From Eledone cirrhosa (lineage: Eukaryota), in assembly GCA_964016885.1 (NCBI GenBank), contig OZ024746.1, positions 25,234,001-25,298,000 of the forward strand: DNA of 64,000 nt, written 5' to 3'. Each line of letters begins with the position of its first letter. The first letter of the stretch is position 1. The position numbers were made by a program, and so were the translations under genes. This document shows positions 1-64,000 of the stretch, piece by piece. The notes under the pieces were generated by a model. It was not told where the DNA came from and did not search any database. It saw only the letters and a program-made list of their open reading frames with translations.

Positions 1-1331
1 TGACTTGATCTTGTATCATCTCCTTCGTGAAGTTCAACTTGTATATATTTTTAAAAACCCTCTGAATGGAAAAAAGGATGAATATTGACGTAAATGGGGC
101 ACGATCCCTATCTTTGGTTTGCATGAGTGGCATGTTGGTATAATGGTTACACATTGGTCCGGCAAATCAAAGATGTGGGTTCGTGTCCTAAGTACATCAA
201 TACTCATCCTTTTTTCCATTCAGAGGGTTTTTTAATCCCAACAAACAGACTAATTCTATTTAGTCAAATACGGCATAAGCACATGTTACTACCTAATTTT
301 CAAATTCGCTATACATTTGTAAACAAAGCTTGCTTTGTGTCTCCTTATATATATATATATATATATATCATCTTATTTATCATTGTTTTAACATTTCCCT
401 GCTAGCAAGGGTTGGACAGGTACATAGTCCAAGTAAGTACAGAAGTGGCACTACTAACCTCCCAGACGAGCCAGGAATCAGCATCTTGCTTACCTATGGT
501 CACACATTCTACCGAATACACAGGAGAGATTGTCATGTCTTTGACACACACAACACACACATATATCATCACCATCATCATCACCGTTTTACGTCCATTC
601 TTCCACACTAGCATGAGTTAGACGGGTTGTTCTGTTATGGGCAATTCCAGGTCAGTTGACCATATCTTGCTCATACAAAACTGATTTGGGCTTGATCTCT
701 ACAGCTTGATGCCCTCCCTAACACCAACCTCATTAACAGTGAGTACTGGGTGCTTTTTTACCGTGGCGCCTAAACGACCACTTTACAGTGTGGACTGGGT
801 GCTTTTTTGTTGTGACACCTACATGACCACTTTACGGTAGAAGGGGTGGGGGCATACTCTCTATATGCTTCAGCTTCAGTTTGTACCTGTGGGAAGTCAG
901 ATCTACTGTATTACTGCATAGCGCCTTACTTTTGAGATCGATAACTTTATTTTTCTCACAATCTTTTTCCTCAAATTTAGCAATTGTCTTTTCTATACCT
1001 TCTTCTCCTACTTATGTAAATCTGTTTTTATACATATATATATGCCTGTCTACATGAGTGTGTGTGTGTGTGTGAGAAAAATGAAAGACAAAGTTGACCT
1101 TGGTGGGATTTAAACTCAGAGTGCAATGAGTTGGAACAAATATCACAAGATATTTTGTCTTATGCCCTATATCTTTCATGACCAGATTTCTAATTAAATA
1201 CATTGCCTATGATTTTCAATAATCTTACCTTATTCCTTCCATTGTTTTGGTTAGTAAATTAAAAATTTAACTCTATTTCCAACATTGTTTTGTAGATTTA
1301 GTGTTGCATAGAGAACACAATAGCTGGAAGA

Positions 1332-1470
1332 ATGACGCTAGATCTGCACACTGTGAAAGAAGACTTTGCTGTTATGGTCCAGAAGGTGCAACCATGGACA
1401 TTATCACAATTTGTTATGTGGTTAGATTTGAAAGTTGCTGAATATAAAGTCCATGGCTACATGATTTTGG
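1332..1470 (+). CDS. Uncharacterised gene A, first coding exon (MTLDLHTVKEDFAVMVQKVQPWTLSQFVMWLDLKVAEYKVHGYMIL-)
   Basis: Acceptor ttttgtag ends at 1295, ATG at 1332, open frame to G|gtgaat donor at 1470. Its phase 1 joins in frame to the exon at 4989. Confidence 0.7.
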
Positions 1471-1639
1471 GTGAATAACAATTTTATTACTGCTTTATTA
1501 GACTGTGGCCATATTGGAGTACAGCCTTAAACAGATTTTAATCAATCAAATACTTATTCTTTCAAGACAGGAACTCATCTTATCAATCTCTTTATTGTTG
1601 AACCACTAAGTTACAGAACATAAAACAAAGTCACACATA

Positions 1640-1662
1640 CATACATATATATATTGTATATA

Positions 1663-1704
<42 letters not shown>

Positions 1705-1716
1705 TAGATATATATA

Positions 1717-1803
<87 letters not shown>

Positions 1804-1869
1804 TATAAATATACACACATATACATAATAAATATATATATATATATATATATTATGTATATATGTGTA

Positions 1870-1928
<59 letters not shown>

Positions 1929-2881
1929 ATATATATGTGTGTGTGTGTGTATATATATATATGTATATATCAACAGTTGATCGATTTTCGTCAAATCAGA
2001 CCTAGGAAACAATGTTTCCATTGGTCGCAACTCCAGGCAGAAGGAGCAATCTGGAATAAAGTGTTTTACCCAAGGACATAATGCATCGCCTGGTCTGGGA
2101 ATCGAACTCACAATCTCACCATTGCGAATTCAATTCTCTAACCACTCAGCCACGCGCCTTATATATATGTATGTATATATATATAAGCAGACGTAAAATG
2201 ATGATGATGATATATACACGCACATATATATATATATATGTGTGTGTATATATATATACATATATATGTGTGTGTGTGTATGTGCATATATATATATGTG
2301 TATATATATATATGTGTGTGTGTGAATATATATATGTATGTATGTATATATATATGTGTGTCACGCAGGTTTATGTATGTGTGCGCGTCTTTGTGTAAGT
2401 GCATGTATGTATATGCTTGCATGGTGGGTGTTTTCAGGTATGCATGTGTATGTGCGTATATAGATGCGTGTATGTATATATTTAATTATTATTACTTTGG
2501 TTTTGTCTGCGTGTAATTGTTCTCATCACTCCACATAACAACGTTTTTCGAAATATTTACTTCTTCGTTCACAGATTGATTTTTTTTTAGTTTCAGAAGA
2601 TCCCATTAAGGGTGAAAGCAGCGATTCTTTGCTTAAACTTTAATCTGTTATTTTAATAAATATTTGCTCTAGGTTTCTTATATATTTGATATATATTTAT
2701 CCTTATCAAGCCCTCTTTGGATTTTAGTCTTCACATTTATTATTATTACTATGTATATATATATATATATGTATATATATATGTATATGTATATATGTAT
2801 ATATATATGTATATATATATATGTATATATGTATATGTATATGTATATATATATGTATATGTATATATGTATATATATATG

Positions 2882-2952
<71 letters not shown>

Positions 2953-3611
2953 GTATATATATGTATATGTATATATATATATGTATATATATGTGTATAT
3001 ATATATATGTATATATATATATATGTATATATATATGTATATATATATATGTATATATATATATATGTATATATATATGTATATATTTATATACATATAT
3101 ATATATGTATATATATATATGTATATATATATGTACATATATATATATGTATATATATATATGTATATATATATGTATATATATATATATGTATATATAT
3201 ATATGTATATATTTATATACATATATATATATGTATATATATATGTATATATATATATGTGTATATATATATATATGTGTATATTTATATACATATATAT
3301 ATGTGTATATTTATATACATATATATATATGTATATATTTATATACATATATATATATGTATATATTTATATACATATATATATATGTATATATTTATAT
3401 ACATATATATATATATACATTATATACATATATATATATATACATATATATACATATATATGTACATACATATATATATATACATATATATGTACATACA
3501 TATATATATATATATACATATATATGTACATATATAATAAATGTATATATATATATATATATGTATGTATATATATATGTATGTATATATGTATGTATAT
3601 ATATATGTATG

Positions 3612-3662
<51 letters not shown>

Positions 3663-3745
3663 GTAATTATATATATGTATGTCTATATATATATGTATGT
3701 ATATATGTAATTATATATATGTATGTGTATATATATATGTATGTC

Positions 3746-3776
<31 letters not shown>

Positions 3777-3795
3777 GTGTGTGTGTGTATATATA
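1640..3795. repeat. (AT)n/(ATGT)n/(GT)n microsatellite fields (about 1640-1970, 2160-2480, 2750-3795)
   Basis: Seen directly; source of the YIYI ORFs. Confidence 0.95.
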
Positions 3796-4110
3796 AATCA
3801 GTATGTTAAGAAAAACAGTCAAGGCGTGATTTGAAAAACGTATTTAATTACACACTCTTATATGTGTTTCATCATTGAGTTACATCACAAGGTCTGTGAT
3901 AGCTGTTTAGAGATATTAATTTTTCTCATCACTGTCTCGCAATACTCTGCTACTCAACAAATCTTCAGAGAATAAATACCTTTATATTATATCACGTGGC
4001 TCAATTATACACATTGATAAAACTATTCGGTAAGCTGCTTCTTCATTAAAATTTGCATAATCACTCCACAAGTGAAAACTACCTTATCTTCTTATATATA
4101 TATATATATA

Positions 4111-4498
4111 TCATCATCATCATCATCATTTTACGTCCACTTTTCCCTGCTTGCAAGGGTGGGACGGGAACTGATTCTGGCTTGATTTCTACAGCTGGAT
4201 GCCCTTCCTAAAACTAACCTCATTTACAGTGAGTGCTGAGTGCTTTTTTTTCTGTGGCGCCTACATGTCCACTTTACAGTGTGGGCTGGGTGTTTTTTTG
4301 CCGTGGTACCTCCACGACCTCTTTTCAGTGGAATGATAGGAAACCCAGTCCTATCATCTCATTTCTACAGCTGAGTAAACTGGAGCAATGTGAAATAAAG
4401 AGTCTTGCTCAAGGAAACAACACATCACCCGGTCTGAGAATTGAACTCACAACCTTTCGATTGCAAGGCCAATGCTCTAACCACTAAGCCATGTGCCT
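4111..4498 (-). mobile_element. Full-length composite SINE (tRNA-like head, core, ~41-bp internal units, RTE-like tail ending in (GAT)n)
   Basis: Reverse complement starts GGCACATGGCTTAGTGGTTAGAGC...GAGTTCAATTC (A/B boxes) and ends GGACGTAAAATGATGATG. Close match to 35390-35730. Confidence 0.85.
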
Positions 4499-4988
4499 AT
4501 ATACACACATATATATATATTTATACATATGATGGGCTTCTGGTGTTTCTGTCTACCTAATTTTACTGACAAGACATTGGACAACCCGAGGCTATAGTAG
4601 AAGCCACACAGCATGACTGAACCTAGTACCACGTAGTTGTGAAGCAAATTCCTTTATTTCATATTTCATATATATTCAATTAAACTTCTTTTTTTTTAAA
4701 TCCAAAGTAGAGTACAATTTAGGGACACTAGTTGAAGGCCAAAGATGATTTAGTATCACTATTTGGAGACCTCAGCCAGCTAGTGGACAAAATAAAGTAC
4801 AGTTTAGTAGACATTGAGTGGATTGGAGCAATGTAAAATAAAGTGTTTTGCTCAAGGATACAATGTTTTCCCTGCTCCAGAAATTGAACTGACAACTTTA
4901 TGATCATGAGACCAGCACACTAACCACCAAACCACACACCTTCACCAATACTTTGTATTACTGTATTTTCTATAAATTATCTTTGCAG

Positions 4989-6053
4989 ATTATGAGGACC
5001 GGTTAAACAAGCTGTTTCCTGCTGAATTAAAAAAGCACCCTTGCAGAAGTGCTTCATCATCAAAACAATCAGACATAAATACAACAAAAACACATTTAAG
5101 AACTGCCCCGTCAATGATTTCTCCACAGAGTTCTGTGATTACATTAGACAGTGACAATCCCCCCACGACTGTATCTTCACAAAGTGGATTTTCTCGAGCA
5201 CGTAATACAAACTGTGAACTAGACACTGAAGTTACACATGTACAGTTAACCAACCAACAAAACAATCATATTTTTACTCGAAATTCCCAAATTATTGATC
5301 TTGAAAGTCCAACCAGTCCTTCTGGCAGCTTTAATTTTTCCAGAAATGTATCAAAACCTTCTCAGTATATGGATCATGAAAGTCAACCTAAAATTGTAAA
5401 CAACATCCAGAAAACGGGTTTGGGACATTCACGAAACATCACATCAAATCACCCACAAATAAACAACAGTGAAAGTAATTTTTCTGTGAGTGATCACCAC
5501 CAAAATACAGTATTACAAGGATGTGTTGGTAGTGAAGCTAGTGGTCGTGCTATCATAAATATACCTTCACAGAATGTAGATAGCAGACACGAGAACCAAA
5601 CCAACACCAATGTCTGTCTCACGAGAGATGAATCACAGATGGAATTATTAATGGATGTTGTTATTGATGAGGACTATTCACCAGAGAGCTGGAACGAAAC
5701 TTCACCCAGCATCTCTGTCCAGGACAACACCTCAAATAACTTTCAAAACAATAAAGAGAAACATTTACCTCTATTGTCAATACCTGCTAAAAGATCTAAC
5801 TTTTCCAATTCTAATCAGATTAATAACAACAATAATAACAGTAATATTAGTAATAGTAGTAGTAATATTAATAATAATAGTAATAATAGTGATATAATCA
5901 AATTAGATTTGGAAACGATAGACTCTGCTAATGTGCCTGTTACAGACATCAAAATAGAAGATGTGAAACATTGTCTTGATGATGAAAAGTTTACACTGTT
6001 AACAGATGCTACCAACAACCCTAATGATGTCATACATACAAATGGATACTCTG
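4989..6053 (+). CDS. Gene A, large Ser/Asn-rich low-complexity exon
   Basis: ctttgcag| acceptor, 1065-nt open frame containing ORF 5114-6076, G|gtaagt donor (phase 1). Confidence 0.85.
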
Positions 6054-6569
6054 GTAAGTACTTAAGTATCTATTGACCATCATAATATGAGAACAAAATA
6101 TATTTTTCTTTGTTTTATTTTTTTCTTATATTTTCAATAATAGATGGTATGGTGTTTTGGGTTTTTTTTTCTTTTGTTGAAGTTATTATCACCACAACTG
6201 ACAGCACCATTAATATCATCACCAAGTTATGGGCAAATTGAGGCCTGTTTGTCATTCTGAATGGCATGCCTAATTTCAAAATTGCCTTGAATTTCTTAGT
6301 TGTGTGGCCTGCCTTATGATGGGCCACATCCTATAAAAAGTTGGCCTATTAACATCATCACTGACACCACCACCACCACCACCATCATCACCATCTCATC
6401 ACTACCACATATCTTAACCATACAACCATTCTTGTACTTGTCTTAACTTCACAGCCATTGCTGAACCTACCCAAACCATACACCATGTCTGCACCTTAAA
6501 ACTGGACATCTTTTTTACTTCTAGTCATGCAGTTATGAAATTTTAAGTAAATGTTGTTGTATAGCTAGA

Positions 6570-6990
6570 GAATATTGAGAAGAGAAATGGAATGAGTTGA
6601 GGAAGGATGGCAGTGACTGGGTGAGAGGAATAGAGACTGATGAATGTTGTGAAGAGAAATGGAATGAGATGGTTAGGTCATGTGTTGAGGAAGGATGGAA
6701 GTGACTGGGTGAGAGGAATAGAGACTGATGAATGTTGTGAAGAGAAATGGAATGAGATGGTTAGGTCATGTGTTGAGGAAGGATGGAAGTGACTGGGTGA
6801 GAGGAATAGAGACTGATGAATGTTGTGAAGAGAAATGGAATGAGATGGTTAGGGCATGTGTTGAGGAAGGATGGAAGTGACTGGGTGAGAGGAATAGAGA
6901 CTGATGAATGTTGTGAAGAGAAATGAAATAAGATGGTTGGGTCATGTGTTGAGGAAGGATGAAAGTGACTGGGTGAGAGGAAATGAATGT
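6570..6990 (+). repeat. 88-bp tandem repeat (~4.7 units) derived from an RTE-like LINE 3' coding segment
   Basis: Unit restarts at 6641, 6729, 6817 and 6905; it translates to RNGMRWLGHVLRKDGSDWVRG, like the RTE 'RWxGHVxR' motif. Confidence 0.85.
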
Positions 6991-7534
6991 GGAAGGAAGA
7001 TGAGGATGAGGAAGATGAAGAAAGACATGACTAAAATGATGGAGAAGGAAATAAAAGTCAGGGTTTGGTGAGGAGGATGCAGATGATGGGAAAAAATGGA
7101 TAAGCTTGTCACAGGGCCAGCAAAGCTAACCCTTGCTTTAGCTGATAAAATGGTCTTTAAATGCTTATTTGTTGTTTTTAGGTGGTTGACTAAATAACTA
7201 GATGTAATCTTTAGATCTATTATTCCAGATGTACCATGTCTTTGCTTTGCTGTGAATCACACTGCACATCAGCAGCAGCATCATCATATTTATCACCATT
7301 TTCAACATCATCATTATCATTATCATCACCATTATTACCATCATCCTCATCATCACCACCATCCACATCACCATCATCATCCACCCCACCACCACCATAC
7401 TCACCACTGTCCACACCAGCACCATCCACACTGCTGCCATCGCCACCACTATTACAACTACTACCATAAAACACCATAAAATATATATGCTAAGTCTCAG
7501 TGAATCATAAGTCTACATAATGAATATTTTGCAG

Positions 7535-7623
7535 ATTCTGATATTGAAGGTGAGAACAGCCATAGTTCCCAACATGATACTGTAATGGCTGAACGACTAT
7601 GGACTGCTGAAGAACTGAAAGAA
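7535..7623 (+). CDS. Gene A internal exon (DSDIEGENSHSSQHDTVMAERLWTAEELKE)
   Basis: ttttgcag| acceptor, phase 1 in, GAA|gttagt donor phase 0. Confidence 0.8.
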
Positions 7624-7983
7624 GTTAGTGGGATTTTTATTCTTTTATTCTGTAGAAAACTGCCAAACAAAAGGTTGAGAGGACGTTTCAGTTGCGTCAG
7701 GCACGACAAGCTCTCTAATATTGCTGCCACGATAAAACTCATACAGTGCACAATGTATAGTGGTTGGTGATAGGAAGGGTATCTAGTTGTAGAAAACTTG
7801 CAAAGCAAAGGGTCAAGAGGACTCTTCAGTTGTGCCAAAGGCATGATAATTACCCTAGTGCTGATGCTTTGATATAATGCACCTACTATATTCTATAGAG
7901 TGCAGAAATATATGTAAATGAGATGTAGACTCCAGTGCAACTGAGAGGTCAGTGGTTCGAATGAAGATCTCAATATATATATC

Positions 7984-8111
7984 ATTTATTATGGCTAAGT
8001 AATGAGCCTTGTTACTTTGGAATTTCACCTATGCACTCACAAGATTATCAAATAAGACTGTTGTCTGATGATCCTGTGAGTGCACAGGATCACCACTTAG
8101 CCATAATAAAT
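7984..8111. ncRNA. Decayed inverted pair of hammerhead-like motifs (Penelope-type remnant)
   Basis: Outer inverted arms ATTTATTATGGCTAAGT/ACTTAGCCATAATAAAT. The + strand has CTGATGA-TCCTGTG..CACAGG; the - strand has TTGATAA...GGTGAAATTCCAAAGTA with stem I AGTCTTAT/ACAAGGCT. Confidence 0.5.
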
Positions 8112-8494
8112 AAATATCTTAACTCTACTTCGGTTTGAGTATTCATTTTCATGTCCATCAATAATACATTGTGTCCTTCAACAAAACACTTTATTTTGTG
8201 TTGCATCAGTCCATTTAGCTGAAAAAAAATTAGTTGTAATTCAACAAGTCAGCCTTGTCACACACTGTCATGCTGAATCCTCCTGAGAATTACATTTAGG
8301 GTACACATGGCTGTGGAATGCTCATCCACTTGCACAGTAATTTCACAAGTAGGTTGTTCTGTTGATAAACTAATTGAAACACTCAGTCTAATGGAGGTAC
8401 AACAAACAACTTAGAATAATGTTATGTTGATGTAAGATTTATTTTAAAGAGATTTTATTAAATATTAAAATGTATTTCTGTTTCTCTTCTCTAG

Positions 8495-8755
8495 TTTTCT
8501 AATGCTGTAATATCTCGACGCAGATATATCGGTACACGCTTTAAACCAAATATTTCCTTACCTGTATTCAGTGGTTATTTACAGAACATGATAGAGACTG
8601 GCAAAGCTCAGTTTGTTTGGTCAAAGTTAGTTGAACAATGTGCATATCATATCTTAGCACAAAAAGACATTCGTGAAAAACATGACTATCGGGAATTTTG
8701 CCATGCTTTATATCAGCAATATCCCAGTATTGGATTAGAAGGTCCACAACCATGG
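8495..8755 (+). CDS. Gene A exon, globular domain part 1 (FSNAVISRRR...LPVFSGYLQNMIETG...YQQYPSIGLEGPQPW)
   Basis: Pyrimidine tract plus ctag| acceptor, 261-nt open frame, TGG|gtaggt donor. Confidence 0.85.
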
Positions 8756-8871
8756 GTAGGTCTAATTTACCTGTCAGCTTCCTTTCATTTCTTTTCAATA
8801 TTTTCTTCTTTATAAATTATCAAAGTACTGGGAGTGTTTGAAATCTGAAAATGTGAGAGTCCTATACATAG

Positions 8872-8937
8872 AATATAATAATAATAATAATAATGAAATT
8901 ATTGTGTACAGTGCTCAGGTACACTACAACTCATCAA
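8872..8937 (-). mobile_element. Severely 5'-truncated copy of the LINE at 60115-62455 (3' end and (ATT)n tail only)
   Basis: Reverse complement TTGATGAGTTGTAGTGTACCTGAGCACTGTACACAATAATTTCATTATTATT matches about 62396-62455. Confidence 0.85.
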
Positions 8938-9039
8938 TATAACTGTAATAACAGTCAATCAAGAGTAGATAGAAGCACCTCTGTCCACTTTTCAGTCTAT
9001 AAGGGTAATTTATCCAATTTCCTATTAGTCATCATCTTG

Positions 9040-9330
9040 TGATATAGCAGGATACATCATCAGTGATGTGACTTGGTGTCATTGGGTGTTTTGGGTCTTT
9101 CAACAATCAGATAGCACTTATTCCATCATTGGCTGATCCGCAGGCACCTTGAAGCAACTGCTGCCTTTGTGGCTAATTTAATGGCTGTTCATCTGGTTCC
9201 TGTTATGTCAAGCATTTTGTAGGCTCTGTTCAGGAACTGCCTTTCAAATCCTCTGCATTCTACCTCAGTAGCTTCATATCTATCTCACTTACCAGCTCTG
9301 TATACTTCTCCCTCTTCCTCTGTCATAATG
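9040..9330 (-). mobile_element. HERO-clade (R2-related, RLE-type) non-LTR retrotransposon 3' fragment
   Basis: Degenerate translation RKREKYTELVSE..EVECRGFERQFLNRAYKMLDITG..AIKLATKAAVASRCLRI resembles the HERO C-terminus (RK..KY..L...EVGCRGF...ASRWLW); a HERO-like 3' UTR follows. Confidence 0.7.
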
Positions 9331-9784
9331 ATGAATTAACCGCCTGAAACTGCCCTGGTTCTATGATGCTTAACTGTTTTAAAGTGATGTAAAACCTTCC
9401 ATCATAATTTTATATAAAACCTTTGTTATGTTCCAAACACTATCTTAATGATGGGGAAGTTAGTTATATTACTAAATCTCTTCACATTATTTATTATTTT
9501 CAAAATTACAAGCAGTGTCTTTCATTAGAAATTTAGTAATGAAACTATTTAAGTGTTTATATTTATCTAAAAAATTTGTCATAATTTTATAAATGAAATT
9601 TTGTCAAGTTGTTCTCCAAATGTGAAAGCTGGTTATATTAATAATTCCTTTTAAATTCTTGATTATTTTCAAAATGCTTTGAAAATTATAGTTAGTGCCT
9701 TTCATTAGAAATATGATAACAAACGGGTTAAAACTAATGTATGTAATCTAAAATTCTATATTTCTTTTTATTTCAAATTTTCAG

Positions 9785-10039
9785 TCTCATTTCTCAAAAA
9801 CATTATCTCAAAAAATCCGACATATTCGATGGCAGTTAAAGAAACGTTCCACATTAGGTGATGTCCAGAAAAACGCTGTCCCTGGGATGATTGACCCTGT
9901 AAGACCACCTAGTCCGACAATTCCTGGATTAAATTTCTCTACAAATACCTTGACTGGAACCAGTAACACAACAGTCAACACAGTTGTTACATTAACAGAA
10001 AATTCAAACATTCCAGCAACATCTCTGCAAGTGGTATGA
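9785..10039 (+). CDS. Gene A last or penultimate coding exon (SHFSKTLSQKIRHIRWQLKKR...SLQVV*)
   Basis: ttttcag| acceptor, phase 0, open to TGA at 10037-10039. An alternative donor GTG|gtatga lies at 10033. Confidence 0.8.
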   Translation, partial: SHFSKTLSQKIRHIRWQLKKRSTLGDVQKNAVPGMIDPVRPPSPTIPGLNFSTNTLTGTSNTTVNTVVTLTENSNIPATSLQVV

Positions 10040-10764
10040 CTTTATTATTATTATTGTTGTAGTTATTGTCATCATCATCTAGGGCAGTGGATTGGCCAAA
10101 TTATTAGAGTGTCAGACCAAAAAAAAAACAGGCTTTGTGGCATTTGGTTATGGCCCTATACATTCTGAGTTCAAATCCTGCCACGGTCAACTTTGCCTTT
10201 CATCCGTTTTGCATCAATAAAATAAATTTACCAGTTAAGGTGGTGTATGCTTTGTGGTATTTAATAATAACTCTTTATATTCTGAGTTCAAATTCTGCCA
10301 GTATCAACTTTGCCTTTTATATTTCCAGGGTCAATAAAATACAGTACCAATTTAGTACTAATTCGATTTAATTGACTAACCCCTTCCCCTATAATCTCTG
10401 GCCTTCTTCCTATGAGAGAAACAAAGATTAGAAGGTACGGGCAAGATTTGCTTCTCCGACCTCTCAGAACAGTTACTCTGAATAAGAACTACCTCAGGCC
10501 ATAATAACCTATCCAACCCACACCATCATGGAAAGTAGACATAAAATGATGATGAGGGCAGTGAATGATAGAATTGGTAGAGTATCAGACAAAAGCTTTG
10601 TGTTATTTAGTTACATAACTTACATTCTGAGTTCAAATCGTTCTGGTGTCCACTTACATTCTGTTCTCATTACATACAAATATACATACATAAGACAATG
10701 GGAAGTTATTTGAGGAGGATTTGGCTGCTATTTCTAACAAGTAGAGCCGCAGTGTAGAAATATA

Positions 10765-10950
10765 ATTGTTTCTACTTTTGGCACAAGGCCAGCAATTATT
10801 CCAGTGTATTACTGGTACTTTATTTTATCGACCCCGTAAGGATGAAAGGCAAAGTTAACCTCAGCGGGATTTGAACTCAGTCCGCGAAGGGACGTAACTG
10901 TGCTGCAAAGCATGGCGTCCAGCCCTCTACTGATACTGCCAATCCACCGA
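10765..10950 (-). mobile_element. tRNA-derived SINE, second family (GGATTGGCAGTATC...GAGTTCAAATCC...CGATAAAATAAAGTACCAG...AGAAACAATT); representative copy
   Basis: The same sequence recurs near 16525, 17200, 19185, 28967, 32460, 32720, 50785 and 53130. Confidence 0.85.
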
Positions 10951-11583
10951 AGGCATGTGACTTAGTGGTTAAGGTATTGGGTTTGATTCCTAGGATGGGT
11001 GGCACATTGTGTTCTTGAACAAAATGCTTCATTTCACATTGCTCTTTCATGATAGGACCAAATCACCTATCATAAAAACACCCGGGAAACCTTCTGTGAA
11101 GTGCAACCTCATTGGTATGAACTGTAAATTTTATTTTCCATTTTTCTTTCAAGGTTATTGTTCTTTTTCTTTACCCACTTATTCCTGGGTGGGTCACAGA
11201 GGCAGAATCCTCAAACACTTCTTCCAACGGGTCCTGTCAGAAGACACTGTCTCCAATTGATCTGGCTGGATCCCCAAGCGAGACCAGCTGAGCTCATGGA
11301 TGTTATCCAACCATCTTGTTTGGGTTCTATTCCTGGGTATCCTGCCAGTTGGTTTTGCTCATCCAGCATTGTTTTCTTGGTCCTTTTTCCTCTTTTTTTT
11401 TTCAGATAAGAAAAATTTTTTAAGTATATATAAACTCAGGCATATTTTTAACACAGAAAAATATGATTAGCAAAATTTTATCTTTTGAAAAAAAAATGGT
11501 TGTTTTAAGCTGTAAAAAAATTTAATTAATTAATCCTATTAATTATTTGCTGACTTTGGATTTTTTTATGTATTTTTCTACAG

Positions 11584-11592
11584 GTGGACTAA
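11584..11592 (+). CDS. Candidate terminal exon of gene A (VD*) followed by an AT-rich 3' UTR
   Basis: Strong acceptor tatttttctacag|GTG GAC TAA, phase-compatible with the 10033 donor; AATAAA near 11832. Confidence 0.4.
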   Translation: MD

Positions 11593-12329
11593 TTAAATAT
11601 TTTTGTCAGATTGCATCACCTAATCTGAAACGAAACACAGATGTTCTCTTTAGTTAAATCAACCCATTAACAATTAAAAATATTTAAGCATTCCTTAATG
11701 ACTACAAGCCAGCAACAGGAATTTTGATTCGATATTTTAACTTGTCTTTTTTAATTACTATTGAAAATAATTTAAATTGATAAAAACCGAAATATGGCAA
11801 AAGCAAAAATTGCAAAGACAATACCAAAACAAATAAAAAGATACTGAAATTGAACATTTGAATTTTGATTTAAAAATATTAAAACAAACAAAAAAATAAT
11901 TAAAATTTGACATGAAATCAATTAAAATAATTAATTTTTTTATTAAATCACAACTTAAGTTCAAATTTCAATTTCAGGTTTTTTCCTGTATAACTATGAT
12001 TTATAAAAAAACTGTGCTTTTTAAATATATATATATATATATATAAAAACAAATAACGAAACGAAATTAAATTTTGTTTCGTTTGTAACTCACTTTTGTA
12101 TGACTGACGCTTAAACAATTAATTATATATTTATTGTATATATATAAAATTAAAGAAAAATAATGAAAATGAAAAATTAAATTTATATGGGAATCTCTGT
12201 TGTGGATTAGGTATCAATAATTTTGCAATGGACTTTTGATTCTGCTGAAAATGTAACCCTTTTGATACCACATCACCTGATATTTCCCTTGGTTCTATAA
12301 TACATAGTTGTTTGTTTTAAAGTGTATAT

Positions 12330-13140
12330 ATTTATCTAAAAACTTTCCATAATTTTGTGTGCAGGAAAAGAGTAGGTAGAAATTCCATCCTATATCCCAA
12401 ATACAAGCTATGGGTACACAAAGGATGTAGTGAGATCATAAGCAGGCTATCAAAGAACATAGGTAATATATGCGGCTGATGCACAGATGCAGTAAATAGC
12501 CTGTGCCCACAGGATACTAGCTCCTTCAAATGTCCAGACAGCTCTGTGAAAATAGTCAAGTTTCCATTACCTGGGTGACCAAATGAGCAGTTGAGGAGGG
12601 TGTTCCGAAATTATAGTAGCCAGAATAAGAACAGCATAGAGAAAGTTTAGGAAGCTATTAGCACCGCTAGCTACAAAAGGTTTTTTCCTTAAAATGACGG
12701 ACAGATTGTATGATGCATGTATACAAACAGCAATGTTACATGATAGTGAAACCTTGGCACAGTGTTCAGATGACCTGCGAAGGTCGGAAAGAAATGAAGG
12801 CTGCATGCTCCAATGGATGTGTTAAAGTAATATACACAAATGGCAAGTGTAAATGAACTGAGAGAGAAATTGGGCATAAGAGGGATCAGATGCAGTGTTC
12901 AGGAGAGAAGATTGCATTGGTATGGCCATGTGATGCATATTAAGGATGACAGCTGTATAAAAAGGTGCAGGGCAATCAAAGATGATGGAAGCTATGGAGT
13001 AGGAAGACCTGGGATGAGGTGATAAAAGCTGACCATGCACATTTGCACCTCTCAAAGACAATAACACAAGATCAAGATCTTTGGCATTGTGCAGTAATAC
13101 AGAAGATCCGCCTTCCCATGTGCATGGACTGAAGCAGACA
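12330..13140 (+). mobile_element. Degenerate RTE-clade LINE 3' fragment
   Basis: ELREKLGIRGIRCSVQERRLHWYGHVMH; homologous to 36650-37550. Confidence 0.85.
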
Positions 13141-15300
13141 TTTAGTATGCACCTATTAACCACTATCCTTCCATACCTTCCACACTCTAACACCCCCACC
13201 TACATCTGATCACACCACCCTTCTCCCATGCCTTTACACCCTTGCCCCAGTCCACACTATAAAGTGGTTGTGTAGGTGTCACAACAAAAAGCATCAAGCA
13301 CACTGTGTGTTTGGCGTTAGGAAAGGCATCCAGCCATAGAAACCAATCCAGAAACAGTTCTGTATGAGAAAGCTATGGTCACCTGACCCGACTTGCCTCA
13401 GACAGGACAACCCGTATAACCCATTCTTGCGTGGAAAATAGACAAATGATGATGATGATTTCTAATAAAAAACACAGTTTATGGTTTTCAAATAATTTTG
13501 AAAATAGTTTAAAATTTCGAGGGATTTAGTAATATAACTAATTTTCTCATTAAGCTTGTGTTTGGAACATAACATAATGGAACCAATGATTAGACATACC
13601 TTCAATTGGATCTGCACATTGCTAAACTAAGACAAATTTGGAAAAGAGGATACATTTAAGCTACTATATTCTCTTTTCTCAGGTGTTGTGGCATCAAATA
13701 ACAGAAGTGATCTTTGTTACTGTAGATAACAACCTAAGTTGGAGTGTTCATATTAACAATAACATTGCATGTGGGACACAAAATCACATATGATGTATGG
13801 TAGATGGCTGTGCTATCGGTTACATCAAAGCAGGTTGACATATTTTAAACCATTGAGGGAATTATGAATGTATGTTAGCTTAAAATTAACTGCTTCAAAG
13901 CAGGTTTTTAACTATGTTCTGTCTTCAAATCCCTGTATATTGCTAATGCTGACCCAAAGCCTACATTGCTTAGTATACCTGTGTTTAGGAACTCAATGAC
14001 ATATGTGAACTGCCAAACAAAGGGTTGGGAGGACCCTTCAGTTGTATCAAAGATATGGCAGCCTCCCTAGTGTTGGTGATCTACATAGTAAACACACCCA
14101 GTGGTTGGTGATAGGAAGGACATCCAGCTGTAGAAAGCTTGCCAAACAAAAGATTGGGAGAACCTTGCAGTTGTGTCAATGACATGACAACCTCTCTAGT
14201 GCTGGTGCACTCAATAGAACGTGAATGCCTGGCCTGTCTGTGAGGTTAGTAGCCCCACTTCAGTTGGTTTGTGAAAACTCATCTAACAGTTGCTAGCAGT
14301 GAAAGTGCACGTTAAATGATGATGTTGACTCACTGATCTTCGCTGCATCCTTTTTATGTTATACTCTTCATTTCCATTGCATTCATTTTATTTCATCTTA
14401 TCCTTCAGCTGTTTCTAACTTCAGTTATCACCTACTATTGTTCTTAGTGGTTAGGTATTGGGCTCACAATTATAAGGTCATCAGTATAATTCCTGGACTG
14501 GGCAGTGCATTGGGTCCTTCAGAAAAACACTTTATTTCACATTGCTCCACTCTGCTGGAAAAACTGAGTTACATTTCTGATGCCAAGGTGTATCAGCCTA
14601 TGTCTTTCTCTTCGGCAACATTATATATACTGTAGTGTGTATAGTGTATACATGATTTGCAACAAATCATACCTTTAGGCAACATCATATGTTGTGTATA
14701 TAATGTATGTATAGCATATATGGTACTAGTGTCATTGCAACTCATATATACTATATACACTGGACAGTTGTAAAAGGCAGAAAGATGTAACAACTCTTAG
14801 GCTGACCCTTCCATTACCCCCTCATTATCTATTCCCCTCACATAATCTTCCTCCTTCTACACTCACATCTCTGACTCATACCCAAAGGTGGATGCACCTT
14901 CACTGTATTACCAGACACTGCTTGTTCATTTTTTCCTCTCCCCAAGATGACCTTACGATCCAGTACTTACTCTTCCTTCCCCCTCACAACTCTCACTGCC
15001 AAATTTATCCCTGAAATCCCACCACCACCTTACCCAACCATGCCAACATGGAAAGATCAGTATACACCACAATACTACCAGACATTATTCACTTCCTTTA
15101 AGCCCTCATTGCAATTTGAAGATGTCTTCCATTGAAATTTGCATGAAATGTTTATAAAAACAAGGAAAATAATTCAAATTAAACAGAACAACAATATACC
15201 GAGACATTTTTTTATCTGAAGTTTCTTTTTCTTTTCTTTTTAAACAAATTTTACAAAGCAATTGTTTGTTTTTTGAAAAACAAACAAACCAATAAATGGA

Positions 15301-15306
15301 TTTATT
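15301..15306 (-). promoter_or_regulatory. Candidate polyadenylation signal of the long PCMT1 isoform
   Basis: AATAAA on the - strand about 160 nt after the SDEL stop codon, followed by U-rich sequence. Confidence 0.5.
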
Positions 15307-15467
15307 GACAATATAAATAGCAGATAAAGGGATTGTGGAGTCTGATGTATTGTCTAAATATGTGAGCCTCATCTGTGATACGGGGAGTTAAAGTAGAGCT
15401 GCTGTTAGTAATTGTTGTAGTGCAGAGGAGGGCAGTTAGAAAAAAGAAGCTTCCTGATTATTTCAGT

Positions 15468-15486
15468 TTATAATTCATCAGAGGCC
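15468..15486 (-). CDS. PCMT1: PCMT1 distal terminal coding exon (K-A-S-D-E-L-stop)
   Basis: ttatttttctcattatttttccag|G GCC TCT GAT GAA TTA TAA. The leading G completes the phase-2 AA left at donor 29369. Confidence 0.75.
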
Positions 15487-18189
15487 CTGGAAAAATAATG
15501 AGAAAAATAATTAGAAAAACAATTTAAAAAGATATCTGTGGCGAGAGGGTCGAAAGACTGCATGAAGTGGAGTAATCTCATTTTAACCTGTGGTGGGTAG
15601 GAATGGTTGATGAATGATTGAGTCAACATAGGTTAGAGAGGCCCCTCTGGTTTTGTCAAAGACCAGACAACCTTTCTTGTGCTAGCAGCATGATAAAATA
15701 CTCCTACTGTACTCTGTAAAGTGGCAGTGCTGGTGCCACAATAAAATGAACTTTGCTTTCATCTTTTTGAGGTTAGTCCAGAGGACAATAATTTGGTGAA
15801 ATTGTTAAAAGATTCAGATGACATGCTTTACAGTGTCTGATCTGGCTTTGTACATTCTGAGTTTAAATCCAAATCCTGCTGAGGTCAATGTTGCTTTTCA
15901 CCCTTTTGAGGATTAATAAATAAAGTACCAATCCATAGGTGGTGGATTGGCAGACTTTTTAAAGAGTTGGATGGGATGCTTTGCAGTATCTGTTCTGGAT
16001 CTGTGTGTTTTGTGTTCAATCCTACCTCGTGTGACTGACAGCAGTGATGCCACTTCTGTCAGGAGTTGCCACCAACAGATAGTATCAGCAATGGCAATAG
16101 TTTCCTTGATCCAATCTGGTAATAGCTCTTTTTTTTTTTGCTAAGAGTTGTAACTGGCAGATAGTATCAGTAAAGAAAGACCAATGGAAATATTGCTTCT
16201 TTGGTCCAATCTGGCAAACAGCTCCTTTCTTCTGCCAAGAGTTAACACTGATATAGTATCAGTAATAGCAAGACCAACGGAAGCAGTTTCCTTAGTTCAA
16301 TCTGATGATCAGCTTCCTTTATTTTGAAAATACTAATGAACTTAGAAGGATTTAGTAAACCAACTTATTATTACAAAGCTTTGGGTTACATAAAATTATG
16401 TTAGAAGATTTTAATAATCCTTTCATGACCATATTTCTATTAATATATACAGTATTTCAATTAATTAATGAAAAATTGAAAGGATTTACTAAAATTATTA
16501 ATCATTTCATTATTAAGATGTTGTAGGGTGGTGGATTAGCAGTATCTGTAGAGTGTCAGACAACATACTTTGCAGCATATTGTTACATTCTAAGTTCAAA
16601 TCCTGCCAAGGTTAGCTTTGCCTTTCATCGTTACGGGGGTCAATAAAATAAAGTATCAGTAGTGCACTGGGGTTGATTTTATTGACTTAACTCTTCCCCC
16701 AAAATTGTTGGCTTTGTGCCTAAATCAGAAACAATTATTAAGATGTTTCTAACATAACAATAAATTAAATTATGTTGGAGGATTTGGTGGTTTTTTACCT
16801 TTGACCGGGTTAATATCAAAAGGGTTATATATTAACAAAAGAATGGGGAGGGGTTGAAGGAATTGTGGTGATAAAACAAAAATTTGTAGATAAACAGAAT
16901 AATTGACACTAAAAGTGACAAATGTTGGTGTTCCATCATGGTTACAGTCAATGTGCTGAAGTAGGTAAAAAAAAGTAATGGTGGCTCTTGTCAAAAGATC
17001 AAATAACTTTGCTGTAGATGTGTAAGTCAGAAGATTCAACAGAAACAACAATAATAACAACAAAACAAGTGTACATAAAGAAAATCTTCAGACGTCTGTA
17101 GAAACTGGTCAGTAATTAATTTTTAACCCCTTTACCATTATTTTTAATGAAATTTTGAAAATAATCAAGAATAAGATTTTTCTCATTAAGTTGGTATAAG
17201 GCTGTTGGATTGGCAGCATACAGTTACATCCCTTTACATTCTGAGTTCAAATCCCGCTGAAGTTAACTTTGCCTTTCATCCTTAAAGGGTCGATAAAATA
17301 AAGTATCAGTAACACATTGGGGTCAATTTAATTGACTTTCCCCTTCCCCAAAATTGTTGGCCTTGTACCTAAATCCAAAATCATTAATATTGGTTAACTT
17401 TGCCTTTCATCCTTACGGGGTCGATAAAATAAAGTACCAGTAATGTACTGGGTAATTGTTGGCCTTGTGCCAAAAGTAGAAACAATTATTAAGTTGATGG
17501 TTGGAACATAACTTGACAAAGGTTCTTATATAAAATTATGACAGAATGTTTTTAAATAAATATAAACTGAATCAGGGATGGTTTCAGTTGATTTAATATC
17601 AAAAGAGTTAACAGATGAAGTCAGTGGCCAGGTCATAGAGGTTCGACAAAAATGTTGACACCTTAAGAAATAAAAAATATAACAACAGTTTTTGTGTGTT
17701 TTTAAATAACTAAAACATGTCTTTCATGATGCAAATGCTGTGTGTGTGTGTAATAATATATTAAATGTACAGATGTACAAATGAACATGCGCAAGAAATT
17801 ATTCAATACTAAAAGCAGAGTAATACACATTAAACAAGTTTAAAACAGTTTACTGCAATTTCATCTTATGATTCTTTAGAATTGAGATGAAACTACATTT
17901 TTCAGAAAAAAGTCATGAAAAATCACAGTGGAGAGGGGGAGATAACAATATTATAGAAGAAAAGTAGTGGTGGGGAGGATCAGTCAACTTTATATGAGAT
18001 AGTAGTTACATGGTGTAGTGGTTAGGGTGTTGGAATCACGATCATAAGACCCTGGCCAATGTATTGTGTCCTTGAGCAAGATATTTCATTTCACATTGCT
18101 CTAGTTTACTCGGCTGAAAGGAAGTGAGAACAAGCAATAGCAGCTGAGCATTAACTTGTGCAACAGAGAGGTGTCTTGTCTTTTCGTAA

Positions 18190-18540
18190 GACTGGGGTCC
18201 CTATCATTAAAACACCCAAGAAATCTCCTTTGAGATACACCCTCATAGAAAGCTAACTAAACCTACATAGGTGTGAGCTGAAACAACAACCAAACCCTAT
18301 GAGATGCAACAATGTAGGAGGTTAGTTATAACCTACACAGAGCTGTAATAACAACATAAAACTGGGAGTCCCTATCATTAACACACTCAGGAAACCTATA
18401 AGTTGCAACATCATATGAGGCCAGCTTAACCTACATAGGTGTGAGCTGTAACAACATCATTAGACTGAGGCCTCTATGAAGTGTAACCTCATAGGAGGTC
18501 AGTTAAACCTGTATAGGTACGAGCTCTAACAACAGCAATG
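18190..18540 (+). repeat. Imperfect tandem repeat family (CCCTATCATTAAAACAC...AAACCTACATAGGTGTGAGCTG)
   Basis: Repeated units. An inverse-orientation array lies at 20150-20830, with related copies near 40820-41020 and 48795-48890. Confidence 0.7.
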
Positions 18541-19589
18541 TAAAAAGGTATACTGAAAATATTTAACAAAGAACCACAACAGTTGTTTGAAGTGAAAATG
18601 AAGAAACCAAAGAAATGTCACATTATTTCTTTGCTACATTATAACTGCCATATTTTTAGAGAAAATATGAAATTGGGAATGTTTTGGATTCTTTTTTCAT
18701 TTTTTAATCCCCGGACACAACCTCTCTAGTGTTAATGCCACAATAAAATGTACTACGTGGACACTGGAAAGTGGTAATGTTAGTGTTATGATAAAATCCC
18801 CTAGTACACTCTATAAAGTGAAAGTGCTGGTGCCACACTAATGTGCGCCCAGTACACTCTGAAGTGGAAATGCTGGTGCCACTATATAATGCACCCAGTA
18901 GAGTCAGTTGAATGGTTGGCATTAGGAAGGCCATCCAGTCATAGAAACTATGTCAAATTATAGAATGTATCAGCAAGATGCGGTTATCTGACCATGCCTT
19001 TTCTCAGATCGTGACAACCCATCCCAGCATGGAAAACAGATGTGAAATGATGATGATTATATATATTTTGAAATAGAAGTTTCACCATAACAGCAACTAA
19101 ATAATATAGTCTAATAATGGAGCGTATAAACCCACTGAATGGAAAAAGATGGGTTGAGTGGTTTTATACACCCCATTATTAGATTGGGGTGGTGAATTGG
19201 CAGTATCAGTAAGGCTGTAACTCTATGCTGCAAAGCATAGAGTTACAGCCCTTTATGATCTGAGTTCAAATCCCGCCGAGGTTAACTTTATTTTATCAAC
19301 CTCATGAGGATGAAAGGCAAAGTACCAGTAATACACTGGAGTAATTGCTGGCCTTGTGCCAAAAGTAGAGACAATTAGTTAGTTAATGTTATGGTGAAGC
19401 TTCTATTTCTATTTCAATTCTAAACTTTGCTCACTGTGTTCCAAACATACTTCCTTTATTTATTTATATATATGGTGGAGGGGAGGGTTTACCAATGCAG
19501 TGCTACATGAAAATAATTAGTTTGAAGAACAATCATCACAACAAACAAAGACATCAACAACAGCTAAACCAACTTACCAAATTATGTCT

Positions 19590-20010
19590 ACTTTTCAGTA
19601 GTCTTGTCTCTCATTGCTAAAACTCTTCTTGCAAAATAACGCCAACTGATGTGGACAGACAGTAATGGAATTATTGGTTAGTAGAGAATTGTTGTTTCTA
19701 ATATATATTGATATTTGAAAAAGAAAATCCCTCCAGAAATGTAACATTGATGAAGAACAATGGGAAATCATGGCCAAAAACAGGTCTGAATGGAGGCAAG
19801 CTATTCGTAAGGGAACAGAAGCTTAAGAAAATGAAAGGCAAAGCAGCCAAGTGGTAAAGCATGCAGCAATGAAGGCCAGAACCAACTCTGTAGAGCATTC
19901 CATTGAGTGTCCAGTATGCAGCTGCCTCTGTACATCAGATTTTGGCCTGAGATCCCACATGAGGGTACACAAATGAATGAAGTGCTAGGTTGGACTTTAT
20001 CAATCATGAT
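19590..20010 (+). mobile_element. RTE/BovB-like LINE 3' fragment with C-terminal zinc-finger motif
   Basis: KSLQKCNIDEEQWEIMAKNRSEWRQAIR followed by ECPVCSCLCTSDFGLRSHMRVH. Confidence 0.7.
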
Positions 20011-20149
20011 AATCAACCAACAAAAATATTGATATTTTAGTTGATGAATGGAGCATCATGTGGACAATGTAACTGAGGAATAATATGTGGTGTTTGGATT
20101 TTATCTACATGATGGAGGGGATAATAAGATGTAGAGGAAATGGTGTTAT

Positions 20150-20830
20150 GACAGTTCTCACCTATGCAACTTTATTTGACCTTATATGAGGTTGTGTCTC
20201 ATAGGTAACTTTCACAAATGTTTTAATGATAGGAACCCCAGTTCTATCATGTTATTGTTACAGTTCACACCGATATAGATTTAGTTGGTCTACAATGAAG
20301 TATCTCATTGGAGATTTCTCAGGTGTTTTATTATGTTGTTATAGCTCACACTTACATAGGTTTAGCAGACCTCGTAATAGAATGTATTTCATAGAAGTTT
20401 TCTTGGGCATTTTAATAATAGAGCCCCAGTCTATGTTATTACAGCTCACACCTATATAGATTTAGCTGGCCTCATGAGGTTGTCTCTCATAGGAGGTATC
20501 GCAGATGTTTTAATGAAAAGAACCCTACTCTTATGTTGTTACTGCTAAAACCTATGAAAGTTTAGCTGGCTTCTTATGAGGTTATATCTCATAGGAGGTT
20601 TCTTGAGTGCTTTAACGACAGGAACCCTAGTTCTCTCATGTTGCTGTTACATTTCACACCTATGAAGGTTTACCTGGACTCTTAATAGGTTGTATCTCAT
20701 AGGAGGTTTCTTGGGTGTTTTAATGATAGGAGGCCAAGCCTTTTCATGTGGTTGCTACAGATCACATTTATGAATGTTTAACTGGCTTCCTACAAAGTTG
20801 TATCTCATAGGAGATTTCTCAGGTTTTTTT
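20150..20830 (-). repeat. Imperfect tandem array, reverse complement of the 18190-18540 family
   Basis: Repeated TATCTCATAGGAGGTTTCTTGGGTGTTTTAATGATAGGA...CACACCTAT units. Confidence 0.75.
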
Positions 20831-22559
20831 ATGATAATGGTCACAATCTTATGAAAAGAAAATGAAGTGTTTTGCTCAAGATTTGCTCAAGATCACAACA
20901 TTGTGCCTGGACCAGGAATCAAACCCACAACCTTATGATCACAAGTCTAACACCCTAACCACTAGGTCACAAACCTTCACTATATAAAGGGAATGTTGTG
21001 AATGAAAAAGAAAGGAAAAAATAGATTGAATAATGGATAGAGACAGAGGAGGGGCAATGAGAGAGACAGAGAGAATTCTGGTACAACTTCAACTGTAAGA
21101 AAATGAAAGACAAAAATTTTAAACAATGGTAAGTTGGTAAACTATTCTCAAAGAGAGGGACTGACAGTAAAAACTCCTATAAACCTCACAACTGTGCATT
21201 ATTTAAACCCTTGTCTCTAAAGTTATGACTATTTAATCATTTCATGACTATTTCTATCAAAATATACATTTCAATTAATTAATGAAGAATTTTATATACA
21301 CCTGAGCAACCTCATAGGAGACCAGCTAAACCGCTGCAAGATTTAACTCTTTCCCAAACATATTTCTAATGAAATACACTATCTCAATTAATTAATGAAA
21401 AATGGAGGGGGGGGGGTTTCTAAAATTATTATCTATTTCATTACAAAGATAATAATTTAACAAATGGTTCTTATATAAAATATCATGGTAGATTTAAATT
21501 TGTACCCTTTTAAAATGGATGGTTTTGTTTCATAGAACCTGAGCCTGGTTGGTATTAAAAGTATTAAAAAGACTGAACTATTTTCAGATGAATTCTTCTA
21601 GAAAGATGTTTTTTTATAATTGTTTACTAGTTTCACTCATTAGACTGTGGTACTACCTTAAAGAGATTTAGTCAGTCATATCTACTCCAGGACATTTTTT
21701 TTATCAATACTTTTACAAAATATAAACAAAAACAGACAATGACACCCACACACACATACATATCTATATATACCCATGGCCAATCATGACTGATTCCTTC
21801 CTCTCCTCAATAGCCAGTCAGGTGTACGATGAGCTGACTGTGAAAACAACTGGCATAATGACCAATATAACGTTTTAATAGTTGAAGCTAGTGTTAACAC
21901 ACTATTTTAAAGATAACATTTTGTCAGTGTTATGGGCTTTTGTGTGTGGAGATTGTTTAGTGTATGGTTTTGCATGGAGGTGAGTGGACAAATGGCAGAA
22001 AAAGGGTTAAGAATTCTTGACATCATCATCAACATTTTGTCTAGCTATATATAGATAATATATCACATAAGAAACGGAGAATCAGTGGTGCGACGAATAA
22101 GATTTATTAGACATATTACAATTGTATCTCTAGCGACCAGCTTGAGGCACAATCAATGCAGCGATCAAACCAAAGTCTGAAATCGCAAGATCCTCGGATA
22201 TGTCTCGATGTATATGTGTGTGTGTGTATATATATATATATAGAGAGAGAGAGGGCGAGCTAATATACATAAAGAGGACAGTCAAATTACTAAAACTAAA
22301 TAGTTTAAAACATATTTCTTTCATAATTCCATAAATCTGTGTAGAGTACAGATACATTGAGTCTGAAATAATTGAAACAACTAAACAGAAATTGATAAAA
22401 ACATATTTGACTTGAAAATGGAATTATAAAAATAACTAGTAGACAGCGCAATCAATAATTCTTAACTAGGTTCCAACAGAGGATGCTGCTCCCATGACCC
22501 TCTCAAGAATAAGTAAGAGAAGAAGGAGGAGGAGGAAGAGTAGATGCCAATTATCAAAG

Positions 22560-22930
22560 GAAAATGAAATGGAAAGAGGAATATATAAGTATAGACAATA
22601 CCAAAATGGATAAAGTGCCAGGTGTTCCATGTGGAAGGAAGACCAAGAAAGATGTGGGCAGTGGTGGTGAAAGTTGACCTCAAGAAACTGAACCTTACAG
22701 AGGAGATAATAAAGGAAAGAGACAAGTAGAAAAGAAGCTATGGAAAAGGAAGACCAAGAAAGACATGGATAAAGGTGGTAAAAGCTGGCCTGAAAGAAAC
22801 TGAACCTCACAAAAATGGTAGAAGAAAGAGACAAGTGGGGGGGGGGATACTGTACTGGAGAGGACTCATCTAACCTATACAAGCATTGAAAAATGGATGT
22901 AAACACAATGACGATGATGATGGAGGTGGT
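22560..22930 (+). mobile_element. RTE LINE extreme 3' end with internal duplication and (GAT)n tail
   Basis: KCQVFHVEGRPRKMWAVVVKVDLKKLNLTEE occurs twice, then CTAACCTATACAAGCATTGAAAAATGGATGTAAAC..GATGATG, the tail shared with local SINEs. Confidence 0.75.
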
Positions 22931-23009
22931 GGTGATGGTGATGAAGATGAGGATAATGGTTATGATGGTGATGAATGGAAAGAATATATAAGACAATATC
23001 AAAATGAAA

Positions 23010-23770
23010 ATATCATCATTATCATTGTTTTACATATATGTTCCACATTGGCATAGGATGGATGGGTTGTTACAGCCTGAGACTAGACAGGTCAGATGAC
23101 CATATATAGCTCATACATTCCATTTTGGCATGGTTTCTATGGCTTGATGCCCTTCCTAACCTAAAGCACTTACAAAGTGTATTGGATGCATTTTATCATG
23201 GCACCAACACTATTACTTTCCAGAGTGTATGGGATGTATTTTATCTAGGCATCAGCACAACCACTTAACAAAGTGGACTGGGTGCATTTTATTGTGATAC
23301 CAGCACTATTGCTTTACAGAGTGCACTGGATGCATTGTATTGACACCAACACAAGCATTTTACAGAATATACTGGGTATATTTTATCATGACACTAATAT
23401 TACCACTTTACAGAATATACAATATACATTTTAGCATCAAATCAACACTACCACTTTGCAGTATATTATGGGAGGCATTTTATCATAGCACCAACACTAG
23501 CTACCACGTAGTAAAGTGTATTGGGTACATTTAGTTGTGACACCAATGCTACCACTTTACTGAGCGCACTGGGTATATTTTATCATGACACTAACACTAC
23601 CACTTTACAGAATGTACTGGGTCACAACCACGTAAAGTGTACTGAGTATATTTTATTGTGACACCAAAACTACCACTTTACAGAGCGTACCAGGTGCATT
23701 TTGTTATGACACTAGCGCTATCACTTTACTGAGTGTACTGGGTATATTTCATCGTGACACCAACACCAGG
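23010..23770 (-). repeat. SINE-derived element with an expanded ~41-bp minisatellite
   Basis: About 14 imperfect CACTTTACAGAGTGTACTGGGTGCATTTTATCATGACACCAACACTAC units attached to the SINE tail; similar arrays at 18730-18900 and 59230-59530. Confidence 0.8.
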
Positions 23771-26129
23771 GCAATCGTGAATGGAAAGGAGAATATATAA
23801 GTAAACAGAATATCAAAGTGCTTTAATTCTAAATGAATCTGACCTTCAAGGTGGGACAGCAACAGTAAGAAGAGTGGCTCAAACGTAGATGGAGACTAGG
23901 TGGAGAGTCAGAACTATTAGCATAGACAGCAATATTCCAGATACCTGGTAATGGAAAACAACACAGAAATAAAGCAGCCACTTCAGAAAGACCTAAAGTA
24001 TGAGTCTACCTATTGTTTTAACCCTTTTGATACCAAACCGCTTGAAACCATCTATGAAAGAAAGCTGTTTATTTTAAATTGTTTATATTTATCTAAAAAC
24101 CTTCCATTATAATTATTTGTTAAGTTACTTTCCAAACACCAGGTTGACCCTTCTGATACCAAACCACTTGGAACTACCCCTGATTCTATGATACAAAACT
24201 GTTTGTTTTAAAGTGTTCAAATTTAACCCTTCCATCATAATTTTATGTAAGAACTTTTATTATGTTCAAAATACTAGACAATAATGAAAGGGGCATAGAA
24301 ATAGTATTGTGGGAAGTTGCTGAATGAGAATATATGAGTGAGAAGCTACCCCATGTGAACCCTATAAAGGGACCAGTTATTGAATTTGACAGCCAATAAA
24401 ACTAAAGAAGCTCCTCAAATTCATGCCATCTCTATCAGTTTGTTCACTAGAATAAGAGGGTCTCTCCATCAATATGGCTCTCAACTCTCACCATATCTCT
24501 ATCCTATCATACCGCCTGCATAAGACAACAGAAAATAGAACTACTGGCATTAGGATGGGCATCCAACCACAGAAATCATGCCAAATATGAGACATATGAG
24601 CAAGACATGGTTCTTTGACCAATCTAGTTTCAGACCAAGACAACTTGTCTGACCCATGGACATAAAAAGATGATTATGATGATGATCGCTATATCTCAAC
24701 ACAAAGAAGAAATAAGTAAGCAGAGCTGAAACTGTAGATTACTGTATCTAAATTACACCTCTAACCATCTTCAACAATTAAGTAGTTCTGATGGTTTGGG
24801 ATACAAACTTTGGTGGCAAATAATGAAGGGGATAATGGCCCTTAAATAGCATAGCAAAGGCATCAACCATTGGATGTTAGTACAAAGGTTGATTAGTAGA
24901 AAGGTGCTAATACCGATAAGTAGAAACAGAAAGACAACAAAAACAAACATTTTAAGGCCATTTTCCTAGGGGTTAACCTGGTGGGTACTAAGACAGTTCT
25001 TTCTGTTTCCCTACACTTTAACCCCCCCAGGCCACATTTCCTTGTCCATCACCTTTTGCCATATCTTCCTCTTCTTTCTTCTATATATATTTCCACCACT
25101 GCTCATATCCAGTCACTTTCTCAACTGTCTCATTCTATTTCTCTGTACAATACTCATTACTGCCTCTGGACCTTTGAATTACAGGTACAATTCACGACAT
25201 GGCACTAATACTAGTAAAGTATATTGCAAAAGAACCCTTTCCACTCTATATTGTCTTTGTCTTTTTAAGGCAAATGTGCTAAAGAGTGTAATTTGAAGAA
25301 TAATGATGACCAGAGTTTCTTATATTTTCTTTAATACTGTGTCTATCCTGGTTTTCATAATAGGTACACTGTATCCCTGCATGTCATAAGAAGTGAATAA
25401 ATGGGTTGGTGTCTGAGGCATCTAGCTGTAAAATACTGCCTTGAAAAGTCCTGTCCAACCCATGCCAACATGGAAAGGTGGACACAAACAGTGACAAAGA
25501 TAATATATCTATATAAAATCACTATGACAGAAAGTTGAAGTATATCACAAATTACTTTATTAGGAGCAGGGAGGGAGATCTTTGTAAGTTTCTTTTTACA
25601 ATACATTTTTCAAACATATTTTTCTCTGTTTTCCTTATAGAGTTTTCTTGCAGATTTCACTGCAGAAATATTCTCATTAAGTATTACATGTTTAAAAAAT
25701 ATAGTTCATTGTGTAAATTCAATTCAGATGTCAGCTCTGCTTCTTCCCCATTGAGATATCTGGTTATGCTAGAATGTCAGCTATGAGCAATTATTACCTA
25801 GAAATAAAGTAGTTGAAAATGTTATAGATGTTTCTAGAATGGATATGTAGAGACAATAAAATATTTGCATGGCAAGACATAGCTAGTATCAGCATTTCTT
25901 TCAATAAATGTTTCTTTCCATTGGTCATATAGATCTAGTTATATAAACAGAGCTGTGTAGAGCAATATAGAACAATGTAGTGCAATGCAGAACTATATAG
26001 GCCAATGTAGAATAATGTAGAGCAATGCAGAGCTATGTAGAAGTATGTAGAATTATGTACTGCAATGCAGAACTATATAAAGCCAGAACATGAGCCAGTG
26101 TAGAACTATATGGAACAATGTAGAGCAAT

Positions 26130-26650
26130 GTCTGCCAAGGCTTACTCTTCAGATTTCAACCAGGATGTCATGAGTCTGCCTTCCTTCGTATGCCCACTCC
26201 TCTTTCTGGTTACCATTTAAGGGAAGTTTTACTAATCTATTCCTTGGCATATGTAGCGAATAGTAAAGTATCTTCTGTCATTTTAGAATGATGGTATCCT
26301 GTAAACAACTCAGCCTAGTTCTTTCCATAACCCCTTCATTTGTTATATGGTCACACCAAGAAATTATAAGCATGGTTGTAAAGTACCACCTGTGGAAGAC
26401 ATTTACAGTTCTATCGATTCTGCTGGGTTTTTTCCACATCTTGCAAGTGTAAATCACATTAGAAGGACAATTGATGTATACAGACAGAACTTTGTGTCTT
26501 GGCCTTTGGAAGAGTTGGACTGTATGGGCTTCAGGTATTGGAAGACAGCTGCAGCTTTGCTGAGACTCTTCTCCACATCAGTTTCTGAGTTGTGATCATT
26601 AGTTTAATGCTCACCAATTGCCTTCTTCCTGATATTTTCCTTTTAAAAAA
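26130..26650 (-). mobile_element. Highly degenerate LINE (RTE-X-like) 3' fragment
   Basis: Weak translated resemblance only (HMPRNRLVKLPL...). Confidence 0.4.
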
Positions 26651-28369
26651 TGGTTGGTGAAGAAGATTAGTTGATGAAGTAATAGCTAATAAGAATATTT
26701 TGTGATGTATGTATGATAATGTCTGCAACTAATTGTATTTAATTTAATTACATTTTTCTTTACATTGTACTTTAGGGTACACCTGTTTTGTTTTTTTAAA
26801 TTAATAAAGAATTAATTAACAAGCATATCAGGCATACACACCACTTGATTGCATCACAATAAATATCTTTAGTCTAAAACCACAAATTTTCACATGATTC
26901 TATTTAAAAGTAAAGATACTATGAGGATCAGCTAAAAAGATCATAGACTGATTATGAAGGAGTGATGCTAGAGCTGTAAAATCTTGCATGCATTAATTTC
27001 AACTCTTCTTATTAATAAATGCCTTGTTTCTTTCCAGGGACTATGTTGAAAAATACACCTCATTTGGTCATTCCATGAGAGTATCTTAGTCAGCTTATGA
27101 TAAGTCCCTTGTATTAAGCCTTTAAATTATAGACATTTTCTGTTAAATAATTTCAGCATGTTAAGAGTTAAAATGTTTTTTCACTTTTTAAATAATGCAT
27201 TTCAATTTATTAAAATACTGATTTTTAAAAAATGTTAATTAATTAGAAAAAATTTGATGATGAAAACAAATAAATCCAAAGATCATATTTTTTAATACTT
27301 AATAAAAATAATTAGAAGTGCTTTTATAAAATCCATGCTTAAACAATAAATACTTTGTTCTTTTGTGACAACACAACCACATGTACATAATTATACAAAC
27401 TCTTTTACTGGCTTTAGTCATTAAACTGTGGCTGTGCTGGGGTACCACATTAAAGAGATTTAGTCAATCATATTGAGCCCAATACTTATTTTTTAAGCCT
27501 GGTACATATTTTAACAATACAGACCATAGGTACATATGTAAATACAGATACACACACAAACACATACACACATATATATATATATATGTATGTGTGATGG
27601 GCTTCTACAGTTTCTGTCTACTTAAGTTTACTCACAAAGCATTGGTCAATCAAAAGCTATAGTAAAAGGTGTCCGACAGTGAGACTGAACCTGAAACACA
27701 GTGAAGTGAGCTCCATGCCATTGTGTAGCCGATTTTCCCTAAATTTCAAGGCATATTATGCACATAAAAAAAAATCATTTTCTTGATCCCCTAGGGCCCG
27801 CATTAGGTGAAAACCTGCATTTTTCCTGCTTCATCGAGGAAAATCTTAAAGATTATCCAGCCATCAGAGCATTCGGTTTATTTTCTTTACATATTGTCCA
27901 GGCATGCAGTTTTTCCACGATTAGGTCTGTTGGCGGCCCGCGTTCCAAAATACCTTATCCCGTGCAACGCCGGATACCACTGCTAGTATATATATATATG
28001 AGCAAGACAAGGTCAGCTGACCGGATACTGCCCACAACAAGACAACCCATCTAACCCATGCTAGCGTGGAAGAACGGACATAAAACGGTGATGATAATGA
28101 TGATATATATATATATATATATATATTTATACACATAAATATATAATATCGAGAACCAACTGCTATATTGATGTATACAGCACAGAAATACACGAAGATG
28201 CGATAGCATCCAAACTACAGAACTAACTCAAACATTTATCTAGTGACAAAGACAATCTATTTTTTGACAAAACCAAACAGTATTTACTACAATCCTATTT
28301 CTTAGTCATAACTCATAGTCATACCACAATCATTATCAGTCATATCACTATTTATCTCAGTCATACCAT

Positions 28370-28530
28370 ATTTATTACATGCCATACCTCATTTATTACA
28401 TGCCATACCACATTTATAACATGACCACACCACAATATCACATGACCATAGCACGTCACATGGCCATCCTACCGTATCACATGATCATATCACAGTGTAA
28501 CATGACCATATCACAATATCACATGACTAT
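28370..28530. repeat. ~21-bp minisatellite (ATCACATGACCATATCACAAT)
   Basis: Seen directly. Confidence 0.75.
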
Positions 28531-28929
28531 ATGGAAAGATTTTAAATGGATGGCTTTGTTTCATAGAACCAGAGGCTGTTTTGACTGGGTTGATATCAAA
28601 AGGGTTAAATATATGCATGCAAATGAAATAAATAAAAATGAATTACATTGCTAGCAGGGAGGGAAGACATTAAATGATGATGATAATGATACAGTAACAC
28701 AATCCAATTTGTGTAATGCCATCAGAAGTACTAAATAACAATAACAACGACAAGCATTTTAAAGCCAGTTTCACTGCTAAATCAGGAGTTGGTCTTGCAG
28801 CCCCATGATAGTTGTTATAGTCATCATGGGGTCTTTTTTGAAGTAATGTTTCATAGTTGGATGCCGTAGCTGGCTCCAATCCTTTTAGTTGCATTATATG
28901 GCATGCAGGGGTACCATGTACTTATTCTT

Positions 28930-29320
28930 AACTGGATATACACAGCAATAAACTGGATACACACAATAATTGTTTCTACTTTTGGCACAAAGCCAGCAAT
29001 TATCCCAGTGCATTACTGGTGCTTTATTTTATCGACCCTGTAAGGACGAAAGGCAAAGTTAACCTTGACAGGATTTGAACTCAAACCGTAAAGGGTCGTA
29101 ACTATGTGAAGCATGGCGTCCGACCCTCTACCGATACTGTCAATCCAACGCCCTGAACTGGATATACACAGCAGTAAACTGAATATATACACAATAGAAA
29201 ACTGGATACACAGGAGTAAACTGGATATACACAGCAATTCAACTAGATACACACAGCAATAAATTGGATATACACAGCAGTAAACTAGAGATATACATCA
29301 ATAAACTGGGAATACACAGC
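28930..29320. repeat. 21-bp minisatellite (AAACTGGATATACACAGCAGT) interrupted by a SINE at about 28967-29155
   Basis: The same unit is present on both sides of the SINE. Confidence 0.8.
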
Positions 29321-29364
29321 CATCAGAGGTATTGAGCACTCCAAATAAATCAATAAAAATGTAC

Positions 29365-29538
29365 TCACTTTGGCCATTGCTTCTCTTTGCTGGTCAGTGG
29401 TACATAGATGACTCCCATGTGGTTCTTCTTTGTTACTGATCCATCTAGGTTTTTATCAATTTGTTGTAACATTTGGTTTTCTCCCTGACCTCCAACAGGA
29501 ATTACCATTCGACCACCAGGTTTCAACTGTTCAACTAA
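29365..29538 (-). CDS. PCMT1: PCMT1 coding exon 5 ([16 protein letters not shown]...[17 protein letters not shown] or spliced at 29369)
   Basis: Conserved PIMT motifs QLKPGGR and YVPLT; ttcag| acceptor; the AA|gtgagt donor overlaps a read-through AAG TGA. Confidence 0.95.
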
Positions 29539-29639
29539 CTGAAATTAACAAAATTAAATTAAAACAAATAAATCAAACTAATTATTTACATAAATAAATA
29601 TTCTAAAAGATTAATTCTTTGAACCTACCATCCTTGTAT

Positions 29640-29945
29640 TCCAGTTCCAGCAATGTGTGACTATATCCCACCATCCCAGTACCAACTATATCCCACCATC
29701 CCAGTACTAACAATATGTGACAATATCCCAACATCCCAGTATCAACAATGTGTGACTATATCCCAGTGTCCCAGTATTCCAGTACCAATAATGTATGACT
29801 GTATCTCTCATCCCAGTACCAATAATGTGTGACTATATCCCACCATCCCAGTATTCCAGTACCAGATACCAACAATGTTCAACTACATCCCACCATCCTG
29901 GTACCAACAATGTGTGACTATATCCCACCATCCCAGTATTCCATT
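29640..29945. repeat. ~35-bp imperfect minisatellite (CCAGTACCAACAATGTGTGACTATATCCCACCATC)
   Basis: Seen directly. Confidence 0.8.
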
Positions 29946-30332
29946 TTTGTGTGTTTATGTGTTGGGCTCGGCTACAAGGGGAGGGTGAAGTAGGAGGCCG
30001 TCTTTCCATGCTGGAAGGAGTTGGACGAGCATGATGGGGATGGGGGAAATGAGCAAGGAAGGTTTTTTTAATACCAACTCAGCAAAACCCAGCTCTAGTT
30101 CTAAGAAACAAAATCACCCATTTTAAATGGCTGTTATTTAAATTAAAATCTTCCAACATAATTTTACATAATAACCACATGTTAAGTTACTATCTTAATA
30201 ATGAAATAATTAATAGTTTTAGTAAGTACCTCAATATTCTTCATTAGCTAATTGAAATAGAATAAATTTCATTAAAAATGCAGTCACAAATGGGTTAAGA
30301 CAAATTTTAAGAAATGAAAGAGAAATTCTTAC

Positions 30333-30545
30333 TGATTCTGGCAAGACAGCAGCTGCTGCTCCAACATGGATGGCATCAAAAGGAGCATCAGGTTTGTACC
30401 CTAATCGCCCATCACCAACAACTAATTTCATCTGACCCTTATCTAGTAAAAATCCAAGTTTCTGTTTCTTATTTACATTGGCAATTGATGATTGTACCAA
30501 GTGGTCTATATGATCAATTCCAACAGCCATGCCAGTTTCACCAAC
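30333..30545 (-). CDS. PCMT1: PCMT1 coding exon 4 (VGETGMAVGIDHI...VGDGRLGYKPDAPFDAIHVGAAAAVLPES)
   Basis: PIMT motif APFDAIHVGAAA; 213 nt, phase 0/0, AG/GT boundaries. Confidence 0.96.
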
Positions 30546-31179
30546 CTAAAATACATACAATAACAAAAATAAGGATAAAAGTAAAGACAAGTATTTGAAC
30601 TCTATAACAAGCTTCTCCATTTTGCCTTATCGTCTGTATTCTCTCTCACAAACCTCCTATATATACACAATAATGATAATTGCGAAGATCAAATGGGGAT
30701 ATTCATAATTCATTTTATTTATAATTTGACATAATACGTATTTCTACGGCATTAATGATTATGTAATGCTGCCATCATGCAACCACCAACACAACTTCAT
30801 CAGGTAGCATCTTAAGTAATAAGATTATGTAACATTACTGATACAATGCAGGCTATCGGCAAGGGGATGGACGAATTTAATGTTGCTTCTATAAGAGTTC
30901 GTCCTCTTATGGATTCAAACTTTGCTTCCCACTTGCTTGCAGGCGTGGAAGTGAAAGCTTCTCTAATTAGTTTAGAACTTACTAATGGTTTTCATGATAA
31001 GCCTCCCAGTCAAATATCAAAGTCCTTCGCCATTCATAGTTGGTGAGATAATTCAACCTTGATATTACAGTCACATAGTTCTATTTAGCTGTACTTTGAG
31101 GTTTAGCAACCATGAATTAAGTTTTTTATATTATACTATTTAATACATTATATAGACATTCATAATTTGAAAACAAACA

Positions 31180-31330
31180 CAGCCATGGTTGTGTGGTGAA
31201 GGAGTTCACTTCACAACCACTCAATTCCAGGTTCAGTCCCACTGTGTGGCACCCAGAGCAAATATCTCCTACCACAGCCTTGGGTTGACCAATAACTTGT
31301 GGGTGGAAACTGCAGAAGCCCATCATATAC
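31180..31330 (+). mobile_element. tRNA-derived SINE, third family (CATGGTTGTGTGG...GGTTCAGTCCCACTGTGTGGCAC...GGAAACTGCAGAAGCCC); representative copy
   Basis: Related copies near 4530, 27600, 41560, 54255 and 55720. Confidence 0.75.
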
Positions 31331-31584
31331 ATACATACAAATATATATTTATACATACACACACACACACACATATATATATGTGCATGTGTTTGTGTCA
31401 GTGTTTATGTCACTTAATTTAGTAGTTCAACACACAAAAAAAGAAATCAATAAAATAAATACTGGGGTTGGTATGATCAATTATAACTCCTTTAAGATGT
31501 GCCCCAGCATGACTGCAGCCTTATGACTGAAATCAATAAAAGAATTATAGAATACAAATTAACTAAAGACTTTATTTTACTCAC

Positions 31585-31689
31585 CATTAATGACATACAC
31601 GCAGTAAGGTAACCACTTCCTGAACCAACATCCAGAGCTCGGTTTCCTTCAACTAAATGATCTTTTAATAACTCCAGGGCATATGCGTG
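31585..31689 (-). CDS. PCMT1: PCMT1 coding exon 3 ([35 protein letters not shown])
   Basis: SAM-binding motif I LDVGSGSG; 105 nt, cag|...|gtgagt. Confidence 0.97.
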
Positions 31690-32294
31690 CTGAAGAAGAA
31701 AAATATAGACAGAAATGAAATTCCATATTAGCAATTTAAAACCAATAAAATTATATTTTATATTTTACATTCAGACAACATAGAGTTACGTAAATTCAAT
31801 AGTCCTCTCAAGGACATGACAACCTTTCTAGGGCTGGTGCCACAATAAAATGCACCTAGTACACTCTGTAAAGGGGTTGGTGACTAAACAGAGACAATGC
31901 AGAATTAAATGAACCCCACAGTCTTACCAAGGTCATGAAAACTCCTCTGTAAACTGGTAGTGATCAAACAGAGACAATGTAGAGTTGAGAGGGCCCGTTA
32001 GTTCTGCTGAGGACATGACAACATCTCTATTGCTGGTACCACAGTAAAACACACCATGTATACTCTGTAAAGTAGTTGCAGTTAGAAAGGGCGTCTAGCT
32101 ATAGAAACTGTGCCAAAAATTGAAATATAGTTGGACAGCAACTCCAAATAAGAACTGACTCTGAACATAACTTGTCAAACCCTTGCCAGTATGGAAAGCG
32201 AACATATGATGATGATGATGAAATTTAAAATTAGCAATATAAAGATCAGTAAAATTAATTGTTTTCACTTTAAATTTTATAATGCTAAACTTAC

Positions 32295-32431
32295 CATGTG
32301 TGGTGCACTGATTGTGACAGCATAACCAATAGTTTGTGGAGAATCAGCATATGGGTTGCGTTGGCAGAAGTCACCACGATCAACAGCTTTCATTGTGTCA
32401 CGGACTCGTTCTGTTTTGATTATACCATTTT
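32295..32431 (-). CDS. PCMT1: PCMT1 coding exon 2 (QNGIIKTERVRDTMKAVDRGDF...YADSPQTIGYAVTISAPHM)
   Basis: PIMT motif TISAPHMHA spans the junction; 137 nt, tttgtag|...|gtaagt. Confidence 0.96.
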
Positions 32432-35039
32432 CTACAAAAGTATATTAATAATAATAATAATGGTTTCTGATTTAGGCATAAGGCCAACAATCTACCTAGT
32501 GCATTACTGGTACTTTATTTTATCGACCCCATAAAGATGAAAAGCAAAGCTAATCTTGACAGGATTTGAATTCAGACTATAAAGGACTACAACTCTATGC
32601 CGCAAAGCATATTGTTAGACACTCTACTGATACTACCAATCCACCGCCCTCATAATAATAATATTAATAACTATAACTAGTCTTAGCCACAACCTCTTAT
32701 TACCTAATATCTCTTCCAATAATTGTTTCTACTTTTGGCACAAGGCCAGCAATTTGAAGGGAAAGTTGATTAAATCGACCCCAGTGCCTTACTGGTACTT
32801 TTATGAACCCTGTCAGGATGAAAGATAAAGGTAACCTCGGCGGGATTTGAACTCAGATTGTAAAGGGATACAACTCCATACTGTCCACCACTCTACCGGT
32901 ACTACCAATCCACTGCCTTCTTCCAATAATGCCATTAGTTTCCAGCTATTGCAGTTCTCAGTATATCACATATATGTGTGAATGTCTTTAAACAGTGATC
33001 CCTATTACTGCTACCACTTTGAAAATTTGCAGGAAAATAAAAACTATAATTTTTCAATGTGAAGCAGCAATAATGCTGCTTTTTAAAACTTTTTTAGAAT
33101 GTCCTACTAATGCGGTTTCGTGAGGTACAGAACGTTAAGAGTTAACTTAAATATTCTAATCCACGTTATTTGCACAAATGAGCTAATTCCTTTAGCTCAG
33201 TTATTCTTAATTATCATAGTAGATGGTATCAATAATGTTGGAGATGAAGGGATGCATGCAGCAAAGAGAATGGAAGTCACAATGTTGTTTAGTACTTTCA
33301 AAGAATGTAGCAAGTTATAAACTGACATTCATAAGCACAACAGAATAGTAATAGAATTGGAGAATTTTGATCTCAAGTCTATTTAAATGTAGACAGATTA
33401 TACAACCAGGTTTGAGCAGAGATGGGAGTAGATGAGACAGTTGGCATGCATCTGAGATTTGAAGGGGAAGAGAACCTGCCTCAACTTCTAATTCTTTTTT
33501 TTTGTTGTTGTGTAAATACATCATATACACACATATATGTGTGTATATGTTGTGATAGAAGGACATCTAGCTGTAAAAAAATCTGCCAAACAAAAGATAG
33601 GGATGATTTTTTAGTTATGCTAACGGCAAGATAGCTTCCCTAGTGTTGGTGGCACAATAAAATGAACTCAGTAGAGCACAGGATCATATGTCACGCCATG
33701 GCCCATCTGAAGCTTGGAGGCTCTAGTTGAGTACTGACTAGTCTGTGAAAATATGTCCAACCCTAACTAGCAGAGAAAACGGATGTTAAATGATGATGAC
33801 AAGTCAAATAATATACATGCCTCTTGATGAGGATCAAACAAGGTCTGAAAATCAATTAAAGGTTTCATATTTTTTGGTATGCTTACATGACTACATATTA
33901 AAAATGTGTATATATACACACTGGCACAGTCCAGCTTTTATCTGTATATATACAGATAAAAGCTGACCTTGCTCAATTGCACCTCTCAAAGATGATGACA
34001 GGACCAAGATCTCTGGCACTATGCAGAAGACCCGCCTTCCCATGGGCACAGGCTAAAGCTGAAGCATATATATATAGTATTCACCCCCCTATCCCTGCTC
34101 CCTCCCATAAGGACAGAGGTTGAAGCATACATCTAGTGAAGCCTCTGTAAAGTGGTCGTGATGGCGACATGAGAAAAAGTGCCCAGCCCACATTGTAAAG
34201 TGGTCATGATGGCAATACTGTAAAAAGCACCCAGCCCACACTGTAAAGTGGTTGTGTAGGTGTCACAACAAAAAGCACCCAGAACTCACTATAAATGTGG
34301 TTGGCATTAGGAAGGGCATCCAGCTGTAGAAACCAAGCCAAAATCAGTTCTGTATGAGCAAGACATAGTCACCTGACTTGGCATTGCTCACAACAGGACA
34401 ACTCGTCTAACCCATGCTAGCGTGGAAAAATAGACGTTAAACGGTGATGATGATGATGATAACTTTATCGTACACTTCGGCTGCTTAGCGCTTTTCTTAA
34501 TAAATATATATATATACATGCCGAAACAAATGAGATCGTGTAGGTGTCACGACAAAAAAACACACAGTCCATGCTGTAATGTGGCCGTGTAGGCAACACG
34601 GTAAAAACCTCCCAGCCCCACACTGTAAATGTGGTTGGTGTTAGGAAGGGCATCCAGCTGTAGAAAACCCGCCAGACAGTCCTATGCGAGCAAGACAATC
34701 ACTCTTGCCTCAAGTAGGAAAACCCCCGTCCAAACCCATGCAAGCGTGGAACATGGACGTTAAACGTTGATGATGATGATGATGATATACCGATAATAAT
34801 ATTAATAATCATCATCAGTTTTATGTCCATTTTTCCGTGCTTGTATGGCTTAGACAAGTCCTCTCTGTACAGCATCCCTCCACTAGTTTCTTTCCTTTGT
34901 GATCAGCTTTCACCACTTCACCTACATCTTTCTTGGTCTTCCTCTTCCATGGCTTTTTTCCACTTGAAACTCATAGCTTTTCACCTTAGGATCATCATCC
35001 ATATGCATCATGTTTCTATACTAGCACAACCTTTTCTCT

Positions 35040-35369
35040 CGAAGCGGCTTTTGAAGTGCCCATGCCACTTGAAACATTGCATACAACCAATTGCTTCGTC
35101 GCTGTAAGCTTGCTGAAGCATGCTCAATGTCTCTGTAGCAGACTTCCTAAGTTGAGGGTAAAATTTCATGTTGGCTTTTTGTTCTAAATTCCCATTCATG
35201 ACAAAATTGCAGGCTACAGCATACACATAATCACAAAAACACAAATTGCAAAGTGAACACTGATGTCACTCAGCACACTGGCGCATGAAGCTCTCACTGT
35301 TCACTCAACCGTGTGTTGCCATCTGTTGGCACGCTACAAAACTAGTCCAGAAACTTTTTGATGCCACCT
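35040..35369 (-). mobile_element. Tc1/mariner remnant: 5' TIR and N-terminal HTH of the transposase
   Basis: TA|AGGTGGCATCAAAAAGTTTCTGGACTAG terminus; NLEQKANMKF..LRKSATETLSMLQQAYSDEAI..QCFKWHGHFKS is mariner HTH-like. Confidence 0.8.
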
Positions 35370-35389
35370 TATATATATATATAAGATAG

Positions 35390-35730
35390 AGGCACATGGC
35401 TTAGTGGTTAGAGCATTGGCCTTGCAATTGAAAGGTTGTGAGTTCAATTCTCAGACCGGGTGATGTGTTGTTTCCTTGAGCAAGACACTTTATTTCACAT
35501 TGCTCCAGTTTACTCAGCTGTAGAAATGAGATGATAGGGACTGGGTTCCCTATCATTCCACTGCAAAGTGGACGTGTAGGTGCCACGGCAAAAAAGCACC
35601 CAGCACTCACTGTAAATGAGGTTGGTGTTAGGAAGGGCATCCAGCTGTAGAAATCAAGCCAGAATCAGTTCCCGTCCCACCCTTGCAAGCAGGGAAAAGC
35701 GGACGTAAAATGAAATGATGATGATGATGA
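35390..35730 (+). mobile_element. Full-length composite SINE, sister of 4111-4498
   Basis: A/B boxes, core, one internal unit, tail CCTTGCAAGCAGGGAAAAGCGGACGTAAAATG(ATG)n. Confidence 0.85.
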
Positions 35731-36053
35731 TACATATATAATATGTGACTTAGTGGTTATAGCATTGAGTTCACAACTGTAAGGTTTTAAATTTGAATTA
35801 TGGATTACACGGTGCATTGTGTTATTGAGCAAAACACTTTATTTCACGTTGCTCCAGTTCACTCAGCTATAGAAATGAGTTACAACGTCACTGGTGTCAA
35901 GCTGTATCGGTCATTGCCTTTCCCTTGGACAACATCAGTGGCATGAAGAGGGGAAACTGCTGGTCTTCCACAAACACACTTTGCCCAGGCTTGTGCCTCG
36001 GTGGGGAACTTTCTATGTGCAAAACCTTGGTCATTCATGACCGAAGGAGGCCT

Positions 36054-36103
<50 letters not shown>

Positions 36104-36514
36104 TAAACAGGAAGGGAGGGAGAGAAAGAGAGGGACAGCAGAGAATTAAAAAGCATTCAACATTTGAAGATTAGTGGGATAAATGCTTTAATTAAAAAGG
36201 TTGGTGTTAGGAAGAGCATTCAATCAAAATACTGCCTTAAATCAAGGGTCTTATCCAATCCATAAACATGGACAAAGGAAACATAAATGCTGATAATGAT
36301 GCTTTCTTCTCAAGTATTCATTTAATTCACACATATATTGGTGGAATGTCAGAATGATAATCATAACTGAATTACTAAGATACAGAGAGAGTTAAGGCAG
36401 ACCTTGTAGAACAATTTATCTATTCTGTATGTACTTAACCTAAAGAACAATGTATAACCTTTAATATATTTGCTTCAAACAAATAGTTGCAATTATCAAT
36501 AAAGGTTTGATATG

Positions 36515-36563
<49 letters not shown>

Positions 36564-36592
36564 TGTGTGTGTATATATATATATATACACAC

Positions 36593-36641
<49 letters not shown>

Positions 36642-36649
36642 CGTGTGTG

Positions 36650-37550
36650 TATAGCTGAATCTATGACAGAATTAAAAAAGAAATTTCAGTCATGGAGGCC
36701 CAGCTTTGAAACAAATGGCCTTAAAACCAACCTGGCAAAGACCAAAATCCTAGTGAGTAAAAAAGAAAACAGGGCCCTTATCCCCTCAGGCAAATGGCCC
36801 TGCTCTGTGAGCTGGAAAGGAGTAAGAACTTAATCATGAGTCGCAAATGCAAATTATAGGTACACAAGATGTGTAGTGGGGAATCAGGCAGGCTAGCAAA
36901 AAACAGACTTCATATGTGGATGTTGTACAGGGGTAGTAAGCAAAAACCCTCAACAAACAAGCTCTTTTAAATGCACAGAGGACCCCAAAGAATTAGTCAA
37001 TAGCTTCTGCTACCTGGGAAACCAAAAGAGCAGAAGAGGTGGATGTGCAGAAAGTACTGTGGCCAGAGCAAAGACAGGATGGAAAAAGTTCAGGGAGCTG
37101 CTGCCACTGATAGCTACAAAAGGGTTTTCACTCAAAATAAAAAGCAAGTTGTATGATACCTGTGTGCAAACAACAATGCTACATGGAAGCGAAATCTGGG
37201 AACTGTGCACCAAGGATCTATGTAGATTGGAAAGAAATGAAGCCTGAATGCTCTGATGGATGTGTAACAGTAGTGTGCATGAACGGCAAAATGTAAATGA
37301 ATTGAGAGCGAAATTGGGCATAAGAAGGATCAAATGCTGTGTGCAGGAGAGAAGACTGCAATTGTATGGGCATGTGATGCGCATGAAAGATGACAGCTGT
37401 ATAAAATGGTACAGAGCACTCAAGGTTGTAGGGTGCCTCAAAAGAGGAAGACATGGGATGAAATGATAAAGGCTGACCTGGCACAGCTGAACCTCTCAAC
37501 AGAGATGATATAGGACCGAGACCTCTGGCACTACGATGTGCAACAGAAGA
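36650..37550 (+). mobile_element. RTE-clade LINE 3' portion (end of RT and C-terminal domain), with stops and frameshifts
   Basis: [20 protein letters not shown]; ARAKTGWKKFRELLPLIATKGFSLKIKSKLYDTCVQTTMLHGSEIW; VQERRLQLYGHVMR. Confidence 0.9.
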
Positions 37551-38384
37551 CCTGAGTTGACAACTCAGTCCAGCCCACACCATAAATGTGGCTTGTGCTT
37601 AGGAAAGGCATCTGGTAGTCATGAAATCCCAGCCAAAATACAGTTCCACTATGAACAAACCTTTCCCAGGATGGTACCACCCAGTTCCATGGCCAGACTT
37701 GCCTCATAAGTGAAACCACTTAGTCCCACACTGTAAACATGGTTGGTGTTAGGAAAGGCATCCAGCAGCTGTAAAAACCCAGCCAAAACAGGTCCTGCTA
37801 TGTGAAAGGTTCAGCGCGACCAACTGGGCAGAACTTCCTCATAGCATGACCACCCAACTCTCAAAATATGGTTCCGCTATGAGCAGGGTATGGTGCAGCC
37901 AACTGGCCAGACCCTCCAGTCCCACACTGTAAAACGCGATTGCTTCAAGTAAAGACATACTGAATATAAGGAATTAATTGACAATAACTTAAAGAGTAAC
38001 AATTAAAGTAATGTGATGATGTTTAACTAAGTTATAATATCAGTAATTAACAACTAATTCTTTTTTTACTTTTATTCTTTTACTGGTTTCAGTCATTAGA
38101 CTGTGGCCATGCTTGGATACCACCTTGAAGAGATTTTGTTGACCATATTGACCACCAATACTTCATTTTCCAATCTCTTTTTGTCAAACTGCTAAGTTAC
38201 AAGACATAAACACAAAAACAAACACACACACACACAATGGGCTTCAGAAGTCTCTGTCTACCAAATAACACAGCAGCTATTAAAGTTACACTACATTAAT
38301 AACATTCAGTTTAAAGAGATATCAATGGTAAGAGCTAAATATTGATAATTTAATGAGATAATCTCTTAGAAGGTCACCGATGGT

Positions 38385-38800
38385 GTAATACCACCACCGC
38401 CATCATAACCATCACTACCATCGCTAACACCAGCACCACCATTAAGAACACCATCACGTCAACCAACAACAAAACCACCACTAACATCATGAACACCACT
38501 GCTCCCATCACAACAATTAGTAACACCATCATCACCACAACCATCACCAACACCACCATCACAACCAATACTGCAGCAAACAATACCATCACCACAACCA
38601 CCATCATTATCAACATCACCAAAACCACCACCATCATAAAAACTGCCACCACAACCACCAACACAACTACCACTATCATAACACAACAGCCACTACAACC
38701 ATCACTGTCATCACCACAAACAACACAACCACCATCACCACAAAAAATACTACCATCATCACCACCACCACCCTCATCATCAACATCACCACCACCAATC
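38385..38800. repeat. Degenerate (ACC/ATC/AAC)n trinucleotide low-complexity tract
   Basis: Seen directly; similar tract at 7260-7470. Confidence 0.85.
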
Positions 38801-39879
38801 TGTTGTTAAGATATAACAGTATTTCCAAAGTGAAAATGGAACACGGAGTTGACCAAATGAACAACATATATTGTACTTAAGGTGCAGCAGATATGGCTGT
38901 GTGCTTAACATGCTTGGCTTGGAACCATTAGCGTTCTATTCCACAGTGTAGTACCTGGGCTATTGGGGTTTTTTTTCTGATACCCTAAAGTAAAAGCATC
39001 CATAGATATTATAGATGTGTCTGTGCGTGTATGTATGTGTACGTGTATCCATGCCTGTGTTTACATATGTGTCCTGTAATTTAGCGGTTCCACAAAAAGC
39101 GATTAATAAAATAAGTACTGAGGTCGATATATTCCACTAAATTAAAGCGGTCTAATGACTGAAACCACTGAAATAATAAAAGTGATAATGAAGATGGTGT
39201 GGTAACTCGAGCGTGTAAACAAAGATAGGTAAATCGTGTGAAATAAAGAATGTGCGTCCAACTGGAGGATAAGAGGAATGCGAAGTTAACTCTTTTGATA
39301 CCAACACACCCCAAACCGATTCTATGATACAACGTTGTTAGTTTTAAAGTGTTTATCTAAAAATCTTCCATCAAAATTTCCTGCAAGAAGCTTAAGTTAT
39401 GTTCCGAACATCAACTTAATGATTTCTACTTTAGGCACAAGGTCACTAATTTGGGAGAGGTGAAAGTCGACTAAAATCGACCCATTACTTTACTGATACT
39501 TTATTCTATCGACACAGGAAGGACGAAAAGCAGATTTGACCTCAGAATGTAGAGAGTTAAAACTAAACAACGCAAAGCATTTTACCCGGCGCGCTAACGA
39601 TCCTGCCAATCCACGGCCCTGAACAACAACTTAACAATAAGAATGTTATTTATATTACTACATTTATTTATAGAGAACTATATATTTTATTTTAAATATA
39701 CATAAATAACTTTACAAATTTCTCACAATTCTTTCAGAATGAAAATATAAACACGCATAACAAATGCAATCAACTATTGCTAGGAACCTCACAAATATAA
39801 CGCAGCCAAATATACGACCAGAGCGAGAGAAAGGGAAAAAAATGAGGAAACAAAAACTACCATCAATTCACTACCAAGT

Positions 39880-40500
39880 GCGACCATCGGCTGCACATCA
39901 CAAGAGTTAACGGAATATTTTGAGTCAAGCCAATACGCTCGCTGCATTACCACAGGCGGTTGCGAGGCTAAGGCGCTGCAACAACCAGGCACCCTCACGG
40001 GCATCACCTGACACCTCAGTAAGGCGAGCCGCCAGAGATGACAAGAACTTTGATGTCAGCAGCCCAACTCCACCAAACATCTCGAAAAATTAATTGTTAG
40101 ATACATCCCGGTATTTTCACATTTTATTTCGTTCGGCAACGGAAGCAGTGACCCTCACATTTACCGCAGCATCCATGATGTGGGAGGGAGTAAGAGTCAG
40201 TGACTGTGGCGTCACAGATGAGACACCTACTTCTTACCGAGGGACAAAGTGTAAGGCCGTCTGGTCTTTTCCCATTACTTCTGGATAACTCAGCCGGCTC
40301 CAGAATTGAGGAGATATTTACCCGGGCTAGGGTCCGTTTAATGATTAGGTTTAGCTCGGTGTGGCGGGCGAAACGACCAGCATTCAGGCGGCAGGACAAA
40401 CCTTGTAGGCCTGTGGAGTCGAGAGACCTACCACAGCGACATCTCAGACCCCCACAGACATCGGCTCCCACTCGGAGTGCAATGGAGATGTAGCTAAATT
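39880..40500 (-). mobile_element. CRE-like non-LTR retrotransposon C-terminal fragment (zinc knuckle and restriction-like endonuclease)
   Basis: ALRVGADVC..CRCGRSLDSTG..LSCRLNAGRFARHTELNLIIKR..LEP..LSRSNGKRPDGLTL....DATVTD. Confidence 0.85.
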
Positions 40501-41132
40501 CATTTTCAAAATTAGTGTCTTTCATTAGAAATATAGAAATGGTGGGAGGAGGTTAAATGAATAAAAGCTGTCAAACGTAACAATTTATGTATAGGAATTA
40601 CAATTTATGGAACTGTCTAGGTGAAATAATAACAAGCTAGGTTCACCTCAGTTGTAGAAATATTCTTTGGCAATATTCCAGAACAAACAGCTACAGTTGT
40701 CAAAAACTGAAAACTTGAAAGCTATATATATCACAGAAATGTATCTTTTACTCTGTGGATGGTCTTTCTGTACGTACAAGTTGTTTGGATTTAAAGGAGA
40801 TATACATATGAATGGTAGGAGCCCCATTAAAATACCCAAGAAACCCTTTTGAGTTGCAACCTCGTAAGAGTCCAGTTAAACTTATATTGGTGGGAACTAC
40901 ATGAAAGGACTGGACCCCACCATCATTAAAACACTCGAGAACCTCCAAGATGCACACTCGTAAGAAATTAGCTGAACCTGCATAAGTGTGAGCTGTAAAG
41001 ACATGATAGAACTGGGGCCCAGTCTATGTTGTTGATAGTAGAATCGCCTTTAATACATGTATCATGATTAATGGTACAAGAGTTTCGCCGAAGCAAACGA
41101 ATCCGACTGTTTATCGTCCAGGCGCATATATA

Positions 41133-41197
<65 letters not shown>

Positions 41198-41363
41198 AGT
41201 GGAAGCTTAGTAAAATCGAAGCTTTGGCTGTGGCCAAGCTAACGACCTACAATTAGGAATGAGCAGCAAAGCACTCAATAAGGTTGCAGGCCTTAGAGTA
41301 ATAACATACGTTTAGACAGCTTGACAAATTGAAAATTGCAGCCTAACAATACCAAAACGAAAA

Positions 41364-41402
<39 letters not shown>

Positions 41403-41655
41403 ATGACAAAATTTGCTAGAACGTAGAACACAGGACAAATTCTATAAGCTTTCTATATTGAAGTAAAATCAGCCAATCTGACGTATCGGATTCTTCAAAT
41501 TAAAGACGCAAAAATGTAAAAACACTGAATGAATAAATAAAATATATATTATAGTCGCAGACATATTCCTGTGGTTAAGGAGTTCGCTTTGCAACCATGT
41601 TATTCTGGGTTCAGTCCTTATGAGTGGAATTTTGTAGACGGAAACTGCAGAAGTT

Positions 41656-41689
<34 letters not shown>

Positions 41690-42569
41690 GATATAGGCCC
41701 GCAGTATATCTATCTATATGTATGTTTACATCAATGTGCCGTAACTTAGCAGTTAAAAAGTACTGGGGTCGATTAACTCAAGGCGGTACACCAGCATGGC
41801 CGCAGTCTAATGACCGAAACCAGTAAAAGACTAAAAGAATATATATGTGAGTGCGTTAATTTCATCGTATTTCACTTTCACTTTAATATAGAGAAAGCTT
41901 ATAGGATTTAGCTGACAACAGTATTACAAATGCAATATTTTCATGTATACAAGATCAAAGCAGAATCTGCGTCTGAATTAATAAACAGGTAGGTTGTCAA
42001 GAAGATCGTTAGTACACCAAACTAGTCTTACAAGTGTGCCGCCACATCGTACTAGTAACTGCTATTTACTACTGCACTCGCTACTGGTACAACTGATTAT
42101 ATATATATATATAAATATGTGTGTGTGTGTGTGTGAAATGAAATTTACAGCTCACGCCCATGCAGGTTTAGTTAGCCTCCTACGCGGTTGCACCTTATAG
42201 GAGGTTTCTCGGTGACTCGTCTTATAATGAGAAACAACGTGAAATGAAGCGTCTTGTTCAAGAACTCGACACAACCCGTGGTACAGGTATCGAAACCACG
42301 ACCTTATGGTCGTGAGTTCAACGTGTGTGTATAATATATGTACAAGCAGCGTTGCTAAAGCATCTTGTATCATCATCAACATGAATACTTTGGTGACGCA
42401 TCCAAAATATGAAATGATAATGAATGTGTTGAATTTCAAGCATTTATAGAGTATCTTTTTCTTTGTGTGTGTATGTGTGTGTGTGTATATATATATAGAG
42501 AGAGAGAAAGAGAGATCGGTAGCAAACACAAGAAATAAAAGTGAAACTTTATAAATAATGCAACCCTGT

Positions 42570-42578
42570 ATATATATA

Positions 42579-42672
<94 letters not shown>

Positions 42673-42939
42673 ATATTATATATATATTATATATATATAT
42701 ATTATATATATATTATATATATATATATTATATATATATTATATATATATATTATATATATATATATTATATATATATTATATATATATATATATATTAT
42801 ATATATATATATTATATATATATATATTATATATATATATATATTATATATATATATATTATATATATATATATTATATATATATATATTATATATATAT
42901 ATATATTATATATATATATTATATATATATATTATATAT

Positions 42940-42971
<32 letters not shown>

Positions 42972-42972
42972 A

Positions 42973-43008
<36 letters not shown>
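42570..43008. repeat. (AT)n/(ATT) microsatellite
   Basis: Seen directly. Confidence 0.95.
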
Positions 43009-43012
<4 letters not shown>

Positions 43013-43050
43013 ATACGAAGTTGTTGATGTTAGAGTCTTTTATTAATTGA

Positions 43051-43101
43051 GCCGTTATACATATTTCCATGACGATAGATATCGTGATTTCTTCAGACAG
43101 C
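43051..43101 (-). ncRNA. Type I hammerhead-ribozyme-like motif (sense to PCMT1 pre-mRNA)
   Basis: GCUGU-CUGAAGA-A-AUCACGAU-AUCU-AUCGUCAU-G-GAAA-UAUGUA-UA^ACGGC; stems I, II and a minimal III all pair. Confidence 0.65.
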
Positions 43102-43224
43102 AAAAATTGAGTAAAAGGTAACATTTCCGAGGCAATTTGGGGTGGAAGGGAGCGGAATAAAAAATGTATGTTTTTGTTTTGGGTGCCCGCTCCCCCCGGA
43201 AATGTTACCTTTTACTCAATTGTT

Positions 43225-43275
43225 GCAGTCTGAAGAAATCACGGTATCGATCGTCATGGAAATATGTATAACTGC
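43225..43275 (+). ncRNA. Type I hammerhead-ribozyme-like motif (second arm)
   Basis: GCAGU-CUGAAGA-A-AUCACGGU-AUCG-AUCGUCAU-G-GAAA-UAUGUA-UA^ACUGC. Confidence 0.65.
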
Positions 43276-43732
43276 TCAATTAATAAAAGACACTAACATC
43301 TACAACTTCGCATTTTCCTCTTTATAAATATACTCCGTCATCCTTGTTTTTAAAAAGTAATATGACGTTGAGTACTAGAAGTGAATTACATCCTTATATA
43401 CCGAGTGTGTGTATAGAGAGAACACGCACATAAACACATGTATAATCTGTTGGTTGTGAGGGAATGCAAGTGTGTATATGTATGATAAACTGTCAGATAC
43501 AAAGGTACAAAATAAGACGTTTAAATAAAAAAACTTCGAGCTAAGAAAGACAGGATTTGAAGACTATTTAAATGAATATATTAAATCGTGGAAGAGAACT
43601 AAGACTAGTAAAGTGACAAGTTTTGGGTGAAAATTTTGGAGTCTATAGGAATCTAGAAGCGAAATTCTGCAAGAGCTAACATTGCTTTTGGATGCTACGT
43701 AAATGAAAATGTTTAAAATTGTCTGGACTTAC

Positions 43733-43787
43733 GAAAGAGATTTTCAACAAGTTGCGAATTAGAACTGCCACTAGATCGCCAAGCCAT
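43733..43787 (-). CDS. PCMT1: PCMT1 first canonical coding exon (MAWRSSGSSNSQLVENLF-)
   Basis: Typical PIMT N-terminus MAWxS.G; 55 nt then C|gtaagt; joins 32431 in frame. The joined product is 227 aa (short) or 232 aa (SDEL form). Confidence 0.93.
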
Positions 43788-44489
43788 GCTTGCAAAATAT
43801 TTTGGAAACACTAAACAGGCTAAAGCGACCTTGAACCCGCAACTTAACAGACTTTTCGCAATGCTTGGTCGAAAGTGAATGTGACAGGGAAGTGGTGTCA
43901 TTGGCGCATCAACCTGATTGTATAAAAAATATAGAATGTATATGACGAAACGTGGCACAAAAAAAAGGTCTTGTAAAAATATGGAATTGAATTAACGAAA
44001 TGGAGCACAATAGTGGTTTTATTGGCAGATGAAAGAGGTCGTATAAAAGTATAGAATTGACGTGACAAAATGAAATGTGGTACAGAAGTAAAACAAGTTT
44101 TCCTCTTTTAATTTATATTATTTATTTGTACATTTAATTTTTTTGCTTGTAGATTTTGTTATATTTCAGGAGGAAGTCTGTCTTGATTTAATTAATATAC
44201 GTATTATTTTCATCAAATATTTTTTTTTGTTGCTAAACAAAAAACATGCTAAATATTTCATTATGAAAAGTATTTCATCGTGCGTTAATAATTATAATTT
44301 TACATGTTTTTATCTTCACAATTACAGAATGAAAATATGCACACAAATAATATATACAATACTTAATTACATAAATATTTCATATAAAAATATAGAATGA
44401 AAGTGAAAGAAAATATTAATCCCACAACAGTGTGTCAATCGTTCGCACACTACAAAGGGCGCCGAAGCTTTTTTTCTAATACTTTTTGA

Positions 44490-44755
44490 AGCAAACCAAC
44501 ACACATGCAGCATTGCCGCAGGGGATAGCGAGGCGAAGGCGTTTTGAACAACCAAGTACACTCATGGGTGTCATCTGATGCCTCGGTAAAGCGAGCCGCC
44601 AACGATGACAAGGACTTCGTTGTCAGTGGCCCAGCTCCCCTAAATGTCTCGAACGACATAGGCTGGAAAAAAATATTTCGTTCGTCTAAGGAAGCAGTGA
44701 CCTTCACATTTACCGCAGCATCCAAGATATGGAAAGAGCAAAACAGTCACTGACT
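44490..44755 (-). mobile_element. Second CRE-like retrotransposon 3' fragment, related to 39880-40200
   Basis: Shares GGAAGCAGTGACC.TCACATTTACCGCAGCATCCA and GCGAGCCGCCA..GATGACAAG.ACTT; translates FQPMSFETFRGAGP..LAARFTEASDD. Confidence 0.8.
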
Positions 44756-45121
44756 AGATCCCAACTGAAAGTTGGAAAGAACTTAATTATTAATTTATCG
44801 TACATAAATAAAAAATATTTTAAAATTTATTAAGTGGCCTTCTTAATGACTATTTTGAAATGTAAATATGTAACTGTTCAATTCCAAAAGTAGCCAGAAT
44901 TAAGCATTGTGTACGTTGGATTTTGTTTTTTAAGAGGGCATGTAGGGAGGGAGTTACGATCTTTCGTAAGCAGTATACGATATGTAAACAAAAATAATTG
45001 ATGTAGTGTCATTCATTCTCCGTAGTCAACCGTCCGGGAGTTTGTTTGTATTTTATCACCTTTTTTTAAACTATTGTTTTTAATTACTTTTCGGCGAACT
45101 TTCGTCTTAGGTCTAGGACTT

Positions 45122-45162
45122 CTGATGATCCTGTGCGTTCACAGGTGAAACTCCAGAGTAAC
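45122..45162 (+). ncRNA. Hammerhead-like core, same family as 7984-8111
   Basis: CUGAUGA-U-CCUGUG-CGUU-CACAGG-U-GAAA-CU-CCAG-AG-UA; stem I is poorly paired. Confidence 0.5.
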
Positions 45163-46243
45163 ACTTAGAATAAAAAAATATTGTCTGTGTTTGAAGATTG
45201 CCAAGAGCTAAGTCGAACGATCACTCATTATTTTATACTATACTCCTACCATCTATTTTCAATGTTTATATTTAAATACCACCGCCAACAACTTCAACAG
45301 TAATTAATTGAATAGGAAGAATGAAAATGAAAGTTACAGAGAATAGCCATTTCGTCTACCTTTTTTCTTTAAAAATAAATGGGTAAAATGAAAAATATTA
45401 ATTTAGAGATGTTAAAATAAATAATAAACTTGTATTTTCTTTCGCCAATATTAAAATACCGTCAATACTCAGTGTCCATTCAGCTTCCTAACCCGGTGTT
45501 AATTAATTATCCCTTGATTTTTGACTCCTTAGATTAGAGCGGTGTCAGAGGTAAATTTACAACATCATGAAATGTTCCGAAAGATTCGTACACGTCTTAT
45601 GAGATGATGGAAATTTATTCTTTTCCTTTTTTCGTCTCTCTCTCTCTGGCATTATTTCGCTTTATGTGTCCCCCAAATTCGGCAACTTATGGCAATCACC
45701 GTACATAATAGGGCAATAAAATGAACGTTACCTGATTGATCTGGAAATGTAAATTACGAAAGATTTATTAGAGGCCCTCCTAAATACCCAAGTGCCTGTC
45801 ATGGGTGCCTAACAACATCCAAAATTTGCAATATCCGCGAATGGAGTACCACAAGAATCTGGCTTCTCACTTACTCTATTCAATTTAATATACTTTACAC
45901 GACCTTCTTGAAACATACAGTCACCTATTCAGATGATATACATAATATATTTAGCAAATGTGTTTGTGTGTGTTTATCGATGTGCCATAAGAAGGGCCTC
46001 CAAAAGAAATGTTGCAAGGCGGTACAAGACCCCTTTGGGGGCCCGAAGCAGGTAAAGATTTTTCTCAAAATGGATGTTGCATGGTTGCTGTAGGGGCCTC
46101 TTAGCTCTTGGGCCCCGGAACAAAGTACCGGCTGGACCCCATCTCTCATAGGCCCTGATAATATATGTTGAAGTGGGGGAAACGATCTCCCCAAAACATT
46201 AAAATTCAAGTGAATAAGGACCAACAAGAAGACAAAATTCTAA

Positions 46244-46600
46244 TCTACTATATAAATGACAATTTCTGTATGTCTGTGTATCTGTTATAACCAGTTGGCG
46301 CCTAGACCAGTGATCCGATCCTGATGAAACTTTACATACAAGTTAAGGTAATATTCAGAAACAGGACTGGCTAATTGGATTTCAATAATAATCAATAATG
46401 GAACCCCTAGGGACATCTTTATAATGGAGGAGGATGAGAAGACGTTTCAGTGAGAGAGGAGGAAGAGGAGATACTACTACTGTATGTTAAACTTTCCCTC
46501 CCACTACTCCCCTTCCTCCTCCCAACAACTTATTAGAAATATACACAAAGAAATTTCAAACAAAGCAGACAGCAATCTAATTTTGGTTGACGAACAGATG

Positions 46601-46639
<39 letters not shown>

Positions 46640-47434
46640 GTACATACATATATGTATACAGACGTACAGTAGTATGTATATATATACATACAGGCACATA
46701 TATATATATGCACGTATCGGTTTACCGAACATTTATTATAATGCTCGGTTTGTTTGTTTGTAAACAAACAAACAGCCCGAATTACGCCGTACAGTGTTTA
46801 GGCAACCACGTCACCTTTTTGTTCAACACTGGCACAGGAACGATGTACTAGTTTCAAGCTTATTAGCTATCGTCAGCATCGTATACCTTCCTGCCAGATA
46901 GTTGAACGTCTGAAAGTATATACCTTCCTTATGCATATTAACGGCTGAGCAGCCTAATTTGCATATCGAGTGAGTTCAGTTGGCCGGGCACACCGGAAAC
47001 GATAAATGGAATAGAATGAAACGAAATTTCATTTCTCACTCTTAGTACGGCACTTACTTAAATGTAAGTATATGTATGTATACGTACATACATATATGTA
47101 TACAGACGTACAGTAGTATGTATATATATACATACATGCACACATATATATATGCACGTATCAGTTTACCGAGCATTTATTATAATGTTCGGTTTGAGAG
47201 AGGAGGAAGAGGAGATACTACTACTGTATGTTAAACTTTCCCTCCCACTACTCCCCTTCCTCCTCCCAACAACTTATTAGAAATATACACAAAGAAATTA
47301 TATATACATACTACTGTACGTCTGTATACATATATGTATGTACGTATACATACATATACTTACATTTAAGTAAGTGCCGTAATTAGAGTGAGAAATGAAA
47401 TTTCGTTTCATTCTATTCCATTTATATATATATA

Positions 47435-47512
<78 letters not shown>

Positions 47513-48357
47513 ACATCCACTGATATAGGTTCTAAACACGTGCACACGCTTAGGTCACATTAAGGTCAACTGCAGGAATCGCTGATAAGTTACAAAAAAG
47601 TGTGATGACCTGGAAGTTGGCTTACCATGAGATTAGTCCGAAGAATAAAACCCAAATTGTATGTTGACGAATATTCGTACTCCCGGCATGTTAATTGTAA
47701 CATGCTGTCTTTGAGAGTAAAATTTATTTTGTCGATATTTCAAGGTGTCAAATTGTGGGAAGATTAACATAAATTAAGAAGATGTAACTTCTTCCCCATT
47801 ATTGACACTTTGCAACAGTGAACATCACAAGGCCCTCTTTAGGAGCAACACTTCTGATTGTTTATCCGACTTATTATGGTGTGTTTTCTTGGGTTATGTC
47901 TACTATAGGGGGAAAACTGGATGGTTTTATTGAATTGCTTCAGTCATTCGAAGGGCTTTACAAACGATGATATACAGGGTACTTCAACAGTACCTGAATA
48001 TGTTCACTCGGTTATAATTTCTTCAATAAATGCGATGACTTCCTTAATTGTTCTGTGTTTGTTCTTGAGTGCTAAGGCAGTAAGTTTGCTATACTTATAC
48101 ATAAGTTTGATACTCTTTGAGCTCAAACTTTCCCGGCTTATTCACTCTGAATTAAGAAAGCTGGATGGAAGAAGGACTTATGACTTAAACAGCTATTGAT
48201 AGTTCCGCACAAAAAATTGATCTGCCATAAACACACCTCGCCGAGGTTGCTATTGAAAATCCAGTATGGGCACCCAGGGTCGCTAGCATTTTCAGGTGCT
48301 CTCTGGGAACTGCAAATAACCCCATCTTTCCCGGGTATTACCGGGTACTGCAGTTAG
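46244..48357 (+). mobile_element. Probable non-autonomous Helitron
   Basis: A|TCTACTATATAAA 5' end followed by CTGT-rich sequence and CCGATCCTGATGAAACTTT; 3' hairpin CCCGG-GTATTA-CCGGG about 12 nt before ...CAGTTAG|T (CTAG variant); sits in an A|T site. Confidence 0.55.
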
Positions 48358-49234
48358 TTACCTATATATTTTAACCATGGAATTAACAAAACCATATCAT
48401 ATTATATTATTTTAAAGCATGCATAGAAATATAAACATTAAAATATGTTGTGATGTATTTATGTGTTTAGATGTGGTGGAATATGTGAAGTGCATTACAA
48501 AACAAATGCATGGATATAGCTTGAGAAAAGTTCTCGCCTTCGTATCTGAGAGATTTACTGAACTGGGTGTTATGACTCAGCTGTGGTGGCGTTGACTACT
48601 ATGGCTGACTGCCATAGCTGAAGTCCCTTGTTCAGTGTCTGAGAGAGAACAGAGTGAAGTAGAAATTTTAGCTGTCTCGTAGGTGTCATCATAGCTACTT
48701 TCATCAAGGTCCTCATAGTAGTTTCATATCTGCAGATTTAACCCAAGGATATATTCACATTCATACGTACACGGTGAAATGAAAATGAAAATTATAGCTC
48801 ATACCTAGTTTAGCTGGCATCATATGAGGTTGTATCTCAGAGAACCTTTCTTGTGTGTTTTAATGCCAGGAACCCAAGTCCTGTTATTAAAAGCAACATG
48901 AAATAAAGTCTTGCTGAAGAACACAATGTGCTTGTCTGGTTCATTAATCAAACCAACGACACCCTAACAAATAGGTCATGTACCTTTACAGGCTATACTT
49001 GACCCAGATGCCACAAGTGGGATTGAGCCTGGGACCTTATGGTTGTGGAGTGAACATCTTAATAATTCAGCTATGCTGTGCCCACAGAAATAATGGAACC
49101 CTTGCTAGCCCTAAAAAGGTGGGATATTTCTGTAAGGAACACCTTTGCTGTTGTCTGCTAGACCAATCTGTACCTCTCTCATAATATACAAAACAACTCT
49201 GTTGTTTGTTAGAGCAAGTCCAACCTTCACCATT

Positions 49235-50770
49235 ATCATCATCACCATCATTTCATCATTTTATGTTCTCTTTTCCATGTTTGATTGGATGGGTCTTTTC
49301 CAGCATAGCATCCCTCCACTCATTGCAGTCCATTGTCATCTTCTGTGACATTCAGCGATTTCATATCCACTCTCACAACTTCTTCCCAGGTATTCCTTGG
49401 TCTCCAACTACTGCAGTTTCCTTCCACTGAGATTTCTTGGTACTTTTTCACCCAATGATCATCATCTATATGCATCATATGTCCCTACTATCACACTCTT
49501 CTCTCCTGCACACTACATCTGATTCCATTTATACCAAGCTTTCCTATCAGTTCACCTATGCTTTGTCGTTCACACATTAATATTGCACATATATCAGAGC
49601 ATGCTTGCTTCATTTTTCTTCAGCCTTCACATCTCTGCATACACGTTTCATTACCATGGAGCATTACAAATTACACACTGGCATTATATAGCCAACCTTT
49701 CATTTGTAGAGAGAAACTTTTTGTTGTCAAAAGACGTAAATAGCTCCCTGAACTTTTTCCATCCTGTTCTTATTTTAGCTAGTATGCTCTCAGAACAACC
49801 CCCCTCCACTACTACTTAGATCATCTAAGTAGCAGAAGCTATCAACCACTTCTATGGGTCATTCCTGGGATTGGAAAAAGTTTATTTCGCTGATGCTCTT
49901 ACTACCAAATCTCCCTGTGCATCTGCCACATACAAAGTCTACTTTCTCTGTTAGTCTGCCTACTATCCCACTACACATCTTATGTAACCAAGATTTACTT
50001 AAGAACCAAGTCATCAGTATTCAGAGCTATAATAAACATGAGTGGGCTGACGACTGAACCTTGATGAACACCTACATGTATATTAAAATCCTCACTAAAT
50101 CCATTACCTACCCTCACTTTACTAACAGCTTCTCTCACAAGCCACTCATCTACCCAGTTTCCTTAACCCTTTAGCATTTAAACCGGCTGTATCCGGCCAG
50201 ATTCTCTCACCTCTTTCTGTTCAAACTAGCTGTAACTGGCCACTCATACTAACATTAAGGTATTGTTCTCAAAATAAATAATAGCAACATTTCATAGATA
50301 TGAGATAATTATGTAAGATAAGCTTTTACTGTGAAAATACAATAGTAAATATAGAGTAATGTAAATGTTAAAGGGTTAAGGACAACCAGATCAGAGGTTG
50401 TGGTACTCTCCAGGTCAACGAAAACTAGATATACTTGGCCAGGAGTTTCCCTTGCAGTTATCTCATTAAGAAAAGGCACATAAACCAAACTGTATCTCAT
50501 CTAATTCGACTCTTTCTCTAATTAGTTATGTTAAAACTCCTTCTGCCAGTCATAACTTGGTTCATCAGTTTTATGCCCCTGTAGTTGCTCCTTTCTCATG
50601 CATCACTTTGCCCTTGTAACAATTAATGAGTATACTGCTAAGCCAATCACTGGGTATAACTCTATCGTGTATTACCTGATTATGTGAGTTACTTGTTTTA
50701 CTCCTTCCACTCTCACAATTTATGGAACATCTATGAGACCTGATAGAATAAGGCTGATCTCTCACGAATC
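49235..50770 (-). mobile_element. Fragmented RTE LINE (same family as 36650-37550) with (GAT)n tail at about 49235
   Basis: The reverse strand shows the tail and GWKKFREL-type segments, and IPSDWLSSILINCYKGK (RT N-terminal region). Confidence 0.8.
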
Positions 50771-51732
50771 AATCAATAAAGGTTTCTAATTTAGGCACAA
50801 GGCTGGTAATTTTGTGAGGAGAGGAAAATCTATATTGACTTCAGAACTTGACTGGTACTTTATTTTATTGACTAAGTTGACTTGGTGGGTTTTGAACTCG
50901 GAGTAGGATGGGCCAGAACAGATACCACAAATCATTTGTCCTACACTCTAAAGATTCTGCCAATCCACTGCCCTAATGATGATATAAATTGTTCATTAAA
51001 AAATGTTGGAATTGATTTTTGAATTGATTGTGTTTATAAATTAAAATGTTAATGTAAATGTAAAATTACTCAGCTGAAACAAAAAATATTAACTAATTTA
51101 TAGGTGTAGGCATGGTTGTGTGGTCAAGGAGGTTGCTTTATGAAATAAAAATGTGTGTAGCAGGTGAAGAGTTGGTTTGGGTTTGGTATTATTGTTCACT
51201 GGCATGGCAGATGTTGTAGTAGTAATGTTGTTGGCTTGATGGGTGATTCCGTGAATTGCTTTTTCCCACAGGAAAATAGCAAGGAACCGAGTGAATTGTG
51301 TGTTATTTTTGTGTGGTTGGTTTGCGTGAATGCAATAGTAGTATGATAAGATGCATTAAACCAATCTTTATCAAGGTGCCAACCCTGTCATGAGGGCTGG
51401 AGTATTTGGCTAAGCGCCTCTGCTTTCTATAGCAATTCTGTGTGATGTCTCTCTTTTCCAATGAATGAGAGAAGAATGTGTTGAAGGAAGTGTTATCTCA
51501 AATAACCTCAAGTTGGCCAGTTTCTCCAGACGTCAATTTGAGATAAAGAAAAAGTGAACATTATGTTGTTTAGGGTCAGTATGTGTGGAGAGATTTCGTT
51601 ACTGCCTGATGTATGTATGTGTACATTGTGTTTATTTAAACTAGCGGTTCGACTGAAATGAGGTCGATAAAATAAGCACTGGGGTCAATGTTGGCTTCTT
51701 GCTCACATTAATTTCTATATTTTCATTTTTAT

Positions 51733-51902
51733 ATATATATAAAAAACATGAGAAGAAAGAATACTGCGTGGTTGCACATGGGTTACATATGATAAAATGA
51801 TAGTTGGAATGAAGGTTGGAAAATCAGACGAAGGACTATTTTTATCATATGTAACCCATGTGCAACCACGCAGTATTCTTTCTTCTCATGTTTTTTATAT
51901 AT
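51733..51902. repeat. ~64-bp perfect inverted repeat with ~42-bp spacer
   Basis: ATATAAAAAACATGAGAAGAAAGAATACTGCGTGGTTGCACATGGGTTACATATGATAAAA and its exact reverse complement. Confidence 0.9.
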
Positions 51903-53020
51903 ATTTTCCTCAGCTGCGTTTGTCTGTTTCTCTCTTACTGCTTCCCCGCTCTCTCTGTTTCTCTCACCTTCTTTCGCCCCCTCTGTCAGTTACACTTTCT
52001 CTCGACTGGCCTCTTCCTCGCACTTCCACTCACTCACTCTCTGCTTCTCCCCTTCTCACTTCCTCCCGTTTGGCCTGTAGTGGGTTCTCATCTTGCTCAC
52101 ATCTCACTCACGTCGAACGGTCTGTATTTCCCCCGCTCATGAAATCAACACAGCTTAAGCTGACCAGATCCCCATGCGCTTGTTTTTTCCTATCTTTGCG
52201 TTGCTATCCTTCCTTGTTTGTTTACTGTCTCGCTCGCTTTACGCGATTTACTTGTCCCAATAACTTTATTTAGCAATTGCTCGCACCAACCGGAGGTTGG
52301 AAAATAACTGACGAAGGACTATTATTATATATATATATATATAGTATTAGTTATACTATTTATGGTTATGTAAATACAAAACCTTATGCAGTTATAAGTA
52401 TTTTACACACACCCTAAATAGTGGTAGGCAGTAATGTATTACTACCTTATTACCAGTAAGTTAAGTAGCTCAATGTAAAAACATCAGATGATTTACAGAG
52501 CAGTTATATGAAATATAACACTTTTAATGCTTGCACTATTTTTAATGCTTATAATATTTCTCCACACACAGACTATATCAATCATATAAAGAATTTGCCA
52601 CCAGATCTACCAACCTAACACTCTTGTTTACCTACCTAAGTGCCTCTACCACACATATCTCTCTGCCACACTATATAAACAAGACGCACATGCGTGCCAC
52701 ACATATAACATTTGCACTATATAACCGCTTATCTTCATGTTGTATTTTAACCTGTATTTTGATTTGATTGTACCTCTTAATATAAATGTAATCTCGAAGT
52801 GTGTACTGCCACTCTAAATTCTGTAATGAATGTTGACCCACAATGTTTGAATATGTATCGGTATGTCTCTCGGCTGAAAAGGAGGTCATATAACTGTCCA
52901 TGCATTAATAAATTGCTCCGAAGAATCCAAACCTCGGTTTGGAGGAAACAGCTGTAAGCACAATAATGTTTTGAACAGTTCTTTGATTCTTATATTTCAT
53001 ATATATATATATATATATAT

Positions 53021-53063
<43 letters not shown>

Positions 53064-53092
53064 ATATATTATATATATATATATAATATATA

Positions 53093-53123
<31 letters not shown>

Positions 53124-53271
53124 ATGCTTTCCAGCATAGTTACGTCCCTTTACGATCTGAGTTCAAATCCCGCCGAGGTTGACTTTGCCTTTCATCCTTA
53201 CAGGGTCGATAAAATAAAGTACCAGTAATGCACTGGGTAATTGCTGGCCTTGTGCCTAAAGTAGAAACAAT

Positions 53272-53305
<34 letters not shown>

Positions 53306-55865
53306 GAATAATCGAGAATCGGAATATCAGCCCACGAAATCACGATAAACAAATTCGACGTGCGTGGCAGAGGGCTCAATAATTTGGATAAATCAGAGCT
53401 ATAACTATCGTTAAAATACCAACACATAGAGAACATGCCTAAAATCACCCGTGCAGCCGAAAAAGAACGACCAGGAAGATTCGGGTCACTCAATAAATTA
53501 TCAATAAATTAATAAATTAAATGAATGTAAAAAAACTCACTCGGACCCGCTAGAAAGATGGAAAATCTGTATATATATATATATATATATAATGACCGAA
53601 ACTATATATATATATATGTATAAATGATTTTTACAGGACTAGAATTGTTTCATCAGGGATACATTGAGTTCTTTTTTGACACAACCTGAAATCTACTACG
53701 TGCTTGTGTTCATGCTAGCGTGGGAAACATGGACGGTGATGATCACGATGATGATGATGATATGAGTTCAAATCATGCCTTTCATCTTTAATGGGTCGAT
53801 AAAATAAAGTACCAGTAATGCCTTGTGCATTACTGGTACTTTATGGTAGAAACAATTAAAGATTAGATAGATGATCCGCCAAGAAAGTGTGCGAAAAAAA
53901 AAAAAAAAAGACGTGAAACTATAAAAATATTTATAAGTATCTGGTGTCGCTTGAAATACAAATAAACAAAAATACCATTCGTTAGTTATTCTTATTTTCT
54001 TTCACTGTTGGCTGCGTTGCTAAACATTCTTATATTCTTTTGCTGGTTGTAAATAGACTGCAGACATACCTTCATGGGTTTTAGTCGACCGTATCGATCC
54101 CAGTATTTATTACTTTCAGGTCTTATTTTATCGAACTTATTTTGTTGAACCGTTAGATTATGAAACATAAACAAACAGTAAATGTAAACAGGCATGAACG
54201 CACACACACATACATACTAGTCTCTCTCTCTCTTTATATATATATATATACACGCGACGAGCTTCTACACAGTTTACGTCTACCAAATTTTAATCTCAAA
54301 CCATTAGTGAACCCGAGACTATAGTAGACACTGCTCAAGGTGGGTGATACACAGTGATGCTGAAACCGAAACCAAGAGATTGCGAAGCGAACCCAATAGT
54401 TTTTTTTTTTTTTTTTTTTTTTGATACCCTCTTATAATTCCGTTTATATCTATGTACGAGCTTTGTTGCCATATTTCAAAAAATAATTTTTTTTAAATGC
54501 TGTCGATTGTTTTTAGAAAAACTTGAAAATTTGGAAAGATTTGAATAAAATAACTTTCTCATTAAATTGGCGTTCCTACATAAAATTTTGATGGAAAGTT
54601 TTTTATATTCCGAAAAAAAAAAAAGGTTTCTGGAAAAAAAAATAATTAAGAATTTGGAAGGATTTTTTTAGTAAAATAAGTTTCTCGTTATTAAGTTGTT
54701 GTTTGGAAGATTTTTGGGTAAATTAAAGTTTTGTGTCGAAGAAGCAGGGGTAGTTTTAGATGGCTTTGGTATCAAAAAGAAAATTATGTGATACTCGAAA
54801 TGTAATATTTACAGTTCGTTACATAAATAATTACACGGAGTTCTTCATCATCATCATCATCATCATCATCATCTCTCTCTCCCGTCTTCCTCATCATGTC
54901 TTGATATTTTAACACGATTTTACTCGTGCGTTCGATTCCTGAATTGGATTGTGTGTTGTATTCTCGAGCAAAGCACTTCATTTCACGTTGCTCTAGTACA
55001 CTCAACTGAAAATGAGTTACCAGCAATAGCTGGGAGTTAACCCTACAATGGACTTTTGTCCCATCCCAGCATAAGTCATGTACTATCGGTCGCCTAACTC
55101 CGATGAAACCGGGATAATCACCGGTCTGATTAGCCTCTGGTCTTGGAAAACATTTTGTTTTTTTAACTTTATTAGGAACTTTGATCAGCTAAAAGGCACC
55201 ATATTCGTTTTTGGTATGATTGGTTCAGTAGTACTTGTGTAGAATAGCGAGGGTGCTAGGCTTATTATTTAGGGTGGCCGACTTACGGACCTAGGACTGT
55301 GAGTTCGATTCTCAGTAATGCATTGTATTGTTGTACACGACACTTTATTACACATTGCTTTAGTCAACTCGGTTGGGTGAAAAAATAAGTTCTACCTGTA
55401 ATTCAAAGGACCAGCCTCGTCATATACTGTCACACCGAGTTTCTGAAAACTACGTTAAGAGTACACGTCTGTCGAATGCTCAGTCACACGCACGTTAATT
55501 TCACGAACAGGCTGTTCTGTTGGTCGAACAACTGGAACACTAGTTGGAAATTATAGTCATATCACTTGTAATCAAGGAGATAAGGTAAAGAGAATATTTT
55601 AAACAAACCATGAACAGGATAGTGTTAACTGTATGATGTAGAGAGGAGAGGGAATATACGACAACAAAATCAAATGTTATTGATATTGTTCACTACAAAT
55701 AGCATTAGGAACAGATATTGTCAGCTTGACAACTATGTGGTTTCGGGTTCGCTCCCATTGTGTGGCACCTTTTTACTATCGCCTCGGGTTGACCAACGCC
55801 TTGTGAATGAAATTTGGTAGACGCAGAAACCTAAGCATATGCGTGCGTGCGCGCACACACATACC

Positions 55866-55950
<85 letters not shown>

Positions 55951-56208
55951 TATATATATGTGAGTCCTTAGCCATTCAACAAAAAAAAAAAAAGAGATCG
56001 ATTACCAGACTTTCAAAAAAAGCCGGTGTCAGCTGTCAGTAAAAGAATATATAATAATTATTTTTTATATATACCACTAGAACCTTCTGCCACTGATAGT
56101 GACGGGCTGATAAGCTAATTTAATACGACTGATACTTCGTCAAGAAAGGCACTTGTAGCTAGCTAGCTCTATAACCACAGTATATTTTATTTTAGATACG
56201 AGAAGAAA

Positions 56209-56552
56209 ATGTCAGAGCCGACAATCAGCGAACATGTTTCTAAAAATCCTGCTATAGACTGTCATACCAATATTACAACTACAGAAATGCATACAGCAGG
56301 GGAACCACTAAGAATCGTAGAAACTGGGTTCCCGCCAATAGAAGGGAAAACCATTTTAGATAAAAGGAGATATGTTCAAATGAATCTTGATTCGTACCGA
56401 AGATTTTTGATATATGAACCTCGAGGACATTATGATATGTACGGTGCCCTTCTGATTGAACCTGACATACCCTCGGCTGACATTGGGGTCTTGTTTATGC
56501 ACAACGGAGGTTTCAGTACCATGTGTGGACATGCGGTGATTGCTTTAGGAAG
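56209..56552 (+). CDS. L3HYPDH: Proline-racemase-family enzyme (trans-3-hydroxy-L-proline dehydratase-like), coding exon 1
   Basis: EMHTAGEPLRIV, EPRGHYDMYGALL, FMHNGGFSTMCGHAVIALGR (catalytic MCGH); AG|gtaggt donor phase 2; acceptor tttag at 56195 upstream of the ATG. Confidence 0.93.
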
Positions 56553-56583
56553 GTAGGTTGTATCTGTTTCTGAACATCTAAAC

Positions 56584-56821
56584 CAGGTGTGGGAAAACCG
56601 CGACCACATGTGACCGCCTGAAAGACTGTGCGACCTTCTGAAAGAAGCATAACGTTTGATAATTTCATTTTATCGAAATCCAATTATATTTCTTCATTTA
56701 CGTTTGTAATTATATTTTGTAAAATAACTGGAGTTTAGCGAGACAATATATTTTTCAAGATGTAATCTCATTGGATTAATTTCTACGTGGCCTTCCAGTA
56801 TAAAAAGGTTCCCCACGCCTG
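56584..56821. mobile_element. hAT (Charlie-like) MITE, 238 bp
   Basis: TIRs CAGGTGTGGGAAAAC / GTTCCCCACGCCTG; 8-bp TSD ATCTAAAC / ATCTAGAC, matching the nTCTAGAn target preference. Confidence 0.85.
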
Positions 56822-57879
56822 ATCTAGACTGAAAATATATTATCAAGATTTAAACTTTGATCAACAGAAATTTCAATAATATTTGTAATAAATATTTTAC
56901 GTTAGTATTTAGGAAGTGGTGGTTGAATTTTATTCCTAGAAAATATGCCTTATCATTAATTATATGTTAATCGTGCAAATAACAAGTGAATTATATTTAA
57001 TTATACACAACTTTGCTTTTACTATCATATATGAGGGCATGCGCATTTTCTACAGATGGGCTGTTGACATTTCGATTTTACGGAAGAGCTCAGCACTACG
57101 GAGCTCAAGGACGCCTGAGGTCTCAACAACGACCAGTGCGAATTGTAGCTGATTTCATTTTCAGTGCCCCAGAAACCTAAGGATGAAAATATTCTGAAAC
57201 CAAAGACCTGGCTAGAACGTTTGCAATAGTATGGAGTCTTCTAAAGCCACCCAAAGGCCAGATGGTGGTAGGAAAAGGCAAATATCACTTTGCCAGTCCT
57301 CCTCGATTATCTCTTTTGTCTGGCTACATAATCCAAAACTAGAAATTAGGGTTTCATGTGAGACTGCAGACACACAATCTACAACTAGTATCAAATCCTC
57401 ACAAGGAAAGAGGTTCTGTTCTTTTCCCCTTCCTCTCAGGTAACGTCACTCCGCCTGTCACATGCAGTGCATGGCTCACATCAAACCAGGTGATACATTA
57501 ACCCTACCATGCATGTGAGCCAGATTTGGATTTGAACTCAGAACACAATAAATACCACAAAGCATCTTGTCCAAATGCTCTATCAGTTCTGCCAATCTTT
57601 TACTCTTGATGTGAGCAATTGTAAGAGATTGGCAACAGTAGCTCCACCCCAGATGTTGGAACAGTGTTCCAGTGTGAGCAACAGCAGTACTATCTCAAAT
57701 ATTGGAGCAATTCTCTATTGTTCCATACATAAACAGTAACAACAACAAACATTTCAAGGTCAACTTCCTTGCTAGAGCAGGGTTTAGCCTGGCAGGAACC
57801 ATGACAAATTTCTCCATTTTGCCCTCCCTTACTAAACCCCTAGCTTTCATTTTCTTCTCCGTCATCTTTAGCCATATCT

Positions 57880-58260
57880 TTCTTGTTTTTCCTCTTCCCA
57901 TTCATTTCCATCACTCTCCTAACCCAGTCACTTTCATCCTTCTTCAACACATGACCTATCTCATTATATTTCTCTTTGCAACATTATCACTGGTTCTATT
58001 CCTCCTACCCAGTCACTTTCATCATTCCTCAACAAGTGACCTATCTCATTCAATTTCTCTTCATAGACTATTCCGCTCATCCAGTCACTTTCATCATTCC
58101 TCAACACATAACCTTTATCATTACATTTCTCTTCACAATATCCCATCACTGGTTCTATTACTCACACCCAGTCATTTTCATCTCTCCTCAACATGACCAA
58201 ACAATCTTATTCCATTTCTCTTCATAACCTACATCATTGGCTCTGTTCCTATATCCTCTG
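57880..58260 (-). repeat. Imperfect tandem repeat of an RTE-derived unit related to 6570-6990
   Basis: The reverse strand reads GHLLRNDESDWVGG-type units repeatedly. Confidence 0.65.
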
Positions 58261-58604
58261 CAATTCATTATCTTCCTCTCTCTCTGAATGATAGATACTC
58301 CACTCATCCACCAAGACATTTCCTTTTCTTTCTGTCCAGTCATCTAGTTGCTCCATATTCATCACTCATGTCTCACTCCCATAAACCATAGCACTTCTAA
58401 CATATGCAGCATACACAATTGCTTTCCATTCTGTCCAGCTTTCTCTGCTGCTCCATGTACATCACCTATGTCTAGTTCCCATAAATCATGGTACTTTTTA
58501 CACATACGGCTTACACCTTTCCCTTCTATTTTTTCCAACCTTCCCTGCTACTCCATGTTCATCACAGAACACAACAAAGCTAATTATTTTTTCTACTCCA
58601 AAAG

Positions 58605-58765
58605 ATATGCTGTTGATAAAGGTTATGTGAAAGCAATAACCACTCCAGAAACTCAAGTGAATATCCAGTGTCCATGTGGATTGGTTAAGACCTACGTTTC
58701 CTATAACGATGGACAGTCTGGTTCTGTTAGATTCCACAGTGTTCCCGCATTTGTACATTCTAGAG
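58605..58765 (+). CDS. L3HYPDH: L3HYPDH-like coding exon 2 (YAVDKGYVKAITTPETQVNIQCPCGLVKTYV...VRFHSVPAFVHSR)
   Basis: CPCGLV and RFHSVPAF are characteristic of animal L3HYPDH; aaag| acceptor phase 2, G|gtaagg donor phase 1. Confidence 0.92.
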
Positions 58766-60114
58766 GTAAGGACAATTATCATAACACCATTCATTCCACC
58801 AAGTATTCTGACATACTATACACACCTCACACTGTTTGTGGCATTCAGTTAAGTAGCTTTAACAAGAAACAATCGTCATTGTTGTCATCAAACATCCATT
58901 TTTCTATACTAGAATGGGTTGTCCCAGACCAATTCAGTACTTAATTGGAACTACTATTCTCTCAGACAGGCTGGGCATCAAAACTCACCTACACATGTTT
59001 TGGCAGTGTTTCTACAGCTAAATGCCCTTCCCATCACCAACCACTTTACAGAGTGTACTGTATGCTTTTTCTATCATGTCACCAATACTAGGAAGGTTGT
59101 CATATTCTAGACAAAACAGAAGAGACCTGTCCACTCATTGTTTGGCTTGGTTTCTATGGCTGGATGCCCTTCCTGACACCAACCACAATAAAAAGCATCC
59201 ATTTCACCCCGTAAACTGGTAGAGCTGGTACCACGATAAAAACACCCAGTTCACCCTATAAAGTCATAATGTTGGTGCATTGATAAAAGCATCCACTACA
59301 CTCTGTAAAATGAAGGTGCTGGTGCCACAATAAAAACACCCAGTACACTCTGTAAAGTGGTAGTGCTGGTGCCACAATAAAATGTGCCCAGTAAATTCTG
59401 TAAAGTAGTAGTGCTGATGTTTGGAGAAAATACATTCAGTACACTCTGTAAAGTGGTAGTGCTGGTGCCATGACAAAAGCACCCAGTATGTTCCAGAAAG
59501 TGGTAGTGTTGGTGCCATGATAAAAGCATGCAGTGCATCATTCATAAACGATGATGTACTGCATGCTTTTATCATGGCACCATCCTGTATCCAGTCCATC
59601 CTGTAAAATGATTAGCATTAGGAAGGGCATCCAACCATAGTAACTTTGCCAAAATGGAGTGTATGAGTAGGATGTTGTCTGACCTGACTAGTATCAGAAC
59701 ACGACAACATATCTAATCAATGCAAAGATGTAAAAGGAAGATGATGATAATGAGCATAATGATGATGGTGGTGGTGGTGATGATGATGATGATGATGGTG
59801 ATGATGTACATTTATTCATACACACTTTTATTTAGTAGGAAATCATATACAAAAAGTTGGGTGCCAAGATAGATGTTGACTTATCAACCTTTATCTTAGT
59901 AAGAATAAATAAAGTATTAAGAACAGTCTGTCAATGATATTGTATGTCATAGATACGAATACAATTGGACATGGCATTTGTCAACAGATATTTACAGTCA
60001 TGTCTGGTAATATATCATATTGTTATAGGCCTCAAAGTACAGTGGAACTGTTAGTAAACTGAAACTATTTTTCCCATAATAAATATTGAGAGAGAAATAC
60101 AATAAGAGAGAGAT

Positions 60115-62455
60115 TGTGTATCACCTTTAGGTGACTCTGATCATGCTATGATCATTGCCAATCTATCCCTCATGGGCAGTTACAAGAACCACAACCATCT
60201 CCAAACTGCTCACTTTGACTTGAATAAAGCAGACTGGAACTGTTACTGCACCGAGTTGCAACGGCCAAACTGGCTTGAGTTCTACGACTCTGGAGATGTC
60301 AACACTGTACTCCAGAACATCCTGAGCTCAATATGGACAGCATGTGCAGCATCGGTGCCACGTAAGTGGAAAAAACATCCCAAAAGTGCAATTTGGGAGA
60401 CTGCAGCAGTCCGTCTTGCCAGAAAAAAATGGCGCAATGCTGAACGTGAGTACAAACTTCACAAATCAGACATTAATAGGAAGAGGCGAAATAGATCGTC
60501 CAACCACCTCAAACAGGTGACAAAAAAGGCAGTGCTTCAATTTGAGCAGCGCATAGCAACCAGCCCTGACAGTAAGGTGTTCTGGAAGTATGTTCACTCA
60601 AAGCAGAGGCCTCACTCTCCAGTTGGTCCTCTTCACAACCCCCTCACAAGCCAGGTTACTGACGACCTCAAGGAATGCGCAGAGCTCATTGCTGAACGCT
60701 ATGCAGGCATTTTCACTATTGAAGACCAGAGTGTACCATCTCCACCACCTATGACACCGGACTCTATTACAACCATGGAATTTACACCTACAATGCTGCG
60801 ACGTCACCTAAAAAATAAACGCAACCATGCCTCTCCTGGTCTTGATGGTGTTACGTACCTGCTTCTTAAACGTAGTGGGTACTACCTTCTGCACCAGTTA
60901 ACACGCTTCTTCCAATTCTGTCTGAACAACGGTGCTACTCCAGAACAGTGGAAAACTGCTAGTGTCATTCCTCTGTTCAAAAAGGGTGACCGCACATCAC
61001 CTGTGAACTATCGTCCAGTCAGTCTTACTAGTTGCATTGCCAAACTGATGGAATCCTGTGTCAGAGAAACACTTAGGAACTTCTGGAACTCTCACAGTCT
61101 TATCCGGCCCTCGCAATTTGGATTTATCACCAACTCCAGCTGCTGTGATCAACTTATCGAGTTTCTTGAAGACATCACCCGGATCACTGATGGCGGCTCA
61201 TGGGTGGATGTTGTTTACCTTGACTTTGCGAAAGCTTTCAATTCTGTGCCACACAAAAGGCTTATGGTAAAACTCTCTGCAATGGGTGTGAAGGATGATC
61301 TTTTTAACTGGTTGAAGTCCTTCATTTTCAGTCGAAGAGAGGTAGTCACGGTTCTGGGACAGCATTCCTCACCATATGAGATGTCATCTGGTGTACAACA
61401 GGGATCTGTTCTTGGCCCCCTTTTGTTTGTGGCATATATTAATGACATAGATGCAAACTTAAAAAATTCCACAGTACTAAAGTACGCAGATGACATCAAG
61501 CTGTACCTTGAGATAAAAAGGACAGATCCTGAACACTACAGATCTTGCTTGCAGTCTGACCTGGACACAATGCAACAATGGATCTCAGACTGGCAACTCA
61601 AGCTAGCTGTGGACAAGTGCACCACCATGCATTTTGGGAGTAAAAACCCAGCGTCCACATACTCCCTTCACAGCAATAATATCAAGAAGTCTTCTTGTGA
61701 ACGTGACCTGAGCATTACGGTCAGCAGCGATTTGCGTTGGACGAAGCACGTCTCTAAAATTGTCAAGAGGGCCGAGGGTGTCTTAGCATCACTCAGCAAG
61801 ACCTTTGTCAGCCGCTCTCCAGCTATCTATTTAAGGCTGTACATGGCTATGGTGCGGCCACACTTAGAATTTGCATCACCAATCTGGAACCCCTATCTTG
61901 CTCAGAACATTGACCGCCTGGAAACTGTTCAGAGACATGCAACCAAGCGAATACCCTCCATCAGGCATCTACCATACTCTGAGCACCTTGCTTCCCTGGC
62001 CATGGATACATTGAAGCTCCGACGCCTGGCAACTGACTTGGTAAACACCCACAAAATTGTTAACCATCTTGCCAACAACAACTCTGAGTACTTTTTTGAT
62101 TTCCATGTGTCTAACACATGTGGGTATGCCCACAAAGTCAGAAAACAGCACAGCTCCCATGACTTTCGGAAACATTTTTTCACGCTCAGAGTTGCTGAAG
62201 CATGGAACAAACTACCTGCATCGGTTGTTAGCTGTCGAGACACTGCATCCTTTAAGGCCTCCATGCTTCCCCAGATTCGCCAACACTACACCTAATGTTC
62301 CCGCTCCATACACATACACACATGTATATCATGACTCATACACTATTCACTTCCCTGACATTTGTGTATTATTCTATGTACTATACATGCACCTTTGACG
62401 AGTTGTATTGCACCTGAGCACTGTACACAATAATTTCATTATTTCATTATTATTA
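60115..62455 (+). mobile_element. 5'-truncated LINE (CR1/L2/Jockey group) inserted in L3HYPDH intron 2
   Basis: Begins in the APE C-terminus (SPLGDSDHAMI), has an uninterrupted RT ORF, a 3' UTR and a (CATT/ATT)n tail. Confidence 0.93.
60148..62295 (+). CDS. LINE ORF2 reverse transcriptase, 715 aa (endonuclease mostly missing)
   Basis: SPGLDG, PLFKKGD..NYRPVSLTS, QFGF, YLDFAKAFNSVPH, GVQQGSVLGPLLF, YADD, RPHLEFASPIWNP. Confidence 0.95.
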   Translation: MIIANLSLMGSYKNHNHLQTAHFDLNKADWNCYCTELQRPNWLEFYDSGDVNTVLQNILSSIWTACAASVPRKWKKHPKSAIWETAAVRLARKKWRNAEREYKLHKSDINRKRRNRSSNHLKQVTKKAVLQFEQRIATSPDSKVFWKYVHSKQRPHSPVGPLHNPLTSQVTDDLKECAELIAERYAGIFTIEDQSVPSPPPMTPDSITTMEFTPTMLRRHLKNKRNHASPGLDGVTYLLLKRSGYYLLHQLTRFFQFCLNNGATPEQWKTASVIPLFKKGDRTSPVNYRPVSLTSCIAKLMESCVRETLRNFWNSHSLIRPSQFGFITNSSCCDQLIEFLEDITRITDGGSWVDVVYLDFAKAFNSVPHKRLMVKLSAMGVKDDLFNWLKSFIFSRREVVTVLGQHSSPYEMSSGVQQGSVLGPLLFVAYINDIDANLKNSTVLKYADDIKLYLEIKRTDPEHYRSCLQSDLDTMQQWISDWQLKLAVDKCTTMHFGSKNPASTYSLHSNNIKKSSCERDLSITVSSDLRWTKHVSKIVKRAEGVLASLSKTFVSRSPAIYLRLYMAMVRPHLEFASPIWNPYLAQNIDRLETVQRHATKRIPSIRHLPYSEHLASLAMDTLKLRRLATDLVNTHKIVNHLANNNSEYFFDFHVSNTCGYAHKVRKQHSSHDFRKHFFTLRVAEAWNKLPASVVSCRDTASFKASMLPQIRQHYT

Positions 62456-62775
62456 AAAGATAGATAGATATCACCATAGTAACACACTAGATAGCAAGTG
62501 ACACTTTCCCTGCCAACCTTTGTTGCTGGCTTGTGTGTTCGTTTCTCGAGACACCATTTGTCACATGAGATGTTTTATGTTCAGAAAAATTGTTTGTGAA
62601 CCAATTTGTTTGGGATGAGAGGTGTTCATGAACCAAGGTACCACTGTGCAGGTGACACACAAGAGAAATATGATGGAATGGACCTCTGCCAGTTTCAACA
62701 ATGTGTGTTCCAGTTGTTCAATCAAGAAGGCAACTTTGTGAAATCAATGTATAAGTGGGTAAGCATTTCACAGAC

Positions 62776-62883
62776 ACGTGTACTTCGGCAGTACATATAC
62801 TAAAGTTGGAATGATACAGAGAAGATTAGCAAGGCTCCTGCGCAAAGATAATACATAAAATTCCTGAAGCATTCCCTATTTTT
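62776..62883 (+). pseudogene. RNU6: U6 snRNA-derived copy (degenerate, full length)
   Basis: CTTCGGCAGTACATATACTAAAGTTGGAATGATACAGAGAAGATTAGCAAGGCTCCTGCGCAAAGATAATACATAAAATTCCTGAAGCATTCCCTATTTTT aligns to U6. The ACAGAGA box and AGC triad are kept; the ISL and CpG sites are mutated. Confidence 0.92.
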
Positions 62884-62939
62884 AGTCCTACTCATGCTAG
62901 CATGGAAAATGGACGTTAAACGATGATGATGATAATGAT
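62884..62939 (+). mobile_element. RTE/SINE 3' tail directly abutting the U6 copy
   Basis: ACTCATGCTAGCATGGAAAATGGACGTTAAACGATGATGATGAT; the same tail occurs near 28055, 34410 and 34735. Confidence 0.85.
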
Positions 62940-63349
62940 CCAATGTACCACAATATGTGATATGACTGGTCCTTTGAATTACAGGTACAGTCCATCTGAT
63001 AGGCTTCCGAACAGTTTAAGTCTACCAAATTCCCCTCCTGAGGCTTGATTCAACCTGTGGATATGATAAAAGACACTTGTCCAAGATTCCATGCAGTATA
63101 TTTTAGTGTATTTCATACAGTGACAAATTTAGACTTAGAGAGGCCCCTACTTTTGGAGGCTCCATAGAAAAAGATTATACCAGTGGCATCACAACAAAAA
63201 ATACTTAATCCACCCTGTAAGGTGCTCATGCTTGTGCGATAACCAAAAAATGCCCTGTCCCTCCTGTAAGGTGGTTGTATTGGTGACATGACAAAAACAC
63301 CAGTCCACCCTACAAGCACTCAGTTGACATATAATTCAATATTTTTTAG

Positions 63350-63502
63350 ATATCCAGATAAATGTCCCAAAGTTTGGAACCATAACCTTGGATGTCAGCT
63401 ATGGAGGAGCATTTTATGCAATTTTACCTGCAAGTCAGCTTGGACTTGATCTCAGCAAATCAAAGTTCCGAGAAATTGTTTCAGCAGCTACTTGTGTAAC
63501 TG
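63350..63502 (+). CDS. L3HYPDH: L3HYPDH-like coding exon 3 (DIQINVPKFGTITLDVSYGGAFYAILPASQLGLDL...); gene continues beyond the window
   Basis: Family motif D(V/I)xYGGAFYA; tttttag| acceptor phase 1, G|gtaaga donor. Confidence 0.93.
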
Positions 63503-64000
63503 GTAAGAAAAATTAACTCTCAATATCCTCCAATGATTTGCCAGAAAATGTATAAAAACAGGTTTAATTTAAATGTATCTTCACTACTGGACAGATCAAT
63601 GTGAAAATTTGTAATATTATCTTTTAACATTCTGTAATGGTTTAGGAGAAAATGTCTAAAAGGAGGTTTGCTGATTCAAATGTTTATAGTAACTTTACTA
63701 GTGAACAGATCGTTATGAAAATTTGCAGTATTACAATAAAGACTTCAATTTTTAATGGGATGTAGTCATAGTGCTGTCATATTCTTTTCAAGAATGTCTT
63801 GCTTATGTGATTTCATTTGATACAAAAAAATATTGCAAAACGGTTACATACTAGCTAGAGTGTTAAGCTTATGATTGTAAAGTTGTGAGTTTGATTCCAA
63901 TATCAAGCAGCACATTGTATCCTTGAGCAAAACACTTTATTTCATATTATTTCAGTCCAATCAGCTAGAAAAAATTAGCAGCATTGACACTGGTGCCAAG

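Follow-up and report, generated by a model that had tools for sequence, protein, structure and literature searches.

Why should a repair enzyme that is supposedly cytosolic carry an ER-retrieval-like tail? The question is raised by the PCMT1 locus of the octopod Eledone cirrhosa, which was analysed in a window of 64,000 nucleotides (contig OZ024746.1, positions 25,234,001 to 25,298,000). The original prediction for this locus was a two-way switch, in which read-through of the exon 5 donor gives WPK-stop and splicing to a distant micro-exon gives a tail of the xDEL type.

One gene with at least four possible C-terminal tails

The locus is the single PCMT1 (PIMT) gene of this octopod and lies on the minus strand. 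A search with exon 4 returned one match in the genome (G000), which ruled out a paralogue as the origin of the distal exon. The exons common to all forms are as follows:

43733..43787, minus strand: exon 1 from the canonical ATG at 43787 (context AGC-ATG-G, strong; donor GTAAGT)
32295..32431, minus strand: exon 2, 137 nt
31585..31689, minus strand: exon 3, 105 nt, carrying a binding motif (11 protein letters, not shown)
30333..30545, minus strand: exon 4, 213 nt (Pfam PF01135, E 4e-16)
29369..29538, minus strand: exon 5, 170 nt (shared phase-2 donor AA/GTGAGT; Pfam PF01135, E 1.5e-15)

The frame is open across all five exons, 209-211 of the 226 core residues are identical to Octopus models, and the SAM-binding and PIMT motifs are intact. 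Exons 4 and 5 scored 59.8 and 58.0 bits respectively on the PF01135 profile (curated cut-off 20.3). An Octopus relative (P0122) scored 226.8 on TIGR00080 (cut-off 159), and its residues 40-264 are collinear with human PCMT1 (1I1N, E 1e-87). By profile, frame and motifs the product is a predicted member of the PIMT/PCMT1 family.

The one phase-2 donor of exon 5, which ends CCAAA/GTGAGT, feeds at least four possible C-terminal tails:

29365..29368, minus strand: donor read-through, Lys completed and then TGA (WPK-stop; 265-aa long form, the length of Octopus isoform X4)
25794..25797, minus strand: candidate acceptor before G-TAA that may offer another way to WPK-stop (rank 14/733; AATAAA at 25561)
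23917..23944, minus strand: last-coding exon ending CCLC-stop, CaaX-like (acceptor rank 2/733; tail as in O. vulgaris CAI9724008.1, both 273 aa)
19578..19645, minus strand: stop-containing cassette exon with a basic tail, WRYFARR... (stop ends at 19588; donor TTG/GTAAGT 10 nt later)
15468..15486, minus strand: coding part of the distal last exon, 19 nt (KASDEL-stop)
15301..15306, minus strand: AATAAA poly(A) signal belonging to the distal exon; GT-rich stretch after it

Reading on past the donor gives WPK-stop, and the donor thus doubles as a Lys-stop as had been predicted. The strong acceptor proposed 13.9 kb downstream, with an AATAAA beyond it, was likewise confirmed. Splicing from 29369 to ...TTTTTCCAG/GGCCTCTGATGAATTATAA at 15486 on the minus strand would yield KASDEL-stop, the stop ending at 15468, and this acceptor ranked first of 733 AG sites from 29368 to 15400 on a crude home-made pyrimidine score. 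Only two of 3233 YAG sites in the window open a short peptide ending DEL, the distal exon being one. The predicted product of 270 aa aligned without gaps to Octopus RefSeq isoform X2 (KAYDEL), with 242-244 of 270 residues identical.

The label of micro-exon did not hold. The term denotes an internal exon of ~30 nt or less with both an acceptor and a donor, whereas here the exon is the last one, ~200 nt long, of which 19 are coding, and its poly(A) signal lies ~160 nt past the stop. Nor was the exon easily missed by gene predictors, as had been supposed: the Octopus RefSeq models XP_014787330.1 and XP_029637503.1 include it as KAYDEL, and K-type and xDEL tails are both modelled in three Octopus species. 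Both tails of the proposed switch are supported but its two-way character is not, as the 13.9-kb 'intron' between exon 5 and the distal exon contains two further conserved last-coding exons, CCLC at 23944 and the basic cassette at 19645. The cassette acceptor is weak (rank 90/733); its predicted product has 283 aa, as do the two models that it matches, Octopus isoform X1 and one from Argonauta. The predicted isoforms of 265, 270, 273 and 283 aa equal modelled Octopus isoforms in exact length and without gaps, the support here being drawn from relatives, as gene models and assembled contigs.

A chance or decayed acceptor at 15486 would leave the distal exon unspliced in E. cirrhosa and WPK-stop as the sole product, and as a motif SDEL is weaker than the YDEL found in Octopus. 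Given a top-ranked acceptor, an intact frame, a poly(A) signal and an exact-length match to isoforms in three Octopus species, we regard this as very improbable.

Tails across animals

SDEL satisfies the Prosite pattern [KRHQSA]-[DENQ]-E-L as quoted in PMC2140024. According to the same source, Golgi localisation in human cells was significantly higher with ASDEL than with AKDEL, which makes ASDEL a weak retrieval variant, and in the receptor code an aromatic residue at -4, the case in AYDEL, serves as well as K.

The presence of an xDEL exon in relatives, on which the original prediction depended, was found in the KAYDEL models of Octopus and in a comparison of PIMT C-termini, where 25 of 30 animal PCMT clusters, from jellyfish to mammals, have a tail ending [DE][LFI]. 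In 24 of the 30, one jellyfish included, this tail occurs together with another, in agreement with the proposed deep conservation of a switch matching the mammalian RWK and RDEL. Such a tail was also present in 13 of the 18 clusters whose representative is without it; the sponge and weevil clusters had no xDEL tail. Moreover, among 163 distinct tails of 4-30 aa, 90 end in [DE][LFI], the count among control peptides being 46 of 2235, although P values for such counts overstate independence because the sequences are phylogenetically related. Position -4, which played no part in the selection of these tails, is K, R or H in 63 of the 90. At the other positions the variation, with E favoured over D at -2 and with L, F and in some cases I at -1, agrees with the receptor code in PMC2140024. 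Taken together, these patterns suggest that the xDEL tail is kept under KDEL-receptor-like constraint across animals.

The CCLC tail has its Cys at the fourth residue from the C-terminus, the position given by the CaaX rule for prenylated proteins. Cys at -4 was found in 18 of the 73 remaining tails, from five phyla, and in 84 of 2235 controls; elsewhere in these tails it was rarer (4/73 at -3, 4/73 at -2, 1/57 at -5). Several of the 18 are non-canonical as CaaX sequences (CTAW, CALH, CEIC), and in three the Cys directly follows the junction Arg, where the GT start favours Cys.

An upstream leader and the proposed addressing of PCMT1

Two features lie immediately upstream of the canonical start:

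43788..43901, minus strand: in-frame upstream ATG at 43901 (context CCA-ATG-A, weak) and 38-codon leader
43898..43909, minus strand: three-codon out-of-frame uORF, its stop overlapping the upstream ATG

The leader, which the original prediction did not cover, combines a basic portion with a hydrophobic core and has a small residue ahead of the canonical Met, a tripartite reading that comes from our own hydropathy and charge statistics. It shares 28 of 38 residues with Octopus models and 13 of 38 with the equal-length leader of a cuttlefish-cluster protein (0/100000 shuffles as high); mammal and cod leaders are also conserved with each other (0/2000 shuffles as high). Leaders of at least 8 aa were found in 133 of 174 representatives with the canonical start, a modelled leader being no proof of translation since annotation pipelines carry their models out to the earliest ATG in frame. 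An ESM Atlas search with the leader gave no usable match.

Compared with 646 control peptides from the window, the leaders of relatives have a hydrophobic peak at -11 to -8, a higher best 9-residue hydropathy (2.26 vs 1.41) and a lower D/E content (1.1% vs 5.4%). An uncharged, strongly hydrophobic 8-mer is present in 131 of 149 leaders, in a register fixed to the Met. The residue before this Met is small or aliphatic in 126/149 and charged in 6/149, exceeding what a purine at minus 3 would lead one to expect, and this fits an x-M-A signal-peptidase site. The leader is, from its sequence, a candidate ER signal peptide, with mitochondrial features present too. In corals, an anemone and sea urchins there are PIMT forms whose N-terminus appears by eye to be a classical signal peptide with an acidic linker; these forms are without the xDEL tail.

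As a separate observation, xDEL tails occurred in 68 of 174 representatives with a leader and 7 of 52 without (odds ratio 4.1, P 0.0004). This co-occurrence was not counted as support, because RNA-supported models gain both ends together.

The mitochondrial-like traits comprise a median net charge of +3, a near absence of acidic residues and Arg at -2 to -4 in 65 of 149 leaders, most of which are 19-46 aa long; the hydrophobic core of the octopus leader is just ~9 residues, with lysine on either side. The isoforms could thus be real and the leader a mitochondrial or dual mitochondria/ER presequence, with xDEL serving just the few molecules that are mistargeted or imported unconventionally, and plant PIMT2 is described as using alternative N-termini for organelle (chloroplast) targeting (PMC3847293). 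We consider this a serious rival but rather unlikely, as it sits poorly with the fixed register of the uncharged 8-mer and with tails that obey a KDEL-receptor code, which needs luminal exposure.

Alternatively, all forms may be cytosolic, with tails that tune stability, charge, activity or partner binding, an xDEL likeness that serves a cytosolic purpose and a leader that is rarely translated. PCMT1 is mainly described as intracellular and soluble (PMC8760697), TargetP is reported to find no targeting peptide in the short zebrafish proteins (PMC7859441), the upstream ATG is weak in context and overlapped by a uORF, and the tail comes after the last residues aligning to the human crystal-structure chain. 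However, this would leave unexplained the conservation of the leader sequence, the preference for K/R/H at -4 with L/F/I at -1 and the signal-peptide-bearing forms of corals and urchins, and we judge it improbable.

Our preference, held with modest confidence, is that two starts and the choice of last exon address one repair enzyme to several compartments, the leader being a signal peptide and xDEL an ER-retrieval tag. The model is built on exons, splice signals, frames, start contexts, the Octopus isoform match and the conservation of tails and leaders, from which we infer the addressing steps. Most ribosomes would pass over the first, weak ATG and begin at the strong canonical one, which would make the ordinary cytosolic enzyme. 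Those that initiate upstream would produce a leader that enters the ER translocon, with cleavage probably at the canonical Met-Ala or directly behind it. A leader-bearing form with an xDEL tail could then bind the KDEL receptor, and one with another tail would be secreted, whilst a cytosolic form with the CCLC tail may be prenylated, perhaps palmitoylated, and tethered to membranes. An ER-entering leader would explain xDEL on a supposedly cytosolic enzyme from jellyfish to humans. Endogenous human PCMT1 has been reported in culture supernatant (PMC8760697), and serum PCMT1 is mentioned in PMC12266796. METTL9 was considered as a precedent for an ER methyltransferase and dropped, since the relevant part of PMC7873184 describes no more than co-localisation, by GFP, with the ER and the mitochondria.

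As databases already contain the xDEL exon, that exon taken alone is modest news. The RDEL of mammalian isozyme II has been noted since 1992, and the conserved upstream-ATG leader is a candidate ER-entry route. If this is correct, animals would possess an unrecognised ER-luminal and secreted isoaspartyl-repair enzyme, which would resolve the isozyme II puzzle and give damaged secretory and extracellular proteins a repair enzyme of their own; a CaaX-like tail would add a membrane-bound class of PIMT. A luminal supply of SAM would be implied, and we know of none established in the ER lumen. The leader proposal also makes the old puzzle experimentally simple, human cells included. More tentatively, PCMT1 might have been combinatorially addressed since before the cnidarian-bilaterian split, through a leaky-ATG signal peptide (also the 58-residue extension in models from mammals) and a last-exon hub of KDEL-type, CaaX or no tag, with ER-luminal or secreted and, outside vertebrates, lipid-anchored forms.

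Comparison with known PIMT genes

Mammalian PCMT1 has isozymes I (-RWK) and II (-RDEL) (MacLaren 1992 and Potter 1992, cited in PMC9146343, PMC7696048 and PMC7859441), and the passages on isozyme II in these accounts give no ER-entry route. As predicted for E. cirrhosa, one gene produces C-termini that split at the same aligned residue into a short basic tail and xDEL. By contrast, the octopod gene has at least four possible tails over 13.9 kb, CaaX-like and long basic ones included, and its motif is SDEL. The mouse model NP_001394121.1 ends RWKDEL, a protein from which the mammalian exon geometry may be read as donor read-through to RWK with a second AA/G donor, like AA/GTGA here; WPK-stop would then arise by read-through as RWK appears to. 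No strong second donor was found within 370 nt past the exon 5 donor, and a mammal-like downstream donor is therefore unsupported in this gene.

Zebrafish Pcmt (RDEL) and Pcmtl (GDEL) likewise carry xDEL tails, but on two genes; their authors suggest that N-terminally extended isoforms may exist, the extension itself being left aside in the section concerned (PMC7859441). Arabidopsis PIMT2 resembles the present case in that one PIMT gene reaches several compartments via alternative ends, but it does so by varying its transcription starts and 5' splicing, the targets being chloroplast or nuclear, and a C-terminal tag switch is not described in the relevant parts of these reports (PMC3847293, PMC7859441).

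A further comparison is with the Octopus models (XP_014787329-34, XP_029637502-04, XP_036360041, CAI9724006-09). These differ in having YDEL in place of SDEL and in the KWY/KWF tail of isoform X3, for which the window holds no convincing counterpart, the candidate at 26389 extending 36 more codons. They correspond in having a leader of equal length, the tails K, KAYDEL, NWRY... and KYLEYCCLC, and 88-91% identity.

PCMT1 and the tails downstream of exon 5

The gene was identified as PCMT1, encoding the isoaspartyl protein-repair enzyme PIMT, by its Pfam match (PF01135). The genome searched for further copies (G000) gave a single match, and the nearest named relatives, among the matches listed (best 120 of 303), are Octopus and Argonauta proteins, which places the genome among the octopods. 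As originally predicted, the exon 5 donor doubles as Lys-stop, so that the sequence past it gives WPK-stop, and splicing of exon 5 to an acceptor at 15486 gives WPKASDEL-stop. This acceptor ranks first among the 733 AG sites between the donor and the distal exon, by a crude score devised for this analysis, and a short DEL-ending peptide is predicted at 2 of the 3233 YAG sites of the whole window, 15486 counted among them. The distal exon is almost certainly in use. It had been described as a micro-exon that gene predictors could easily miss; it is instead a last exon, and was not overlooked, because models from Octopus species already carry a KAYDEL tail.

Model tails of O. bimaculoides, O. 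sinensis and O. vulgaris are K, KAYDEL, KWF/KWY or a long NWRY..., with KYLEYCCLC in O. vulgaris, and assembled proteins of the Sepia pharaonis cluster end in K or KEYDEL. Searching the window with the Octopus isoforms located two more exons between the exon 5 donor and the distal exon. The four predicted proteins (265, 270, 273 and 283 aa) have the lengths of modelled Octopus isoforms and are gap-free. Features of the window are as follows.

29538-29369, minus strand: PCMT1 exon 5, donor AA/GTGAGT
23944-23917, minus strand: alternative exon ending CCLC-stop, acceptor rank 2/733
19645-19578, minus strand: stop-containing exon, acceptor rank 90/733, GTAAGT donor 10 nt past the stop
15306, minus strand: AATAAA of the distal exon, read in the sequence
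56167-56556 and within 58348-58944, plus strand: proline-racemase-family gene, exons (PF05544, E 5e-29 and 1e-08)
60106-62295: LINE-like 729-codon open frame, reverse-transcriptase domain (PF00078, E 3e-36)
4976-6076, plus strand: Ser/Asn-rich 366-codon open frame, no Pfam match

The proline-racemase-family gene and PCMT1 are divergently oriented, and the 4976-6076 frame is probably a large exon of an adjoining gene.

WPK-stop could arise in two ways, by reading through the donor or by splicing to an acceptor at 25797 that precedes G-TAA. The first AATAAA past the read-through stop (29028, minus strand) lies inside an apparent dispersed repeat, which we take to be an octopus SINE, and could serve WPK-stop as an intronic poly(A) site. 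No clear counterpart of the Octopus KWY/KWF tail was found in the window. An acceptor-like CAG/GTGGTAC at 26389 (minus strand) opens KWY..., its frame continuing for 36 codons more, and is possibly a decayed counterpart of that tail. Separately, 35044-35226 on the plus strand matches a segment of the additional N-terminal sequence in a 506-aa O. bimaculoides model (P0129); the match is on the opposite strand and contains a stop, suggesting that the model took in a repeat.

Tails across animals

Three protein searches (best 120 of 303, 5563 and 6743 matches) yielded 277 representatives, from which 30 clusters were selected and up to 15 members of each examined. On this sampling, tails ending [DE][LFI], the class that includes ASDEL and other xDEL ends, occur in 25/30 clusters and stand alongside another tail in 24/30; the analogy first drawn with the mammalian RWK/RDEL switch holds. 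The representative lacks such a tail in 18 clusters, in 13 of which some member has one. Positive clusters cover a jellyfish, molluscs, an annelid, a nemertean, ticks, termites, a crinoid, hemichordates, amphioxus and vertebrates. No such tail was seen in the remaining five: Argonauta (one model), a weevil, the sponge Dysidea, where RWK is present, and the signal-peptide forms of anemone and urchin.

Among the matches listed, tails of 4-30 aa (shorter or longer ones being left out) gave 163 distinct sequences, of which 90 end in [DE][LFI], compared with 46/2235 control peptides; K, R or H occupies -4 in 63 of these 90. In the other 73, Cys occupies -4 in 18, against 84/2235 controls, these relatives not being independent, and is scarcer elsewhere (-2, 4/73; -3, 4/73; -5, 1/57; -6, 0/42). 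The Cys(-4) tails come from a cnidarian, molluscs, arthropods, hemichordates and amphioxus. They can be read as CaaX boxes, for which several are non-canonical.

An upstream start and its leader

An upstream in-frame ATG at 43901 has a weak context (CCA-ATG-A) and is overlapped by a three-codon uORF, while the canonical ATG at 43787, 38 codons downstream, has a strong one (AGC-ATG-G). The intervening leader is identical to that of Octopus at 28/38 residues and to that of a cuttlefish-cluster protein, of equal leader length, at 13/38, which exceeds all 100000 shuffles; a mammal-cod leader alignment likewise exceeds all 2000 shuffles. Of the 174 representatives that have a canonical start (203 examined, among the matches listed), 133 carry a leader. 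Compared with 646 window-frame peptides, the 112 distinct leaders are more hydrophobic (2.26 vs 1.41) and contain less D/E (1.1% vs 5.4%); their hydrophobicity peaks at positions -11 to -8. The sequences show the anatomy, frames, start contexts and conservation of a PCMT1 with two in-frame ATGs and several predicted tails.

We considered the leader under the general rules for signal-peptide cleavage and for mitochondrial presequences. In an enlarged set of 149, Met is preceded by a small or aliphatic residue in 126 leaders and by a charged one in 6, a pattern that fits cleavage after x-Met-Ala. Median net charge is +3 and Arg occurs at -2 to -4 in 65/149, as in presequences, and a mitochondrial or dual leader is an unlikely but serious alternative. 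Routing into the ER, with retrieval by xDEL, is somewhat favoured. Leaky scanning would yield mostly cytosolic enzyme and, in part, leader-bearing enzyme, which the leader probably sends into the ER; there xDEL would retrieve it, and other tails would allow secretion. The CCLC tail may anchor the cytosolic form, and WPK-stop would be the plain form. That every PCMT1 form is cytosolic is slightly less probable still than a mitochondrial leader.

Comparison with known retrieval signals and PIMTs

The observed feature is real; models of relatives already include the xDEL exon, and it is the wider layout that holds the value. In combining two starts with a hub of tagged tails, that layout offers a testable answer to why PIMT bears an ER tag. 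In the literature searched (subscription journals and supplements outside its scope, so that an earlier mention is possible), nothing was found joining PIMT with CaaX, signal peptide plus KDEL, ribosome profiling or octopus, nor, judged mostly from listings, on isoforms with xDEL in invertebrates or a PIMT leader in animals.

Several relatives carry other leaders or tails. Coral, anemone and sea-urchin forms (P0290, P0295-P0302, P0305, P0330, P0352, P0362) have a signal-peptide-like start, judged classical by eye, and an acidic, Cys-containing linker without xDEL; they are candidate dedicated secreted PIMTs. A bird and crocodile PCMT-like paralogue (P0291, P0383-P0396), with a hydrophobic 20-residue leader and RDEF/RDEI in most, is a candidate dedicated ER form. 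Nematode models P0293, P0294, P0303 and P0304 (365-457 aa, very high scores) suggest tandem PIMT domains or fused models. Mouse NP_001394121.1 (P0371) has a third mammalian tail, RWKDEL, which would imply a second donor two codons past the first.

According to passages of PMC2140024, retrieval prefers E to D at -2, takes L, F and less readily I at -1, and works with F/W/Y at -4 no less than with K; there ASDEL, the exact motif of the window exon, was significantly more Golgi-localised than AKDEL. Passages of PMC8248988 have ADEL and DDEL secreted for the most part, and contain no match to SDEL. The mammalian RWK/RDEL switch is given in PMC9146343 and PMC7696048, secretion of human PCMT1 in PMC8760697 and targeting of plant PIMT2 in PMC3847293. 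PMC7859441 describes zebrafish RDEL/GDEL tails, detects no targeting peptide on the short forms and states the possible existence of N-terminally extended isoforms.

What the first reader, a model, noticed from the sequence alone, without database searches (positions are those of the whole stretch)
62776..62939. U6 snRNA fused directly to the RTE/SINE 3' tail: retro-chimera or U6-headed SINE
Seen: a full-length degenerate U6 ends at its T-tract and runs within a few bases into CATGCTAGCATGGAAAATGGACGTTAAAC(GAT)n, the tail shared by RTE LINE ends and SINEs in this window, in the same orientation. Established: U6/LINE-1 chimeras joined at the U6 3' oligo-U are known in mammals, and snRNA-headed SINEs exist in crocodilians. 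An RTE-driven U6 chimera in a probable mollusc would extend this. Many copies with the same junction would mean a new U6-derived SINE family. No TSD was found.
Basis: partly seen in the sequence, partly recalled or inferred. Interest (0 to 1): 0.75.

Follow-up and report, generated by a model that had tools for sequence, protein, structure and literature searches.

The report
One-off U6–LINE hairpin-tail retrocopy
A decayed copy of the U6 splicing RNA is fused to the last 55 bases of a jumping gene and sits as one piece inside an older repeat; it is one of dozens of such fusions in this genome, likely made one at a time when the jumping gene's copying enzyme picked up U6, and not a new repeat family.

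Summary
The fusion is real. U6 nt 9-107 (Rfam 89.7 bits) ends in T5, then one A, then only the terminal hairpin and (GAT)n of an RTE-like LINE. The piece splits an older repeat and replaces about 21 bp of it, with no target duplication, so it entered as one unit. It is not a SINE: 3 loci in 3 Gb share the junction, and they come from two different U6 gene types. Of 115 U6 3' ends read, 74 are fused to LINE/SINE pieces of several families and lengths. The shared junction is a general start-point hotspot: 26 of 79 consecutive copies of this tail are hairpin-only, and a fourth U6 joins another subfamily at the same base. Two full-length tRNA copies with trailers are fused to such tails. Template jumping (about 55%) is slightly favoured over RNA ligation (about 35%); neither is shown. 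U6/RTE chimeras are published for lizard and, tentatively, opossum. My searches found no paper describing them in a mollusc. The scan has noted this kind before, in this genome and others.

The parts
62705..62783 (+). Left half of an older host repeat (probably a SINE); its last 4 bases also match U6 nt 1-4 (5' microhomology)
   Evidence: BLAST to window paralogues; alignment with 8 paralogues
62784..62883 (+). U6 snRNA copy, nt 9-107, gene type A (T10, A24), ending in T5; 11 substitutions and 1 insertion
   Evidence: Rfam; alignment to the two U6 gene types
62884..62884 (+). Single A at the junction; not the usual parent base (C, or T by decay); origin unexplained
   Evidence: present in 3 of 4 U6 joins at this base
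62885..62921 (+). Terminal hairpin (62885-62914) and spacer of an RTE-like LINE 3' end; predicted protein-recognition element
   Evidence: fold (z -0.45, not significant alone); inner-stem covariation; same tail variant follows a LINE ORF end in L185, L119, L132
62922..62939 (+). (GAT)n tail; the last GAT (62937-62939) also matches the host repeat (3' microhomology)
   Evidence: sequence
62937..62987 (+). Right half of the host repeat, resuming about 21 bp after the left half ends (target-site deletion)
63343..63504 (+). Downstream exon-like frame of a proline-racemase-family gene; the chimera lies in a probable intron on the same strand
   Evidence: PF05544, 8e-12; upstream frame 56167-56553 hits the same family

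Best explanation
This is a decayed, promoterless U6/LINE chimeric retrocopy that sits as one unit in an older repeat, likely made in a single event by the protein of an RTE-like LINE. Inferred steps: (1) The LINE protein bound a short RNA, or the 3' part of its RNA, through the terminal hairpin. (2) It primed reverse transcription at a GAT in the target using the (GAT)n tail. (3) At the hairpin base, a general stopping point for this family, the cDNA continued onto the oligo-U end of U6. This was most likely an end-to-end template jump (about 55%); the alternative is that U6 had been ligated to a cut tail RNA beforehand (about 35%). (4) It stopped at U6 nt 9 and was joined to the left flank through a 4-base match, losing about 21 bp of target. 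The copy has no U6 promoter and has not multiplied. The few look-alikes are likely independent events at the same hotspot. Shown: anatomy, one-unit insertion, copy number, two U6 sources, hotspot. Not shown: the enzymatic steps.
For: One unit: both flanks are collinear halves of one repeat, with about 21 columns missing against 8 paralogues. Few copies: 3 loci at <=3 mismatches in a 30-nt junction pattern; 4 of 40 scored BLAST hits cover both parts. Independence: ours is U6 type A at 2 diagnostic sites; L002, L003 and L004 are type B; the differences shared with them are at CpG sites only. Both types exist as genes with upstream elements (L005, L006; tandem array L013-L030). Hotspot: 38 of 55 loci of a pattern that disfavours the parent body start exactly at the hairpin base (read by eye). 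In 79 consecutive rows of 541 exact tail matches, 53 carry the body and 26 are hairpin-only, 5 clearly at the stem base. L305 joins U6 to another subfamily at the same base. Genome-wide habit: 74 of 115 U6 ends read are fused to LINE/SINE pieces (49 of 85; 25 of 30). For a jump: full-length tRNA-Gly copies with trailers are fused in sense to two tail families (L111 with a 12-bp duplication; L330). U6 is joined at or near the 5' start of SINEs in 11 of 85 sites. The second tail family shows variable extra bases at its junction. An R2 enzyme adds mostly untemplated A, and its jumping needs a matching overhang (PMC8857657, passages), which would favour U-ended RNAs (inference).
Against: No target duplication at this locus, so the one-event reading rests on host collinearity. 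T5 is the commonest run outside the gene array (69, against 16 with T4 and 34 with T6 or more), which fits ligation of mature U6 (PMC6789731, passages). The extra A is not what untemplated A on cDNA would leave. The U6 half looks more decayed than the tail (12 of 100 against 1-2 of 38), though not significantly (p 0.11-0.35). Type A rests on two sites in a 12%-diverged copy, one near the 5' junction. The hairpin is no more stable than shuffles. Many of the 26 hairpin-only copies are inflated by (TA)n targets matching my pattern. The RTE clade was not tested by a tree.
Confidence: 0.85

Rival explanations
1. Same chimera, but made by RNA ligation: an RtcB-type ligase joined mature U6 (cyclic phosphate) to a tail RNA cut at the hairpin base, and the fused RNA was then retrotransposed. 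This differs from the best explanation only in the joining step.
For: Shown for U6/L1 in human cells (PMC6789731, passages). T5 is the modal run. A precise start at the stem base would suit a defined cut. L305 has a clean join. An earlier scan note (e1-9544130, untested here) claims joins at ribozyme cut sites in this genome.
Against: tRNA copies with trailers (L111, L330) and SINE 5' starts are also joined; by established chemistry these ends carry 3'-OH and 5'-triphosphate, which RtcB does not join (for the requirement). Extra junction bases in the second tail family.
Confidence: 0.35
2. A very small U6-headed SINE: one founder chimera was transcribed from outside and re-copied, giving the three identical junctions.
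For: Three loci share T-run, A and tail subfamily. The unit has the head-plus-LINE-tail layout of a SINE. An Octopus vulgaris annotation lists 'U' and 'U-L1' SINE families in a table (PMC13282606, passages and one supplement row; sequences not seen).
Against: Two U6 gene types and no shared non-CpG change; three different U6 5' ends (nt 8/9, 13, 16); U6-free copies start at the same base; snRNA genes have no reported internal promoter (PMC4494074, part 1 read).
Confidence: 0.06
3. Two steps: a U6 pseudogene was there first, and a hairpin-only tail later inserted at its T-run.
For: Hairpin-only insertions are common and favour AT-rich sites. The U6 half is nominally more diverged (not significant).
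Against: No duplication brackets the tail alone; host sequence resumes right after the tail with no U6 3' flank. Six U6 ends with this tail within 12 nt against 0.1-0.3 expected. L002 shows a 7-bp, 1-mismatch repeat around U6 plus tail.
Confidence: 0.05

Closest known systems
U6 chimeras with non-L1 LINEs and SINEs: platypus U6-L2 and U6-Mon-1, Anolis U6-RTEX-2, opossum U6-RTE_Mdo and RTESINE1 (Doucet et al. 2015, PMC4476161; section 10 and passages read)
   Same: 5'-trimmed U6 joined at its T-run, in sense, to a short LINE 3' piece; microsatellite tail; duplication small or absent; SINE partners too.
   Different: Invertebrate host (probably an octopus; inferred). A hairpin-only partner with a recurrent start base and a target deletion of about 21 bp; the passages read do not describe these.
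Mammalian U6/L1 chimeric pseudogenes (PMC6789731, PMC11838501; passages read)
   Same: U6 ending in 4-8 T joined to a 5'-truncated LINE; each a unique event that does not propagate.
   Different: L1 junctions show no preferred site and have 6-19 bp duplications. Their tRNA chimeras are mostly antisense halves; here two are full-length, sense and carry trailers.
SINEU of crocodilians (Kojima 2015, PMC4494074; part 1 of 5 read)
   Same: snRNA-derived sequence at the 5' end of a LINE-mobilised unit.
   Different: SINEU are amplified U1/U2-headed families tied to Tx1 elements; this unit has 3 look-alikes of mixed origin.
'U' and 'U-L1' SINE families listed for Octopus vulgaris (PMC13282606; passages and one supplement row)
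   Same: snRNA-labelled short elements in an octopus; the two recent 'U-L1' insertions total 353 bp, close to twice a U6-plus-tail length.
   Different: Table entries only; sequences not seen, so identity with these chimeras is untested.

Membership tests
U6/non-L1 LINE chimeric retropseudogene | U6 3' end with a short T-run joined in sense to a LINE 3' piece | tested here: met
   T5, one A, tail
U6/non-L1 LINE chimeric retropseudogene | Partner is the 3' end of an autonomous non-LTR element | tested here: met
   Same tail variant follows an ORF end in L185, L119, L132; a sister subfamily has RT and PHD; homologues are ~1000-1100 aa endonuclease-RT proteins
U6/non-L1 LINE chimeric retropseudogene | Inserted as one unit (shared duplication, or target truncation) | tested here: met
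   No duplication; host repeat split with ~21 bp lost and short matches at both ends. Target truncation is a known outcome (PMC4494074)
U6/non-L1 LINE chimeric retropseudogene | No U6 gene promoter upstream; not self-propagating | tested here: met
   Upstream is host repeat without the octamer seen before L005 and L006 (a TATA-like word near -30 aligns to host sequence); 3 look-alikes of two U6 types
RTE clade (parent LINE) | RT groups with RTE in a phylogeny | tested here: inconclusive
   No reference RTE sequences were at hand; solved-structure hits are R2 and L1 only. The label rests on ORF size, microsatellite tail and C-terminal motifs recalled from memory
snRNA-headed SINE (SINEU-like) | Many copies with one uniform structure | tested here: not met
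   3 loci; partner lengths 0-750 nt
snRNA-headed SINE (SINEU-like) | Descent from one master (shared derived changes) | tested here: not met
   Two U6 types; only CpG changes shared
snRNA-headed SINE (SINEU-like) | LINE-derived 3' recognition tail | tested here: met
snRNA-headed SINE (SINEU-like) | Transcribed as a unit | not testable with these tools
   No RNA holder listed

The most novel reading that the evidence does not exclude
This genome's LINEs have a defined minimal 3' module, hairpin plus microsatellite, that is retrotransposed on its own from a fixed start base and is joined end-to-end to any oligo-U-ended Pol III transcript, including whole pre-tRNAs with trailers. That is a visible, repeatable route to SINE birth: U6 fusions are dead ends, tRNA fusions are ready-made proto-SINEs, and the same boundary is where LINE and SINE bodies swap tails.
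Probability: 0.4. Interest if true: 0.55.

Novelty: new member of a known kind. Interest (0 to 1): 0.3.

Why it matters
The locus itself is a fossil of a known kind. Its value is as a marker. It extends U6/LINE chimeras to an invertebrate and warns that identical junctions need not mean a SINE family. The hairpin-base hotspot and the sense, full-length pre-tRNA fusions give named sites at which ligation and template jumping make different predictions, and they bear on how SINEs acquire LINE tails.

Tried and rejected
SINE family: rejected. A fixed A as part of a master tail: rejected, because U6-free copies have A 18, T 17, G 3 at that place (the 18 include three head-bearing loci) and L305 lacks it. 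The Fisher tests (p 0.012, 0.047) were run before L305 and before seeing that the A in L111 may come from a tRNA trailer, so I do not rely on them. tRNA-like heads at L110, L112 and L153: not found by ARAGORN or Rfam, so not counted. Folding energy as support for the hairpin: not significant. Sequencing runs: no RNA holder listed. One run holds 0.97 of the sampled words of 62600-63100 but may be the source sample. Contigs were laid only on the tail and right flank; one relative's contig ends about 16 bases from the insertion edge, so no empty site was seen and the junction was not checked in laid reads. Rfam on 20 chimera loci found no hammerhead; this is a weak test, since a cut product holds only part of one. 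Ichiyanagi and Okada 2008 was not seen. PMC7245038, PMC11727581 and PMC9115989 (passages) gave background only. The exact source gene of the L111 trailer was not found: 3 of 13 matches were read.

Full report
Observation. Rfam places U6 at 62780-62883 (+), 89.7 bits. The genome holds two U6 gene types that differ at nt 6, 10 and 24: type A (L005, L006) and type B (a tandem array, L013-L030). The copy here aligns from nt 8/9 and is type A at nt 10 and 24, with 11 substitutions and one insertion. It ends in T5 (62879-62883). One A follows, then the tail from 62885, then (GAT)n to 62939.

One insertion. Both flanks are halves of one older repeat. Against 8 paralogues the left flank stops at 62783 and the right flank resumes at the GAT at 62937, with about 21 columns missing. 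There is no target duplication. There is a 4-base match between host and the U6 5' end and a 3-base match between host and tail. The upstream region is host repeat and lacks the octamer seen before the type A genes. The site lies between two proline-racemase-family coding frames on the same strand, so probably in an intron.

The partner. The tail variant here normally ends a longer body with C (or T by decay) before the hairpin. In L185, L119 and L132 that body follows the end of a LINE ORF. A sister subfamily carries RT and PHD domains, and homologues of its endonuclease are ~1000-1100 aa endonuclease-RT proteins, the size given for octopus RTE-2_OV (1109 aa; PMC9115989, passages). The RTE label is from these traits and recalled motifs; no tree was built. 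The first 30 bases fold as a two-stem hairpin whose base is the junction. The energy is not better than shuffles (z -0.45), but the inner stem is 97% paired in 53 distinct tails and one pair changes on both sides, A-U to U-G, in 18 of them. That is probably one inherited event, and the tails were chosen by me for clean alignment (59 aligned: ours, 48 of 82 off-centre tails and 10 from the sample).

Copy number. The window lies in a 3.0-Gb genome. A 30-nt junction pattern with up to 3 mismatches finds 3 loci: ours, L002 and L003. BLAST adds L004 with another junction (40 of 890 candidates scored). L002, L003 and L004 are type B; the only changes shared with ours are CpG decays. The 5' ends differ (nt 8/9, 16, 13, 1). 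So the identical junction arose at least twice.

Why the junction recurs. A pattern that disfavours the parent body gave 55 loci; by eye 38 start exactly at the hairpin base, 16 carry the body and 1 is unclear. A pattern blind to the start gave 541 matches; in the first 79 rows, 53 carry the body and 26 start within about -3 to +6 of the hairpin base, 5 clearly at it; I saw none starting in the 50 bases upstream. Part of the 26 is inflated by (TA)n targets that mimic my pattern. L305 joins U6 (T7) to a different subfamily at the same base, without the A. Different LINE and SINE bodies also meet the tail at this boundary.

Genome context. Exact patterns find 149 U6 3' ends: 16 with T4, 69 with T5, 64 with T6 or more, 30 of these in the gene array. 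This is a lower bound; our copy does not match the patterns. I read 115 (all T4 and T5, the first 30 of T6+). By motif and eye, 74 run straight into a sense LINE or SINE piece (49 of 85; 25 of 30): 18 this LINE group, 25 a second short tail, 16 SINEs, 5 a CR1-like tail, 10 others. The other 41 include 2 genes, short chance matches and unclassified flanks. For this LINE group the distance from junction to hairpin is 0, 1, 1, 1, 5, 9 and then 105 to 750 nt. The second tail is joined at nearly one point by both U6 types, with variable T-runs and extra bases. Six U6 ends have the hairpin within 12 nt against 0.10-0.31 expected.

Mechanism. Two full-length tRNA-Gly copies with trailers are fused in sense to tails: L111 to this tail inside a 12-bp duplication, and L330 to the second tail at a T-run that matches the flank of a genomic tRNA gene. 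Eleven of 85 sites join U6 at or near a SINE 5' start. By established chemistry such ends do not suit RtcB, which needs a cyclic phosphate and a 5'-OH (PMC6789731, passages). They do suit an end-to-end jump: an R2 enzyme adds mostly untemplated A and jumps on a matching overhang (PMC8857657, passages). Against this, T5 is the modal run and the start base is precise, both of which suit ligation, and the extra A fits neither model well. I put jumping at about 55%, ligation at about 35%; both may operate. The U6 half is nominally more decayed than the tail, not significantly.

What is known. Doucet et al. 2015 report U6 chimeras with L2 and Mon-1 in platypus, with RTEX-2 in Anolis and, tentatively, with RTE elements in opossum (PMC4476161, section 10 read; passages). 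Human U6/L1 chimeras are unique events that do not propagate, and human tRNA/L1 chimeras are mostly antisense halves (PMC11838501, passages). Searches for a cephalopod or mollusc report gave 0 papers and 1 unrelated paper; searches listed none by title or abstract. An Octopus vulgaris annotation lists 'U' and 'U-L1' SINE families in tables without sequences that I could see (PMC13282606); these may overlap the chimeras. The host here is probably an octopus; that rests on recalled repeats and earlier notes, not on a test. Earlier scan notes report the same kind in this genome and a similar fixed-point capture of U6 and pre-tRNAs in others; they are leads, not support.

Verdict. A real, single-event U6/LINE chimera; a new member of a known kind; not a SINE. 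Interest 0.3. The hairpin-only module and the sense pre-tRNA fusions are the parts worth following.

Noticed in passing
L037, L043, L046, L065, L088, L097, L299, L302, L306, L315, L326 and others: A second short tail (~65 nt) is the commonest U6 partner, 25 of 115 ends read, joined at nearly one point by both U6 types. It is the best candidate if any U6-headed family exists here.
   Followed up: partly
L111:1480-1610 (-) and L330:1380-1574 (-): Full-length tRNA-Gly copies with 3' trailers fused in sense to LINE-type tails; L111 has a 12-bp target duplication. Proto-SINE layout.
   Followed up: partly
L110, L112, L153: tRNA-like heads ending in a T-run, then A, then the same hairpin tail; not recognised by ARAGORN or Rfam.
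   Followed up: partly
L013-L030 (G000:C19:31.78-31.84 Mb): Tandem array of about 30 type B U6 genes at ~1.8-kb spacing; some units have a SINE in reverse just upstream.
   Followed up: no
L038, L054, L061, L064, L067, L072, L082, L090: U6 copies with an inverted U6 piece at their 5' side (fold-back or twin-priming-like), mostly with unclassified 3' flanks that end in (TA)n.
   Followed up: no
L113, L114, L145: The hairpin-only tail follows the same AT-rich upstream sequence at three loci, one with a different downstream flank; possibly a composite element.
   Followed up: no
window 60106-62455 (+): LINE copy with a 729-aa open RT frame (PF00078) and a CR1-like tail (label recalled), ending about 320 bp before the chimera.
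   Followed up: no
window 56167-56556, about 58600-58770, 63343-63504 (+): Exon-like frames of a proline-racemase-family gene (PF05544 for the first and last), the probable host gene.
   Followed up: partly
L225:898-2031 (-): The parent LINE group carries a PHD finger just after the RT domain; several homologues share this order.
   Followed up: no
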